Assembly (NCBI GenBank): GCA_965202725.1
Contig: OZ241845.1
Span: forward strand, 665,437-729,436
Direction: 5' to 3'
Length of the DNA: 64,000 nt
From: Candidatus Poribacteria bacterium
Lineage (GTDB): Bacteria; Poribacteria; WGA-4E; WGA-3G
Positions 1 to 64,000 of this stretch are shown here, one piece after another (the first letter of the stretch is position 1; each line of letters opens with the position of its first letter). The translations under genes were made by a program, and so were the position numbers. Under the pieces are notes generated by a model that was not told the DNA's origin, did not search any database, and saw nothing but the letters and a program-made list of their open reading frames with translations.

Positions 1-1
1 A

Positions 2-799
2 TGTGAAACCCGTCTCAAGTTGACCGGTAACCGGAACCTTGCCGAGGTGGCTTATGTCACCCGCTCCCTTTTTGAAGCAGCACCGCCGGAAATATTAGCA
101 TTTCACCCAATGCTCCAAGCCATCGGCATTGAAACGCTCCGGGTGCTTGTGGAGGAACAAGACTTAATTCTCGAGTGGCGTGATGGTCTAAAAGAGGTTC
201 TTTTTGACGTATTGGAACACGAAGATTTAGAAGCATCTGTCTCTCAACAGATATCTGTCTTTTCAGATACCGCTATTGAGAACAAATGCCAGAAAAATGA
301 CGATACCCAAACGCAGAGTCTGCCTTTAGAGGCAATAGATGTCAAAACAGAGACCTATATTGAGCATGCCGCTCCCAATCAGGGCGAACCAGAGGTGGAT
401 GCAACAACGGAAGTAACGTTAGATCCGGCCCCCGCTGCGAGCCTCGAACCACCTATGCCAGAGGCACTTCCACAGTCGTTATGCTTGTCACCTGACGAAC
501 TTCCAGCTCGCGCACTCTACAAAAATTTCACAGGCCTGGCAATCAAGGAAAATTTTAAAGCGCAAACGGATAAAGGGGCTTCACAAAATGGCTCCCTCAA
601 TTACGCCTTGGTAAACGAGAGCGAAGAGCAGGTCGAATTTATGGATGTAGCGAACGAACGCTATGTTAAGGTTACCGAAGAACGGCTTCAGTTACACGCA
701 CGCTCAGATACGGAGTTGAGCATTGCAATGGCAGAGGTAGAAGCACAGTGTCGATCAGCACTCATGTACCTCGCCAAAACAATCGCAGAAAGGAGGTAA
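2..799 (+). CDS. hypothetical protein, probably 5'-truncated at window edge (acidic central region)
   Basis: ORF 20..799 is open back to position 2 in the same frame with no upstream stop. No recognisable family motif. Confidence 0.4.
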   Translation, partial: CETRLKLTGNRNLAEVAYVTRSLFEAAPPEILAFHPMLQAIGIETLRVLVEEQDLILEWRDGLKEVLFDVLEHEDLEASVSQQISVFSDTAIENKCQKNDDTQTQSLPLEAIDVKTETYIEHAAPNQGEPEVDATTEVTLDPAPAASLEPPMPEALPQSLCLSPDELPARALYKNFTGLAIKENFKAQTDKGASQNGSLNYALVNESEEQVEFMDVANERYVKVTEERLQLHARSDTELSIAMAEVEAQCRSALMYLAKTIAERR

Positions 800-803
800 A
801 ATT

Positions 804-923
804 ATGCCACGGAGTAAAAGTGGGCAGGTCCGGCGTCGGACGCAAATTCGCCAACGCCAAAAACGACGCCTCAAAAAGAAGAGAGCGACATTGAACGTAC
901 TCTTGAAAAATCGCGCAGTTTAA
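804..923 (+). CDS. small highly basic protein (39 aa, Arg/Lys-rich) with consensus Shine-Dalgarno
   Basis: AGGAGG at 791-796 lies 7 nt upstream of ATG 804, and the ORF sits 4 nt after the stop of the preceding ORF. Translation is MPRSKSGQVRRRTQIRQRQKRRLKKKRATLNVLLKNRAV. It is below the 60-aa ORF-track cutoff. Confidence 0.3.
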   Translation: MPRSKSGQVRRRTQIRQRQKRRLKKKRATLNVLLKNRAV

Positions 924-1281
924 TATGCCAGCTCCCCGTTGAGATTGTTCGATGATGCGTTTATTGCTGCGCCGTTCATGCCGGTATGTGTGGCATCAGC
1001 ACCTGACAGGGGGCCACGCCCCGAAGTCCGCAAAGGTTGTGTTTGAAGCTGATAAGCTTTCAACTGTGTAAATGGTGCCCACTTTAGACATCATGCACGC
1101 CATTGAGCAATAAAACAGAACCTGATGCAGACGTGCATTGGGCTCTAACAGAGGAATTTAACATGTTATAAAGACCTTTTCAGCAACCGCCTTTTTATAG
1201 GTGCGTTAGCGATTTTTATTTTCTATATTGGTGGGAGTCTGTTTTATATGAAGCCTGTCCGACATCAAGAGGCAAGAAAAC

Positions 1282-1617
1282 TTGTACGAGACGGAAACAC
1301 GCGTCCGTCAATGGAACGAAAGACAGAAAGAACAATCAGCTGCGGGAACCCCTATTGTTGAGCAATCCACAGAGAGATACTTCCACGAGGACGGCAGATT
1401 CCATGCCGAACCGCACGCACCGGTATGGGCTGAAAATACGGAACCCGTTTCTGCACCGATCCCATCTGGTATGGCGCATGATTGGGCATCCATGTCTCCT
1501 GAAGAACACGTCACCGTGAGTGAAGCGATTGAAAAACGGCATCTTGCAGAGTCTGCCGGCTATCACTATAAACGCAACCCAGATGGCAAGCTCCTGCTTG
1601 ATGAAAGGGTTTTCTAA
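1282..1617 (+). CDS. hypothetical protein
   Basis: A 111-aa ORF with a TTG start preceded by AAGAGG 9 nt upstream. No family motif recognised. Confidence 0.3.
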   Translation: MYETETRVRQWNERQKEQSAAGTPIVEQSTERYFHEDGRFHAEPHAPVWAENTEPVSAPIPSGMAHDWASMSPEEHVTVSEAIEKRHLAESAGYHYKRNPDGKLLLDERVF

Positions 1618-2415
1618 TCTTACATAAAATTGGAGAACCTGATTTTAAGGTTGTCACAGAAATAGGGTTGCCCCAACCCGACTTTCAAGGTGCCGAGAGC
1701 AAAAGAGGCTGCACCTGCCGAGGGGTTTTTGATATAAACGAATTGCTGTCTGCATCGTCAAAACGAGACTAAAACACAGCGATCGTAAAGTGAGGTTGCT
1801 GTGTGGTAAAACTAACAGTTCATTTCGGAGTTCGGCGTTGTGTCCGTTCCCCGATTCAAGGCCCTGAGATATTTTTTTATGATTTTGATCAAGCTATCAC
1901 CAGAGGAATTGGTAAAAGCGAACCTGCCACTACATGTCACTTTGTGCCTACATGCCCACCACTACACACCGCCAGAAGTGGAAGCAGAGAAGCCGTCGCC
2001 CGTTCCCTACACTTCACAGCTTGCAATCTTATCGCGCACCTTCTACTAAACATTTTATTCGTCAAGCGTTCCGAGAAGGTCAGCACTGCACGCGATTTTC
2101 AATAAGGTTTTCATGCCGCGCGCCTATATCCTCTTTTTCAGCCGAACCGAATTGGAAATCCTGTACAGAAGGCCCTATAAGCCTCTTTGATTTGACACCC
2201 CGCTATGTGACCCGGATATAAGAGAATATTAGAATTATAGGGTTGTGTCTAAGGTAAGTTTTTCATGACAATAGGGCTTGACAGCTTGCAAAGCTACGCC
2301 CTGATCTGATAGGAATTCAGACGCTCCACGCAAAAAAAATGCGTAATTTCAGAAAAAAGTGGAAGGGTAACCTGCCAGAAACCCAACAGCCGAAAATATG
2401 ACTCAACTTCAACGC

Positions 2416-3186
2416 CTATTTCATCTTTTCCAAGTGCACAAACTCTGATGGCGGCAATCGAACAGCACTTTCGGTGTCTTTTTCAATATACCCGAGCCTG
2501 AGAAGTGTGATGACCTCATGAAAGGTAGGGATATTGAAAAGTTGACGAATCTGTTCACGATCTACTAAACGTTCCAAAGGCGCACTGACAAACTGCACAC
2601 CGATGTCTAACGTCGTCGCAGTGAGAAGGATATTCTGAATTAACATCCCCATACTTAGCCACATCCAGCGCGTCCCACCTTCACCAGGCGGATACCGCTT
2701 GCAATTCATCGTAACCAGCATAAGCAGCGGTGCCTCGCGCACCTGCAAAGCGATCTCCTTAGCGGGTAGCTTTCCTGCCCCTAAATGCCCTAAAAGTGTA
2801 AATGCTTTGGCGTTTTTTAGCAACCCTTTCAATAACTTTTCCGGGGCATCCTGAAGGGGTTTCGGGAGGGTGACGTGGTCTGTAAGCAAGACGCCATCTC
2901 CCAGTTCTTGCCACTCTTTTTCGGTGAGGCGCATCCAACGGCTATTGTCGTCAAGAAACTTAGCATCCTTGAATTGCGCAATGACAGCACGCTCCGTCAA
3001 ATCAGCGAGTGCCGATTTTCCAGATGCCTCCCGAATCAACACAAGCTCCCAAGGTTGAACATTAAAGGGTGAGGGTGCCCATCGCGCAGCCGCAATGAGC
3101 TTCTCGAGGGCATCAGCTTCTATGTCACGCCTCTGAAATGTTCCACGATGGCTTCGGCGTTGGATTATTGCATCAAGGACATTCAT
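2416..3186 (-). CDS. nitroreductase family protein
   Basis: N-terminal RRSHRGTF and NVQPWE motifs are typical of the NADH/FMN nitroreductase fold. The start overlaps the upstream gene stop in an ATGA arrangement. Confidence 0.7.
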   Translation of the reverse strand: MNVLDAIIQRRSHRGTFQRRDIEADALEKLIAAARWAPSPFNVQPWELVLIREASGKSALADLTERAVIAQFKDAKFLDDNSRWMRLTEKEWQELGDGVLLTDHVTLPKPLQDAPEKLLKGLLKNAKAFTLLGHLGAGKLPAKEIALQVREAPLLMLVTMNCKRYPPGEGGTRWMWLSMGMLIQNILLTATTLDIGVQFVSAPLERLVDREQIRQLFNIPTFHEVITLLRLGYIEKDTESAVRLPPSEFVHLEKMK

Positions 3187-4238
3187 AGGTTTATAAAGTT
3201 CCGATGGCGTTCAAGGATCTCTCCCGGTGAAGCCGTACCCGTCATTCCGATTTTGGTGACCGTAATTGAAGCCACCAGATTTCCGACATAAGCCGCCTCA
3301 ATAGCTGCAGCGCCTCCTCGCGAAGCGCGCAAACTACAAAGCGCCGCAACAAGGCCAGCAGAAACACTATCCCCCGCTCCAACCGGATCAACTTCACTAG
3401 CAACGGGAATACCTGGGATATGTGTAAATTTCCCTTCGCAATAGACAAGAATACCATTTTCACCTAGGGTAATGTATACCGTATTTTGCGTCTGCGCCGC
3501 GAGGGCAACGGCACACTGCTTGGCCGCTCGGATGTCAACTTCATGTCCGCGCCACCCCGGCTGAACAGCATGCTTTGCCTCAAACCGGTTCGGCTTAATG
3601 ATCACACGCCGATACGCGCCAATCCGCGTTCGGGAGTCTGCCAAAAAAATCTTTTCAGGAAATGTCACCGCCAACTCACACAAAGCTTCTCTCACTCGGT
3701 TAGTAATAACACCTAAGTTTTCATGTGGCACCTGGTCTCCAATTATTATACCATCAACAAACGGAAGACAGGCTTGCAGGGCATCGATAACCGCGGTCTC
3801 AACATCTTCTGCCATCGGGGCTTGGTTCTCAATATCAAACCGCGGTCCCTCTGTCTCCACACCTTCATAACCGCGGTGCATAGGTTTGAGGTAGGTAGGC
3901 GTGACCCAATCTGGCACCTGTATCATGAAATCTGTGAGACACCCGTTCGCCTCCAAGCAATTTAGCAGCGTGCCTCCAAATCCATCCTCACCTATGACTC
4001 CTAGCGTATAGACGCTACCGACCCCCAACGCCTTTAGGTTATTCGTGACCGTCCCGGCTGCGCCGGGGCTATAGCGCTGCTCAACAACCGGATTGGTATA
4101 CCACGGTGTTTCCAGAGATAATGTAGACCGTGTTTTGTCTATGTGCCAGTAGGCATCAAGATAAAAATCTCCGATGACAAGGATACGTTGTTGGTGGAAT
4201 TGATTGAGAATTGTTTTGAAGTGCGCTTTGCTAATCAA
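3183..4238 (-). CDS. PfkB-family carbohydrate kinase, HldE/RfaE kinase-domain-like (heptose-7-phosphate kinase-like)
   Basis: N-terminal ILVIGDFYLDAYWH resembles the HldE kinase domain. The C-terminal DPVGAGDS motif is the PfkB/ribokinase anion-hole signature. Confidence 0.65.
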   Translation of the reverse strand: MISKAHFKTILNQFHQQRILVIGDFYLDAYWHIDKTRSTLSLETPWYTNPVVEQRYSPGAAGTVTNNLKALGVGSVYTLGVIGEDGFGGTLLNCLEANGCLTDFMIQVPDWVTPTYLKPMHRGYEGVETEGPRFDIENQAPMAEDVETAVIDALQACLPFVDGIIIGDQVPHENLGVITNRVREALCELAVTFPEKIFLADSRTRIGAYRRVIIKPNRFEAKHAVQPGWRGHEVDIRAAKQCAVALAAQTQNTVYITLGENGILVYCEGKFTHIPGIPVASEVDPVGAGDSVSAGLVAALCSLRASRGGAAAIEAAYVGNLVASITVTKIGMTGTASPGEILERHRNFINL

Positions 4239-4552
4239 TGTGTTTTTCCTGTGGAGGTGGGATTCTTAATTGTTTACAAATGTCCTTCGCTAGGCGATTC
4301 CTGATTTCAGTGTGACGAGGGATCACAGCTCTGAGCCCCGCCTCTGAATGACTCACAACGAGTGGTTACCATCTTCACGAATAAAATAACAGCCATACCT
4401 TCTAAAGTGTTGGATCAACGCCAACATCAGTTCTGTCCTCCTCATAAGAGGATACAATAAGTGTAGCAGCAATCCGCATCGATCTCAAGCAAAAGTATAA
4501 AACAGTAAGCCAAAGGTGCCCTCTCTACTGTGTACCAAAAACGACACCTAAT

Positions 4553-4581
4553 TTGCAATATCACCCCAGATGTAGTAAAAT
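4553..4581 (+). promoter_or_regulatory. sigma70-like promoter (TTGCAA-17-TAAAAT) upstream of the dehydrogenase gene
   Basis: -35 TTGCAA at 4553-4558, a 17-nt spacer, -10 TAAAAT at 4576-4581. GGAGGA RBS before ATG 4644. Confidence 0.35.
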
Positions 4582-4643
4582 ATTAGAAATCCACTTTTCT
4601 GAGAACAACTTTAGATTATGACCCCAACATTTGGAGGAAATCC

Positions 4644-5696
4644 ATGTATAAAATCGGTCTCATCCCGGGCGATGGCATCGGCCCCGAAGTGACACGGGAA
4701 GCAATGAAAGTCTTCGGGGTAGCAGCAGCAGCAGCAGGCATACAATACGAAACAGTTGCATACGACATCGGTGGCGATCGGTACCTCAGTACCGGTGAAG
4801 TGTTACCCGATTCGGTTTTAGAAGAACTTCGAGGGCTCGATGCTATTTACCTTGGTGCTATCGGCCACCCGGATGTCAAACCCGGGATTTTAGAGAAAGG
4901 TATCCTGCTAAAGGTTCGGTTTGAACTCGATCTCTACATCAACCTCCGTCCTGTTAAACTTTATCCAGGCGTGCCTACCCCGCTGAAAGATAAAGGTCCT
5001 GAGGACATTGACTTTATTATCGTTCGCGAAAATACCGAAGGGCTATACGCCGGTATAGGCGGTTTCCTGAAACGTGGGACGCGCGATGAAGTCGCTATTC
5101 AGGAGATGATTAACACCTACAAAGGTGTAGAACGCTGTGTCCGATACGCCTATGAACTCACCCAAAAGCGCAATAAAGAGAATACACTGACGCTCTGCGA
5201 TAAGGCAAACGTTTTGACTTACGCCCATGACCTGTGGCGCCGCGTTTTTGACGAAGTTGGCGAAGCTTACCCTGATATAAAAAAAGAATACGCTTTTGTT
5301 GATGCAACGACGATGTGGATGGTGAAAAATCCAGAGTGGTTCGATGTCATTGTGACATGCAACATGTTTGGAGACATCATCACCGACCTCGGAGCGATGA
5401 TTCAGGGTGGCATGGGGATCGCTGCATCCGGTAATCTAAACCCAGAGAGCGTCGCTATGTTTGAACCGATTCACGGCTCCGCGCCCCGCTATACCGGCAA
5501 AAACGAGATTAATCCGATCGCAGCGATAGGCGCAGCCGGAATGATGTTAGACCATCTCGGACACACAGATGCCGCCGCAAAGGTGGATCAATCCATTAGT
5601 GACCTACTCGCGAGTGGTAAAATCCAAGACCTCGGTGCTGGAAGAATGGGGTATACGACAGAAGAGGTTGGCGATCTAATTGCCGAAGGGTTGTAA
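4644..5696 (+). CDS. isopropylmalate/tartrate/D-malate dehydrogenase family (NAD-dependent decarboxylating dehydrogenase)
   Basis: [14 protein letters not shown]-terminus, [16 protein letters not shown], and GNLNPE...[23 protein letters not shown] match the LeuB/TtuC/DmlA subfamily. Confidence 0.85.
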
Positions 5697-6458
5697 TCAG
5701 ATTTCCAAGCGCGCTGTAAAATTAATCCGATCTGAATACCGGTTCCAACGATTGAAGGTATACATATCATAGGCACTCAGCGGTTTGTAACCCGTCTTTT
5801 TGAGGAGATCATTAACAACAGGAACTTCATAGATACGTTGTTGATGTACTTCCTCATAGCGTCTAAACAACTCACCTTCACGAATAAAAAAGGTGAGCAG
5901 CGTACGGCACATTTTGCTGTGATAGCGGTAATTATTTTCCCAAATGTAGGTATAATCCTCATGATTCGCAGCGAAGACTTTGTTGTGGAAATGCTCAACG
6001 ATGTTCCGTTCCGTCGTTACGTCAAAAACAAACAAGCCGTTGGGTTCCAGATGCTCAGCAACGCATTCAAAAACTTGACTTAATTCGTCTTCATTGTAGG
6101 CATAGTTAATGCTGTCATAAGTACAGAGGATAGCGTCAAACCGCTGGCTGAGGTGAAAATCGCGCATATCGCCGTGATGCAATCCAATGTTCAGATCGTG
6201 CGCGGCCACCTTCGCCTTAGCGATTTCCAGCATACCAGCTGCCCGGTCCACCCCTGTCATTTTATAGCCTTTTAATGCGAGGTGTATCGTCAAGGCACAA
6301 GTCCCGCACGCCAAATCAAGGACGCGACGCGGTTTACAATCATACCTATCGAAAATCGACTCAATATAATGGGTCCAGCGAGTATAGTTCACATTGGCCA
6401 TCATACGGTCATAGGCGTAGGCGAACTTTTCATAGGGGGGCGTTAGCTGTGTTTGCAT
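5697..6458 (-). CDS. class I SAM-dependent methyltransferase
   Basis: VLDLACGTC glycine-rich SAM-binding motif I, and an acidic residue after beta-2 (GVDRA). Confidence 0.7.
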   Translation of the reverse strand: MQTQLTPPYEKFAYAYDRMMANVNYTRWTHYIESIFDRYDCKPRRVLDLACGTCALTIHLALKGYKMTGVDRAAGMLEIAKAKVAAHDLNIGLHHGDMRDFHLSQRFDAILCTYDSINYAYNEDELSQVFECVAEHLEPNGLFVFDVTTERNIVEHFHNKVFAANHEDYTYIWENNYRYHSKMCRTLLTFFIREGELFRRYEEVHQQRIYEVPVVNDLLKKTGYKPLSAYDMYTFNRWNRYSDRINFTARLEI

Positions 6459-6492
6459 TGTTCAAGTGTCATTGGCAAAAATATATTGCAAG

Positions 6493-6882
6493 TCACTCGT
6501 TTCCTCCTTTAAATCCGAGAGAGGCATTCATCATCCGCAGGAGTGTGTTAATCTCGTCAGCATTCCAGACCTCATCTCTATTGGCTTCTATTGCGTATCT
6601 GCCGACAGCTCGAATCTTGCGGAGACTGATTTTCCGAGTGAGGAAACTGAATGGTAGCTGCATACCCGCAGTTTTGACGCGGTCAAACGTAGCCTCAATC
6701 TCATGGCGATCAACACCTTCAGGCGCTTGTCGAATCAAAGCATCTCTCACCATATCTGTACCGAAATCGAATAACTCTTTGATAATAAACCATTGCAGAA
6801 CCGCAAGACACACCGTGAGGATTAAGAGAAATGTCAAAACTTTGACGATATGCCGTTTCCATCCGGCTTTCTGGGCAGCCAT
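6493..6882 (-). CDS. small membrane-anchored hypothetical protein
   Basis: N-terminal hydrophobic helix (VLTFLLILTVCLAVLQWFII). GAGGTGA RBS 5 nt before the ATG. Confidence 0.5.
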   Translation of the reverse strand: MAAQKAGWKRHIVKVLTFLLILTVCLAVLQWFIIKELFDFGTDMVRDALIRQAPEGVDRHEIEATFDRVKTAGMQLPFSFLTRKISLRKIRAVGRYAIEANRDEVWNADEINTLLRMMNASLGFKGGNE

Positions 6883-6978
6883 ATTTAATTCACCTCGGGG
6901 TTGGATTCTGTACTTGGCGCTTATATTACCAGTTTACACAGATGTCGTCAATAGTTTTTTTATGGATAAAGGTAAAAC

Positions 6979-8073
6979 ATGAAGGTAGGAATTGTCGGTA
7001 GACCCCAAGTCGGAAAAACCACGGTATTCAATACCTTAGCCCAATCCAATGCAGAAATTGGGGGCTACACAAATCGTGGTCAGATAAACCTCAGCACCAC
7101 TAATGTCCCAGACGAACGTTTGGAGCAGTTAGCAGAAATATTGCAATCCAAAAAAATAACACATGCTACAATTGACTATGTAGATGTCGCCGGTGTAACG
7201 AAATCGGACGTGGAACAAGCAGAGTTGGACACTGGAACGCTCGCCTCCCTCCGCACTGTTGACGCGCTTGCCCATGTCGTCAGACTGTTTGAAGATGAAA
7301 CAGTACCACATGTTGATGGTAGCGTTGATGCGGAACGCGATATAGAGAGTGTCTCCCTTGCGTTCGCATTCGCCGACCTACAGATCGTTGAAGGTCGACT
7401 TACACGGCTCCGCAAGCAATTTCAAAACCAGAAATTGCCAGAACTCCAAAGTGAAATCCGACTTTTAGAAGTGTGTCAGCAGACCTTGGAAAATGGGAAA
7501 CTGCTCCGTGCCCTCGACCTTTCCACCAATGAAGAAAAATTGATGCGCGGTTATGGGTTCCTGACGCAGAAACCATTGCTCTTGGTATTTAACATCGCTG
7601 AAACACAATTAGATGCAGCTGACGATATTCTCAAGCACTTCAGGAAATACGAGGTAGAGCCGCAAACAGCAGTCATCGTGCTCGCCGCACAATTAGAGAT
7701 GGAACTCTCACAACTCGATGATGCCGATGCGGAAATTTTCATGGAAGAATTGGGATTACGGGAGTCGGCTTTGGCGCGATTTATTCAGACCTCGTATAAT
7801 TTATTAGGACTCCTTACATTCTTCACAATCAATCCAACGGAGGCTCGCGCATGGACCCTCCGGGAAGGACAAACGGCTGTTGAGGCAGCCGGCCGGGTCC
7901 ACACCGATTTCGCGAAGGCTTTCATCCGTGCGGAAACGATTAACTGGGCAGATTTAATCCGATGTGGGAGTTATCCTGAAGCGCGAAACAGAGGATTACT
8001 CCGATCTGAGGGTAAAACTTATCGAGTCCAAGAGGGTGAGGTGTTATTGATCCTTGCGAATCCTACACATTGA
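6979..8073 (+). CDS. ychF: YchF/Ola1-like ribosome-binding ATPase (Obg-family) with C-terminal TGS domain
   Basis: P-loop GRPQVGKTT. An NxxE (FNIAE) G4 variant characteristic of YchF. C-terminal GRVHTDFAKAFIRAE matches the TGS-domain motif. Confidence 0.7.
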   Translation: MKVGIVGRPQVGKTTVFNTLAQSNAEIGGYTNRGQINLSTTNVPDERLEQLAEILQSKKITHATIDYVDVAGVTKSDVEQAELDTGTLASLRTVDALAHVVRLFEDETVPHVDGSVDAERDIESVSLAFAFADLQIVEGRLTRLRKQFQNQKLPELQSEIRLLEVCQQTLENGKLLRALDLSTNEEKLMRGYGFLTQKPLLLVFNIAETQLDAADDILKHFRKYEVEPQTAVIVLAAQLEMELSQLDDADAEIFMEELGLRESALARFIQTSYNLLGLLTFFTINPTEARAWTLREGQTAVEAAGRVHTDFAKAFIRAETINWADLIRCGSYPEARNRGLLRSEGKTYRVQEGEVLLILANPTH

Positions 8074-8716
8074 GCATCCGATCCCGCAAATCCGCGATCG
8101 CTTCCATCATTTGATTCCCCATGTGCTGATACATCTCACGTCTCGTCTCGAATTCCCCGGCGGTAAGTTCAAGCGGTTCACCGAAGATAACTTTTAATTT
8201 TGATCGGCGTAAGCGTTTACTGTTGCGTGGCAAGACCAGTTCAGCTCCACTGTGAAAAACCGGAAGAGTCGGAACACCGGCTCGGTGTGCAATAAAGCAA
8301 GCACCATCGCGCGCTTTACCCAACGTTCCATCAGTGCTACGGGTGCCTTCTGGAAACATAAGCACAACGTTCCCACCTTGCAAAAGCGATATCGTTTTTC
8401 GTAACGCGCCTAAGTCAGGGGCACCTCTATTCACAGGATAGGCGTTATAAACCGAAATAAGTTTTCCTAAACCGGGGATCTCAAACGCTGTACTGCGTGC
8501 CATGAAATGAATTTCACGGTTCGCAGCAGAACCGATGATCACAGGATCAAGGAAACTGACGTGATTTGAAATGAGTAGCACGCCGCCCTCCCGTGGAATA
8601 TGCTCAATGCCGTGAGCTTCAAGGTTCCCCACGGTTTTACAGAAAACGCTCGTAAGCCTATGTCCCCATCGGTAAATTGGACGAGGTGTCCAGAACTGAT
8701 TATTGGTGTACCACAT
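8063..8716 (-). CDS. plsC: 1-acyl-sn-glycerol-3-phosphate acyltransferase
   Basis: NHVSFLDP (H-x4-D) and FPEGTRS acyltransferase motifs. Confidence 0.8.
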   Translation of the reverse strand: MWYTNNQFWTPRPIYRWGHRLTSVFCKTVGNLEAHGIEHIPREGGVLLISNHVSFLDPVIIGSAANREIHFMARSTAFEIPGLGKLISVYNAYPVNRGAPDLGALRKTISLLQGGNVVLMFPEGTRSTDGTLGKARDGACFIAHRAGVPTLPVFHSGAELVLPRNSKRLRRSKLKVIFGEPLELTAGEFETRREMYQHMGNQMMEAIADLRDRMLNV

Positions 8717-8759
8717 AAAAATATAGGGGCTTTAAACCCAGTCTACTTTACGATTGTTC

Positions 8760-9428
8760 TTAATTTCCGCACACTTGCGCAATAGTAAAATCTACCACTT
8801 CATCAATCGTCCTGTCAGTCGTATCCACGATAATAGCATCATCGGCAGCGCGCAGCGGGCTATGTTCTCGCGTTGTATCTTTTTCGTCGCGTTCGCGAAT
8901 CTCTGCTTCAACTGCTGCTAATGTTATATCCACATTTTGCGCCTGAAGTTCAGCAAGTCTACGCTTTGCCCGTTCTGTTACGGAAGCATCAAGGTAAAAC
9001 TTAAAATCGGCATTGGGAAAGACAATCGTTGTTAAATCCCGCCCTTCAGCAACGATGCTTCCCTCAGCACCAATCCGCTGTTGGTGTCTGACGATTTCTT
9101 GACGAATCTCTGGGATCTTCGCGACATCCGCAACTAACCTGTTAACAAGTGGAGTCCGGATCTGGACAGAGACATCTTCAGCATTGAGCAAGATCGTTTT
9201 GCCGTTATCTCTAAATTCAATATGGCACATCTTCACCTGCTCTATCAATTTCGGGCTATCCGCTGGGAGTCTATCCGCTATCGCCAATAAAGTTGCGGCT
9301 CGGTACATGGCTCCAGAATCGAGGTAGATCAATCCAAGTCTCTCCGCGATCCGTCTAGCCACCGTGCTTTTCCCAGAACCAGCGGGGCCATCCATCGCAA
9401 TCGTCACCTGAGGTCGTTTTTTTTTCAT
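8760..9428 (-). CDS. cmk: cytidylate kinase
   Basis: IAMDGPAGSGKST P-loop and YLDSGAMYRA motifs. Overlaps tyrA by 4 nt. Confidence 0.9.
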   Translation of the reverse strand: MKKKRPQVTIAMDGPAGSGKSTVARRIAERLGLIYLDSGAMYRAATLLAIADRLPADSPKLIEQVKMCHIEFRDNGKTILLNAEDVSVQIRTPLVNRLVADVAKIPEIRQEIVRHQQRIGAEGSIVAEGRDLTTIVFPNADFKFYLDASVTERAKRRLAELQAQNVDITLAAVEAEIRERDEKDTTREHSPLRAADDAIIVDTTDRTIDEVVDFTIAQVCGN

Positions 9429-10330
9429 GAGCCTCCTAACATCTCCTGGCGTTTTTTAACAATAGTCTGTGCTTCGACAAGCACACGTTGAATCTCAGCC
9501 AGATTGTCTGTTTGCAGTAAGGTTTTGAATTCTGTTAAATTGGCAACAATATCCTCAATTAATGTTAAGAGGGCATCGCTGTTCTGCGTAAAAATACCGG
9601 TCCATAAGTCAGGTGAACCGGCGGCAATACGGGTGGAATCTCGAAAGCCGGTCGCTGTAAAGTCCAATGCTTTATCTTCTTCAGCTTCGACATTCGCAAC
9701 AGTATTTGCGAGGACACTCGCAATGAGATGGGGTAGGTGGCTTGCGGCACCGATGAGTTGGTCATGCGTTTCAGGTGAAAGAAAATATGGCACGCCGCCG
9801 ACGAATTCCCAAAGACTTCTGACGAGCTGTAAGGCACTCAGATCACTGTTAGCTGTAGGTGTTAAAATGCACTTCGCATTTTCAAAAAGCGTTGCACAGG
9901 CTGCGCCGACACCTGTTTCGTGTGAACCTGCCATCGGGTGTCCACCTATGAAAGAGAGAGCATCTGAACCGTGTGCCTGGAGGCATGCCTCAACCGACCT
10001 CACCAACACAGACTTCGTGCTCCCAGCATCTGTTAATACAATCCGATGTTGTTGCGCGACGGATTCAGCGATGCGTTGCACCAATACAGGAATCAAGTCA
10101 ACGGGCGCACAAAGAACCACAAGGTCGCTTTCACAAATACCGTCTTCGACCTCTGTTGTCACGACATCAACGGCATCCCGTGCAAGGGCATTTTCGAGCC
10201 TACTGATGTTCCGTCCCAACCCAACACGTTGCCCCCGAAATCCGTTCTTCTTGAGTGCAAGACCAACGGAACCCCCGATTAGGCCGACACCCCATATTGT
10301 AATTCGACGAAGCTGCTGTATCTGTGCCAT
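9425..10330 (-). CDS. tyrA: prephenate dehydrogenase
   Basis: ITIWGVGLIGGS Rossmann motif and GGHPMAGSE signature. The ORF is open to 10372, but the Met at 10330 (MAQIQQ...) fits the usual spacing before the GxGxxG motif. Confidence 0.75.
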   Translation of the reverse strand: MAQIQQLRRITIWGVGLIGGSVGLALKKNGFRGQRVGLGRNISRLENALARDAVDVVTTEVEDGICESDLVVLCAPVDLIPVLVQRIAESVAQQHRIVLTDAGSTKSVLVRSVEACLQAHGSDALSFIGGHPMAGSHETGVGAACATLFENAKCILTPTANSDLSALQLVRSLWEFVGGVPYFLSPETHDQLIGAASHLPHLIASVLANTVANVEAEEDKALDFTATGFRDSTRIAAGSPDLWTGIFTQNSDALLTLIEDIVANLTEFKTLLQTDNLAEIQRVLVEAQTIVKKRQEMLGGS

Positions 10331-10749
10331 AGAAGTCCAAGAAACCTTCAATCTGTGAACGTGTTGCCACACACTTCTATTGAGAAGCTGATTACATTTT
10401 AAGAGAATTGAGGTGCCTCTGTCAAGTCAAAAACTTATGTGCTAGAGGTATGCGATTGTTTATTTTTCGAGGGTTTTCGTTAAAATAATGATATCTGTTT
10501 CGGGAACCTGGCCGATTTTTAGAATCTCGTAAACGGCTCCCTTCAACGGATTTTCTGGTGAGAAGTAGGCGTAGAAAAGGGTACGGAGCGGCGCACCATA
10601 GATAGCCCCAGCATTTGTTGAGTCCACATCCGCGACGCTGTTATACCTCAGCATCGAATCTGACCCAACAAGTTTTTTCTTGAAAAATTAAAGAGAATTT
10701 GGTAAAATAATCCCTAAATTATCCAACGTTTAAAGCAACCGTTTTTAAC

Positions 10750-12888
10750 ATGAACGCTATAAAAGAAGCACACTATAACCTCGGTATCGCTTATTTGGAA
10801 GCCGGGCAATACGACAGAGCTATCCCTGAATTTGAAGCTGCCATAAAACTGGACGCGGATTTTATAGGGGCACACTGCGCACTCTGCCGCGCTTACCTTG
10901 AACAAGGCGAACTAGAGAAGGCCAGTCGTGCGGTCACAACAGCACTGAAACTCGATACTACACACCAACCGGCGTTACTGCTCCGTGGCACTATAACGGA
11001 AGCCTACCACGACCAAGGCAAAGCGGCCTTAAACGATAAACGCTACACTGAAGCGGTTGCAGCGTTTCAGCAAGCAATAACGCTTGACGCGGATTTAAAG
11101 GGGAACCCGCAGAAATCCCCGTTGGAAAACACACATATCCATGCCCATTTGGGGGCTGCCTACATCGGCATGAAGGCATACCCAAACGCTATTGATGCAT
11201 TGCAAAACGCCATTGCCCTTGATCCAGATCTCGTTGACGCGCATTATAACCTCGGGCGTGCCTACATTGAACAGAGGCACTTTGACAAAGCAATTCCCCA
11301 CCTGGAACGGGCCATAGCGATTTCTCCAAATCTCAAAGGCGCACACTATAACCTCGCACGGGCCCACCGAGCATCGGGTAATTGGGAAGCGGCAACACAC
11401 GCTGTCACGGAAACATTAAGGATTGATCCGAGTCATCAACCTGCCCACGAACTCGCGAACATAATAAAGCACACGCATTACAATAGAGGTATCACTTACC
11501 TCAACGATGAACGCTATAGTGAAGCTGTCACAGCTTTCCAAAATGCGATAACGCTTGATTCGGACTTCACAACTGCACACTACAACTTAGGATTGACTTT
11601 TCTTAAGATGGAGGCGTATCCTCGCGCTGTAGACGCACTTCGGAAAACGGTAACGTTGGATCCGGCGCATGTAGCCGCACACCACGCACTCGCACTCGCT
11701 TACCTCGGACAACAGGAGCTCGGAAAAGCGAGAGATACGGCAACAGCAGCATTAAAACTGGATGCCGACTATCAACCCATCATTTCCCTTTTGGAAGCGA
11801 TTGATCCAAGCTTCACGCGAACAGAAGAACAGCAGGATACACAGTCAGAACCGGATTCACCCACAGGCGCACAACAGAGGACAACACCGAGACAGGAGAC
11901 GCACTATGAACTCGGTATTGTTTATCAAGACGCGAAAATGTACACCGAAGCGATTGCGGAATTCCAGAAGGCAATAGATTTCGACCCGAACTTTGTAGCG
12001 GCGTATAAGCGTTTAGGGGCGGTCTATCTCGAAACAGGGCGACTTGATGAAGCGGAAAATGCAGCGAAGGCGGCGTTAAAGATTGACGGGAATTCTCAAA
12101 CTGCCCATCAACTTTTAGAGGCTATCAAACAGGCACGCCCTACGCAGAATCCAGCTAAATCCCCTGAACAAACAACTGCTCTCGATATACCTGATGCGAA
12201 AAAGCACTACGAGCGCGGAGAAGCGTTCTTGAATAACAAGCAGTATAACGAAGCTGCGGCGGCGTTCAAAAGGGTGATAAAAGTAGATCCGAATTTTGCA
12301 GACGCACACTGTGGTTTGGGGATCGCTTATCTGGAAATGGGTGCACTCGATGACGCAAAAACAGCTGTGGAAGAAGCGTCTCGCCTCAAAGCCAATCGTC
12401 AACTCGTCCACGAACTTCTCACAGCAATAAAGCATGCCGAAACGCGTTTACGCAAACGAGAAAGATGGAAAAAAAGGCTTGCCTATGCTGTTGTCTTAGG
12501 TATTACCGCAATATTAGTTTTTGTTTTTTGGCCGAAAGGTCCGAAACCGCTGAATCCAGATTTGTCAATAGCAGCCTCCTTAAGTGCCCCTTATCTTTTA
12601 GCAGGTAAAACAGAAACCCTCATATTGACAATCAAAAACAGGGGAGGCACAGCACAGAATATCAAAATCAGGCTTCAACCGAAAGATAAAACAGGATTAA
12701 ACTATGAACTTCCTGCCCCTATTCCGATAATGGGTGAAAGTGGTGCAGAGAGGATTAAAATCCCCATTACAGGAAATAAAAATATAAGAACTCGAAAAGA
12801 AACCCTCAAAATTGAATTGGCCACGGATGATAGGATAGAGCCAGTAACCTACATTTTTGATCTTCAAATTTTCGGTACAGAACGATAG
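10750..12888 (+). CDS. tetratricopeptide-repeat protein with a TM helix near the C-terminus and a ~150-aa C-terminal domain
   Basis: More than 10 TPR units (recurrent AHYNLG...A...L.LDP). A hydrophobic segment LAYAVVLGITAILVFVFW follows. Confidence 0.8.
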   Translation: MNAIKEAHYNLGIAYLEAGQYDRAIPEFEAAIKLDADFIGAHCALCRAYLEQGELEKASRAVTTALKLDTTHQPALLLRGTITEAYHDQGKAALNDKRYTEAVAAFQQAITLDADLKGNPQKSPLENTHIHAHLGAAYIGMKAYPNAIDALQNAIALDPDLVDAHYNLGRAYIEQRHFDKAIPHLERAIAISPNLKGAHYNLARAHRASGNWEAATHAVTETLRIDPSHQPAHELANIIKHTHYNRGITYLNDERYSEAVTAFQNAITLDSDFTTAHYNLGLTFLKMEAYPRAVDALRKTVTLDPAHVAAHHALALAYLGQQELGKARDTATAALKLDADYQPIISLLEAIDPSFTRTEEQQDTQSEPDSPTGAQQRTTPRQETHYELGIVYQDAKMYTEAIAEFQKAIDFDPNFVAAYKRLGAVYLETGRLDEAENAAKAALKIDGNSQTAHQLLEAIKQARPTQNPAKSPEQTTALDIPDAKKHYERGEAFLNNKQYNEAAAAFKRVIKVDPNFADAHCGLGIAYLEMGALDDAKTAVEEASRLKANRQLVHELLTAIKHAETRLRKRERWKKRLAYAVVLGITAILVFVFWPKGPKPLNPDLSIAASLSAPYLLAGKTETLILTIKNRGGTAQNIKIRLQPKDKTGLNYELPAPIPIMGESGAERIKIPITGNKNIRTRKETLKIELATDDRIEPVTYIFDLQIFGTER

Positions 12889-12906
12889 AAGGAAACGGAG
12901 ATAGCA

Positions 12907-14991
12907 ATGAACAGCAGAATATGGGGAATTATCGGCGGAGTCGCTTTGGTGCTTGCGCTCTTATCCCCACTCTTATTAGGAAATGCTAACAAGATTAAGC
13001 AACTTTTTGAAGAGGCTGAAGTGCTGTACGCACAGGAGAACTATGACGGCGCACTCATAAAATATAGGGAAGCACTCAAGGAATCAAAAAAATTAGGTGC
13101 GAATACTGAAAGGATTGATGCAGATTTTACCACACTTGTCAACCTCAAAATCGCTTGGTGTTATTACGAGCTCAGTGAGAGAACCAGCGATGTCAGACAT
13201 AACCAAAACGCACTGACACATATCAAAGTGGATGCGTCAGATACACAAGTCCCGAGATACCAGGAAGAACGCACTTACTTGTGGGCAGAAAATCTTTATA
13301 AAATCGATAACCTTAACCAAGCGACATCTAAATTCGAGCAGTTGATACAGAAATTTCCAAGGAGTCAATGGGTTCCGAAAGCATTGTGTACTTTGGCGGA
13401 AATCGCCTATCAGCAGGACAATTGTGAAAAAGCTCTGAATATCCTTCAAAAACTTGTCACTGAATTTCCAGAGTCTGAACTTATACAGAAAGCAGAACGT
13501 CGGATTGTAGAACTAAATGAAGCGTGTAATAAACTGCCGCCTCCACCTCCGTACCCCTGTGAGGAAATGTACAACACAGCGTTCGCGTTACAACAAGATG
13601 GATGTTACAACGAGGCCTACGAACGTTATAAAGATCTCATCGCACAGTATCCTGACAATGAGTATGTTGTACACGCCTATGTTGGAATAGCAGAAATCTA
13701 TCTTGAAGTAAAAGACTATGTAAATGCGCGATTAAACTACGAAGAAGCTATCTATAATACAACTGATGAGGGGGAAAAAAGAGAATTATATGCTGCATAC
13801 CATCGTACCTACCTAGTTCCCGATCCTGTCAGAGACGATAGAAGACAACGCGAATCTGATGACGACCTTTTCGTAATAGCAAGACTTCTCCGATTAGAAG
13901 AACGATGGTTAGAAGCAGCCCAAACATACGAGAAACTTACCGATAGGAATCTCCCTGTTGAAGATATGACCTACTCGCTTTATTGGGAAGGCAGATGCTA
14001 CTACGAAGCAGCCCAGAGAGATTGGACGCTATTTCGTAAATCGGTCGATGCCCTGACGACACTTACCACAGATTATGAGAATAGCGAATATGACTTCGAA
14101 TCATATTACTATTTAACGCTGGCGTATAAGAATTGGGCAAAAGTTGATGATTCCAAATGTCAGTCAGTAATTGACACGGTTGATCAAGCCGACGCAAAAT
14201 ACAAAGACAATAACGATAGTAAAGTTCAGGAATGGCTCGGTTACATGCGAAAACTTAAAGATAAGGCATCGAAAAAGTTTCATCCAGATCCACATCCACT
14301 AAAAGAAGAAGCAGAAAAGGCAATTAAACACGCAGAAACAGCAATTGCCACAGCAACGCAGGAAAATAGAGAACCTCGGATAATCCATCAAGCAAACCAA
14401 CACTTAGAATGCGCAAAGCACGAAAAAAACAAAAGCAATTACGCAGCAGCTATCGATGAGGCCAAGAAAGTTTTAGAATGTTTGAAAAGGATACCGTCTC
14501 CCCCAAATTGTCAAGATTATGTTGACGAAGGGAATGCCTACCTTGAAAACAGCGACCTTGAAGATGCCTTGAAAAAGGCAGAAGAAGCCTTAGATCTTGA
14601 CCGAAATTTCACCCCCGCCCACGAACTTAAGTCAAGAATAAAAGAAAGATACGTTGCTCGTGGCGAGTTGTTCTTTGAGGAAGAAAAATACGATGAAGCA
14701 ATTGAGGCGTTCAACACTGCGATCAATATCAACATCCCCGTCAAATTTAAAGAGCCACACAACTATTTGGGAATAATTTATATTCGACAGGAAAAATACC
14801 GTGAGGCAATAGATTCCTTTTCAAAAGCAATAAGGATTGACGCAAATTTTAAGGAGGCATACTTTAATCGAGCCCTTGTCCACTTAGAACTTGGAGATTT
14901 TGAAGAGGCAATAGTCAATGCCGAAGATGCTTTAAGAATCGATCCAAACTACGAACCAGCACGCACGCTTATAGCGTTCATAACCGATTAG
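12907..14991 (+). CDS. TPR-domain protein with N-terminal signal anchor
   Basis: N-terminal hydrophobic segment. C-terminal TPR units (EAIEAFNTAI..., AIDSFSKAIRID..., AIVNAEDALRIDPNYEPA). Confidence 0.7.
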   Translation: MNSRIWGIIGGVALVLALLSPLLLGNANKIKQLFEEAEVLYAQENYDGALIKYREALKESKKLGANTERIDADFTTLVNLKIAWCYYELSERTSDVRHNQNALTHIKVDASDTQVPRYQEERTYLWAENLYKIDNLNQATSKFEQLIQKFPRSQWVPKALCTLAEIAYQQDNCEKALNILQKLVTEFPESELIQKAERRIVELNEACNKLPPPPPYPCEEMYNTAFALQQDGCYNEAYERYKDLIAQYPDNEYVVHAYVGIAEIYLEVKDYVNARLNYEEAIYNTTDEGEKRELYAAYHRTYLVPDPVRDDRRQRESDDDLFVIARLLRLEERWLEAAQTYEKLTDRNLPVEDMTYSLYWEGRCYYEAAQRDWTLFRKSVDALTTLTTDYENSEYDFESYYYLTLAYKNWAKVDDSKCQSVIDTVDQADAKYKDNNDSKVQEWLGYMRKLKDKASKKFHPDPHPLKEEAEKAIKHAETAIATATQENREPRIIHQANQHLECAKHEKNKSNYAAAIDEAKKVLECLKRIPSPPNCQDYVDEGNAYLENSDLEDALKKAEEALDLDRNFTPAHELKSRIKERYVARGELFFEEEKYDEAIEAFNTAININIPVKFKEPHNYLGIIYIRQEKYREAIDSFSKAIRIDANFKEAYFNRALVHLELGDFEEAIVNAEDALRIDPNYEPARTLIAFITD

Positions 14992-15321
14992 CTTTGATCA
15001 CAAGGATCAGAGGTGTCCATACCGACACAACTGCCCCTGCCAATTCCTTGACTCAGTTTCTGAAATTGTGTTATAATTCTGAGACTTGAAAATATCTGTC
15101 CATTTTCTTTATTTTAAAATCTGTTTGGAAAAGATAGGACTTACGCAGCGATGCAATAAATCGCACTCCTACAAACAGATGCACCTTTCAAGGAGGTGTG
15201 TTTTTCAAAAGCAGGCCGGTTGGTAGTCGCGCAATTCGCTGGACATTTCGTAAGCCCTGAAGGATTTATGCCTAGCTCGAAAACGAGGCGGCTGATTAAA
15301 AAATGGAAGGAGCTGAACGCT

Positions 15322-17109
15322 ATGAAAAAAATTTATGTATCATCTGTTGTTTTTCTATTAATCGCGAATCTATTTCTCCCAAACGTCTTTGCCCAAGACT
15401 ACACCCAATGGCATCTACCCCCATGCGCCATAGCTCGTTACGGCAAAGGTTGGGTCCAGGATATAAAATTTTCCCCTTTCGGCAGTCAGTTAGCCGTCGC
15501 TACTACGATAGGTATTTGGGTTTATGAGGTTCGGACGGGTAGGGAACAGACTCTCTTTTTAGGCGTTATGGGGGGAGCGAATGCTGTAGCATATTCGCCT
15601 GGCGGTGCCATACTCGCAGCTGCACATTGGGACCAAACGGTGAGGTTATGGGATGTTAACGGCAGCAGCCAACGGCCCTTATCTACTTTCCCGGGACATA
15701 CAGATACGATCCACACTGTTTCGTTTTCAACAGATGGCAGCATGATCGCCAGCGGAAGTTCTGATAACACCATTCGAGTCTGGAACGTGGACACTGAAGA
15801 ACTTATGGCAATTTTGCCATATCGGGACGCTATCAACACAATAGATTTCTCTCCAGACAGTCGAATGATAGCTGGTGGAAGTAAAGATGGGACAATCCAA
15901 GTCTGGGATGCAGGAACCGGAGATCGCATCTATGAATTTGAAGGACATACAGATTCAGTTTGGAAGATTGACTTCTCGCCGAACGGTAGAATTCTCATCA
16001 GCGCAAGCCTTGATGGGACAGTTCAACTCTGGGATCTCGTGGCACCAGGAGGGAGAATCGACGAGTCCAATGCATATAATATGCCTATTTACACAGTGAA
16101 TTTTTCACAGGATGGCAGCAGCTTTGCAACTAGTGGTGCCGACAACGAAATTCGAATCTGGAACACGAATACTCGCCAACTCATATCAACGCTTGCCGGA
16201 CACAATGACGTAGTCCCGACAGTTGCATTATCACCAGACGGTACAACCCTTGCAAGTGGCAGTTTAGACGGAACAGTTCGCTTGTGGAATATGAGACTTT
16301 TCCAAGAACGGTTAGCAATCAAAGCGCATACCGGTGGAATCAAAGCGTTGACATATACAGAGGATTCGCGACTCCTTGCATGTGGTACTGGGTTTATTGA
16401 TGACAAACTTCGGTTGTGGGACGCAAGTACAGGTAAACAACTCTCCAAACTCCGAGACCACAAAGGATTAACAGAGACAGTCGCTTTGTCAAAAAATGGG
16501 AAAACGCTTGCCAGTGCTGGTAGCGAAAATGGAACCATTTTCATATCAGACCTCTCGATATCAGGAGAAGATACCCTACAAACAACACTAACAGGAAATA
16601 CACTCGGTATTACCGCGCTGGCACTTTCTCCCGCAGAAACCATACTTGCCAGTGGAGGCAGAGATGGCAGAATTTATCTCTTGGATGTTCAAAACAGAAC
16701 AGAGCTGCAAATACTCAGAGGGGCTCAGAGTAGTATTACTGCGTTAACGTTTGTCTTTGACGGCAACCACCTTTTCAGCGGCGAGGAAAATAGAATGATT
16801 CGGCGTTGGAATTCTACCGGTCAAGAAGTGTGGAGTAGCCGCGAAGAACTCATAGCGTCAATTACCGCCTTGGCCTTTTCGCAGAACGCTGACTTTCTTG
16901 CAATCGGGGATAAAGCGGGGCAAATGTGCTTATTCGATTTTAGAGAAGATGAAACCCGTAAGATTCACATACGCACAAATCACACCCGACAGATAGCCGC
17001 CCTTATTTTTTCCTCGGATAGTAACACGCTTGTTAGCGGTAGCGAAGACGGCACTATTCTACTTTGGGATGTGAATGAAATCCTTACAGGCTGCTCAAGG
17101 AGTCGCTGA
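15322..17109 (+). CDS. secreted WD40-repeat (beta-propeller) protein
   Basis: Repeated GH...S..FSPDG...ASGS.D.T...W WD40 units. Signal peptide MKKIYVSSVVFLLIANLFLPNVFAQ starts at the internal ATG 15322, preceded by AAGGAG. The longer GTG start at 15196 lacks a properly spaced RBS. Confidence 0.8.
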   Translation: MKKIYVSSVVFLLIANLFLPNVFAQDYTQWHLPPCAIARYGKGWVQDIKFSPFGSQLAVATTIGIWVYEVRTGREQTLFLGVMGGANAVAYSPGGAILAAAHWDQTVRLWDVNGSSQRPLSTFPGHTDTIHTVSFSTDGSMIASGSSDNTIRVWNVDTEELMAILPYRDAINTIDFSPDSRMIAGGSKDGTIQVWDAGTGDRIYEFEGHTDSVWKIDFSPNGRILISASLDGTVQLWDLVAPGGRIDESNAYNMPIYTVNFSQDGSSFATSGADNEIRIWNTNTRQLISTLAGHNDVVPTVALSPDGTTLASGSLDGTVRLWNMRLFQERLAIKAHTGGIKALTYTEDSRLLACGTGFIDDKLRLWDASTGKQLSKLRDHKGLTETVALSKNGKTLASAGSENGTIFISDLSISGEDTLQTTLTGNTLGITALALSPAETILASGGRDGRIYLLDVQNRTELQILRGAQSSITALTFVFDGNHLFSGEENRMIRRWNSTGQEVWSSREELIASITALAFSQNADFLAIGDKAGQMCLFDFREDETRKIHIRTNHTRQIAALIFSSDSNTLVSGSEDGTILLWDVNEILTGCSRSR

Positions 17110-17408
17110 AAGAGCCTTAGCATCTACAGTTGCTCTCAATACATTGGATGCTATAATGGGCAGCCTGTTGGATATGGTAGCAGTTTTTTTGTTTGTCTTG
17201 GATATATTGTGACTAACTATCACGTTATTAAACAGGCAAGCAGAATCTCCTTTAAATCAGTTGATGCCGAGACAACATATTGGGTCAGGATATTGTAGCA
17301 ACATATCCAACGCATGATTTGGCTTTACTAAGGGTGTCATCTTTGTAATATACCTGTCCTCCCACTTGCTGATAGCAATTCCGTTCAAAAGCGTCGAGTT
17401 TTATTCGA

Positions 17409-18197
17409 CTACTCTTCCTTCATCACAAAGAATTTTTCCTCTTTAATCCGATCTTCGGGGAAACGCGCACGCGACCAGATCGCTTTGGTATTTTCAATCA
17501 TCTGCGGGTGTCCGCACGCATAGACGACGGCGTTTGTGTGGTCATAGCCGAGCTGATCACCGTACTTCCGAACCACATCTTCGGCACGCCCACTCTCGCC
17601 CTGCCAGTCTGGGTCCTCCCACGGACGACTCACCGTCGGAACAAAGGTGAACCATTCCTCTTGCGCGGCGAGTTCATTGAGTTCATCCATGTAATATCCA
17701 AGCTCCCACGAACGGCTCGCGCCGACGATTGCAAGGAGCTGGTGCGGATTCGCTTTGCCCTGTTCCTGTTCTATTTTCTGCGTTCGTGCAATGCTAATAT
17801 ACGGCGCAGCCCCTGTGACAGTTCCCGCCATGACGTGACGCGTCATACCACTCTCCGTGTCCAAAACGAATCTGCCCACGAGGCGATCTCGAATAAATAC
17901 ATTGTCGCCCAATTTCAGTTCCCAAAATAGAGGGGTTGTCGCACCTTCCGGCACCAATTCCACGAAAACCTCCATAAAGGGCTCGTGCGGTGAGGAGACG
18001 ATAGAATAGGGACGTTGGACAATCTTTTCGCCAGCTTGAAAACCGATGGTAGCGTATTGCCCGGGTATAAATGGCAACTGCTGATCAACACGGAATTTGA
18101 ACGCCGCTAAATCTTCAGAAAAGTCCTCACGTCCAATTAATTCACCTTTACAATAACGCGATCTGGAGCGTCTTCTTCCCATAATTTTTCCCTTCAA
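17409..18197 (-). CDS. ferredoxin-NADP reductase-like FAD/NAD(P)-binding oxidoreductase
   Basis: RPYSIVSSP (R-x-Y-S FAD motif), GTVTGAAPY, and YACGHPQM C-terminal NAD(P) motif. Confidence 0.65.
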   Translation of the reverse strand: MKGKIMGRRRSRSRYCKGELIGREDFSEDLAAFKFRVDQQLPFIPGQYATIGFQAGEKIVQRPYSIVSSPHEPFMEVFVELVPEGATTPLFWELKLGDNVFIRDRLVGRFVLDTESGMTRHVMAGTVTGAAPYISIARTQKIEQEQGKANPHQLLAIVGASRSWELGYYMDELNELAAQEEWFTFVPTVSRPWEDPDWQGESGRAEDVVRKYGDQLGYDHTNAVVYACGHPQMIENTKAIWSRARFPEDRIKEEKFFVMKEE

Positions 18198-18305
18198 ATT
18201 TTCTATAACAAATTTCGGTCTGTGAGTTACACCGAAAAAGAATAGCGGTTTGTTGATTACTATTTTAACGTAGTATACGCGAAACGGAAAATTAGATCAA
18301 GCCTC

Positions 18306-19745
18306 TTACATCTCTCCCAATTTCTGCTGAAGCCATTGCGTCATCGGGGCATGTCCCGGATCAGAGACCTCGATGAAATGTCCCGGTAAGGGTTGCCCGA
18401 TGAGTGCCTCAACATCGCGCCGCCGCTCCGCTACAACGGTTGGATGGTCACTCGCGACGTTCACCTTCTCCGCCGGATCGCTTCGGACATCAAAGAGTTC
18501 ATCGCCATCTTCCTCTTGATAACCGACGGCCGTACAGAAGTTCCAGTGGTTATCGCGCACGCTGACGCGTCCGCGGGCATTTCCCGTAGTAAAGCCCGCC
18601 CAACCTGTGATGATACGTTCACGAAGGAATGCTTTCTCTTGCGTAACGAGTTGCCACATATCCTCACCATCTGTCCAATGACATGGAATATCGAGCAAAC
18701 TAAGGAGTGTCGGCAGCAGGTCGTGGTTCTGTACAAATGCCGAAATGTCTGTGTCATTCGGTCCATTTGGGTGCCGCATCATCAGGTTCAGTTGCGTATT
18801 GAACGGATGCAGTTTGTTCGGCCCTTTCCCGAATCTCCCGTGGTCGCGGAGCTGTGTGCCGTGATCGGACATCAAGACGACCAACGTCTCGTCACGGATA
18901 CTCAGCTGCTCTATCTTCTCAAGGAGAACGCCGACCCATTTATCGACGAACGTCACTTCACCAAGGTAGAGTGCCTCAATACGACGGTGTTCATCTTCTT
19001 CCGTGGGAGCGTTTCCTTCGTTTGCATTCCCCGGTGTAATGAAGTCTTTCCCAGAATAGTCTGGAAAATAGCGGTCCGCATAAGATTTCGGTGGATCCCA
19101 CGGCTCATGTGGATCGAAACTATCAATCCATAAGAAGAAGGGCCCGACGGTATGATTATCTTCAAGCCAGTCAGCTGCGGCACGGAAAACACGAGCACAA
19201 CTGTAGTCATCTTCTGACTGTCGATGGCGCTGCGCCAACAAGTAGTTGACAAGCCCAGCATGGCGTTGCCAATTGATGGGTTCGCGGACATGCTTGCGGA
19301 GTTGCGCCTCAATCAGTCTCGGATCGCCGCTGTGCCAGTTATCCGACTCCTGTCCACGGATGAAATCGAAGTGTGCGAATCCGCGCGAGAAGTTCATTGT
19401 CGGCTTGAACATATGATAGGTATCAGCAATGAGTGCGGTCAAGTAACCGCGTTCAAGCAGAATCTCAGCAATGGTATCCTGTTCAGGGGGAATCTTATGC
19501 CACCCGGGTGCGTGGTGCCAATGCCCGCGTCGATCGAAGTTATATCTCCACGGGAAACTCCGCATCCCCGTAAAGTTTGCGCGCCGCACTTGCAAGGTCG
19601 GTTGCCCCTCGCCATAAGCGCTTGTGAAACGGACACTCTCCGATGCCAAGGCATCCAGGTTTGGTGTCTGCACATGGCTATACTTCTTACCTTCACCAAT
19701 GATGTCTGCACGAAACGTGTCCAAACAGATACAGACTATATTCAT
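18306..19745 (-). CDS. sulfatase-family (alkaline phosphatase superfamily) protein with non-canonical active-site motif
   Basis: N-terminal ICLDTFRADIIG and TPNLDALA sulfatase-like core. At the nucleophile position it has TLQVRRANFTG (T-x-Q-x-R) instead of C/S-x-P-x-R. Confidence 0.65.
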   Translation of the reverse strand: MNIVCICLDTFRADIIGEGKKYSHVQTPNLDALASESVRFTSAYGEGQPTLQVRRANFTGMRSFPWRYNFDRRGHWHHAPGWHKIPPEQDTIAEILLERGYLTALIADTYHMFKPTMNFSRGFAHFDFIRGQESDNWHSGDPRLIEAQLRKHVREPINWQRHAGLVNYLLAQRHRQSEDDYSCARVFRAAADWLEDNHTVGPFFLWIDSFDPHEPWDPPKSYADRYFPDYSGKDFITPGNANEGNAPTEEDEHRRIEALYLGEVTFVDKWVGVLLEKIEQLSIRDETLVVLMSDHGTQLRDHGRFGKGPNKLHPFNTQLNLMMRHPNGPNDTDISAFVQNHDLLPTLLSLLDIPCHWTDGEDMWQLVTQEKAFLRERIITGWAGFTTGNARGRVSVRDNHWNFCTAVGYQEEDGDELFDVRSDPAEKVNVASDHPTVVAERRRDVEALIGQPLPGHFIEVSDPGHAPMTQWLQQKLGEM

Positions 19746-19749
19746 AATA

Positions 19750-20463
19750 TTATGCCTCTTTTATCTCCTCAAGGATCATTTCAGCCGCCTCCAACGGAGC
19801 ATCCGCTTCAATAATGGGTCTACCGACGACAATATAATCCGCTCCGCGACGGATCGCCTCTGCGGGTGTAGTAATGCGACGCTGGTCGCCAGTCGATGCC
19901 CATGTCGGACGGATACCGGGTGTGACGATCACAAAATGATCACCACATGCTTTGCGTATGGGTTCGATTTCTAATGGCGATGCGACAACGCCACTTAATC
20001 CTGCATCTTGCGCCAATTGGGCGAGATAGACGACCTGTTTTGTAAGTCCCCGTTCTGACCCGAAATTATGTTGAAAATCAGTTTCAACAATGCTCGTTAG
20101 AACCGTTACACCGAGCAGAATTGGCGTTGGCATATCGTTTTCGGCAGCGGCGTTCTCTGCACTTTCCTTTGCTGCGCGCATCATCTCAAAGCCACCCGCG
20201 GCGTGCATGTTAATCATGTGTCCGCCGTGTTTGGTCATTGTACCGACATCGCGTGCGACTGTATTCGGGATGTCGTGAAATTTCAGGTCAACGAAGACTT
20301 TATGTCCATTCTGTTTAAACCATGGAAAAGTCTCCATTCCAAGTGCACTGAATGCCTGAAAGCCCATTTTAAACCAACTGACTGTATTCATAAGCGTGCC
20401 GAATAGCCAGTCAATGTTTTCACCATCGTCCGTATCCAATGCGACGATCAATCTGTCTCTCAA
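19750..20463 (-). CDS. pyrF: orotidine 5'-phosphate decarboxylase
   Basis: LIVALD, DLKFHDIPNT, GVTVLTS and VTPGIRP motifs. Confidence 0.9.
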   Translation of the reverse strand: MRDRLIVALDTDDGENIDWLFGTLMNTVSWFKMGFQAFSALGMETFPWFKQNGHKVFVDLKFHDIPNTVARDVGTMTKHGGHMINMHAAGGFEMMRAAKESAENAAAENDMPTPILLGVTVLTSIVETDFQHNFGSERGLTKQVVYLAQLAQDAGLSGVVASPLEIEPIRKACGDHFVIVTPGIRPTWASTGDQRRITTPAEAIRRGADYIVVGRPIIEADAPLEAAEMILEEIKEA

Positions 20464-20467
20464 TTTT

Positions 20468-21979
20468 TTAATCTCCTTCTGTAGTCGTCTCCCCTCCTAA
20501 AACCTCATCAACAATCCGTAGTGTTTCCTGTTGCGCGTCGTCAATTTGCGTCTGGCAATTATAGATATTCAGTGCAATCTCATTTAGTTGTTCTTGAAAA
20601 TTATCTATCATTCGCTGCACTTCTGCGGGGGCTGTACCGCCGAGGCTCTGGTTATTCCGAATTGCTAATTCCGCATCCAGAATCTGCTTGATTTCTTCAA
20701 CAGAGATGTCAATCTCTTTCTGTTTCAGGCGTTTGTGTGTAAATTCCCAATCCGAGAAGGTTTTTTCCTGGTGCACGAGTTCTCCGACGAGCCATCCAAC
20801 AATCTCGTGGCACTCCCGAAAACCCATCTGACGCTCTTTGACGAGATAGTTGGCTAACTCCGTCGCCGTTGCGAAGTTTGCATTCGCTAATTCTGCCATA
20901 CGTTCGGTTTTAAAATCCGCTGTCTTGAGGAGTTCTGGGAGCAGCCCCAGACACGCCTTCACAACATCAAACGCCTCCCAAAGTGGGGGTTTATCCTCTT
21001 GGAAATCTCGGTTATAGCCCATCGGCAGCCCCTTGAGATTCGTCAATAGGTCCAGTAAAGCCCCGTAGACGCGCCCCGTGCGCCCCCGTGTGAGTTCTGC
21101 GATATCAGGATTCTTCTTCTGCGGCATGATGGAACTCCCGAAACTATAAGCATCGTCAAGCACTGCCATTCCAAATTCGTAGGTCGTCCAGTAGACGATC
21201 TCCTCGCTAAGCCGTGAAAGATTCGCCATCACGAGGGATAATGCGAAAAGCACCTCGGCGATAAAGTCCCGGCTGCTGATAACATCAAGCGCATGTTCGT
21301 GCGGTGCATCGAAACCAAGCAGCTTTGTTGTCAACACCCTGTCAATAGGGAATGTCGTGCCAGCCAAAGCACATGCCCCCAGGGGATTCATATTGGCAAG
21401 CCGGTATGCAGATTGCAGACGTTTGTGATCTCGAAGGAACATGCTCACGTACGCCGTTCCCCAGAACCCGAGGCTAATCGGTTGGGCGTGTTGCGTATGT
21501 GTATAGCCGGGCATGACGGTATTGATATGCGCCTTGGCTATTTGAAGGAATGCCTCACACAACGTTGAGAGCCCGCGCTGGACATTGAGGATCTCGTCCC
21601 GAATGTAGAGGTGCGCGTCCACAAGTACCTGATCGTTACGGGAACGGGCAGTATGGAGTTTACCGCCGAACTCACGTCCTGCGTTCTCGATCAGATACGA
21701 TTCGACGTTCATGTGAACGTCCTCTTTATTCGGGTCAAGTACAAAGTCACCGTTCTGAAAATCGTCTGCTGCTTTTTGGAGCCAGTGTAAAATTTGGCGT
21801 AGGTCGGCATCGGAGATTATTTTTTGCCGAGCAAGCATAAGCGCGTGGGCTTGGCTTCCCCAGATATCGTATCCAATGAGTCGCTTGTCAGCTTCGATAG
21901 AGTGCGTGAAGGCGATTGTTTCTGTGGTGAGGCTTGTGCTGAAACGTCCACCCCAGAGCGTTTTTTGTTGTTTCCCCAT
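20468..21979 (-). CDS. argH: argininosuccinate lyase (with ~45-aa C-terminal extension)
   Basis: Fumarate-lyase signature GSSIMPQKKNPD. LWGGRFS N-terminus. Confidence 0.9.
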   Translation of the reverse strand: MGKQQKTLWGGRFSTSLTTETIAFTHSIEADKRLIGYDIWGSQAHALMLARQKIISDADLRQILHWLQKAADDFQNGDFVLDPNKEDVHMNVESYLIENAGREFGGKLHTARSRNDQVLVDAHLYIRDEILNVQRGLSTLCEAFLQIAKAHINTVMPGYTHTQHAQPISLGFWGTAYVSMFLRDHKRLQSAYRLANMNPLGACALAGTTFPIDRVLTTKLLGFDAPHEHALDVISSRDFIAEVLFALSLVMANLSRLSEEIVYWTTYEFGMAVLDDAYSFGSSIMPQKKNPDIAELTRGRTGRVYGALLDLLTNLKGLPMGYNRDFQEDKPPLWEAFDVVKACLGLLPELLKTADFKTERMAELANANFATATELANYLVKERQMGFRECHEIVGWLVGELVHQEKTFSDWEFTHKRLKQKEIDISVEEIKQILDAELAIRNNQSLGGTAPAEVQRMIDNFQEQLNEIALNIYNCQTQIDDAQQETLRIVDEVLGGETTTEGD

Positions 21980-22052
21980 ATTCTGTTAGTTTCCCGGTTT
22001 ATCAAGCAATGCAAAAACCGCCGCGCCTTTTTAGAGAATAACACGATTGTTG

Positions 22053-22979
22053 CTACATAACCTCTGGTGGCCGACGTACCGATGTCGGTTGAATAATCTT
22101 GCGTTGCTCAGGTGTTAAACGTGCCAATAAATCGTCTGAATGCGGATAGTCAAAACGTTCACGGACATATCTCGGCGAGTAGCGATAAACAATTGACCGG
22201 CGATACCCTTCGTTCGTCCGTTCTGCTGATCCGTGTGTAATTTTATCAGTGAACATCACGACATCGCCCGCCCTGAGATAGATTTCCTTCGTTCCGAAGG
22301 CAGTCCCCGCAGGTTTACCACTCACACCGTCATAAACCAACCCTTTTCCATTGACCTTCAACCGCGGATGAATCTCCGTACATTTGTGACTCCCCGGCAC
22401 TAACACCGGTGCCCCATCCCCGGGTCCAATATCGTTGAGTGCCATCAGGACGTTAATCTGCCCAACCATCCATTCGCCCGTCTGCTCCTGTCGGAACGTT
22501 AGGTAGCTGAGAGGGACATGCCCGCCACAATGGATATGGATGAAACCGCCAGGGCCGCGGACGTTCAAGAAATTCTCGTGAATAGAGAGTCCGTTGACTT
22601 CATGAACGTATTTCTGCACAAGACCGATCCACGCCGGATGGTCGATTAACTTCTCGAAAACCGCGCCACCTTCAATGATATTCTGGAAATTCACGCCGTT
22701 TTCGATGTTGTAGGTATGCGTTTCGATATTCCCGATCCAGCGCGGGCTCCGTTTATTCTCAGCGTTTTCTGCCCAAGGTGCTTCAACGTACTCCCAGTGT
22801 GCGTCAATCCATGCGTTCATCTCCGCCAGATCTTTTTCTGAGATTGCATTCTCTAAGACCAGATAACCTTGTAAGTCGAATAGATAATCTTGTAACGCTT
22901 GATCCATGTCCTTCTCCATAGTTAGTAACCGCTGTTTCCATTGCCCCGACAGAACAACGCCGCAACTACAGATAGGCAT
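22053..22979 (-). CDS. phytanoyl-CoA dioxygenase (PhyH) family Fe(II)/2OG oxygenase
   Basis: DLQGYLVLENAIS N-terminus. HCGGH and later H in the PhyH arrangement. The likely true start is the internal Met MEKDMD at 22918. Confidence 0.6.
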   Translation of the reverse strand: MPICSCGVVLSGQWKQRLLTMEKDMDQALQDYLFDLQGYLVLENAISEKDLAEMNAWIDAHWEYVEAPWAENAENKRSPRWIGNIETHTYNIENGVNFQNIIEGGAVFEKLIDHPAWIGLVQKYVHEVNGLSIHENFLNVRGPGGFIHIHCGGHVPLSYLTFRQEQTGEWMVGQINVLMALNDIGPGDGAPVLVPGSHKCTEIHPRLKVNGKGLVYDGVSGKPAGTAFGTKEIYLRAGDVVMFTDKITHGSAERTNEGYRRSIVYRYSPRYVRERFDYPHSDDLLARLTPEQRKIIQPTSVRRPPEVM

Positions 22980-23769
22980 CCAACTCAGCTGCAGTTGGTG
23001 TCCGGGTAGAGATACCGCCTTCGGGGACTTCTACCTTTGCTGTCCAAGCAATCCCATTGAGGACGAGCATACGAAATTGATCATTTCCCCAATTCCGATG
23101 GTAATGCCCCCCGGTAAATCCGAAGCCCCGCCCCCCATCTGGACGCTCCACACACCACCCTAAATGCTGTGGTTCACCGTTTGCTACGGAGGCCCGGACG
23201 TGTGGATTTCCGCTGTGTGGTCCATCGGGCCTCTCAAGTGTGGATTCGGGGGCAATTGTACTCAATACCGGTGTAACACCTTTCATATTATCACGAAACC
23301 GCATGTGATAATACCATTCGTCCTCCAATGCAAACGGCTGCATCCCCCGCGTTATCGGGTGTTCAGGGAACTCCGTAAACGTCGCTGTCCAATGCGGGTT
23401 CACCGAAAGTCCGGGTTCAAAGTAGCCACCGATCCAGTCTAAGAAACAATCGCCCGGTTTACCCGTTGGGACCTCGACAGCAAAGTGCAACATCGCAAGT
23501 CCTATGCCCTGTGCCATCAACTTACCAATTTGATCCAGATGCGGAATGCCGAGATGTTTTTCACCCCCTCCTGAATAAACAATAATAGCATCTGTATCAA
23601 CGAAAGTCGCAGCATCTTCGGGCCAACCGTGAGAGACCACTGCTTCTACGCCGTCCACTTTTTTGTTTAACTGCTCAGCGAGGAAGGCACACCCGGCGGG
23701 ATGCTCATGCGCCCCACTGCCATGACTCGCGTTCCCTGCCACCAGAACAATTCTATATTTTTTTGACAT
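22966..23769 (-). CDS. ThuA-like (trehalose-utilisation family, class I glutamine-amidotransferase-like) protein
   Basis: EHPITRG, DEWYY, and GGRGFGFTGGH motifs match the ThuA pattern. Paralog of 50000..50635. Confidence 0.55.
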   Translation of the reverse strand: MSKKYRIVLVAGNASHGSGAHEHPAGCAFLAEQLNKKVDGVEAVVSHGWPEDAATFVDTDAIIVYSGGGEKHLGIPHLDQIGKLMAQGIGLAMLHFAVEVPTGKPGDCFLDWIGGYFEPGLSVNPHWTATFTEFPEHPITRGMQPFALEDEWYYHMRFRDNMKGVTPVLSTIAPESTLERPDGPHSGNPHVRASVANGEPQHLGWCVERPDGGRGFGFTGGHYHRNWGNDQFRMLVLNGIAWTAKVEVPEGGISTRTPTAAELDAYL

Positions 23770-23941
23770 ATTTTTAACGCTCCATTTTTGGAATATCTAT
23801 TCAGTTTATCACATTCTGTGTTGTTTTGGCAATATTTTACTGAAGATTGAATCGCTCTGGATGCAAAAAAAGAAAATATTGACAAGTTGAAAAAGAAAGA
23901 TTAAAATAGAGGGAAATGCAATACACAGCAGGAGCGACGCA

Positions 23942-24799
23942 ATGGAGAGATTCCCAATTGTTGACACACACGTTCACCTATGGCACCCGGGGCAGTTGAG
24001 ATACCCATGGCTTTCGGAAGTGCCAGCCCTAAATAGACCGTATCTCCTAAAAGATTACATTACCGCTTATGGTGAATTAGACATCGAATCTATCGTTTTT
24101 GTCCAATGCGATACACACCCCGACGACGGCTTGAAAGAGACTGCGTGGGTGACTTCTCTCGCGACAACAGTAGAGCCTCGGATTCAAGGCATTGTCGCTT
24201 GGGCTCCGCTCGAAGAGGGGGAACGGGTTGCCCCCTTCGTCGAAAAACTATCTGAGAACCGGCTTGTTAAAGGGATCCGTAGACTCATCCAAACTGAAAG
24301 CGTCGATTTCTGTGTCCACCCCGACTTCGTAAGCGGCGTTAAAGTGCTTTCCCGCTACGGATTGAGCTTTGACCTCTGTATCTTCCATCCGCAACTCGCC
24401 AACGCGATACGACTCGTGGAACAATGTCCATACGTTCAATTCATCTTGGACCATATCGGCAAACCCGACATCAAGAACCAACTTTTCGATCCTTGGAAAC
24501 AGGAGATCCAGACGCTTGCTAGGTTTCCGAACGTCCATTGCAAAATTTCTGGATTGGTAACGGCAGCCGACTTGGCCTCGTGGACACCGGCCGATCTACA
24601 ACCGTATATTGAGCATGTGATTCATTGCTTCGGTTTTGATCGTGTTATATATGGAAGCGATTGGCCCGTCTCGACACAAGCAAGCGATTATTCGCGATGG
24701 GTACGGACTTTACAAGAAGCGGTCTCAGGCTACTCACCTGAAGAGATACGGAACCTCTTTCGCGACAACGCGATTAGGTTTTATAGGCTGGATTCGTAG
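23942..24799 (+). CDS. amidohydrolase-2 family metal-dependent TIM-barrel hydrolase
   Basis: IVDTHVHLW N-terminal metal-binding motif. HIG and YGSDWP C-terminal motifs. Confidence 0.75.
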   Translation: MERFPIVDTHVHLWHPGQLRYPWLSEVPALNRPYLLKDYITAYGELDIESIVFVQCDTHPDDGLKETAWVTSLATTVEPRIQGIVAWAPLEEGERVAPFVEKLSENRLVKGIRRLIQTESVDFCVHPDFVSGVKVLSRYGLSFDLCIFHPQLANAIRLVEQCPYVQFILDHIGKPDIKNQLFDPWKQEIQTLARFPNVHCKISGLVTAADLASWTPADLQPYIEHVIHCFGFDRVIYGSDWPVSTQASDYSRWVRTLQEAVSGYSPEEIRNLFRDNAIRFYRLDS

Positions 24800-24874
24800 C
24801 GTAGGCAACCTAACCCGTACGAGAAGACGGTATGGAGATAGGTAAAAAAACATAGACATTCTCCCTCCCCCCTG

Positions 24875-25013
24875 CCCCCCGCAAGCAACGGGGGGTATAA
24901 CGCCCTTTAGGCTGTATTTGTAGCATGGTTTCCTGTTAGGTTGTGCTTTAAGTTGTAGCATAGTTTCCTGTTAGGGTGTCAGTTCATCCCCCCTGCCCCC
25001 CGCAAGCAAGGGG
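24875..25013. repeat. intergenic repeat cluster: two GC-hairpin elements (CCCCCCG-CAAGCAA-CGGGGGG) flanking two copies of a TGTAGCATrGTTTCCTGTTAGG unit, between convergent genes
   Basis: Hairpins at 24875-24895 and about 24996-25013. Repeat units at 24919-24945 and 24955-24980. Same families recur at 30.3-30.9 kb, 45.5 kb and 52.9 kb. Confidence 0.6.
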
Positions 25014-25153
25014 GTAGCCTACTGCGGGTTAAACAATAAGGGCGGTGTATGCATCATACACCGCCTTTATTGTGGTTAGTAGGTTAGTTCAAATAGGCTG
25101 TATCCCTGAAATAACCCGTTCATGTAGCGACACTTGCGCGTCTCTACAAAATT

Positions 25154-28100
25154 TTAGTTTCGCGTTTTCAGATCGCCCCACGTCGTCGTGAGCTTTCCAG
25201 CAGCGTTGACGTTGCCCCGAAGATGCGTGGTGCGCGTGCCATCTAAGGAAACGTCTTCTATCTGGTAATAATAGACGACGTTGGGTTTCGCAGAGGTGTC
25301 CGTCCACGTATAGGCGTGCTTTTCAGCCGTCGTGCCGTGTCCGGGGATGATGCCTTTGCCGTTGACGACTGTGAACTCGCCGGTCTTTGTTTCACTGCGC
25401 AGTATATTGAAACCTGCGTTGTTCAGTTCAGACTCGGTGGTCCAACGGATGACGACTTCGCCGGTGGCTGTGTCTCGTGCTGGGCGGAAGCTTGCCAGGG
25501 AGACGGGCAGGGGTCCCCCGCCGTGATGCCCTGGTGTGCCGACATCGTTTCTATCGCCATAATAGGTTGTTTCGCTATAGCCTTGTGCGGAACGCCCCGT
25601 ATTCTCTGCGGAGATCCATCCGCTCTGCATCATGCCATCCTCAGCCATGTCACCCTCGTATCTACGTATCATAGACGCGCGATGCCCATCGCTGTTGATA
25701 CTCATCGGCAGGGCCCACTCGGGGGCATCGTTTGTGCGGCGATTCCCGTCGGTGTTGCCGACTTCGTCAACGAGTTTCTTATCCTTGTCCGTGAGTTTCA
25801 GATAAAAACCTGTAGGGCTCAAGACGGTATCGGTGCGCTCTTCCATATCCAGAGCGGTGCGATGCGATGTCCAGAGGTCTATCGTGCGGGTCTCTGGGAA
25901 ATGGTCTCTGCCCGAGTTAGAACCACTGGTGGCAACAATCAATACCGTCTGATTCGGTGCGATAGTGACGGAGCCCAGTGTGATCGTGGCATTCTGACGG
26001 GCATCTAAGTTCTCATCGCGTGCGTTCTGTATCTCCAGTTGCCAGCCGTTCAGGTTCACGCCCTGGGTCAGTGAAGAATTGTAAAGTTCTATCCACTGCG
26101 GCAGCGAACGTCTACCGGAACCCGCACTAAACATGATCTCAGAGATAGCGACCTCTGCATCAGAGAGATCCGCGACTTTCTCTTTGAGGGCATCGTTAGC
26201 ATAGCCGGGGGTGCCTCCGTTTTCATCGGTGTTGGCAGCCGTGCGGTCATAGCCGATGCCCGTGAAACCCACTTTCGCCCAGTGCTTCTCACCTATACCC
26301 GTGTTCTTACCATTCCGTTTATAGACGAGACCCGCACGGAAGTCCTCATCGGCACCATCAATCACGTTGCCGTGCCCCGCAGCCCATAACTGAAGGGGCC
26401 AGACCTCTGTGTCAAAGGGACCATCCTTTTTCTCAGCGAAATAGGTGCCGCCATGATCAACAATGTGCGTTGACTTGCCCTCTTTGTCATTCGCACTGCG
26501 AAGGATCAGGTTATATTTGCCACTATTGGGTAAAACCAGCTTGCTATCTATGTAATACAAGGATTGCACACCGCGTTTGACCCGATCCGCAGCAGCTTTG
26601 TTAATCGCAACGCCCGCAGCCAGATCATTCCCCGAAGCCGTCGGATCCGAGTTGGAAATCAACAAAATACCCCCCGCAGCGAGTTTCACCTTATCGTTAT
26701 CCGGGAACGAGACCAACTCCGTCTCTTTCGCAACACCATCCACCGACATCACGAGAGTCAGCTCCCACTTCCTGAGGTTCATCTCACCCGTCGAGATGTT
26801 CTTGAGTTCAACCCAATCGTTAGCATCGCTGCTGCTATTGCCTATCTCATTGATTAGCACCTCTTGCGATGGCACCGTCGGGTCTGGTCGAGCTGCCACA
26901 GGATACGTACCAGGCGTCCCAAGACGATTCCCAGACAGATTCCGGCTCGGTCTCCCAGAAGCAACCCAAGTACCCGAACGCTCCGGATCCCCATCATCTT
27001 TCGCATGATCCGCATGCCCGGTATTCGCTGTGTTGAACTGCTTCAGCTTCCGATACATAGACACAAGGTCCACTACATTAGCAGCAGTCGTCGCTTCAGA
27101 GCGACCCCCCTTGCTCGGGATAGCCCAGAAACCCGGATTACCCATATTACTCACAAGATCCACACGACCCGCTGCTGACGAAGAAACCCCAGCTGGCTCC
27201 GGAACACCCCCTTGCGTAAAGTCAAGCATCCAACGCGACCCGTCAAAGATAATGTCCGCACCCGTCTTGTTGTAGACTTCAATCCACTGGCTATACTTAG
27301 AACGACCCCCTAAAGTAGCATCCTTGGCAGCCATGATCTCCGTGATCTTCAAATCACCCACTGCCGCACCCGCAGGCCCCTTAACGATAATCGTGCCACC
27401 ATTCAGGAAGAAATCCTGGAGATCCGGCATATTCGAAACGGGGATGGCCTTGGACATTACACGACTATCAATACCCGTGTCGCTTGCCATCGCACCCGGA
27501 TGCACAAGAACCCCAAAACCTTTGCTTAGAATCCTGTTAGGAGGAGTAGGCTCAACAGTGATAGTGAACGTCTTGGAGTCCCTACCAGCTGTGTTCGTGG
27601 CACCGTAGGTAAAAGTCGCCGACATCGCAGCAGCGGGAGTCCCACTCAGCAGCCGAGTCCCTGCATTAAACGTCAGACCATTCCAAGCGGCCGGGCTCAG
27701 TGAGTAAGTCACGCCAGTCCCCGATGTTGCCATCGGCAATGGTTCGCTCACTGCCATACCCACAGTGTAGGTCTTAGCTGGAACATCTGGTAACACAGGA
27801 GCACCGGGTCTGGGATTGACAGTGATAGTGAATGTCTCGGGGTCACTACCAGCTGTGTTCGTGGCAGTGTAGGTAAAAGTAGTTGCCGACATCGCAGCAG
27901 CGGGAGTGCCACTCAGCATCCGAGTCGTCGCATTAAACGTCAGACCATTCCAAGAGGCGGGTGTCAGCGTGTAAGTCACGCCAGTCCCCGTTGCCATCGG
28001 CAATGTTTCACTCACTGCCGTCCCCGCAGTGTAGGTCTTATTTCCAACTGCTGGTAACACGGGAGCACCTTCTCTAGGATTGACAGTGAGAGTGAACGTC

Positions 28101-30199
28101 AGCATAGCACTACCCGCGTTGTTTGTGGCAGTGTAGGTAAAAGTAGTTGCTGCCATTGCTGTTGTGGGGGTGCCACTCAGCAGCCGAGTCCCCGCAGTAA
28201 ACGCAAGACCCGCAGGTAAGGCAGGGGTTAGGCTGTAGGTGATACCCCTGCCAGTTGCCATCGGAAGTTCTATAGCCCGCATTGCTACACCTACAGTCAA
28301 CATCTGATTGGCAATCACCGTACCAGCAGCAAACGTAGGTGCCGGCACAGTGCCAACAGTGAGAGTGAACGTCTCGGTGTCCCTACCCGCACTGTTCTCC
28401 GCAGTGTAGGTAAAAGTAGTCGCCGACATCGCAGCAGCGGGAGTCCCACTCAGCACCCGAGTCGTCGCATTAAACGCAAGACCATTCCAAGAAGCTGGTG
28501 TCAGCGTGTAAGTCACGCCAGTCCCCGTTGCCATCGGCAATGTTTCGCTCACTGCCGTCCCCGCAGTGTAGGTCTTATTTCCAACTGCTGGTAACACGGG
28601 AGCACCTTCTCTAGGATTGACAGTGAGAGTGAACGTCAGCATAGCACTACCGCTGCTGTTCGTGGCAGTGTAAGTATAAGTAGTTTCTGTCATTTCAGTT
28701 GTGGGGGTGCCACTCAGCAGCCGAGTCCCTGCAGTAAACGTCAGCCCCGCAGGTAAGGCAGGGGTTAGGCTGTAGGTGATACCCGCACCGCTCGCCACCG
28801 GAAGTTCTATAGCCGGCATTGCCACACCTACAGTCAACATCTGATTGGCAATACTCGCATCACCAAACGTAGGCTGCGTCCGCGTCGGCGTTGCTTTCAC
28901 GGGTTCAGAAGGCTCGCCTGCCAACTTCTCAAGGGTCGCCTTCAGACGAATACGCACTGTGATCTCCGTGCCATTCACACCCATTATCGCTAACGGATAT
29001 ACCGACACTGCCAGCCAATCATCAGCATCCTTTTTATATTCATACAGGGACACATTGCCCGACGTGCCATCCGTCCAAGTCACCGTTATCCGACCATCAC
29101 CCGCAACCGCCGCAACACCCACAGGGGCAACTTGCGACTCTTTGGGAACCGGCGTCCCAGACACAGCTGCAGAGGGCGTGCCCGCAGGCGTCGCACGGAT
29201 ACGCACGGAGATGGGGATGCCAGCAGCCCCACGGATGACCAACGGATAGACCGACACAGCCACCCAATTCACGCCACCATCGGTGCTATACTCATACCCC
29301 GTAGCCGAACCGCCCGTCCAAGACACCGTTATCTTCCCTGGCCCAGGTTCCACAACAACGCCCGTCGGCATATCGCTGCTAGTGTCGCCACCAGTGTCGC
29401 CACCAGTGTCGCCATTGCCATCGCCGTCAGTGTCGCCATTGCCATTGCCATCGCCGTCATCGCCGCCGTCAGTATCAATCGGGTCCGGTATAGTTGGCGG
29501 TGACGTACCGTCCGCGTTCTGTATAATTAGAAGAAAGGATACCTGGTTATCATAAGCTCTCGATAGGCCACCGTTATCAAGCGCAGTATAGGTAAAGTAA
29601 AAGTAGCCTGCTTCAGTAGGGGTGCCAGCAAGCGTCTGAGTCGAGGCTGTGAATGTTAAGCCGGCGGGAAGGGCCCGAGTAGGGATGCCGGAAGAGTAAA
29701 GACTTGCCGTCAGCGTATACGTCGTCGTATCGCCGTCCTCTTGCGTTGCCGCTGGCAAAACAAACCTGAACGCCTGCCCTACCCTCCCATCTGGCGGATC
29801 CCGTACCTCGCTACTAAACTCAGGGTAGGAATGCACTTTGATATTAAACGTCGTCGTAATTGAGGTCTCACCCGGTGCCGAGGCAGTGAGTGTATACGCT
29901 GTTGTTGGAAAGCCTGCCGAGACAGTCCCACTGATTTTGGCGTAACCCCCTTCCTTTACAAGGGACAAACCCGTAGGGAGGGCAGGCGCTATCGAGTAAG
30001 TTATCTGACTGTTGTCGGCGGTACCCCAAGCCCGTAACCAAGCCTCGCTGACGACCTGACCTATAGAAAATTCCATATCGGTTCGTGCAATACCAGTCCA
30101 TCCAAAGACAGCGTCTGCGGCAGGTGGCACCAGCAGCAAGGCACATGCAAACAAAACTACTACACTTGCGACAGAAAATCTCGTTTTCTTTGATAACAT
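25154..30199 (-). CDS. giant secreted surface/adhesin-like protein (1681 aa): signal peptide, multiple He_PIG (putative Ig) domains, three lamin-tail-like (LTD) domains, acidic GD-rich linker, C-terminal beta-sandwich module
   Basis: N-terminal signal peptide. Repeated YTLT...PALPAGLTF...GTRLLSGTPT He_PIG units. LTD-like ITEIMAA...WIEVYN, LINEIGN...WVELKN, AISEIMF...WIELYN. C-terminal W-x-T-x-SELNNAGFNILRS...YYYQIEDV module. Confidence 0.8.
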   Translation of the reverse strand: MLSKKTRFSVASVVVLFACALLLVPPAADAVFGWTGIARTDMEFSIGQVVSEAWLRAWGTADNSQITYSIAPALPTGLSLVKEGGYAKISGTVSAGFPTTAYTLTASAPGETSITTTFNIKVHSYPEFSSEVRDPPDGRVGQAFRFVLPAATQEDGDTTTYTLTASLYSSGIPTRALPAGLTFTASTQTLAGTPTEAGYFYFTYTALDNGGLSRAYDNQVSFLLIIQNADGTSPPTIPDPIDTDGGDDGDGNGNGDTDGDGNGDTGGDTGGDTSSDMPTGVVVEPGPGKITVSWTGGSATGYEYSTDGGVNWVAVSVYPLVIRGAAGIPISVRIRATPAGTPSAAVSGTPVPKESQVAPVGVAAVAGDGRITVTWTDGTSGNVSLYEYKKDADDWLAVSVYPLAIMGVNGTEITVRIRLKATLEKLAGEPSEPVKATPTRTQPTFGDASIANQMLTVGVAMPAIELPVASGAGITYSLTPALPAGLTFTAGTRLLSGTPTTEMTETTYTYTATNSSGSAMLTFTLTVNPREGAPVLPAVGNKTYTAGTAVSETLPMATGTGVTYTLTPASWNGLAFNATTRVLSGTPAAAMSATTFTYTAENSAGRDTETFTLTVGTVPAPTFAAGTVIANQMLTVGVAMRAIELPMATGRGITYSLTPALPAGLAFTAGTRLLSGTPTTAMAATTFTYTATNNAGSAMLTFTLTVNPREGAPVLPAVGNKTYTAGTAVSETLPMATGTGVTYTLTPASWNGLTFNATTRMLSGTPAAAMSATTFTYTATNTAGSDPETFTITVNPRPGAPVLPDVPAKTYTVGMAVSEPLPMATSGTGVTYSLSPAAWNGLTFNAGTRLLSGTPAAAMSATFTYGATNTAGRDSKTFTITVEPTPPNRILSKGFGVLVHPGAMASDTGIDSRVMSKAIPVSNMPDLQDFFLNGGTIIVKGPAGAAVGDLKITEIMAAKDATLGGRSKYSQWIEVYNKTGADIIFDGSRWMLDFTQGGVPEPAGVSSSAAGRVDLVSNMGNPGFWAIPSKGGRSEATTAANVVDLVSMYRKLKQFNTANTGHADHAKDDGDPERSGTWVASGRPSRNLSGNRLGTPGTYPVAARPDPTVPSQEVLINEIGNSSSDANDWVELKNISTGEMNLRKWELTLVMSVDGVAKETELVSFPDNDKVKLAAGGILLISNSDPTASGNDLAAGVAINKAAADRVKRGVQSLYYIDSKLVLPNSGKYNLILRSANDKEGKSTHIVDHGGTYFAEKKDGPFDTEVWPLQLWAAGHGNVIDGADEDFRAGLVYKRNGKNTGIGEKHWAKVGFTGIGYDRTAANTDENGGTPGYANDALKEKVADLSDAEVAISEIMFSAGSGRRSLPQWIELYNSSLTQGVNLNGWQLEIQNARDENLDARQNATITLGSVTIAPNQTVLIVATSGSNSGRDHFPETRTIDLWTSHRTALDMEERTDTVLSPTGFYLKLTDKDKKLVDEVGNTDGNRRTNDAPEWALPMSINSDGHRASMIRRYEGDMAEDGMMQSGWISAENTGRSAQGYSETTYYGDRNDVGTPGHHGGGPLPVSLASFRPARDTATGEVVIRWTTESELNNAGFNILRSETKTGEFTVVNGKGIIPGHGTTAEKHAYTWTDTSAKPNVVYYYQIEDVSLDGTRTTHLRGNVNAAGKLTTTWGDLKTRN
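27560..28800 (-). repeat. intragenic near-identical tandem duplication (about 540-bp unit encoding two He_PIG domains, roughly 2.3 copies)
   Basis: Near-identical stretches recur with a 267/538-nt period, e.g. ...cattaaacgtcagaccattccaag at 27938 and its gcaag variant at 28476. Protein repeats are more than 90% identical. Confidence 0.6.
29384..29478 (-). repeat. short in-frame tandem repeat (12-15 nt periodicity) encoding acidic GDG/GNG/GDT linker
   Basis: gtgtcgccaccagtgtcgccaccagtgtcgccattgccatcgccgtcagtgtcgccattgccattgccatcgccgtc encodes ...GDDGDGNGNGDTDGDGNGDTGGDTGGDT... Confidence 0.6.
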
Positions 30200-30311
30200 T
30201 TTTTATTTCCTCCTAAAAGAAACTCTCGTTTCGCTAATATTGTGAGCTGATGGGACTTCCAAAAGCCCTGGTGTATTGTTTTTCAGATTAGGTTTCCGCG
30301 AGTTGCAGGAT

Positions 30312-30951
30312 CTAACAGGTTATGCTACGAAGGATGCACGGGCTCCTAATAGGCTCCGCTGCGAAGGAGGCACAGCCTAACAGGTTCGGCTACAAAGTGT
30401 TTAGGGCGGACGCAAAGCTAGTAGACTGCTCTGGAGAGGGCCAGGGAGCAGAGAACGACGATTGTGTCCAGTTAACTGACGGTTGAATCTGCGGGGGGGG
30501 GGGGTAATAACGCATAGTTAATAATATCGATACGCGAACGAAAAGCACCAAGAAGTGAATCCGGCACACGGCACAAGAGACACCGCGCATCGTTTCGCTG
30601 CTCACTGCTTTTACTGCAAAATTAACAACTCGGTTAGCCATCGCTGTTCGCTGTCCTTAACGCGTTTGCCTCCGCTTGCGGGGGTTGTTCCTCTCCCCCT
30701 GCTTGCGGGGGGTCGGGAGGGGCCTATGTTTACGGAAAGCTTGCTTTCAGGTTAATATCAATTAAGACGGACGCAATTCTGAACATGGTCCCCCGGCTCT
30801 GTGAGATAGCGTTCTGTGAAAAAATACAAGCACTCGGGTGGCACAACCTAACAGGTTATGCTACAAAAGAGCAGGCTCTGGGAAGGCGTTGATGTCCGTG
30901 GCGAAGCGCTCAGGGCACAACCTAACAGGTTATGCTACAAAAGAGCAGGCT
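30312..30951. repeat. dispersed repeat copies (reverse orientation of the TGTAGCATA..CCTGTTAGG family), including a 36-bp direct repeat x2; plus GC-hairpin element at 30695-30712
   Basis: ctaacaggttatgctacg at 30312-30329. cacagcctaacaggttcggctacaaa at 30371-30396. cacaacctaacaggttatgctacaaaagagcaggct at 30842-30877 and 30916-30951. ccccctgcttgcgggggg hairpin. Confidence 0.6.
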
Positions 30952-31084
30952 GCGCAAATCCTAATAAAGTATACACTATCTGAACCCTAAATGTCAAATA
31001 TTTTTTTTGACTTTAAACATGTATAATACCTTAAACACGCTTAACTCGTCAACGCTTTTTGTCATATTTTTACGCAAAAGAGCG

Positions 31085-31113
31085 TTGACCCATAAATAGA
31101 TGCGTGCTAACAT
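31085..31113 (+). promoter_or_regulatory. candidate sigma70 promoter (TTGACC-17-TAACAT) with very short leader for the udk-like gene
   Basis: -35 TTGACC at 31085-31090, -10 TAACAT at 31108-31113, and ATG at 31122. Confidence 0.3.
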
Positions 31114-31121
31114 AGAAGATT

Positions 31122-31775
31122 ATGAAAAAAGAAGAACATTTTACACCGATCACCCTTGGAATCATGGGCGGTTCCGCCTCCGGAAAGACAACGTTCGCCA
31201 CTGCTTTGGAAGAACAACTCTCGGAATTCTCGCCCGTCATACTAAACCAAGACGCTTATTTTCGTAACTGGTCGGAGTACGCGGAAGCGGAACGCGAGCG
31301 AGTGATCACCGCAAATCACCCGGATGCCGTCTTATGGGATGCCCTGATTACAGACATTAAAAAACTTCGCGATCGCAATACTATTGAAATACCGACCCCT
31401 GGGACGCGTGCTTCACAACGTGGCGACGAAAAATCGAAGGTTCAACCGAGCGATGTCATTATTGTAGAGGGACATCTGATTTTCTGGCGTAAAGACCTAC
31501 GCGACTTGATGGACATCAAAGTGTTTCTCGAGGTAGATGCCCATGAGCGCGTTCTCCGACGCATGCTCCGTGATGTCGCCCAACGCGGTGGCGACTTAGA
31601 GTGGGCTATCAACTGGTACCGCCGCGATGTCATCCCGAATTTTCCTGTCTATACGGAACCTTGCAAACAGTACGCCGACCTAATTATCCCTTTTCAAGAT
31701 GAAAATCCTGTTGCCTTACAGACGCTTGTTGCAAGCATCCAAGCCCGGATCCGAGAAAACATCCTATCCTCTTAA
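31122..31775 (+). CDS. uridine kinase / phosphoribulokinase-family P-loop kinase
   Basis: ITLGIMGGSASGKTTFA P-loop followed by ILNQDAYF (the D-x-Y of the PRK/uridine kinase family). Confidence 0.65.
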   Translation: MKKEEHFTPITLGIMGGSASGKTTFATALEEQLSEFSPVILNQDAYFRNWSEYAEAERERVITANHPDAVLWDALITDIKKLRDRNTIEIPTPGTRASQRGDEKSKVQPSDVIIVEGHLIFWRKDLRDLMDIKVFLEVDAHERVLRRMLRDVAQRGGDLEWAINWYRRDVIPNFPVYTEPCKQYADLIIPFQDENPVALQTLVASIQARIRENILSS

Positions 31776-32001
31776 TGCCACCCTGGAATGCAGAAAACTC
31801 GCGTGATCCGCGTGCCTCATTCATTGAAGCTATTTTGACATCTCGATAATGCCACAGTGGCAAAGGTGATGTCAAAATGGCAAATTTATATTTCCCTATT
31901 TTTCTGCAAATTCCTCTATATAGATTCCTCTCTGTGGTAACAACGAAAGGTCCACCCGTACACGGCGGTTTGAGCGCTTCCCCAAAGCGAAAAAATAAGT
32001 T

Positions 32002-32016
32002 TGGCACGCAATTTGC
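32002..32016 (+). promoter_or_regulatory. sigma54 (RpoN) -24/-12 promoter consensus TGGCACG-N4-TTGCT upstream of tandem hsp20 genes
   Basis: tTGGCACGcaatTTGCTt with GG at 32003-32004 and GC at 32015-32016 (12-nt spacing), about 105 nt upstream of the hsp20 ATG 32123. Confidence 0.45.
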
Positions 32017-32122
32017 TTATATACAGGCAGAGGGGCAAAATAGCTTTAGATTGCCTCGGAAAAGATTGGCATGGAACTTGCATATAACATTATAGACAAA
32101 CAAAATTCAAAAGGAGAAAAAA

Positions 32123-32578
32123 ATGAATTACCTAAGAACTCGCAGACCGATGCAAAATCTGTTTGGTCTTCACAATGAAATGGGACGTGTTTTTGGCGAT
32201 CTCTTCTCTTCACAGGACAGCGAAACGGATACAGAAGAAACCACCTATTGGATTCCCACGGTGGATATTTCTGAAACTGAGCGCAATTTTGAGATCCGCG
32301 CAGAACTCCCAGGGGTTTCGAAAAACGATGTTAACATCTCGGTAACCGATAACCGGCTGACTGTCAAAGGTGAAAAACGGCAGGAATCGGAAACGGAAGG
32401 TAAAAATTATCACCGTGTGGAGAGGCGGTATGGCAGCTTCCAGAGAAGTTTTACGTTGCCGAGGAACGTTGAAACCGCTAATATCAAAGCAGGATACACG
32501 GACGGTGTGTTGACCCTAACGATTCCGAAGGCAGAAGAAGCAAAACCGACTGAAATCCCGATCGCAGCCAATTCTTAA
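32123..32578 (+). CDS. Hsp20/alpha-crystallin family small heat-shock protein
   Basis: Alpha-crystallin domain: IPTVDISETERNFEIRAELPGV...LTVKGEKRQE...YHRVERRYGSFQRSFTLP...GVLTLTIPK. Confidence 0.85.
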   Translation: MNYLRTRRPMQNLFGLHNEMGRVFGDLFSSQDSETDTEETTYWIPTVDISETERNFEIRAELPGVSKNDVNISVTDNRLTVKGEKRQESETEGKNYHRVERRYGSFQRSFTLPRNVETANIKAGYTDGVLTLTIPKAEEAKPTEIPIAANS

Positions 32579-32680
32579 ATCAGTTATATGGGCATGCCTC
32601 GTCTGCTGAATCGCAGACGGGGCTGCCCAAAATATAAGAAATCACAAGGCACAATGCCTTCAGACAAAAGGAGAATGAAA

Positions 32681-33112
32681 ATGACCTATTTGACCTTACA
32701 CCGACGGACAAGCAATCCGTTTAGATTTTACAGCCCATTTTTTCCACCAACACGACGCGCAAACACCGACGTGGACACCCACAAATGGACCCCTTCAGTT
32801 GATATTTCCGAAACAGACACCGACTTTAAAGTCCGCGCCGAACTACCGGGAGTGGCAAAGGATAATTTCCATGTATCTGTCAAGGATAGCGTTTTAACAC
32901 TTACCGGCGAAAAACGGCAAGAGACAGTGGATGACACGCATAATTACAGCCGCGTCGAACGGCGTTATGGCAGTTTTCAACGGAATTTCAGGATCCCGGC
33001 GGAAGTAGAGACGGACGCGATCAAAGCCGTATACAACGACGGTGTGTTGACACTCTCTATTCCGAAACCAGAAGCGGTAAGACCTGCTGAAATTCCGATC
33101 ACAACAACGTAA
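32681..33112 (+). CDS. Hsp20/alpha-crystallin family small heat-shock protein (tandem paralog)
   Basis: TPSVDISETDTDFKVRAELPGV...LTLTGEKRQE...YSRVERRYGSFQRNFRIP...GVLTLSIPK. Start chosen at ATG 32681, with AAGGAG 7 nt upstream. The ORF is open from 32588. Confidence 0.8.
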   Translation: MTYLTLHRRTSNPFRFYSPFFPPTRRANTDVDTHKWTPSVDISETDTDFKVRAELPGVAKDNFHVSVKDSVLTLTGEKRQETVDDTHNYSRVERRYGSFQRNFRIPAEVETDAIKAVYNDGVLTLSIPKPEAVRPAEIPITTT

Positions 33113-33189
33113 ATCTTCCGCAAAAACCGAGCAAAAAGGCTGGCACATCAACCTGCCAGCCTTCTCCTTTTGTCTATAGTGTAAGTGTC

Positions 33190-33834
33190 CTACGCCTCGC
33201 CTTTGTCTTTTAGAACACCGATATAGAGAAATGCTGCGAGGATTGCACCTACACAGGGGCCTACAAAGTAGAGCCACATATCGGCATAATTGCCACTGAT
33301 AAGGGCAGGTCCGAGCGTCCGCGCTGGATTGAGAGAGGCCCGCGTTAAGGGACCACCCATCAAGATGCAAAACATGAGTGTGAATCCGATAGCGAGTCCG
33401 GCGAAGTTCGGGGTTTTTCTACTGACAGCCGTATTGAAAATTGCATTGACGAGGAAGAAGGTGAGTATGATTTCAACAATGAGTCCTTGGCCTACGCCGA
33501 CGTTTTCACTTAAAATTGTTACGCCGAGATCGCTTGGATTCGGGAGTAAGACGTTAAGCAGAACCGCCCCCAAAATTCCGCCAAGGAATTGGACGATCCA
33601 GTATCCGATGGCTGCAACGAATCGGATTTCTCCGGCTATCAATAAGCCCAGGGTCACGGCTGGGTTGATGTGTGTACCGGAGATATGACCATACGCATAA
33701 ATAAGCCCCACAACGACTAAGCTGTGAGCAAGTCCAACTTCTAATAAACTGCCACCAACTGCCAACGCACCTGCCCCAATAAAGATGAGCGTGAAAGTGC
33801 CGATAAATTCAGCGACTAAACTCTTCGTATTCAT
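33190..33834 (-). CDS. aquaporin / MIP-family channel
   Basis: Two NPA boxes (SGTHINPAVT and ASLNPART) and six hydrophobic segments. Start at internal Met MNTKSLVAEFIGTF (33834) with AAGGGGA upstream. The ORF is open to 33906. Confidence 0.85.
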   Translation of the reverse strand: MNTKSLVAEFIGTFTLIFIGAGALAVGGSLLEVGLAHSLVVVGLIYAYGHISGTHINPAVTLGLLIAGEIRFVAAIGYWIVQFLGGILGAVLLNVLLPNPSDLGVTILSENVGVGQGLIVEIILTFFLVNAIFNTAVSRKTPNFAGLAIGFTLMFCILMGGPLTRASLNPARTLGPALISGNYADMWLYFVGPCVGAILAAFLYIGVLKDKGEA

Positions 33835-34239
33835 GAAATTCCCCTTGATCATAAAACGAAACAATATGATATCACTGTTTCCTCGCGCCCTTCCCCAACT
33901 TTCCAAGCTCCCCCTTTTCTATCTAAATTGTGCAGTACACAATTTGTTTTATCTTTACGTTCTTTTGACAAAATATTTACACACCCATTATCAGCTTTCA
34001 GTCGCCTGTCGGTGGTCAGCAAGATAAGGATTGACAGTCCTTGATAGACCTGCTATATTAATTTCCAATTCTTTAGAGTAGATTATGCCTTGTCAACTAT
34101 GGTAAACCTTAGCATTAATGTGACACTATGGATTCAACTCACCCCTTAACTCCCTCTATCTGGGGGAATTTGGAACCTTATCCACTGGAAAGTGTTTGTT
34201 TATTTTTCAGGTTTATCATAAACTGAAGGGAGAATTCTC

Positions 34240-34545
34240 ATGAAAAGAGAGATTAGAAGTGATGTTAAAGGGATTGATCGGTTTATTTTTGAAACTGGGG
34301 CGGATCGGGAACAGCTTCATCTCCATATTTCTGAAGTCGGCCCCGGACAACGTGCACATCCACCGCATACACACGATGGACAAGAAATTTTTTACGTATT
34401 TTCTGGGGACGGTGAGGTACTATTTGGCGCAGAGAGACATCACATCAAAAACAATGAAGCAGTCCAGGTTGATTGCCAAGTTTTACATGGGATACGGAAT
34501 GTGGGTGAGACACCTCTCCGTTACGCCGTGATCATTGCCAAGTAA
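34240..34545 (+). CDS. cupin-domain protein
   Basis: HPPHTHDGQEIFYVFSGDG...LHGIRNVG two-motif cupin signature. Confidence 0.6.
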   Translation: MKREIRSDVKGIDRFIFETGADREQLHLHISEVGPGQRAHPPHTHDGQEIFYVFSGDGEVLFGAERHHIKNNEAVQVDCQVLHGIRNVGETPLRYAVIIAK

Positions 34546-34560
34546 CAGAAAAAGTTTCTG

Positions 34561-34998
34561 CTACTCTGATGCGTCTTCCGCTAATTGCTCCCTACATAAA
34601 TGATAGATGCCGTAAGCGCCTGCAGCAATCAGGAGGATTCCGACACCTGCTAACCCGCGCCGTACCCACACCGGTTGTAAAACGGCTGGTAAATTAAGAG
34701 TCGTCCAGCGCGGTTGCAGTAATTTTGACATGGCGATACTGAAATAGAGCACCCCGTAAGCGATGAGACCAATATCGCTTGCGAACGCCTGCTTTCGCGG
34801 CGTGACCGGCATTTTAAAAGGGTTAATAAGGTAATCCCCCGAAAAAACCAAAGTGAGTCCCACTACCAGAAAAGTGGAGAGTATCACGCCCGGATAACCT
34901 GAATGTCGGAGCATGACCAATAAGCAGATGCTGATGCTTCCGAGTATAAGACTCGTCGCGCCTTGTAGAATTTGATAATTTCTGTTCTGCGAAGCCAC
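34561..34998 (-). CDS. integral membrane protein of unknown function (4 predicted TM)
   Basis: Four hydrophobic stretches. No family motif recognised. Confidence 0.4.
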   Translation of the reverse strand: MASQNRNYQILQGATSLILGSISICLLVMLRHSGYPGVILSTFLVVGLTLVFSGDYLINPFKMPVTPRKQAFASDIGLIAYGVLYFSIAMSKLLQPRWTTLNLPAVLQPVWVRRGLAGVGILLIAAGAYGIYHLCREQLAEDASE

Positions 34999-35265
34999 TT
35001 CCGACCTTCCTATTCAAACCGGACCCGGGGATCGACTAAAGTACAACTGATGTCCGTCAAGAGCAGGCTCACGTAGTGCTGATTGACTGCCTCAAGAAAT
35101 ACGGGTTGTTGGCGAAACCACAACCGATGCAAAAAACAGTTAGCATGAAGCGTGTGCAATATTGGCATGAGAATTTTGGTAATTTGCTTCTCATCAATTT
35201 TCTTTCGATGGAGGAGTTCCCACTTTCAATTCACCATCTGGTAAAAGAGGAACAGAAGAGTCAGG

Positions 35266-36216
35266 CTAAAACGCATAAAGGATGCTTAAGGATACCAAAG
35301 GACCGAATTCAAAGGCATCCTTCTCTTCATATACACCGCCTAACAACGCATCACTATCGTTATAGAGCGTCTCTTGGGTCAAGGGAAACATCAGTGCCAC
35401 AGATAGTGGAATATTATAGGGCGTTAAAATCGAAGCGCCCACAGATGCCATGCTGAACCGAAGTCCAGAGTTGATGTCGAGTTCCCCTGCCCAATAGGCA
35501 TAGGATTGATAGAAACTGAGGTAACTCGTATGGAGTGAAAACCAATCGTTAAGACGATAGTTTAGCCCGGCTGTGTAGGCAATCTCTCTGGATCCGCGAT
35601 ACGTCTTGCTATTTTCATACAACGGGAGTTTCCCTCGGAGACTTGCATTGCCACCCAACCCTTTGTAGAGCGGAAAACTATAATGCAGATCAGCGATTGG
35701 ATTAAATGTGCCAGTGCCGAATTGGATATGAAGATGTTCAAGGCCAGCGTCCCCTAATTTCCACGGATCTGCTTCAGTCTTTCCAAAGGGAACGGTTGTT
35801 CCGATACGCCCCATTAAGAAATCGTTTTCCATCAAGAAGTCTGTCGTACGGTATCCGAGCAAAATGTCTGTGTCTGTGGGGCCTGTGTAGGTTTCATTTC
35901 GATGGTGGTTATCCCGATTACTGACAATTGCTTCGCGTTCCGCCTGTGAAACCGGCTCAATCTCCTCAATAGTTGCCTCTTGGACTTTGGCTTCGTAAGG
36001 GATATTCGCTTCGATCGTCCAGTGTGGGTTGAATTGGTATTGCAACCCAACATCAACGCGATAAATATTGAGTGTAACGTGGTGTCGATGTAGCGGGACG
36101 TTTATTACCTTTTCATCAGGCGAAATCCCTTTCCTCTCTAAATGGCCACCTTGTGCGTCGAACCATCGCATCATACTGACAGTTCCCTGGAATCGTTTCA
36201 TCTTTTCTGAAGCCAA
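35266..36216 (-). CDS. putative outer-membrane beta-barrel protein; apparent signal peptide is encoded upstream in-frame but separated by two TGA codons
   Basis: C-terminal ...FEFGPLVSLSILYAF (alternating hydrophobics, terminal aromatic). No signal peptide within the ORF. An in-frame upstream mini-ORF 36274..36351 encodes MMTRTLLLLICFQFILLPLGFTQES. Confidence 0.45.
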   Translation of the reverse strand: MASEKMKRFQGTVSMMRWFDAQGGHLERKGISPDEKVINVPLHRHHVTLNIYRVDVGLQYQFNPHWTIEANIPYEAKVQEATIEEIEPVSQAEREAIVSNRDNHHRNETYTGPTDTDILLGYRTTDFLMENDFLMGRIGTTVPFGKTEADPWKLGDAGLEHLHIQFGTGTFNPIADLHYSFPLYKGLGGNASLRGKLPLYENSKTYRGSREIAYTAGLNYRLNDWFSLHTSYLSFYQSYAYWAGELDINSGLRFSMASVGASILTPYNIPLSVALMFPLTQETLYNDSDALLGGVYEEKDAFEFGPLVSLSILYAF

Positions 36217-36273
36217 ACTGACTTCACTTAACCGAATTCCGCTACGCGGAATTGCAGGGTTGCTTCACGCCCC

Positions 36274-36351
36274 TCAGCTTTCTTGCGTGAAACCGAGAGG
36301 TAGCAAGATAAATTGGAAGCAGATCAATAGCAAAAGAGTCCGTGTCATCAT
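36274..36351 (-). other. 25-aa signal-peptide-like mini-ORF, ATGA-overlapping the AKR gene stop and in frame with the downstream OMP ORF (interrupted by TGA...TGA)
   Basis: Reverse-complement of 36217-36351 reads ATGATGACACGG...CAAGAAAGCTGAGGGGCGTGAAGC... in the same frame as the codon at 36216. Confidence 0.35.
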
Positions 36352-37298
36352 AGGGGGTCTCCGTCTGTTTCCAAGTTGAGCCACTGGAGTTCGGCATCAG
36401 AGAGTTCCAGTGCCATGGCTCCGAGCGAGGAGTCCAATTCTGCTAAAGTTAGCGGACCGACAACCGGCAAAACCGGGAAAGAAAGATTTAGGCAATATAC
36501 AAGGGACACTTGAATAGGGGAGTAACCGGATTTTGTGCTTAATGTTTTCGCACGTTTTAGTCTTTTAAAGTTATCGTCGTTGTAATAGACGCGCACCATC
36601 TCTCTATTGTCGCGGTTCTCCGGTGTAAATGCGCCGCTGAAGAAACCGCGCGCCTGTGAGGACCAGGGCATCAACGGGAATTGGCTCTCTATATGCCATT
36701 TGCGTGCGGCATCATCTACGCAGACACAGCCTGCCCACATCGGTTCCATCGGAACTGCGAGGCTGATGTTATTGCTACAAGCCACAAACCCCGCGAGTCC
36801 ATTTTCGGCAGCATAGGTGTTAGCACTAACGATGCGTTGCGGTTCCCAGTTAGAAGCGGCAATGGCACGGATACGTCCTGCCCCTATCTCTTCATTGAGA
36901 TAATCGATAATTGTGCTAACCGGGATCACTGGGTCATCACGATGGAGCATGTAGAGGTCAATCGCGTCTGTGCGGAGCCGAGCGATACTCTCATCCAGAT
37001 CGGCTTTGAGTTCTTCGGGGGAAAGACGTGGACGTGGCACTCTACCTTGTGGGTGCCCACCTTTATCAATGAGGAATACTTCGTCGCGGTTGTTGCGTTG
37101 GCGCATCCAGAGTCCGATGAGCATTTCGCTATCGCCACCGCCATAGCCGTGTGCGGTGTCGAGTGCGTTTCCACCGGCTTCAAAAAACGCGTCGAGCATT
37201 TCGACGCTGTAGTCAAATTTCAGAGGCGAAAACATCATGGTACCCAGAATCAGTTGTGAAATCTCTTTGTTGACTCCATGAATTTTTATTTTTTTCAT
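36348..37298 (-). CDS. aldo/keto reductase family oxidoreductase
   Basis: LDTAHGYGGGDSE and IDLYMLHRDD AKR motifs. Confidence 0.8.
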   Translation of the reverse strand: MKKIKIHGVNKEISQLILGTMMFSPLKFDYSVEMLDAFFEAGGNALDTAHGYGGGDSEMLIGLWMRQRNNRDEVFLIDKGGHPQGRVPRPRLSPEELKADLDESIARLRTDAIDLYMLHRDDPVIPVSTIIDYLNEEIGAGRIRAIAASNWEPQRIVSANTYAAENGLAGFVACSNNISLAVPMEPMWAGCVCVDDAARKWHIESQFPLMPWSSQARGFFSGAFTPENRDNREMVRVYYNDDNFKRLKRAKTLSTKSGYSPIQVSLVYCLNLSFPVLPVVGPLTLAELDSSLGAMALELSDAELQWLNLETDGDPL

Positions 37299-37501
37299 TC
37301 CAAACAGTTCCCTTTTTTAGCTGAGCATTCGGGTCGAGCCCTTCGTGATTAGGCTCTTGCGTGAATACGAAAGAATTATAGCACACCTTCAATCCAAAAT
37401 CCAAAAGAAAACGCGTTCGTATACATAAGGCAAATGCCACAAATTAAAAGTTTGTGCGACAAGCGATCCGAGGGCCAGGTGTTTTCACTGAGGGTGTTGT
37501 A

Positions 37502-38383
37502 TTAGCTCCAACACCCTTCTGTGTATGCTTCACGATTGAATAACTTCTGACGGAACGGTGTCGCGTTCGCCATCCATTCATCCGGGATCTCTTGGGTGTA
37601 GCGGTGAGGTGGCCCGGCTTCCTTGAAAATGTCGATGGCGAAAATGCGGTAAGGCTGCAGAGAATCCATCGGTTTCCCCTCAACTGCATGGAAAATACGA
37701 GCATTGATGTAAACCATACTTCCGGGTGGCAGCTCAAGCCTCTTTTCTTCCAATTTGCGTCCTATTTCGGGGTCGAAGTCACCTGCAAGCATCCGTTCTG
37801 GGGTTGCTTCTTTCGTCGGTGTGATCTTATGGCTGCCCGGTATCACTTTCAGGTTCCGATCGCCACGTGTGAAACCGTTGGGATAATAAAGAATTTGGAT
37901 ATAGTAGTTATCGCGTTCGGCGAGATTAAGAGGATTCTCATGTTTCCAGTGATGGTGGTCTTGATGGTATCCAAGCGGCCCGACCCCACGGGGAGCAATA
38001 TTCAGAGCAGAATGGCAGAAGTGGTATGCCTCGCCGATAGTGGCGTGTATCAGTGTCGTGATAAAGGGATCATCGATGAGCCGGTCGCTGTATTCGCCGC
38101 GATCGTTCCATGGACGAATGAAATAGGGGTCCCGTTGGTCATCGCTATTATTCAACGCTTCAAGGTACTGATGCACAGGTTCAAAACGTTGCGTGATCTC
38201 TTCAATCAACCCTTCTCGGCCGTCATCCGTGAATACGTCTGGATAGACGATGTAGCCGTCATTATGAAAAGCGTCAATATTCGCTTGTGAAGGCGAGGAT
38301 AATCGGAAAAGTGAATCGAGCTTGGAAGCATTTTTCATAGTTGCAGAATCTCCATATAATTCGCAGTGGCTTTTTAATTTCAC
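37502..38383 (-). CDS. phytanoyl-CoA dioxygenase (PhyH) family Fe(II)/2OG oxygenase
   Basis: GYHQDHHHW (H-x-D facial triad region), VIPGSH, and the overall PhyH pattern. ATGA overlap with the upstream sulfatase stop. Confidence 0.7.
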   Translation of the reverse strand: MKLKSHCELYGDSATMKNASKLDSLFRLSSPSQANIDAFHNDGYIVYPDVFTDDGREGLIEEITQRFEPVHQYLEALNNSDDQRDPYFIRPWNDRGEYSDRLIDDPFITTLIHATIGEAYHFCHSALNIAPRGVGPLGYHQDHHHWKHENPLNLAERDNYYIQILYYPNGFTRGDRNLKVIPGSHKITPTKEATPERMLAGDFDPEIGRKLEEKRLELPPGSMVYINARIFHAVEGKPMDSLQPYRIFAIDIFKEAGPPHRYTQEIPDEWMANATPFRQKLFNREAYTEGCWS

Positions 38384-39852
38384 ATCCGGCTGTGCCCCTC
38401 TTCCTCAAACTTCTGCAGCAGTGCTGTTAGTCTTCCCACAATCTCTGGATACGTTTCCCACACATTGTTTGTTTCCGTCGGATCATCATAAATATGATAG
38501 AGTTGCCCTGGCGTATCAGGATTGGGTCCGCCGTCACGGGGTGGAGGCCATCCCCCAGAACCTTGCGTTCCTAAAATGAGTTTCCAATCGCCGTGTCGGA
38601 TAGAAAAAACGCCGGTGCTGGCGTGATGCACGATAGCGGAGCGTAACGGTTGCTCTGTCTGCTCGCCTAACAGCGTGGGTAAGATATTACAACTATCCTG
38701 CCCGGCCGTTTCAGGAACTTCTCTTCCGACAATAGCGGCGCATGTCGCCATCAGGTCGGTGAGGCAAGTCAGGGCGTCGGTCTCAGTATTCGGTGCGACC
38801 ACACCGGGCCAGCGTGCAATCAGCGGTTCACGGTGCCCACCCTCCCAGATATGTGCTTTGTAGCCGCGCCAGTCACCGCAAGATTTATGGTCGTAGAGAT
38901 GATAGGGCATGGGACTGTTATCCCCTTGAATCCGATCGCCGGGCAGTGCTCCGTTATCGCTTGTAACAAAAATGAGTGTGTCGTCTGTTTTACCAGTGCG
39001 TTCCAATGCATCCATGACTTCACCGACCATCCAATCGACAAGCCAGACGAGGTCGCCGCGAGGGCCAGCCCAGCTTTTACCGCGCGCAAAGTCAGGCACA
39101 ACTGCTTCCGTACACGGTTCGTGCGGTGCTGAGGGGGTGAGATATAAGAAAAAGGGAGCATCGGCTTCGGCTTGTCCTTCAATATATTCGACGGCTTTCT
39201 GTGCGATAATAGGGTCGGCATCCTTGTGCTCCCATCCTGGGACCATCATGCCGCGGCGACTCGTAAATTCTGCCACTTCATGATAGGTGCTTGGAATTTC
39301 GACAAAGGCATCGTTCTCAATAAAACCGTAAGGGGGTTGGCACGTCGGACAACCGGCGTTTCCATAGAAGTAGTCAAACCCAATAGCAACAGGCCCCCCG
39401 GTGAGGGGTGCGGTAAAGTCTATGTGTTCCTCCAACTCGCGTTCAGCGTTTGACCAAGGGAGCGGGGCATTGAAGTCAAAATCGTAGCCGGGGACTGTTG
39501 AGAATTCGAGTCCTAAATGCCATTTACCGACACAGGCGGTGTTGTAGCCAGACGCTTTCAGGAGCCCAGCGACCGTCAGGCGTTCGCGTTCAATAAGGGG
39601 TGGTTCGTATCCGTAAAGCACACCGTGTTTCAGGCGGCTCCGCCAGCAGTAGCGGCCGGTGATGACTCCGTACCGCGTAGGTGTGCAGACAGCGGAGGGG
39701 GAATGGGCATCGGTGAAGCGGATTCCTTCTTGCGCGAGCTTATCCATGTTCGGGGTCGGAATCTTTGAATCTGGGTTATAGCAACCGACATCGCCGTATC
39801 CCATATCGTCTGCCATGATGAAAACAATATTGGGCAAGTTACGTGTATGCAT
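38380..39852 (-). CDS. arylsulfatase-family sulfatase (canonical FGly motif)
   Basis: IVFIMADDMGYGDVGCYN, and CTPTRYGVITGRY (C-x-P-x-R plus TG). Confidence 0.85.
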   Translation of the reverse strand: MHTRNLPNIVFIMADDMGYGDVGCYNPDSKIPTPNMDKLAQEGIRFTDAHSPSAVCTPTRYGVITGRYCWRSRLKHGVLYGYEPPLIERERLTVAGLLKASGYNTACVGKWHLGLEFSTVPGYDFDFNAPLPWSNAERELEEHIDFTAPLTGGPVAIGFDYFYGNAGCPTCQPPYGFIENDAFVEIPSTYHEVAEFTSRRGMMVPGWEHKDADPIIAQKAVEYIEGQAEADAPFFLYLTPSAPHEPCTEAVVPDFARGKSWAGPRGDLVWLVDWMVGEVMDALERTGKTDDTLIFVTSDNGALPGDRIQGDNSPMPYHLYDHKSCGDWRGYKAHIWEGGHREPLIARWPGVVAPNTETDALTCLTDLMATCAAIVGREVPETAGQDSCNILPTLLGEQTEQPLRSAIVHHASTGVFSIRHGDWKLILGTQGSGGWPPPRDGGPNPDTPGQLYHIYDDPTETNNVWETYPEIVGRLTALLQKFEEEGHSRM

Positions 39853-39893
39853 TGCAGGTTCCTGATGGGCGTTGTGGTGACGAGGTATCGCGC

Positions 39894-41063
39894 CTATGAT
39901 AATTTCGCCTTTAGCTCCGCGAGGTCCTTGTCAATTGAAGCTTCTTTCGCATAACTCGAAAATTCGCGCTCTGATTTCGTATCTTGATATGCGATATCTA
40001 TTTCAGCGGCAGCTTTTGCCAAAGTCGCTGCCTCGGTTGCGTCCTGCTCCATCTGCGTAAGGGTCTCAAACGCCTTATTGGCTTGTATCTCTTTTAACAT
40101 CTCACGGAGGTGTGCTTGGGCATCAATGTTTCTATGTTGGGCGACGACAACAGCTTTTTTTCCTTCAGCTTCCGTCAGCTTCTGTTGAAGATGTTCAAGA
40201 AGGTTGCTGAGTGCCTGAACGATCTGTTTCTGTTCTTCCCACTGCGCTTTGTACTGTTCGGCTAATCGTTGGTACTCATTTCGTTTTTCTAAGTCTTCAC
40301 GTGCCAAATCTTCGCGTTGCGCTTTAAGAGAGATAACAGCGCGTTCTTGCCACCGTTCTGTTTGGGCGAGAGCACCTTCATAAGCGTTCTGAAATTGTTT
40401 TTCAACGCCTATGGAAGCGTTAACCTTCTCCTGTGCTTCTGAAAGCCTATTTGTCATCTCAGCGATGGCGTTCTCTAAAACCATTTCCGGGTCTTTGGTC
40501 TCAGCCTCAACCGGCTCCGGTTCGGGATCATATTTTACAACAACCGTCTCTGCTAACTTATCCCCTATCCGCTGCCGTTTTTTTCCGAATGTCCAAAAGG
40601 AATCCAAAGGTTGAAAGATTGATGTGAATCGGCGAATGAAAGAGTCCTTAAGCGTGGCGGGTTTGCCATCTTTCAGTCGAAGAACTTGTAAGGATAGCAG
40701 TTTTTTGCCAATTCCTTGTCCATTTCTGAAACCGTCCATAAAAAATAGCCCCGCTGTCCACAAAGCAATACCGCTCAAAGTTAGGGGCTGGAAATCGTTA
40801 GCCGCCCACGATCCGAAAAGGAAAACTAAAAACAGCTGGGCGGCAACCAATGCCCTTATTGGTAGTTTGGTTTTCGTCCCAAATATCCACAGAAGTGCGC
40901 TGAACAATCCAATCAGGATAGGCCCAAAACTCACTGCTTCCAAGATCAGAAACAGAATCAATAGAAAACTCGCGAGGAACATTCCGTCTATGAAAAACGC
41001 AAACAGCCGCGCAAATCGGGATCCTAATTTAAATGCTTTACCTGCAATTTTAATTGATTTCAT
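39894..41063 (-). CDS. RDD-family membrane domain fused to a PspA/IM30-like coiled-coil domain
   Basis: N-terminal RFARLFAFFIDGMF...GQGIGKKLLSLQVLRLKDG (RDD pattern) with hydrophobic helices. C-terminal roughly 200-aa PspA-like heptad-rich region (EMVLENAIAEMTNRLSEAQEKV... REDLAREDLEKR...). Confidence 0.55.
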   Translation of the reverse strand: MKSIKIAGKAFKLGSRFARLFAFFIDGMFLASFLLILFLILEAVSFGPILIGLFSALLWIFGTKTKLPIRALVAAQLFLVFLFGSWAANDFQPLTLSGIALWTAGLFFMDGFRNGQGIGKKLLSLQVLRLKDGKPATLKDSFIRRFTSIFQPLDSFWTFGKKRQRIGDKLAETVVVKYDPEPEPVEAETKDPEMVLENAIAEMTNRLSEAQEKVNASIGVEKQFQNAYEGALAQTERWQERAVISLKAQREDLAREDLEKRNEYQRLAEQYKAQWEEQKQIVQALSNLLEHLQQKLTEAEGKKAVVVAQHRNIDAQAHLREMLKEIQANKAFETLTQMEQDATEAATLAKAAAEIDIAYQDTKSEREFSSYAKEASIDKDLAELKAKLS

Positions 41064-41199
41064 TCTGAAAGGCCCTTATGTTTGTAGGAGCTTGGCAGGA
41101 CAGATGTATGTTCTCTCCTTAATAGAGTCTACAACGGACAAACGGGATAGTTAAATTCTGTGTACGCACTGTTAAAATCTTAAGATTGTCGATCCAGTA

Positions 41200-41805
41200 T
41201 CATGCTTTTTGCTCTCTCATACTTGAGAGAATCCCCAGGATCTTATCGCATTGTGCAATTGTATAGATTGTCATATCAATATATAGTTTTTGTTTGTTCA
41301 ATTTGAGAAAGATCCAGTCGGTACCGGAGGTCGTTGTGCCGTAAACACACGAGATACTATTCCCTTTTTCAGCATTAAAACGTTGTGCGGCGAGCATTTC
41401 AGCAACGCACTGCCCTAATCCAAGTTTCACATCGGCATTCTTTGCCTCCACTAGAGCTATAACGGGTGCCTCTACGAAAAATTGCTCTGAGGACAAGCTT
41501 ATCAAGAAGTCACAGACACCGACTAAACCGCTTTCCGGATCAACGCTGAAGTCGATACCCGAAAAGAGGCTGATGCGGCGGTCGAAGTGTTCGCGAAGTT
41601 CAAACAAGATTCCCGTCACAATCAGTTCTGATCGCGCTTTCTCTGTTCCTATGGCAACGGCTAAAGGGACTTTTTTTCTTAATTCCTCCGTGAAATGTGA
41701 CCTCGGCGTTACAGGCTCTATTTTAGAAAACAGGTCTATCGTCTGAACGGTTTCTAATTTAAACACCGAGCGAACCGATTCGAAAGTCCAGTTGCTGTAA
41801 GCCAT
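41200..41805 (-). CDS. hypothetical protein with PD-(D/E)xK nuclease-like motif
   Basis: GVCDF ... VIALVEAK (D...E-x-K spacing typical of the restriction-endonuclease-like fold). Otherwise unassignable. Confidence 0.35.
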   Translation of the reverse strand: MAYSNWTFESVRSVFKLETVQTIDLFSKIEPVTPRSHFTEELRKKVPLAVAIGTEKARSELIVTGILFELREHFDRRISLFSGIDFSVDPESGLVGVCDFLISLSSEQFFVEAPVIALVEAKNADVKLGLGQCVAEMLAAQRFNAEKGNSISCVYGTTTSGTDWIFLKLNKQKLYIDMTIYTIAQCDKILGILSSMREQKA

Positions 41806-41866
41806 CGGATAAACCTCCTAAGTGCAAATAGGCTCATATACCGGCCCCGGTCCAACCAATCATAGG

Positions 41867-42925
41867 TCATAAGGTTGGCACGGTCACTGCGACCTCGCGT
41901 CCACCGGCGTTTGAGGAATCAATCACGCCTTGAATGATAACGTTGGTGAGCATCACGCCATACGGGTCAATCGGTGCGGGTTTGCCTTCAGGGACGGCAT
42001 CAACAAACGCCTTATCTTCTGCGTGGAATACATCGACGGATTCAAATTCAGTGAACGTTTGATCAAAGATGTCGCCATCTTTGTCGCCGTAAACCCGGAC
42101 CCCCTCTTCTGGTCCGCGTACTTCACTGATCCCAAGGCGGAGTCCGGCTTTTTTACCGAGGAAAATCGTTCCACCGAGCGAATCCATGTTCATGCACCAG
42201 CATGTCTTAAAGACCATGCGTGCGCCATTTTCAAAGACGACCCAACCGACTCCAAAATCTTCAACTTCGGTATTCTTAAGGGCTGGGTTCCAGGTATTGT
42301 GGAGACTGAGGTAGTTAGAGGTAATGCCGGACACGGCGACAGGTTTCGGGTGTCCCATTAGATAAAGCGCGGTATCTAAGGCGTAGACCCCGATGTCCGC
42401 AGATGCCCCTAAGCCTGCTGTCGCTTTTACGATAAAACTCCCCCCCGGATTTCCACGGCGGCGATCCGCAACCGTTTCGACGTAATAGATGTCGCCTAAG
42501 GTGCCAGCGTCAACGATTTCTTTTGCCTTAATAACTTGCGCGGAATATCGGAGTTTGAGTCCGATCATTAGGATTTTATTGTTTGCTTTTGCGGCGCGCC
42601 ACATTGAAGCGGCGGCATTGAGGGTCGCCTCCATCGGCTTTTCGCAGAAGACGTGTTTACCCGCGTTGAGCGCCGCGACAGTCGGTGCAGCATGCACCCC
42701 TGTTGGTGTACAGACATAAACCGCCTCAATCTCGTGCATTTTGAGCATTTCGTTGTAGTCCGAAAATGTGCGCTTGATGCCCCAACGCGCTGTCGCACGT
42801 TCGAGATTCTCGGGTACGAGGTCCGCTGCTGCGACTATTTCTGCGCCATCAATGTTAGCGATGGTGCCACAATGTGCCTGCGCGATGCCCCCTGCGCCTA
42901 TTAAGCCTAATTTAACTGTTCTCAT
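41867..42925 (-). CDS. Gfo/Idh/MocA-family NAD(P)-dependent oxidoreductase
   Basis: N-terminal LGLIGAGGIAQAH Rossmann motif, EKP motif (CEKPMEA), and the characteristic C-terminal alpha/beta domain. Confidence 0.8.
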   Translation of the reverse strand: MRTVKLGLIGAGGIAQAHCGTIANIDGAEIVAAADLVPENLERATARWGIKRTFSDYNEMLKMHEIEAVYVCTPTGVHAAPTVAALNAGKHVFCEKPMEATLNAAASMWRAAKANNKILMIGLKLRYSAQVIKAKEIVDAGTLGDIYYVETVADRRRGNPGGSFIVKATAGLGASADIGVYALDTALYLMGHPKPVAVSGITSNYLSLHNTWNPALKNTEVEDFGVGWVVFENGARMVFKTCWCMNMDSLGGTIFLGKKAGLRLGISEVRGPEEGVRVYGDKDGDIFDQTFTEFESVDVFHAEDKAFVDAVPEGKPAPIDPYGVMLTNVIIQGVIDSSNAGGREVAVTVPTL

Positions 42926-43585
42926 TTTGGTCTCCTCATTAGGATATGTTTCCCCTTGATTTTATCCTATTTGTTTTCTATAAGTCAAGGAAAATTTCTG
43001 GATCGTTTTACAACGGCACTCAATTGTCAAAATTGTCTGAATCGCAGACTCTCTCTGATGACGCGGATTAGGAGCCTTTTTTGCGAAGTTCGCCTAAGTT
43101 CTGCCAGAATACAATAGGTTCATACGAAAATACGGAAATAGATCGCCATCGCATCCCTCTTATCTTGTTTGATTATCGTCACAGCCTAACACTTTTCTTG
43201 ACGCACAAAGACAGGTACGCTATCCTAAAGTGAAATCCATCTTAGCCCCTAAGGATACACAGATGACCTGTTCAAGATTTCAACACAAACACTTCGTCAA
43301 AAAGGTATTGAACGCAACAATTGCCGGATGCGCCATTGGTTTGGGCGTTTTAAGCGCAAGTCTCTTATCGTTTCAAAGAGCACAGAGAGGGTGAACTTGA
43401 CAGGCACTTTATTTGCGAGATGTCGCGGCAACGGGGATGTGTTGGATATCCTAAAAATCGGTCTGGTTTCCCAACTAAATAGCATTATTTAGACGAAAAC
43501 CCTCTAATTTTTTATCCTTTCGGGGTTTTGGGGTGCACGAGGGATATAGGGCTACCACCTGTTAACAACGATAGGTGTGGCGAAA

Positions 43586-43632
43586 GCGTCTTGGGCTGCA
43601 CTTGGGCTGCACTTGGGCTGCACTTGGGCTGC
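43586..43632. repeat. 11-bp tandem repeat (CTTGGGCTGCA) x4 immediately downstream of the AlbA-like gene stop
   Basis: cttgggctgcacttgggctgcacttgggctgcacttgggctgca. Confidence 0.7.
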
Positions 43633-43635
43633 ATC

Positions 43636-45129
43636 TTAATTTACTTTTTCTAATTTCAGATGTGCGAGTGCTGTTTTTCCTTTGTCTGTCAACCGGTATT
43701 GCTGCCGTGGACTCCTGCGTTTCTCCGGTAGCGTATATTCGAGGAGCCCTTCCGCCAAAAGGTCTCGGAAAATCTTTTTCAGTTGACCGGAGACTTCCTT
43801 CTGTCCTAACTTCTTGGACAACTCGGTTCTTGACCTCGGCCCATCCGCCAGTGAGCGTAGCACGCGCGATGTCAGATCTCCGGGGAGTGATTCGGGTTGC
43901 AGCTTTCCCTGATCTGGAGGTGTGTCACGCCAAATCGTTGTCTTAAATCCACCGCTAATCGTGAATTCAGGCTCGGGTAAGCCAGCCCCACGGCAACGGT
44001 GGATCATGTCTAACGTTCCCGTTCCTATCTCTTCAATGTATTGGGCAAAGTATAAAGATCGAGCAAGCAACGGATTATGAGGCACTGATGCATGCGTTTC
44101 TCGCAGGAGTTCTAAAGTCAAGGAAGGAGGCAATGTGCCGGGATTCAAGACCTCCAGCCGATCGCGAAAAAGCATCACCTGTATACTGGCATCATGCGTA
44201 TAGTCCCGATGTGCGACGGCGTTGACGATGGCTTCAGTTACAACTTCTTTCGGGATTTCATAGGCGACAGGTGCTTGCACACTTTCCGCGCGTGTGCCGA
44301 CTGACAGTGCGATTTGGCTCAGCACGAAATTCACGGCTTGATCAATGAGTTGAAACGCCGTTCCCTCGTAGATCTGATAAGACGGGATCGGTTTCGCAAC
44401 CTCGTTTCCGTGATAGTGGGCACACTTCACGCATGAGGACATCAGAAATCGCTGTGGCATCTGACCGAACAGTAACACTGCCGCGTTCGTGGGACACCCC
44501 GCGTTTAGGAGATTGAGATGAACCAATAGCTCTTCGGGGGGCACATCTTCGTTAAGTGGAAAGGTTCTGGCACGCCGTGCTGTTCGGATAAACCGACGCA
44601 TCTGATGGGGATCCAGATCATCCAGCGATGCTCTTGAACAGGCGGACGCGTCAAAAGGTTCAAAACGGATGAGGCCTTTGCTCTTCAGGTATTCCACTAA
44701 CGCTGCGCGGAGGGCTGCTACTAATTCTTCGGGGGTGTTGAATCGTTTTCGGATAAGTCCGGATTGTGCGTTACGAAGGAGGGCCTGCACCTTCGGGTGC
44801 CGGAGACTGTCATCTGTCCCTTTTACGAAAATCAGACGGGGTCTGCCGGAAAGTGTTGCCTGATCAAACTCCCTCTCTGTCGGTGATATGCCGTCTGCAT
44901 CCTCTGAGCCGTAGTCGTTGCCAAACAACCCCACATAAAGATCGGACTGCTCAACCTCACCGAGATAGAGGGCATCGGGGCGGCGGTCTGACGCTGGAAC
45001 ATCTTCAAATAGAAAGAAATCAAAGAACCCTCGCATCAACGGGTCGCTACGGAGATAGTTGCGGAGTGCCTCGCGTTCCTCTGCGAATTCTTTTTGAACG
45101 CTGCTGATAAAAATACGAATCGGGTTCAT
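43636..45129 (-). CDS. DUF4062-like N-terminus + AlbA_2-like DNA-binding + HATPase_c_4-like domain protein with C-terminal winged-helix (Schlafen/AlbA-type putative regulator/ATPase)
   Basis: N-terminal IFISSVQKEFAEEREAL (DUF4062-like). Central region similar to the divergent-AAA/AlbA_2 and RecG-C-terminal-like HATPase_c_4 family (NAVAHRDY, LPEPEF). C-terminal LTDKGKTAL winged-helix-like tail. Family assignment is from memory of the domain consensus. Confidence 0.5.
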   Translation of the reverse strand: MNPIRIFISSVQKEFAEEREALRNYLRSDPLMRGFFDFFLFEDVPASDRRPDALYLGEVEQSDLYVGLFGNDYGSEDADGISPTEREFDQATLSGRPRLIFVKGTDDSLRHPKVQALLRNAQSGLIRKRFNTPEELVAALRAALVEYLKSKGLIRFEPFDASACSRASLDDLDPHQMRRFIRTARRARTFPLNEDVPPEELLVHLNLLNAGCPTNAAVLLFGQMPQRFLMSSCVKCAHYHGNEVAKPIPSYQIYEGTAFQLIDQAVNFVLSQIALSVGTRAESVQAPVAYEIPKEVVTEAIVNAVAHRDYTHDASIQVMLFRDRLEVLNPGTLPPSLTLELLRETHASVPHNPLLARSLYFAQYIEEIGTGTLDMIHRCRGAGLPEPEFTISGGFKTTIWRDTPPDQGKLQPESLPGDLTSRVLRSLADGPRSRTELSKKLGQKEVSGQLKKIFRDLLAEGLLEYTLPEKRRSPRQQYRLTDKGKTALAHLKLEKVN

Positions 45130-45472
45130 TGTTTAGTCGTAGCCTTCTGTATATGAAGAAAAATATTACGGAACTGCGATACATACCAGAGGCGCGTCCC
45201 CTTTTTTGTGTTTTTCAGCTCTATATCTCCATGTTTATAGGGCATTGCCCCAAGTTGCTGCCTACAAGATTTTTAGTTATGAGGTTTCCTGCTGATACGG
45301 TGTATTGCGCCTTCCTGCTCTCTACCCAGCCTGATTACATTTCATAACATGATACCGCCTTGACCAAAACCAAATATCTTCAATATATTATGCCACAATT
45401 GCCTATGTAGGACAAGCAGAAAGTGTTCTCGGAAGACCGACCTATTTATCGTCAGAATCAGGCTCCCTCTTC

Positions 45473-45584
45473 TGTAGCATAGCCTGTTAGGCTGTGTCGT
45501 AGCCTGGTTTCCTATTAGACTGTGCAGTCTTCCGTAGCATAGCCTGTTAGGCTGTGTCGTAGCTTGGTTTCCTATTAGGCTGTG
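45473..45584. repeat. two tandem ~51-bp direct repeats of the TGTAGCATAGCCTGTTAGGCTGTG family (each with internal half-repeat)
   Basis: Copy 1 at 45473-45524 and copy 2 at 45534-45584 are about 95% identical. Located in the intergenic space between the methyltransferase and AlbA-like genes. Confidence 0.65.
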
Positions 45585-45607
45585 GCACGCGGAAAACCAG
45601 TTTATCG

Positions 45608-48600
45608 TCAAAATAAACCCTCTTCCCCGCACAACACCCTATCAATCTCCGCCATAACCCCAAGCGTCCCCGCCACAGACATCAAAACCCAACGATACCG
45701 ACGCACATCTTCATGACGCAACACCTCACCCCGACGATCACGCAACCACTTCTCACACACCCGATACGAACCAACCGCATATTCCCAGACAGCTACAGGC
45801 ACATCCGTGAAATACTGAGACGCATTTATCCAAACACGCCCATCCACATAACGCACACGCCCGACTACACCATCCCCCTCCCCCTCAAAACGATGCACCG
45901 CGGATGTGCCGACTCTCGTAGGAGCGACCTCGCGGCGCCCCCCGCTTTTTAAAAGATGTCCCTCAATCAACTGCTGCCCTAACCTTGCAAGCGTGTGGAA
46001 CTGTGCTGCGTTTTGGGGTAAAGGGATACGCGGGAAGTCGTATTTCAGGAGATCGTAATACCGTTTGCGGTAGGTTGGGCTATACAGAATCGCATAGCTA
46101 TAGGCGAGGATGTTCTCTGGTGAAACGTCTTCTGGGAGATGATAGGGTTCAACCTGTGGGAGTGCCAAGGTCTCTGAAAGTGCTGTGAGAAAAGCAGGCT
46201 TAAAATTGAGGGAGCGCTCTGATGAGAGCCCCAACTCCTTTGGGTTTGAATGCAGATAGAGCGGGAAAATATGCCCAGATTCACTGGCTCTGTTTGAAAT
46301 ATAACAATTTTCTGTGATTTTGTCGGTTATCAAAGCATGTTGCCAAGTTGGGCTTGTGACGATACGGCAAACACAAAGGGCAAGGTTTCCTGTAAGTAGA
46401 TGAAACATAACCTCTCCGCGAGGCGTACAGTGGAATCCACGCGATCTTCCAGTATAGTAGGTCCAACGTGTATCGAATGGACGATAGAGAATTGGCTTTA
46501 TATGTTGTTCGGAATCGGGATGGTTGCGGACATCTGCTTGGGCAGAATGAATTCTCCAATCTCGAGTATCCCTTGGTAATCTGTATTTTTCCCGCGCCTC
46601 GTCTACAGACAGTGAAACAAAATGAGTTACCGTTTCTCGGATTTCCTCAGGAGTTAGATGAATTGTGAACCTATCTCGTCCAGTGACAATCCCAACTTGA
46701 CCTGCTTGAAAAATGTCAGTAACTTTCCATCCAGTTTCGTATTCCACACTATAGTCTGTCGCTTGAGGCACAAAGAGGTAATGGGATGCTGTCGGTTGTA
46801 ACTCATCCCATTCCGTGGATCGCACATCGGTTCCAGAAAGTGTTTTATATTTCTCTTCTCGGGCCCCCCACACATCCGCGTAGTAAACCTCGGCAGGTGC
46901 AGGATCATCGCTTGCTTTCACACACAATAGGATACAGACCCCTTGGGAAATGTCAAAGACGTTTTCATCAACCTGCCCTATAGGAACTGCTTCCACTCTT
47001 CTATTACTCCCATGTAGGTTCAGCAGATAGATAGTGGTGAAACTGTCTAATAGGCTTTTCCGCATGCCACGAAACATGGGACCATCAAGGAAACTGTTGT
47101 TGACAATATAACCGATAACCCCTTCACCATTTTTGTCAATTCGCCACTGTGCCCATCGCGTAAATTTTACATAATCTGCTTGAAGGGCTTTTGAGTTTCT
47201 TTCCCCGAGGGGTTCTCCATCTATTTGCCTGTAATCCTCAATGAGCTGTCCGATAAAAGTTAACTCTCTACCTATGCGACTTGGATTCGCAGAATCTTGT
47301 GGATACGGCGGATTGCCGAGAATGACAAGCAGGGGTTCGTCACGCTTCACCTGTAACGCCGCATTCGCCTCATCAGAGATAAACCCCGCAAAAGGCAACG
47401 AAGGCTGCATCTCCAAGGGCTGCTCCAACGTATTCGTCAGGTAGATACGCAGACGCTCACCACCACCCCACCCTTGCGATTCTAAGAACAAACCCAACTT
47501 CAGATGTGCAATCGTATACGGCGCAACCAGCAACTCAAACCCGAAAATACGGTTGACCAAAGCACCGTTGACATACTGCCCCCATTCCGCCGCGCCATAG
47601 GTGCGCGTCACAGACACCTGAATATGCTCCAATACCTTCAACAGAAAACCCCCAGTCCCCGTCGCAGGATCAAGAATGAGCGTGTCGTCATCAGCAAGAC
47701 CGTCAGGTTTATTCAATTGTGTCTTAAGTAGGCTATCCACGGATCTGACGATATAAGAGATAACCTGTGGCGGGGTGTAGTAGACACCTCGATCCACGCG
47801 TCGCTGTGGAGCGTATTCTGCGAGGAAGGTCTCGTAGAAATGGATAACAGGGTCTTCACGTTGAGCCGCCCCCGAAAACGCAGTGCGGAGCAGCTCGGTT
47901 GGAACATTTCCCAGCAGTGCCACAATCTCGTCCAGAATATAGGTGACGTTTGCCTCAAGTCTCGGTGAGGCGATATGATGAAAGAGCTCAATGAGAAACG
48001 GATTAGATCGCGGAAGTGCCGCCGATGCCGTGTGTCGCGAGAAGTGCGTTGCAGTCGGGAGGGTGCAGCGTGCTGCGAACAATCCGTAAGCGAGCGTCTG
48101 TGCATACATATCTGCGAAATCGTCGGGTGTCAATGTAGACACGAGGAATTCCTTGAATGCCGAGAACATCCGATACAGATCGCTGTTTGCATCGGTGAGG
48201 GTTGTGGCGACTTGTGTCTGTAGCTCCCGCGTGCGTCTGGCGAGGTATCCCGCAAGTGCCTCTGGCGTGGCGATCTGGATGGGTTCAGCGTTGACGAACC
48301 GTTCCAAGAGCGTCTCTAACGCAGCGGGGCTATCGGCGACATTCGCCTCAGCCCGCAGCCTGCCCTCTGTCCACAACTGGAAATCCACGAAGTTCGTCAG
48401 GATGAAGTTATCCAGGTTTTGGATAAAACGTTGGTTCTGTTCTTTGGCGTGTCCTGTGAGTCTGTTGAGGTCTCTGCCGTATCTTTCTGCCTCAATATAC
48501 CCAATCGGCAGCCCCGCGTCCATTGCAACGAAGTCGGGTCTGCCGATCTGGGCTAACCTTCTCGGTTCTTGGACGAACCGGAGGGTATTTCTATCAAAAC

Positions 48601-48865
48601 AGGCAACTGCGAGTTTCTCGAGGAAGGCTTGGAGGTGCGGGAATAGCGAAAGTTCCGGCGTTGCCGCCGCACTCGCCTGGGTGCCCCGGATACTTTGTAG
48701 GTAACCCTCACAATGGCTTTCAAAGTTCATATTCTGCTTCGTAATCGGGCTTACAAAGCCCTCCCACAATTTATTTATTAGGAAGACTGTGATATCAGTG
48801 CGAAAAAAATATTGAATGAGATTCTCTAACCTTTGCATTATACGTTTTATAGGTTTTTTGTGCAA
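45608..48865 (-). CDS. MmeI/Eco57I-like (type IIG/IIL-like) gamma-class N6-adenine DNA methyltransferase, 1085 aa, with degenerate N-terminal PD-(D/E)xK-like region and C-terminal target-recognition region
   Basis: Motif I LILDPATGTGGFL upstream of motif IV VILGNPPYPQ (gamma order). Conserved FADMYAQTLAYGLFAAR helical-linker motif seen in MmeI/PglX-type enzymes. N-terminal RPDFVAMDAG...IGYIEAER has D...E-x-E rather than D...E-x-K. Confidence 0.7.
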   Translation of the reverse strand: MHKKPIKRIMQRLENLIQYFFRTDITVFLINKLWEGFVSPITKQNMNFESHCEGYLQSIRGTQASAAATPELSLFPHLQAFLEKLAVACFDRNTLRFVQEPRRLAQIGRPDFVAMDAGLPIGYIEAERYGRDLNRLTGHAKEQNQRFIQNLDNFILTNFVDFQLWTEGRLRAEANVADSPAALETLLERFVNAEPIQIATPEALAGYLARRTRELQTQVATTLTDANSDLYRMFSAFKEFLVSTLTPDDFADMYAQTLAYGLFAARCTLPTATHFSRHTASAALPRSNPFLIELFHHIASPRLEANVTYILDEIVALLGNVPTELLRTAFSGAAQREDPVIHFYETFLAEYAPQRRVDRGVYYTPPQVISYIVRSVDSLLKTQLNKPDGLADDDTLILDPATGTGGFLLKVLEHIQVSVTRTYGAAEWGQYVNGALVNRIFGFELLVAPYTIAHLKLGLFLESQGWGGGERLRIYLTNTLEQPLEMQPSLPFAGFISDEANAALQVKRDEPLLVILGNPPYPQDSANPSRIGRELTFIGQLIEDYRQIDGEPLGERNSKALQADYVKFTRWAQWRIDKNGEGVIGYIVNNSFLDGPMFRGMRKSLLDSFTTIYLLNLHGSNRRVEAVPIGQVDENVFDISQGVCILLCVKASDDPAPAEVYYADVWGAREEKYKTLSGTDVRSTEWDELQPTASHYLFVPQATDYSVEYETGWKVTDIFQAGQVGIVTGRDRFTIHLTPEEIRETVTHFVSLSVDEAREKYRLPRDTRDWRIHSAQADVRNHPDSEQHIKPILYRPFDTRWTYYTGRSRGFHCTPRGEVMFHLLTGNLALCVCRIVTSPTWQHALITDKITENCYISNRASESGHIFPLYLHSNPKELGLSSERSLNFKPAFLTALSETLALPQVEPYHLPEDVSPENILAYSYAILYSPTYRKRYYDLLKYDFPRIPLPQNAAQFHTLARLGQQLIEGHLLKSGGRREVAPTRVGTSAVHRFEGEGDGVVGRVRYVDGRVWINASQYFTDVPVAVWEYAVGSYRVCEKWLRDRRGEVLRHEDVRRYRWVLMSVAGTLGVMAEIDRVLCGEEGLF

Positions 48866-48957
48866 GGTATTTTGTCCGGGCTATCACAGAAATAGATTGA
48901 CACGATTCAGATGCCATGCTATATTTCAAACAGATGACTTACTTTCAGGAGGCTATC

Positions 48958-49998
48958 GTGAAAGCTGCACAATTTTACGGCGGAAAAGACATCAGGGTTG
49001 AAACCGTACCAGACCCAGCCCCTGAGGAAGGACAAGTGCTGGTGCAGGTAGAAGCGGCGGGCATCTGTGGCAGCGATCTGCACGGATACCATCATCAACC
49101 GGAGAAACCTTTATCCCCCCGTATCGGCGGACATGAGTTGATGGGGGAAATTGTTGATATAGGTAGGGGGGTCAGAAACTATGACAAAGGGGCCCGCGTG
49201 GCAATTGAACCGATTAGTCCATGTAACGACTGCCCGGAATGCTATAATGGTAACTACAACATCTGTGGGAATTTGCGGCATGGCGGTGGCGGTTTTGCAG
49301 AATTTACGGTCGCACGGACACCAAATGTCTACGCCTTGCCAGAGAGCGTCTCGGCTGAAGGTGGTGCCCTGGCAGAGGTTTACGCCGTAGCGGTTCATGC
49401 CGTCAACAGAGCGATGGTGTCACCGGGGGATCGTGTTGCTATTATCGGTAGCGGCCCTGTGGGATTGACGATTGCGCAGGTGGCAGATGTCGCTGGCGCA
49501 ACTTCTATCGCTGTGATCGGAAAGCCGGATGGGCCGATACAGATCGCGCACGAAGCAGTAGGTGCCATGCCTATCCATGTGGATAAGACGGATGCTGTCG
49601 AGGCAGTTATGGACTGGAGCGCCGGCAGAGGCGCGGATGTTGTTTTTGAAGCCGTCGGAGGCACGGCGAATACGCTGGAACAGGCGACGGCGATTGCGTC
49701 AAAACGCGGTACAGTTTGTATGGTCGGTGGGCATCGTACACCACTCACCTTTACAGAACGATTCGCTCGGAGTCGAGAGCTTACGGTCGTCTGGTCGTTT
49801 TGCTATGGCAGGCGCGGCGGAAAGACGGAGTTCCAAGTGGCTATAGACCTACTCGCCACCGGTAAACTCGATCCGAACCCGTTGGTTACACATAGGTTTA
49901 ACTTGGACGATATTAACGCGGCATTCGCTGTCGCCGCAGGACGCGATGAACACGGGTCCGTTAAAGTGCTTGTGACACCCAACAATTACGGAAGGTAA
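48958..49998 (+). CDS. zinc-dependent medium-chain alcohol/polyol dehydrogenase (MDR family)
   Basis: GICGSDLH, GHE, C-x2-C-x2-C-x7-C structural zinc site (CNDCPECYNGNYNIC), and GSGPVGL Rossmann motif. GTG start 48958 with AGGAGG 5 nt upstream. The ORF is open from 48916. Confidence 0.8.
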   Translation: MKAAQFYGGKDIRVETVPDPAPEEGQVLVQVEAAGICGSDLHGYHHQPEKPLSPRIGGHELMGEIVDIGRGVRNYDKGARVAIEPISPCNDCPECYNGNYNICGNLRHGGGGFAEFTVARTPNVYALPESVSAEGGALAEVYAVAVHAVNRAMVSPGDRVAIIGSGPVGLTIAQVADVAGATSIAVIGKPDGPIQIAHEAVGAMPIHVDKTDAVEAVMDWSAGRGADVVFEAVGGTANTLEQATAIASKRGTVCMVGGHRTPLTFTERFARSRELTVVWSFCYGRRGGKTEFQVAIDLLATGKLDPNPLVTHRFNLDDINAAFAVAAGRDEHGSVKVLVTPNNYGR

Positions 49999-49999
49999 A

Positions 50000-50635
50000 A
50001 TGGAAAAACTCAAATTGCTCATATTTGTAGGAACAGAAGGCATCTACCACGACCATGCAGGAAACGGGCAGTTCTTGACAGCAATGATCAACGATACTGA
50101 CGATATTGCAGCGGATTTCTCGCAAGACTACGACGCACTTGCTGATGGACTTGGTGGATACAACACCGTGCTTTTTTACACCGATGTCGGGGAACTCACT
50201 ACAGCACAAAAACGGGGGTTGCTCAGTTATATCCGAACGGGAGGCGGCTTTTTCGGGCTGCACACTGCGGCGGCATCGTTTCGGGAATCTGAGGGGTATC
50301 ACAGTATGCTGAATGGATTTTTCGATGGACATAGCCCGTATATGAATTTCACGGTTAACGTGAGTGACAAGGAACATCCGATTACCGAAGGGTTAGGCGA
50401 CTTTGAGGTGACGGATGAACTGTACTATCTCAAGCACAATCCTGCTGTGTCGCATCATTTGATGCACGCTTATGACGAGACGAAAGATGAGACGCACGTT
50501 ATGGCGTTCCACCATACGTACGGCGAGGGACGGGTTTTCTATTTTGCACTCGGGCACGATATGGCTGTACTTGAAAATCCAAGTTTTCAGACGGTTATTC
50601 GCCGAGGCGCGCTATGGGTGGGGAATCGGCCTTAG
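50000..50635 (+). CDS. ThuA-family (trehalose utilisation-like) protein
   Basis: GGGFFGLHTAA, EHPITEG, DELYY, and YFALGH motifs. Confidence 0.7.
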   Translation: MEKLKLLIFVGTEGIYHDHAGNGQFLTAMINDTDDIAADFSQDYDALADGLGGYNTVLFYTDVGELTTAQKRGLLSYIRTGGGFFGLHTAAASFRESEGYHSMLNGFFDGHSPYMNFTVNVSDKEHPITEGLGDFEVTDELYYLKHNPAVSHHLMHAYDETKDETHVMAFHHTYGEGRVFYFALGHDMAVLENPSFQTVIRRGALWVGNRP

Positions 50636-50729
50636 GTGTTTTAGGCTAATGAAAGGGCTTCTCTCACACTCCCTTGCCTTTAGGCGGGGGCCATCCCCGT
50701 AACGCTCGTGCCGACGGCAAAAAAAAGCG

Positions 50730-50758
50730 TTGACAAAAGGGGGGGGGGCTGGTATAAT
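50730..50758 (+). promoter_or_regulatory. perfect-consensus sigma70 promoter TTGACA-17-TATAAT with a 10-G homopolymer in the spacer
   Basis: TTGACA at 50730-50735, spacer aaaaggggggggggctgg (17 nt), TATAAT at 50753-50758. Confidence 0.5.
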
Positions 50759-50767
50759 TATGGCTTC

Positions 50768-50812
50768 AGGTTGAGGCAAGCTTTGCGAACATAGCGTCTC
50801 TGCTATGTGCTT
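50768..50812 (+). mobile_element. nested imperfect palindrome resembling an IS200/IS605-family left-end subterminal hairpin
   Basis: gaggcaagc-tttgcga-acatagc-gtctct-gctatgt-gcttgcctc. Lies about 85 nt upstream of the tnpB-like remnant. Confidence 0.35.
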
Positions 50813-50897
50813 GCCTCCCACTCATCTGGGGATAAAACACTTGCTACTTGAGAGCCCATGATGAAAGACACATAAAATAGCCTTACGGCCCAACCGT

Positions 50898-51146
50898 GTG
50901 CAAATTGCGTGGTTTTATCAGCAATGCGGGTATGCGAGGTTCGCCTATAACGCTGCGTTGGCTGATTTTAAATCGGATATAAAGTTATCTATGTATGACT
51001 TAAACAAACGCTTTAATCAGAGGAAGCAAGCGTTTGATTGGACGAAAGTACAAGATCAACGTGCTGCGATGTATGCAGTGCATCATCTGGGGCGTGCGAT
51101 AGACAACTGGCAAGCGAAGCATGCGAAGTTTCCGAAGTTCAAGTGA
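50898..51146 (+). pseudogene. tnpB: N-terminal fragment (about 80 aa) of an IS200/IS605-family TnpB (OrfB) gene, truncated
   Basis: QQCGYARFAYNAALADF ... MYDLNKRFNQRK ... AIDNWQAKHAKFPKFK matches the conserved TnpB N-terminal region (C..RFVYN..L ... FPKFK). The ORF stops after 82 aa. No RuvC or Zn-finger part is present. Confidence 0.5.
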
Positions 51147-51342
51147 GAGTTGCAGTTTTTGCATTTATATCGCTGTTTATCGATGGTGAACCCATTTTTT
51201 TCTTGACGAATTTCCAGAAAAGTGTTAGTACTGTGACGATAATCAAACAAAGATGTGATAAGAGGGAGATGAGGGAACCCTATCACATCAATTTACCGAA
51301 AACCCTCCTTTTTTTACACTGATAAGAAAAAAGGAAATGTGA

Positions 51343-52179
51343 ATGAATAAAAAAGTTTTGTCTAATGGGAAAACGCTCTCGGCGCATATAACGACCCCGA
51401 AAGATAATCGTGAAATGGTGCTCATCCCCGCCGGTGAGTTTGAGATGGGTAGCAACGATCCGGAAGCTTTTAGGGATGAAAAGCCTGTCCACACTGTGTT
51501 TGTGGATGCATTTTACATGGATACCCATGAGGTGACGAATGCGGCTTACCAAAGATTTGTGTTGGCGAATCCAGAGTGGCAGGAGGATCGTATTGATAGG
51601 AAATACCATAATGGAAATTACCTAAGACTTTGGGATGGAACCACCTATCCTGAAGGTAAAGGGGATCATCCTGTAGTGTATGTATCGTGGTATGCTGCGA
51701 TGGCGTATGCGCAGTGGGCAGGCAAACGTTTGCCTTCTGAGGCGGAGTGGGAGAAAGCTGCGCGTGGTGGGTTGGTAGGTATGAAGTATGCGTGGGGTAA
51801 TGAGATCTCATCGGCTGATGCGAACTACGATGAGAATGTAGGGGATACGACGGTCGTAGGTGCCTACGCTGCGAATGGTTATGGTTTATACGATATGTCG
51901 GGTAATGTGTGGGAGTGGTGTTTGGATGCGTGGGATGAGGATTTCTATTCTCGTTCTCCTGGTCGCAATCCGCTCAGTGGTGTGAATAGTATGTCGATGG
52001 CGGATGTAGGCTTAATATTAGATGACTACTTACTTGTTAAGTCATCTCGTGTCTTGCGGGGCGGCTCCTGGTTCAATAATACACGGAACGTTCGGGTCGC
52101 TAATCGCCGCCTCTATAGGCCGGCGGGTACGACCGACATCGACGGTTTTCGTTGCGCGAGGGCTGCTGTAACTCCTTAA
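51343..52179 (+). CDS. formylglycine-generating enzyme (FGE/SUMF1) family protein
   Basis: MVLIPAGEFEMGS, HPVVYVSWYAAMAYAQWAGKRLPSEAEWEKAARGG, GNVWEWC, RVLRGGSW, and GFRCAR motifs. Confidence 0.85.
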   Translation: MNKKVLSNGKTLSAHITTPKDNREMVLIPAGEFEMGSNDPEAFRDEKPVHTVFVDAFYMDTHEVTNAAYQRFVLANPEWQEDRIDRKYHNGNYLRLWDGTTYPEGKGDHPVVYVSWYAAMAYAQWAGKRLPSEAEWEKAARGGLVGMKYAWGNEISSADANYDENVGDTTVVGAYAANGYGLYDMSGNVWEWCLDAWDEDFYSRSPGRNPLSGVNSMSMADVGLILDDYLLVKSSRVLRGGSWFNNTRNVRVANRRLYRPAGTTDIDGFRCARAAVTP

Positions 52180-52569
52180 CACTTAACAACTTAACCCCTT
52201 ATACCCCCACATCTGCAACGCAGACTAGGTCTGATTAATACTTAACTGGTAATTAATTTGAGGGTTTCAGAAACCAAATAATGTTTTCGCTAAATTTTTG
52301 GAGCACGCGTACGGGTTGGATAACCCAACCCGTACTACGGTTGGCCCCAAGTTTTCAATTACAAAAGAGCAGTATATCATCACTTAAACGAAAACCCTCA
52401 AATCTCCATCGATCAAACAAGTTAATCAAGCATTACCTCCCCAATTTAAAACCAATCGACTTTTTAAACAATCTGATCTTGCATCAGATATCGCGACTCG
52501 AGTTAAGCAGAAATTACCGGAGTTAGTCGTCAGTTTGTACCACAAGGGAAAACATCCTTATGTAAAGAT

Positions 52570-52911
52570 ATGCTGATCCGTTGGGTTAAAGAGGGGCGGC
52601 AGCCGGGGTTAAGCCTTATTGTTGCTACCCAACAACCCTCTGCAATTGATTCTGAATTGCTTTCGCAGTGTGACCTAATCATGGCACATAAAATTACAAC
52701 TTGGGATGATATCCATGCACTTGATCGGTTGAGTGCGACCTACATAGAAGGCGACTTGAAAGCATACATCCGACAACTTAACCGCCGGGGTGAGGTACTG
52801 CTTATTGATGGCGAAACCGAGACTGTCTGTACAATCCGAGTTAGACCGAGACGCAGTACCCACGGAGGTGCTGAAATCCAAGAGACAACAGCGAGACGTT
52901 CTTTTTTCTAA
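52570..52911 (+). pseudogene. C-terminal fragment of a HerA/FtsK-like (DUF87-type) ATPase
   Basis: GLSLIVATQQPSAIDSELLSQCDLIMAHKIT resembles the conserved C-terminal block of HerA-like ATPases (LATQRP..ID..VLSQ..T.I..R). No upstream coding continuation. No Walker A present. Confidence 0.4.
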
Positions 52912-52918
52912 CCTATTG

Positions 52919-52945
52919 CACAACCTAACAGGTTATGCTACAAAA
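52919..52945. repeat. single copy of the dispersed repeat (CACAACCTAACAGGTTATGCTACAAAA)
   Basis: Identical to the core of the 30842/30916 copies. Confidence 0.6.
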
Positions 52946-52962
52946 CCGTTACCAACTCACGT

Positions 52963-54291
52963 TCACACCATTTCGCGTGCCGGATAGTGTTTATCACCGG
53001 GTGATATATCCGTTGGATCGTTTGATACAGCAGCTGCAGGTGGTTCCATAATCTGGTTTTCACGCACTGGATCGTCCGTCTCAACACGCCACTGCTCCAA
53101 ACGGCTTCGCATCTCCGCCAAAATACCGGCATAATCCGGGTGCTCGGCGAGGTTGTTTGCTTCCGATGGATCAAACACAACATCGTACAACCGTTCCGAT
53201 TCAACAGGAGCATCGCCCCAACCGTGCTCCATCATAAAGGTCTTGCTAATACTGTCGTCGCAGTTCGGGAGTGCCCACTTCTCAGCGTTGTCGTAACGTC
53301 GGATGTATTTCCAGCGGTTGGTTCGGATGGCGCGTTGCGGTTCATAACAGCAGTGGTAGTTGACTTCAGCAAAAATAGCGTCTCGGATATCGTCTGTTTC
53401 CCCATTCACTAAGGGAAGCATGGAATCACCTTGTAGCCACGCAGGGGCTTCAATGCCCGTCAACTCACAGATCGTCGGGAAAAGATCGATGTGACTGACT
53501 AATCCATCCACAACCTGCCCCCCATCAAACCCCCCCGGACCGCGAACGATTAACATTATACCGATACCGTGATCGCTGAGGTGGCACTTCATCCGCGGGA
53601 ATGCGAGTCCGTGATCAGTCGTACAGATGACAAGCGTGTTTTCAGCAAGTCTATTTTCTTCGAGTGCCTCAAAAACGACCGCCATTTTTTTATCAAGCGT
53701 CCGGGCTGCGTCTATATATTCCGCCATATCTTGCCGTGTTACGGGAGTATCCGGGAACGGAGCCGGCGGTTTCACGTAGCGTGGGTCGGTTTTCGGTTCA
53801 CCCTCAGGTGGCGGATCAAAACCTTTTGCGCGCCGATGTGTTTCTCCGAACCCAACATCTAAAAAGAAAGGAGCATCGTGTTGCTCTGCAATGAAAGCGC
53901 GCGCGCGTTCTTCTGCCCCTGCGCGCGGAGTGGCTTCGGATAAGAGGCGCTGGTACCCTGTCATTTTGAGATCTCGGACGACATGTTGGAATCCTGCCAA
54001 GGCAGTGGTATAGCCTGCTTGATTTAAGGTGTAGGTGATAAGATGCTCCGGGACCGGGAGGCTCCAGCCGCGGTTGGCCAGTCCCCCCATGCCACAGCTA
54101 TGTGCGTATTGTCCGGTGAGGAGCGCGGCGCGAGATGGCGAACAAGTGGGGTTCGCACAAAAGGCGTTTCTGAAGACAACGCCTTCTTCGGCGAGCTTTT
54201 GTATGTTGGGTGTCGGAACCGCATGTCCATAAGGTTGGACATACCGACCTGTATCATGAGAGTGAATATAAACTATGTTTGGCTTACTCAT
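52963..54291 (-). CDS. sulfatase (canonical FGly motif)
   Basis: IVYIHSHDTG, and CSPSRAALLTGQY (C-x-P-S-R plus LTG). Confidence 0.85.
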   Translation of the reverse strand: MSKPNIVYIHSHDTGRYVQPYGHAVPTPNIQKLAEEGVVFRNAFCANPTCSPSRAALLTGQYAHSCGMGGLANRGWSLPVPEHLITYTLNQAGYTTALAGFQHVVRDLKMTGYQRLLSEATPRAGAEERARAFIAEQHDAPFFLDVGFGETHRRAKGFDPPPEGEPKTDPRYVKPPAPFPDTPVTRQDMAEYIDAARTLDKKMAVVFEALEENRLAENTLVICTTDHGLAFPRMKCHLSDHGIGIMLIVRGPGGFDGGQVVDGLVSHIDLFPTICELTGIEAPAWLQGDSMLPLVNGETDDIRDAIFAEVNYHCCYEPQRAIRTNRWKYIRRYDNAEKWALPNCDDSISKTFMMEHGWGDAPVESERLYDVVFDPSEANNLAEHPDYAGILAEMRSRLEQWRVETDDPVRENQIMEPPAAAVSNDPTDISPGDKHYPAREMV

Positions 54292-54339
54292 ATTTTGAAG
54301 ATTTTCGTTTCAGTGATGGGACGATGCTCGCTTGTCATT

Positions 54340-54402
54340 GAGCACTTAGGTCGATCGTATGAGCTGGGTTCCCCACCCCATAGGTGTGTCTCAAAAATTG
54401 GC
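54340..54402 (+). repeat. ~60-nt conserved intergenic element, copy 1 (CGTATGAGCTGGGTTCCCCACCCCATAGG..GTCTCAAAAATTGGCGAAAACAT)
   Basis: About 80% identical to the element at 56128-56182. Confidence 0.5.
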
Positions 54403-55318
54403 GAAAACATTCTTTCCCCGAAGACCCTCCATATTTTTCAATTTTCAGTTTAAACACCCATGGTGCGAGGCGCTTATGGAAGAGGTTGATAGCCGCGTCA
54501 ATAACCTGGATGAACACGTCTAATTTTTAAAGTGGCAAGTTTTACCACTATGAGGTTTCAGAATTTCGTGGAGTGGCTATCCTTCAACAGCCGGACGCAT
54601 CTCCTTCGGTCTCAAAACATCAATCACTAATGAGACATATTATACACTCATCACTTATTTTTTTATGCTTGAAAAAGTGTATCTTTTTCTATTCTAACCG
54701 ACCTGTAGCACTTCCACGCAGCAGAGTCTACCCACTGCCACTCATGTCCGTTCAGTGTCGCAGAAAATAAATAAAATGTCAAGCTTTTTCAAGGCTATTC
54801 CGTTTTCATGAGTTCGTCGAAACCGATTTACTCTCTGGCACCTTGCAAGCTGGAGGCGGCCTTGGATACCCAACGGCCCTACAAAAAGCCCCGCAACGCA
54901 TTTCAAACCCACGGATACCCGTCCGAAACGGGTCCCTGAGACGCAGCGCAGCAGAACAAAGGGAGGAACCCTTCAAAAACGCAGTTTTGCAGTCGTGGGC
55001 GAGTGTGATTTTTCACTGGACATATTTTTGTGTTTTTTTTATGATAAAGCTCTGTTGGTTATAGCCTTCGTAGGCGCGTTCTTTCTCACTATAGAGCCTA
55101 TAGAAGAAGCCCGCATGACCCGTTCACACATGTTGGGAGATAATACACGAATACTACAGTAACGCGGAGTAGAAAGTCGTTACAAAGTTGAAACCTATTT
55201 TCCACTTGCGCTCGGGTAGTTGCCGGTATAAAGGATATTTCTTTTTCTGTTTTTCTGCACTATAATTCTAAAAATGCCCAAACTTTAGTACACTATCAAA
55301 AACGGAGGAAATGTAGAG

Positions 55319-55501
55319 ATGTCTGATCAATTTTCCATAGACCTTTTCCAGAAGCAGCTTAGGTCTTATGCCCTAAAATGGTGTATAGCCTTGGTCTTTT
55401 TAATTGGGTGTGCCTTCATTTTTGGGACGCAGAGTGCGTTATTCTGGCGCATAATCGCCATTGGCGATATTCTTTACGTATTCTTTTGTCTCTCGATGTG
55501 A
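55319..55501 (+). CDS. small hydrophobic protein (60 aa, 2 predicted TM)
   Basis: GGAGGA RBS 9 nt upstream of the ATG. Two hydrophobic segments. Confidence 0.3.
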   Translation: MSDQFSIDLFQKQLRSYALKWCIALVFLIGCAFIFGTQSALFWRIIAIGDILYVFFCLSM

Positions 55502-55569
55502 ATGTTAGCGGGCGATAGGTGTAAACGCGCTTCCCAAAAATTCGTTATATTTTATATAACAGGAATTGG

Positions 55570-55962
55570 GTGAGGAAGCAAGGAAATAAATATATGTACC
55601 CTATGAAGATTGTTGATCGCAAAGCAAAACATAAGGCAAACAAGCAAGGTTACTGCCGAAAGAGCCCGCGCTTCGTCGTTGTCATGGTTGTTGTTTTAAG
55701 TTGCTTTTACGTGCAGCGGGCAACAGCTCAGAAAATACTCATGGAAACCGGGTTCGAGGACCTTGTACAAGCCCCTGAGGAGAGACCATTTCAGCCGTCC
55801 CTGGAAATTGTTAAAAATAGAAAAAATCACTCGAAATTTTCTACGAGGCGGATCATCAAGTTAACATATCCGGGCACGGTTTGGAAGCTAATGCATCTGT
55901 CGTCTCACTTGAATGCTGGGTTTATATTGAGAGCGGCGAACAGTCTTTTTTTGCCTTCTTGA
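55570..55962 (+). CDS. hypothetical small secreted protein
   Basis: Internal signal-peptide-like segment RFVVVMVVVLSCFYVQRATAQ. The start is uncertain. Confidence 0.25.
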   Translation: MRKQGNKYMYPMKIVDRKAKHKANKQGYCRKSPRFVVVMVVVLSCFYVQRATAQKILMETGFEDLVQAPEERPFQPSLEIVKNRKNHSKFSTRRIIKLTYPGTVWKLMHLSSHLNAGFILRAANSLFLPS

Positions 55963-56127
55963 TGCTATTCCGAGTTATCTCTGTATGACCTCAACTACAC
56001 TCAAGCCTGCCGTAATATTTGACATAAAGTCGTTCATCTGTTACAATGCTCTTTACCAGAAAAAATCGAGAGTTTTCGTTTAGGTCATGAGATGATGCCG
56101 CCGGGCAGTTAAGAGCTTAGGCAATCG

Positions 56128-56182
56128 TATGGGGTGGGTACCCCGCCCATACGCATGTCTCAAAAATGGGGCGAAAACATGA
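56128..56182 (+). repeat. ~60-nt conserved intergenic element, copy 2, 45 nt upstream of the first Omp85-like gene
   Basis: CGTATGGGGTGGGTACCCCGCCCATACGCATGTCTCAAAAATGGGGCGAAAACAT. Contains a GGGTACCC palindrome. Confidence 0.5.
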
Positions 56183-56225
56183 TTTTAACGAAAACCCTCA
56201 AAAAAGCGATTGATAGGAGTCCCCG

Positions 56226-58472
56226 GTGAAAGAGAATATATTCGTTTTACTTCTACTGCTTTTAACCTCGTTTCCACCAGCGACTGCTGAGTCACCAAAT
56301 GGAAAAATCCCTTTTGATTGCCCTGATGTCCCAAATCCCAAATTCCAATTCCATTTCCCCCGCGAACTCATCTCACTTGCCGGTACGACATTCCCCTTTA
56401 ATACCGTAGAAAGCATTTATATCCATATTTACGACAACGAAGCAGATACCTTTCGCAAACTCGTTCAGTATTACACTGAAAACTTGAAAGCAGAAAACTG
56501 GCACAACTCGTATGAAGACAGCACAAAGCATCTCTATACATTGGAATCTACGCCTGTCGAAAATCAACAAGTAGGGAACACAGTTTTGGGTATCTTTGCG
56601 GTCGTCCAAAGCAACGGTGATGTACATCTCCTGAACATTGTTGGCAATATTCCATCGAGACAGGTACGGAAACTCTTGACGAACCTTGGAGAACTCGGTA
56701 TCTATATTCCTAAGTTAGCATCGGTTGGCGAACTGTCATTTCTGACATCCAAGGAGATAGTAGGATCCATGCCGCTGCCAACGTTGTTTCGGATAAGTAA
56801 AGATTCAGCAGTTACCAACCAAACTGACGGTGCCTTTCTTCCTGCTTCCTTTGAAGAGAATCAACACGGACATTGGACCTATCGTGGGTATCCAATAGAG
56901 CGCATTCAAATTCTATCAAGCGATATAAAACAGGTTGCTGCAGTAAGCGATAGATTGAAAAATGGAGCAAGAGACATCACCGAGTTACTGGATAGCCTGT
57001 CGTCAAACAATGACTCCAAGCACACACCGAGGTTCATCGTGCTGCCAGCGGAAAAAACGATTACAATTCGGGCGGGCCGCATGATAGATGAAACGCAGCC
57101 CACTACACTCGTAAAATCGTTTCAGACACAGGCCGGATACCCGATCCATGAGATTGTAATTCGAGGGCACCAGTACACCGAAGCAAATACGATTCGGACA
57201 GCACTTGAAAAGGGGCCTGTAGAAATTGAGGCGGTGGTTGACGCACTCCCCGACACAGTGCAAGCTTTTGAAAAGGTGTCCCTCTCAATTGAAGAGATAG
57301 ATTCCCGACGGACGGCGATAATTACGGTGGTAGAGAACCCCCCCGCCTTGCAATTTTATATAGAAGGGGCACCGCACCTTGGATTCAACCGCGTTACGGG
57401 ATGGGAACTTGGCGCAGGCATTGAATCCAGTTTTCGGGCACAGAAAAAACACGACTTAGCCTTTACATTCGGTTTTTCTTCTGAAGCTGCTCAAGAGGAG
57501 AACTCGAAACTCTTCGGACGAATTGGTTATGGATTCAGCGACAAACGCCCCTACTATCAGATTGGTGGCAGAGCCGTTTGGGAAGAACCGTATTCATGGC
57601 ATCTCGGGGTGAACGCCCAATACCATCGTGGAATCGGCATTATCGCCCCCGATCTTTTTTCGCACTCCAACGATACAGCGACGTTACTTCTCCGAATTTT
57701 TGGCGTGCCGGATCATCAGGATTACTACTTGAGACACGGAGTTGAAGTCGAATTGGAATGGAAAGCCGTTTTCCCGAGGCGTCCACACCATTTTCTGAGA
57801 CCTAATCGTTCGTTTAAGTTGATTTTACGTGCTGAGGCACAGGACAGCTTGAAAAAAAACACAGATTGGCATCTTTTCAACTGGGGTTCAAAAGCAGAGG
57901 TACGCGAAAATCCAATTATAACGCAGGGTCAAATGCAGAGTGCGATGTTCAGATACGAGTTTGATACTCGCAATAATTATCTCGGTTCACACCATACTTT
58001 TCTCGTTGAGCATAGCAATCCAGCGTTCGGTTCCGATTTTAATTGGACGCGTTTTCAAGCGCACCTTCGGTATGCCTATCCCATCAGGGCCCATCAAATC
58101 CGAGCCCGAGCAGTCGTCGGTTCCTCAACAGCACCGCTCCCGATTCAGCGACAATTTGTGATCGGCGGCATTGGAACGCTTAACGGTTACCCCCTCTACG
58201 CTTTTGCAGGTGATGCCGGATTGCTTTTTAACACAGAGTTTATCTATAAGTTGTTCAGTTTCGGAAATCAGAGTCTCTCCGCCGCGTTGATCTTTGATGG
58301 CGGACAGGTCTGGAACCTCTCTGACAATCAAAGACGTTTCGATCCAAAAGGGAGTGTCGGTCTCGGCTTACAGTTTGAGACAGATGTTGATATTTTCCGG
58401 TTCAATGTCGCGAAAGCACTCGAGGCTGAGCAAAGGATTCAATACAATTTCATGTTCTTCTACAGTTTTTAG
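56226..58472 (+). CDS. Omp85-family (BamA/TamA/TpsB-like) outer-membrane beta-barrel protein with POTRA-like repeats and a unique ~170-aa N-terminal domain (copy 1)
   Basis: Signal peptide. POTRA-like IHEIVIRGHQYTEANTIRTALEKG. Barrel motifs RQFVIGGIGTLNGYPLYAFAGDAGLLFNTEFIYKL (Omp85 GG..RGY-like). C-terminal ...MFFYSF. GTG start with AGGAGT RBS. Confidence 0.6.
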   Translation: MKENIFVLLLLLLTSFPPATAESPNGKIPFDCPDVPNPKFQFHFPRELISLAGTTFPFNTVESIYIHIYDNEADTFRKLVQYYTENLKAENWHNSYEDSTKHLYTLESTPVENQQVGNTVLGIFAVVQSNGDVHLLNIVGNIPSRQVRKLLTNLGELGIYIPKLASVGELSFLTSKEIVGSMPLPTLFRISKDSAVTNQTDGAFLPASFEENQHGHWTYRGYPIERIQILSSDIKQVAAVSDRLKNGARDITELLDSLSSNNDSKHTPRFIVLPAEKTITIRAGRMIDETQPTTLVKSFQTQAGYPIHEIVIRGHQYTEANTIRTALEKGPVEIEAVVDALPDTVQAFEKVSLSIEEIDSRRTAIITVVENPPALQFYIEGAPHLGFNRVTGWELGAGIESSFRAQKKHDLAFTFGFSSEAAQEENSKLFGRIGYGFSDKRPYYQIGGRAVWEEPYSWHLGVNAQYHRGIGIIAPDLFSHSNDTATLLLRIFGVPDHQDYYLRHGVEVELEWKAVFPRRPHHFLRPNRSFKLILRAEAQDSLKKNTDWHLFNWGSKAEVRENPIITQGQMQSAMFRYEFDTRNNYLGSHHTFLVEHSNPAFGSDFNWTRFQAHLRYAYPIRAHQIRARAVVGSSTAPLPIQRQFVIGGIGTLNGYPLYAFAGDAGLLFNTEFIYKLFSFGNQSLSAALIFDGGQVWNLSDNQRRFDPKGSVGLGLQFETDVDIFRFNVAKALEAEQRIQYNFMFFYSF

Positions 58473-58491
58473 CTGATGAAAGAGATATGCA

Positions 58492-64000: not shown

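Follow-up and report, generated by a model that had tools for sequence, protein, structure and literature searches.

Evidence that a Type IIG restriction-modification gene and a gene for a predicted DUF4062 NADase were brought together by insertion

Locus organization

We analyzed a 64-kb stretch of DNA (hereafter the window) in which two neighboring co-oriented genes are best explained as autonomous single-gene defense elements, one encoding a Type IIG restriction-modification (RM) enzyme and the other a predicted NADase (P2), that were juxtaposed by an insertion and are not a co-evolved pair. We give this reading a probability of about 0.6. The maximal open reading frames encode proteins of 1085 aa (45608-48865, minus strand, TTG start) and 497 aa, separated by a spacer of 478 bp, and the ORF coordinates agree in these respects with the first-pass annotation of the locus. 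The features discussed below are collected in Table 1.

Table 1. Coordinates of features at the locus, numbered along the window
Feature	Position	Strand	Basis
2.6-kb lineage-specific segment separating the MTase and GFO_IDH_MocA genes	42997..45602		Exact breakpoint of synteny with L163 and L164
Mobile P2 cassette (89 bp upstream, gene, 74 bp downstream)	43562..45218	-	Homology to L002 ends at both borders
11-bp x4 exact tandem array (TGCAGCCCAAG), directly 3' of the P2 stop codon	43590..43633		Repeat analysis
P2 gene, 497 aa (DUF4062/NIR, GHKL ATPase, winged helix)	43636..45129	-	Pfam; homologs
P2 C-terminal winged helix-turn-helix	43660..43872	-	Pfam Fic-like_C 3e-8, PadR 5.8e-5
P2 GHKL ATPase region HATPase_c_4; N-box E299xxxN303AxxH307RDY at 44200-44235	43930..44682	-	Pfam PF13749 6e-19; match to PDB 3lmm
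P2 DUF4062/NIR TIR-like NADase domain; probable catalytic Glu87 at 44869-44871	44680..45129	-	Pfam; KpSwz match; Foldseek
57-60-bp x2 repeat with four copies of the CACAGYCTAAYAGG core; dispersed REP-like intergenic element	45468..45584		94-95% identity
Type IIG RM gene, probable true CDS, ~1040 aa	45608..48730	-	PADLOC; Pfam; homolog starts
Target-recognition domain Type_ISP_C	45713..46717	-	Pfam PF18135 5.2e-76, residues 717-1051 of the 1085-aa ORF; aligns to LlaBIII, DrdV
MTase motif IV GNPPY, catalytic	47303..47317	-	Translation; invariant in clade alignment
MTase motif I LDPATGTGGF, SAM-binding	47645..47674	-	Translation; invariant in clade alignment
PD-(D/E)xK-type motif variant P65-D66...E80-A81-E82 (numbered from M46)	48485..48538	-	Invariant in 19 clade members
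TTG-initiated 5' extension of the longest ORF, probable non-coding leader/promoter	48731..48865	-	Outside homolog coverage; promoter-like site

Independence of the two genes

The first-pass annotation had proposed that the methyltransferase (MTase) and P2 work together as a minimal or new two-gene restriction/defense module, and had suggested neighborhood conservation of the pair as a check. By tblastn, the MTase was found near P2 homologs in 0 of 80 loci and P2 near MTase homologs likewise in 0 of 80. The closest syntenic relatives, L163 and L164 (83% and 79% identical), preserve the order MTase, GFO_IDH_MocA, RDD/PspA, sulfatase, PhyH and AKR without P2, and carry 433 bp or a HicB-like gene in place of the 2.6-kb segment. 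The P2 cassette, on the other hand, shares 90% nucleotide identity over 1658 bp with a plasmid-like contig that has a Rep3 gene (L002), and the shared part excludes the MTase. The MTase gene would thus have been inherited at a fixed chromosomal site in the host lineage, probably Candidatus Poribacteria (a sponge symbiont), and P2 would have arrived on a cassette of ~1.66 kb carrying its own upstream region. The insertion that put P2 beside the MTase gene is recent.

In favor of a joint function are the short distance between the two co-oriented genes and the strong linkage of the P2 family to RM systems whose N6-adenine MTase is of this class (Type I RM genes occur in 57 of 80 P2-homolog loci). 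Against these stand the lack of adjacency among homologs of either gene, the absence of P2 from syntenic relatives at exactly this site, the separate mobility of its cassette, and the REP-like repeats and separate upstream region that lie between the two genes; a cooperating two-gene module is accordingly very improbable. At this one locus, the co-orientation of P2 beside an RM gene of HsdM's MTase class could reflect a loose functional preference. As a two-gene system does not appear to be real, the pair should stay off lists of candidate defense systems.

The Type IIG restriction-modification enzyme

Profile matches identify the large protein as a single-chain Type IIG N6-adenine RM enzyme related to DrdV and LlaGI/LlaBIII. 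It matches the PADLOC model REase_MTase_IIG (PDLC03610) at 8.7e-240 with 797 bits and a second Type IIG model (PDLC03631) at 3.8e-114 over residues 60-1047, and its Pfam domains are N6_Mtase and Type_ISP_C. The gamma-class motifs LDPATGTGGFL and GNPPYPQ and the linker motif FADMYAQTLAYGLFAAR, all named in the first-pass annotation, are present in the translation. Such an enzyme would perform restriction and methylation with one polypeptide, and its parts are predicted to follow the order PD-(D/E)xK nuclease, helical connector, gamma-class N6-adenine MTase and Type-ISP-like target-recognition domain (TRD). The homologs (n=120) are ~1024-1040 aa long, cover 95% of the query and begin at the equivalent of M46, which makes the ATG at 48730 the likely start; the length of 1085 aa therefore holds for the maximal ORF, while the probable product has ~1040 aa. 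A promoter-like sequence, TGCACA-16-TATAAT, lies within the 5' extension at 48864-48837.

The large protein matches LlaBIII, DrdV and LlaGI at 1e-38 to 1e-41, and its residues ~295-1000 match DrdV and LlaGI/LlaBIII at 1e-38 to 1e-51. As in the MTase-TRD half of DrdV (PDB 7LO5) and LlaGI/LlaBIII, a gamma-class N6-adenine MTase is followed by Type_ISP_C in one chain. DrdV is also a single chain of similar size (~1030 aa), but it has no sequence match to the N-terminal ~290 residues of the large protein, and the helicase-like motor of Type ISP enzymes is absent from the latter. The nuclease motif differs as well, being D...E-x-E here and D...E-x-K in the DrdV and Type ISP comparators.

The earlier label of an MmeI/Type IIG-like N6-adenine MTase stands in its Type IIG part, and the MmeI and PglX assignments do not. 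MmeI (Type IIG/IIL) has the same order of parts (PD-ExK nuclease, helical connector, MTase, TRD) but belongs to a different sequence family; none of the Pfam models MmeI_N, MmeI_hel, MmeI_Mtase, MmeI_TRD and MmeI_C matched the large protein at E<=0.01, and membership in the MmeI family was rejected. BREX PglX is likewise a large gamma-class adenine MTase with a C-terminal specificity region. It differs in that the large protein has a nuclease-type N-domain; moreover, no PglX model appears among its 21 PADLOC matches, and neither pglZ/brxC nor any other BREX model matched any of the remaining 43 ORFs in the window, in agreement with the first-pass annotation on the absence of these canonical partners. 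The PglX assignment was rejected on these grounds.

A conserved variant of the nuclease motif

The nuclease-like motif of the large protein reads GRPDF...GYIEAER, with Glu where relatives carry Lys, so that D66/E80/E82 stand in place of the canonical PD...(D/E)xK triad. The alignment confirms the previously noted replacement of E-x-K by E-A-E-R. The additional description of the nuclease as degenerate is unproven, since the D/E/E combination is invariant across the clade: these columns read D/E/K in 55 distant homologs and D/E/E in nine of nine clade members, down to 46% identity. Conservation is 75% in the N-domain, 84% in the MTase and 71% in the TRD. Because the change is fixed in the whole clade, we consider the Lys-to-Glu replacement a conserved clade variant rather than decay. 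BamHI, OkrAI and BtsCI function with Glu at the Lys position, and E-x-E is the native site of BamHI and OkrAI (PMC3025578). By analogy with BamHI, the D-E-E site would still bind metal and probably still cut.

The opposite outcome is suggested by EcoRI K113E and EcoRV K92E, in which Lys-to-Glu substitutions nearly abolish cleavage (PMC3025578), and the Type IIG protein could therefore be cleavage-dead. It would then be an orphan or epigenetic, BREX-PglX-like methyltransferase that has lost its endonuclease and keeps the N-domain for structure or DNA binding only, and its vertical stability at one chromosomal site would fit a domesticated methylase. We regard this loss as somewhat unlikely, given the invariance of D66, E80 and E82, an N-domain as conserved as the TRD, the native E-x-E sites of BamHI and OkrAI, and, for the PglX-like version, the PADLOC results described above. 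The AlphaFold model of the protein is poor (pLDDT 37) and gives no structural support for a nuclease fold. The clade with the fixed D-E-E motif is a natural experiment on whether a BamHI-type Glu can serve an RM enzyme made of a single chain.

Domain architecture of P2

P2 is a predicted DUF4062/NIR NAD+ glycohydrolase effector with Glu87 as the probable catalytic residue. Pfam found the DUF4062, HATPase_c_4 and C-terminal winged-helix regions that had been proposed for it, the first of them (PF13271, residues 5-91) at 77.2 bits with a cutoff of 24.7. The N-domain matches KpSwz (PDB 10wc) at E=2e-6, with similarity that stops at P2 residue ~202, and P2 matches NDT and TIR folds by Foldseek. 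P2 E87 aligns to position 84 of the 10wc chain, the Ala of the E97A construct; with a numbering offset of 13, confirmed at D71 and W176, this position corresponds to native residue 97. This Glu is kept in 133 of 134 P2-family members, and the GHKL residues E299, N303 and H307 are kept in 137-138 of 138. The AlphaFold model, which is poor also for this protein (pLDDT 60), gives no structural support for the domain packing.

Residues 148-489 of P2 align with a paralog of SLFN_AlbA_2-GHKL-wHTH architecture (2e-36, 30% identity), the GHKL region being homologous to residues 108-360 of this Schlatpase paralog, whereas the N-domains differ. An AlbA_2-like region, which was part of the first-pass description, was rejected: SLFN_AlbA_2 (PF04326) gave no match in P2 even at E<=10, compared with 1.9e-11 in the paralog (L053), and DUF4062 occupies the position of AlbA_2 in the paralog.

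Comparison of P2 with known systems

Several DUF4062/NIR proteins described in 2026 preprints, namely Swarozyc (KpSwz), Evangelion (Eva01), Vulcan, Vesta and NIR-Avs2, have an N-terminal DUF4062 TIR-like domain, as P2 does, and share with it the active-site stretch S-x-T-E-x-E-[FY]. Their catalytic Glu is E97 in KpSwz, E87 in Eva01 and E98 in Vulcan. As with P2, each system consists of one gene, its C-terminal sensor or auxiliary part varies, and such genes are found on plasmids and in defense neighborhoods. The C-terminal part consists of a GHKL ATPase and a winged helix in P2, in contrast to a portal-binding AUX domain, HEAT repeats or STAND-TPR in the others. P2 was not assigned to Swarozyc, since what follows the KpSwz-like region is GHKL and wHTH and not the AUX portal sensor. 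The texts of these preprints make no mention of the DUF4062-GHKL-wHTH architecture or of genes for it within Type I RM operons.

The other half of P2 resembles Schlatpase (SLFN_AlbA_2, GHKL PF13749 and HTH; COG2865) and the SLFN-pAgo RzAgo, whose GHKL-linker-wHTH half is homologous to that of P2. Tetrapeptide-repeat linkers are found in both Schlatpase and P2, and Poribacteria Type I RM operons house both Schlatpase genes, as already noted (10.64898/2026.05.29.728809), and genes of the P2 family. P2 has the GHKL and C-terminal HTH of Schlatpase but lacks SLFN_AlbA_2, and was not counted as a member. The Schlafen nuclease effector is replaced in P2 by the DUF4062 NADase, so the predicted output is NAD+ depletion for P2 versus tRNA cleavage for Schlatpase. 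The P2 family would thus be effector-swapped, with the newly recognized DUF4062/NIR NADase joined to a Schlafen-ATPase GHKL-wHTH half, and from it one would expect the 'Schlatpase' control module to have NAD+ depletion as a second output.

Distribution of the P2 family

The P2 family is large, with 337 representatives of 50%-identity clusters matching P2 at E<=1e-30 and a distribution over many phyla and Legionella plasmids. The homologs compared (n=120) are at least 74% identical to P2 and have the same three domains. Identity is 74-88% among many MAGs and 52-66% between phyla; conservation of this degree is unusual for a defense gene and would also fit a regulatory or housekeeping gene. The recurrence of P2-type proteins in defense contexts, expected from the first-pass annotation, holds for the family. 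The order hsdM/S, P2, hsdR, ygjP occurs in 36 of 80 loci. At the locus studied here P2 lies outside an hsdM-hsdS-hsdR operon, and no hsd genes or remnants were found in the window. Full-length homologs on Legionella plasmids adjoin parB/rep with no RM genes nearby; the occurrence of the gene alone on plasmids indicates that it can work without an RM system.

An effector encoded inside a Type I hsd operon, serving as a back-up to restriction, is known from abortive-infection genes of the PrrC/EcoprrI type. The P2 family has a comparable position, but the protein is unrelated and its effector chemistry is different. For sponge symbionts, the family is a specific candidate for abortive infection coupled to RM systems.

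Predicted mechanism and alternative roles of P2

Three 2026 preprints show that DUF4062 acts as an NADase effector in defense, and the GHKL domain drives ATP-dependent tetramerization in SLFN-pAgo (10.64898/2026.05.29.728809). By homology, the N-terminal domain of P2 would be the NAD+ glycohydrolase effector, with Glu87 as its catalytic residue, and the middle part a GHKL ATPase; when this domain binds ATP in the related Schlatpase module of SLFN-pAgo, the resulting oligomerization turns the effector on. The winged helix may be a nucleic-acid-binding or sensor part. We infer that an infection cue would be sensed via the C-terminal half and lead to ATP-dependent assembly, upon which the NADase domains would become active, NAD+ would be depleted and the infection would abort. 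The usual home of the family between hsdS and hsdR suggests a second line of defense. That P2 hydrolyzes NAD+, depends on ATP and acts against phages is in each case predicted from homologous proteins.

Alternatively, P2 could act chiefly by binding DNA to regulate, for instance, hsdR or RM expression, or as a nucleoid or plasmid-maintenance factor, rather than kill the cell as an NADase. Such roles would agree with its winged helix, its location just upstream of hsdR in the 36 loci, its proximity to rep/par modules on plasmids, its very high conservation and the label 'transcriptional regulator' that database sources give to its homologs, and the conserved TGCAG-core tandem arrays right after its stop codon could be operator sites. 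We nevertheless consider them unlikely, because almost every family member retains the catalytic Glu and the ATP-site residues of the GHKL domain, a Schlafen nuclease effector can stand in the N-terminal slot instead, as is typical of effector swapping in defense proteins, and the DUF4062 proteins tested so far deplete NAD+ as defense effectors.

An elaboration of the effector reading, which we put forward as speculation with rather long odds, is that the DUF4062-GHKL-wHTH family is a dedicated guard of RM enzymes (Type I, perhaps also Type IIG) that would monitor the state of the enzyme or its inhibition by phage anti-restriction and respond with ATP-gated NAD+ depletion. The TGCAG-core arrays would then be operator or tethering sites of the wHTH that couple the guard to hsdR expression, and P2 and the Lys-to-Glu Type IIG enzyme would have been functionally re-paired at this locus rather than joined by accident.

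Repeats at the locus

The first-pass annotation also described the pair as bracketed by repeats. An exact four-unit array of 11 bp indeed follows the second gene, and a twofold direct repeat is present in the spacer with units of 57-60 bp, longer than the ~51 bp given, but the bracketing is not a meaningful trait of the pair. We assign the 11-bp array to the 3' end of P2's own cassette; it likewise follows the P2 homolog of the plasmid-like contig L002, and 24 of 79 P2-homolog loci have comparable 11-12-bp arrays, built on a TGCAG core, after the stop codon. The spacer repeat is dispersed, and with a fold z-score of -0.75 it has no strong structure. Its 14-nt motif occurs nine times in the window versus 0.09 expected, always in intergenic positions and five times outside the spacer repeat, and a further copy is found in L004.

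Genomic context of the P2 and methyltransferase genes

The gene for P2, a protein with DUF4062/NIR, GHKL ATPase and winged-helix parts, adjoins a Type IIG restriction-methyltransferase gene (MTase), and the first-pass annotation had proposed that the two form a minimal or new two-gene restriction/defense module. The underlying observation was largely real, with both ORFs present at their reported lengths, in the same orientation and 478 bp apart, but the evidence does not support the headline claim that they form a new two-gene module. We conclude instead that P2 is an autonomous, mobile, single-gene unit that was inserted beside a vertically inherited MTase gene.

This reading is based on the lack of co-occurrence, on syntenic loci that have no P2, on the borders of the P2 cassette and on plasmid-borne copies in Legionella. 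Among 80 loci of P2 relatives from different GTDB species (57-77% identity; mostly Candidatus Poribacteria, the remainder Latescibacterota, Thermodesulfobacteriota, Nitrospira, Gammaproteobacteria and others), none has an MTase homologue within 10 kb, and no P2 relative was found at any of 80 metagenome loci of MTase relatives. The adjacency, whose conservation had been suggested as a check, is absent from both sets. The two homologues nearest to MTase, in L163 (83%) and L164 (79%), lie in a gene order shared with the window: MTase, GFO_IDH_MocA, RDD/PspA, sulfatase, PhyH and aldo-keto reductase. Both loci are devoid of P2, and the corresponding slot in L164 holds a HicB-like gene. Nucleotide alignment places the synteny breaks at the two ends of a lineage-specific segment, inside which the cassette is 90% identical to a plasmid-like contig carrying a Rep3 replication gene (L002). 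This similarity covers P2 together with 89 bp on its upstream side and 74 bp on its downstream side, and goes no further. Full-length P2 homologues (52-54%) also occur on Legionella plasmids beside parB/rep, with no restriction-modification (RM) genes nearby.

Coordinates of the features described in the window
Feature	Position	Strand	Remarks
MTase, maximal ORF	45608-48865	-	1085 aa, TTG start
MTase, likely gene	45608-48730	-	~1040 aa, ATG at 48730
P2 ORF	43636-45129	-	497 aa
P2 cassette	43562-45218		~1.66 kb, predicted mobile unit
11-bp x4 array	43590-43633		directly after P2 stop codon
Lineage-specific segment	42997-45602		2.6 kb
Spacer repeat	45468-45584		57-60-bp unit x2
ORF in spacer, treated as spurious	45342-45632		96 aa
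~28-nt intergenic element	24932, 30371, 30842, 30916, 52919, 45483-45584		core GCACARCCTAACAGGYTATGCTACAAA, 5-bp hairpin
Small SAM-methyltransferase	5697-6458		PADLOC 'mad2' match
Large repeat proteins	10750-17109		three consecutive: two TPR, one WD40
Giant ORF	25154-30199		1681 aa
264-bp tandem repeat	27555-28744		4.5 copies, in giant ORF

Several minor features of these loci were recorded. On the ~130-kb pLPP-type Legionella plasmids (NC_006365.1 and related, H3-H9), two separate ORFs, annotated as 'DUF4062 domain-containing protein' and 'ATP-binding protein', together make up the P2 homologue; elsewhere on Legionella plasmids the gene is uninterrupted, always with parB/rep next to it. The small ORF in the spacer was treated as spurious, since it overlaps REP-like repeats in the lineage-specific segment and has no Pfam match. 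A search of positions 42800-49000 against Rfam returned no matches. In another Poribacteria genome, the region upstream of the MTase homologue (L165:2323-7428) resembles a defence island, with DarT/Macro (DarTG-like), WYL and AAA_35 genes, where the window has a dehydrogenase.

Association of the P2 family with Type I restriction-modification operons

The suggestion that P2 belongs to defence contexts held up, with a different partner. ORFs in the neighbourhood of P2 at the 80 loci were grouped by clustering, and representatives were checked with Pfam. The recurrent neighbours are an 815-aa HsdM, a ~415-aa HsdS, a ~1040-aa HsdR and a YgjP-like metallopeptidase, at least one of which is present at 57 loci; the order with hsdM/hsdS upstream and hsdR downstream of P2 on the same strand is seen at 36. 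If the count is restricted to loci flanked by 5 kb or more on each side (58 loci), the respective numbers are 45 and 33. The P2 family is thus embedded in Type I RM loci, and we conclude from gene neighbourhoods that its conserved association is with Type I RM, not with the Type IIG enzyme of the window. No remnants of hsd genes were found around P2 in the window. The P2 family is a large one: matches to residues 1-320 at E<=1e-30 come from 337 cluster representatives (clusters at 50% identity). Among family members there are no fusions of P2 with Hsd subunits that would provide a Rosetta-stone link; the long members consist of modules fused in tandem, among them DUF4062-GHKL joined to SLFN_AlbA_2-GHKL.

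The gap between hsdS and hsdR also holds other small genes (DUF1828, AAA_21 ATPase and unknowns). Across Poribacteria and other Type I operons (L003-L082) this region is variable and multi-gene, reaching eight genes in L005:131-15482; besides DUF1828 and an AAA_21/AbiEii-like ATPase it includes several small unknowns. In these operons the gene after hsdR is always the one for the YgjP-like metallopeptidase, and at ~815 aa their HsdM is of unusual length.

Domain content and predicted activity of P2

Pfam identified DUF4062 at residues 5-91 (77 bits), HATPase_c_4 at 314-394 and a Fic-like_C/PadR winged helix at 422-489, in agreement with the first-pass annotation, whereas the AlbA_2 region that it also listed has no Pfam match even at E<=10. 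A paralogue composed of SLFN_AlbA_2, HATPase_c_4 and Fic-like_C (L053:69-1493) aligns over its residues 108-467 with P2 148-489 (BLASTP, 30% identity, 2e-36), and the N-terminal domains of the two proteins do not align. Since the C-terminal parts are alignable, the N-terminal domains are not, and AlbA_2 is unmatched, DUF4062 stands in place of AlbA_2, not alongside it.

Three 2026 preprints have established DUF4062 ('NIR') as a TIR-like NADase with an effector role in Swarozyc, Evangelion, Vulcan, Vesta and NIR-Avs2, all of them anti-phage systems. Against the solved KpSwz chain of Swarozyc, P2 gives a match at E=2e-6, and the two have in common the DUF4062 domain and the position of the catalytic Glu. 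The chain is numbered 13 lower than the native protein, with D71 and W176 at chain positions 58 and 163, so native E97 corresponds to the Ala at chain 84, as expected for an E97A construct. This position aligns with P2 Glu87, within S-P-T-E-R-E-F; Glu85 had been considered as the catalytic residue and was dropped after the numbering check. In an alignment of 138 P2 family members, 134 sequences cover this position and 133 of them retain E87; the adjacent E85 is retained in 116.

The HATPase_c_4 region is assigned by homology to the GHKL ATPases, and its N-box E299xxxN303AxxH307 is retained in 137-138 of the 138 members. [quoted passage not shown] Partial PADLOC matches of P2 to pAgo-associated models are consistent with kinship to the SLFN-pAgo GHKL domain. 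From the NADase homology of DUF4062 and the shared GHKL/wHTH half, it follows that P2 can be regarded as a putative effector-swapped Schlatpase, in which a DUF4062 NADase is placed on the Schlatpase chassis. By homology, P2 would hydrolyse NAD+ via Glu87, the GHKL domain would gate effector assembly through ATP-dependent oligomerisation, the wHTH half may sense a nucleic-acid or infection cue, and the predicted end result is abortive infection. The AlphaFold2 model (pLDDT 60) is confident for the N-terminal domain and wHTH only, and Foldseek searches with it returned 3lmm, nucleoside-deoxyribosyltransferase-like folds and TIR folds. The searchable text of the 2026 papers contains no description of this architecture, which we consider a new combination of known kinds, as predicted from homology.

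The linker before the winged helix (~codons 405-420) contains in-frame 12-nt tandem repeats in P2 homologues (for example L021:11210, L073:11214 and L057:8805), encoding tetrapeptides such as QPES and TPEV. Their copy number varies between homologues from 2 to 12; such repeats also occur in Schlatpase paralogues, and P2 of the window has a single unit.

The Type IIG methyltransferase

The motifs LDPATGTGGFL, GNPPYPQ and FADMYAQTLAYGLFAAR noted earlier were all found in the MTase translation. The reported ORF is correct as a maximal ORF, and its length is probably not that of the gene: the best 120 homologues are 1024-1040 aa long (coverage 95%) and begin at the equivalent of Met46, 'MNFESHCEGYLQ', and the extra 5' stretch contains a sigma-70-like site, TGCACA-16-TATAAT. 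These two facts make the shorter gene likely.

The type-IIG label is retained, with matches to N6_Mtase (1e-12) and Type_ISP_C (5e-76) in Pfam and to REase_MTase_IIG (8.7e-240) in PADLOC, while the MmeI/PglX assignment is not: the protein matched neither a PglX model nor any of the Pfam models specific to MmeI, and PADLOC detected no BREX components among the 43 other ORFs of the window, as had been noted. Given also its solved relatives LlaBIII, DrdV and LlaGI, whose matches begin at residue ~295, we place MTase by homology among the single-chain Type IIG enzymes, in the DrdV/Type-ISP-like MTase-TRD lineage and outside both BREX and MmeI proper. A PDB profile search with the alignment of MTase and its close homologues did not extend into the N-terminal domain, and the AlphaFold2 model (19 close homologues as input) had a pLDDT of 37. 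With its methyltransferase motifs intact, the enzyme would be expected still to methylate.

The nuclease motif, GRPDF...GYIEAE(R), had been correctly read as departing from E-x-K, and was taken to be degenerate. Residues P65, D66, E80, A81 and E82 are unchanged across 19 close homologues. After 77 more distant metagenome homologues were added (MAFFT), 55 sequences have D/E/K at the same three columns, and D/E/E is found only in the clade of the window, including three sequences at 46-47% identity. Because the motif is invariant in this clade and conservation of the N-terminal domain (75%) is close to that of both the connector (78%) and the TRD (71%), D-E-E is interpreted as a fixed, selected variant and not as erosion. 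Glu is native at the catalytic Lys position in BamHI, OkrAI and BtsCI, and a K-to-E swap nearly abolishes cleavage by EcoRI and EcoRV (PMC3025578). By analogy, MTase probably still cuts via a BamHI-like D-E-E site. MTase adds a member to a known family, and its noteworthy feature is the clade-wide active-site variant. A subgroup of ten homologue loci (L093, L102, L111, L141, L143, L147, L152, L157, L159 and L161; ~1100-1150 aa) has another N-terminal domain, without the PD...ExK motif columns.

Repeats

The two direct repeats reported in the spacer are present, with units longer than the ~51 bp proposed, and contain four copies of CACAGYCTAAYAGG. This motif has 9 matches in the window against 0.09 expected, five of them in other intergenic regions, and occurs in another Poribacteria genome. 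We assign the spacer repeat from its distribution to dispersed REP-like elements; it shows no significant folding (z = -0.75), which ruled out a structured RNA. A dispersed ~28-nt intergenic element with core GCACARCCTAACAGGYTATGCTACAAA and a 5-bp hairpin, whose positions in the window include the spacer repeat, is likewise present in another Poribacteria genome (L004:1563-1610).

The four-unit tandem array reported after the P2 gene was confirmed. It recurs after the 88%-identical P2 homologue on L002, and of 79 homologue loci 24 have an 11-12-bp array with a TGCAG core next to the stop codon, on its 3' side. Nearly all of these loci belong to the clade of at least 69% identity; the unit sequence varies by locus (L002-L034), and some arrays are palindromic. 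On account of this recurrence the array is assigned to the P2 cassette, where it could be an operator, attenuator or recombination junction. The first unit is identical at 11-12 of 13 positions to linker-coding sequence 88 codons upstream in five loci only; short repeats flanking the wHTH segment were rejected for the window (9/13, background 8).

Other genes of the window

The remaining genes are housekeeping ones, such as sulfatases, dehydrogenases and TPR/WD40 proteins. Other ORFs gave single-member PADLOC matches to PD_DExK (5.5e-47), HEAT-ARM_XIII (5.6e-39), PrimPol and PDC-M71B, none of which falls among the Pfam-annotated flanking ORFs (37502-42925 and 48916-54291). The 'mad2' match proved to be a generic small SAM-methyltransferase. 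'Eukaryote-like' TPR/WD40 repeat proteins are typical of sponge symbionts, and three large ones are encoded consecutively here; a giant ORF further along contains a long-unit tandem repeat.
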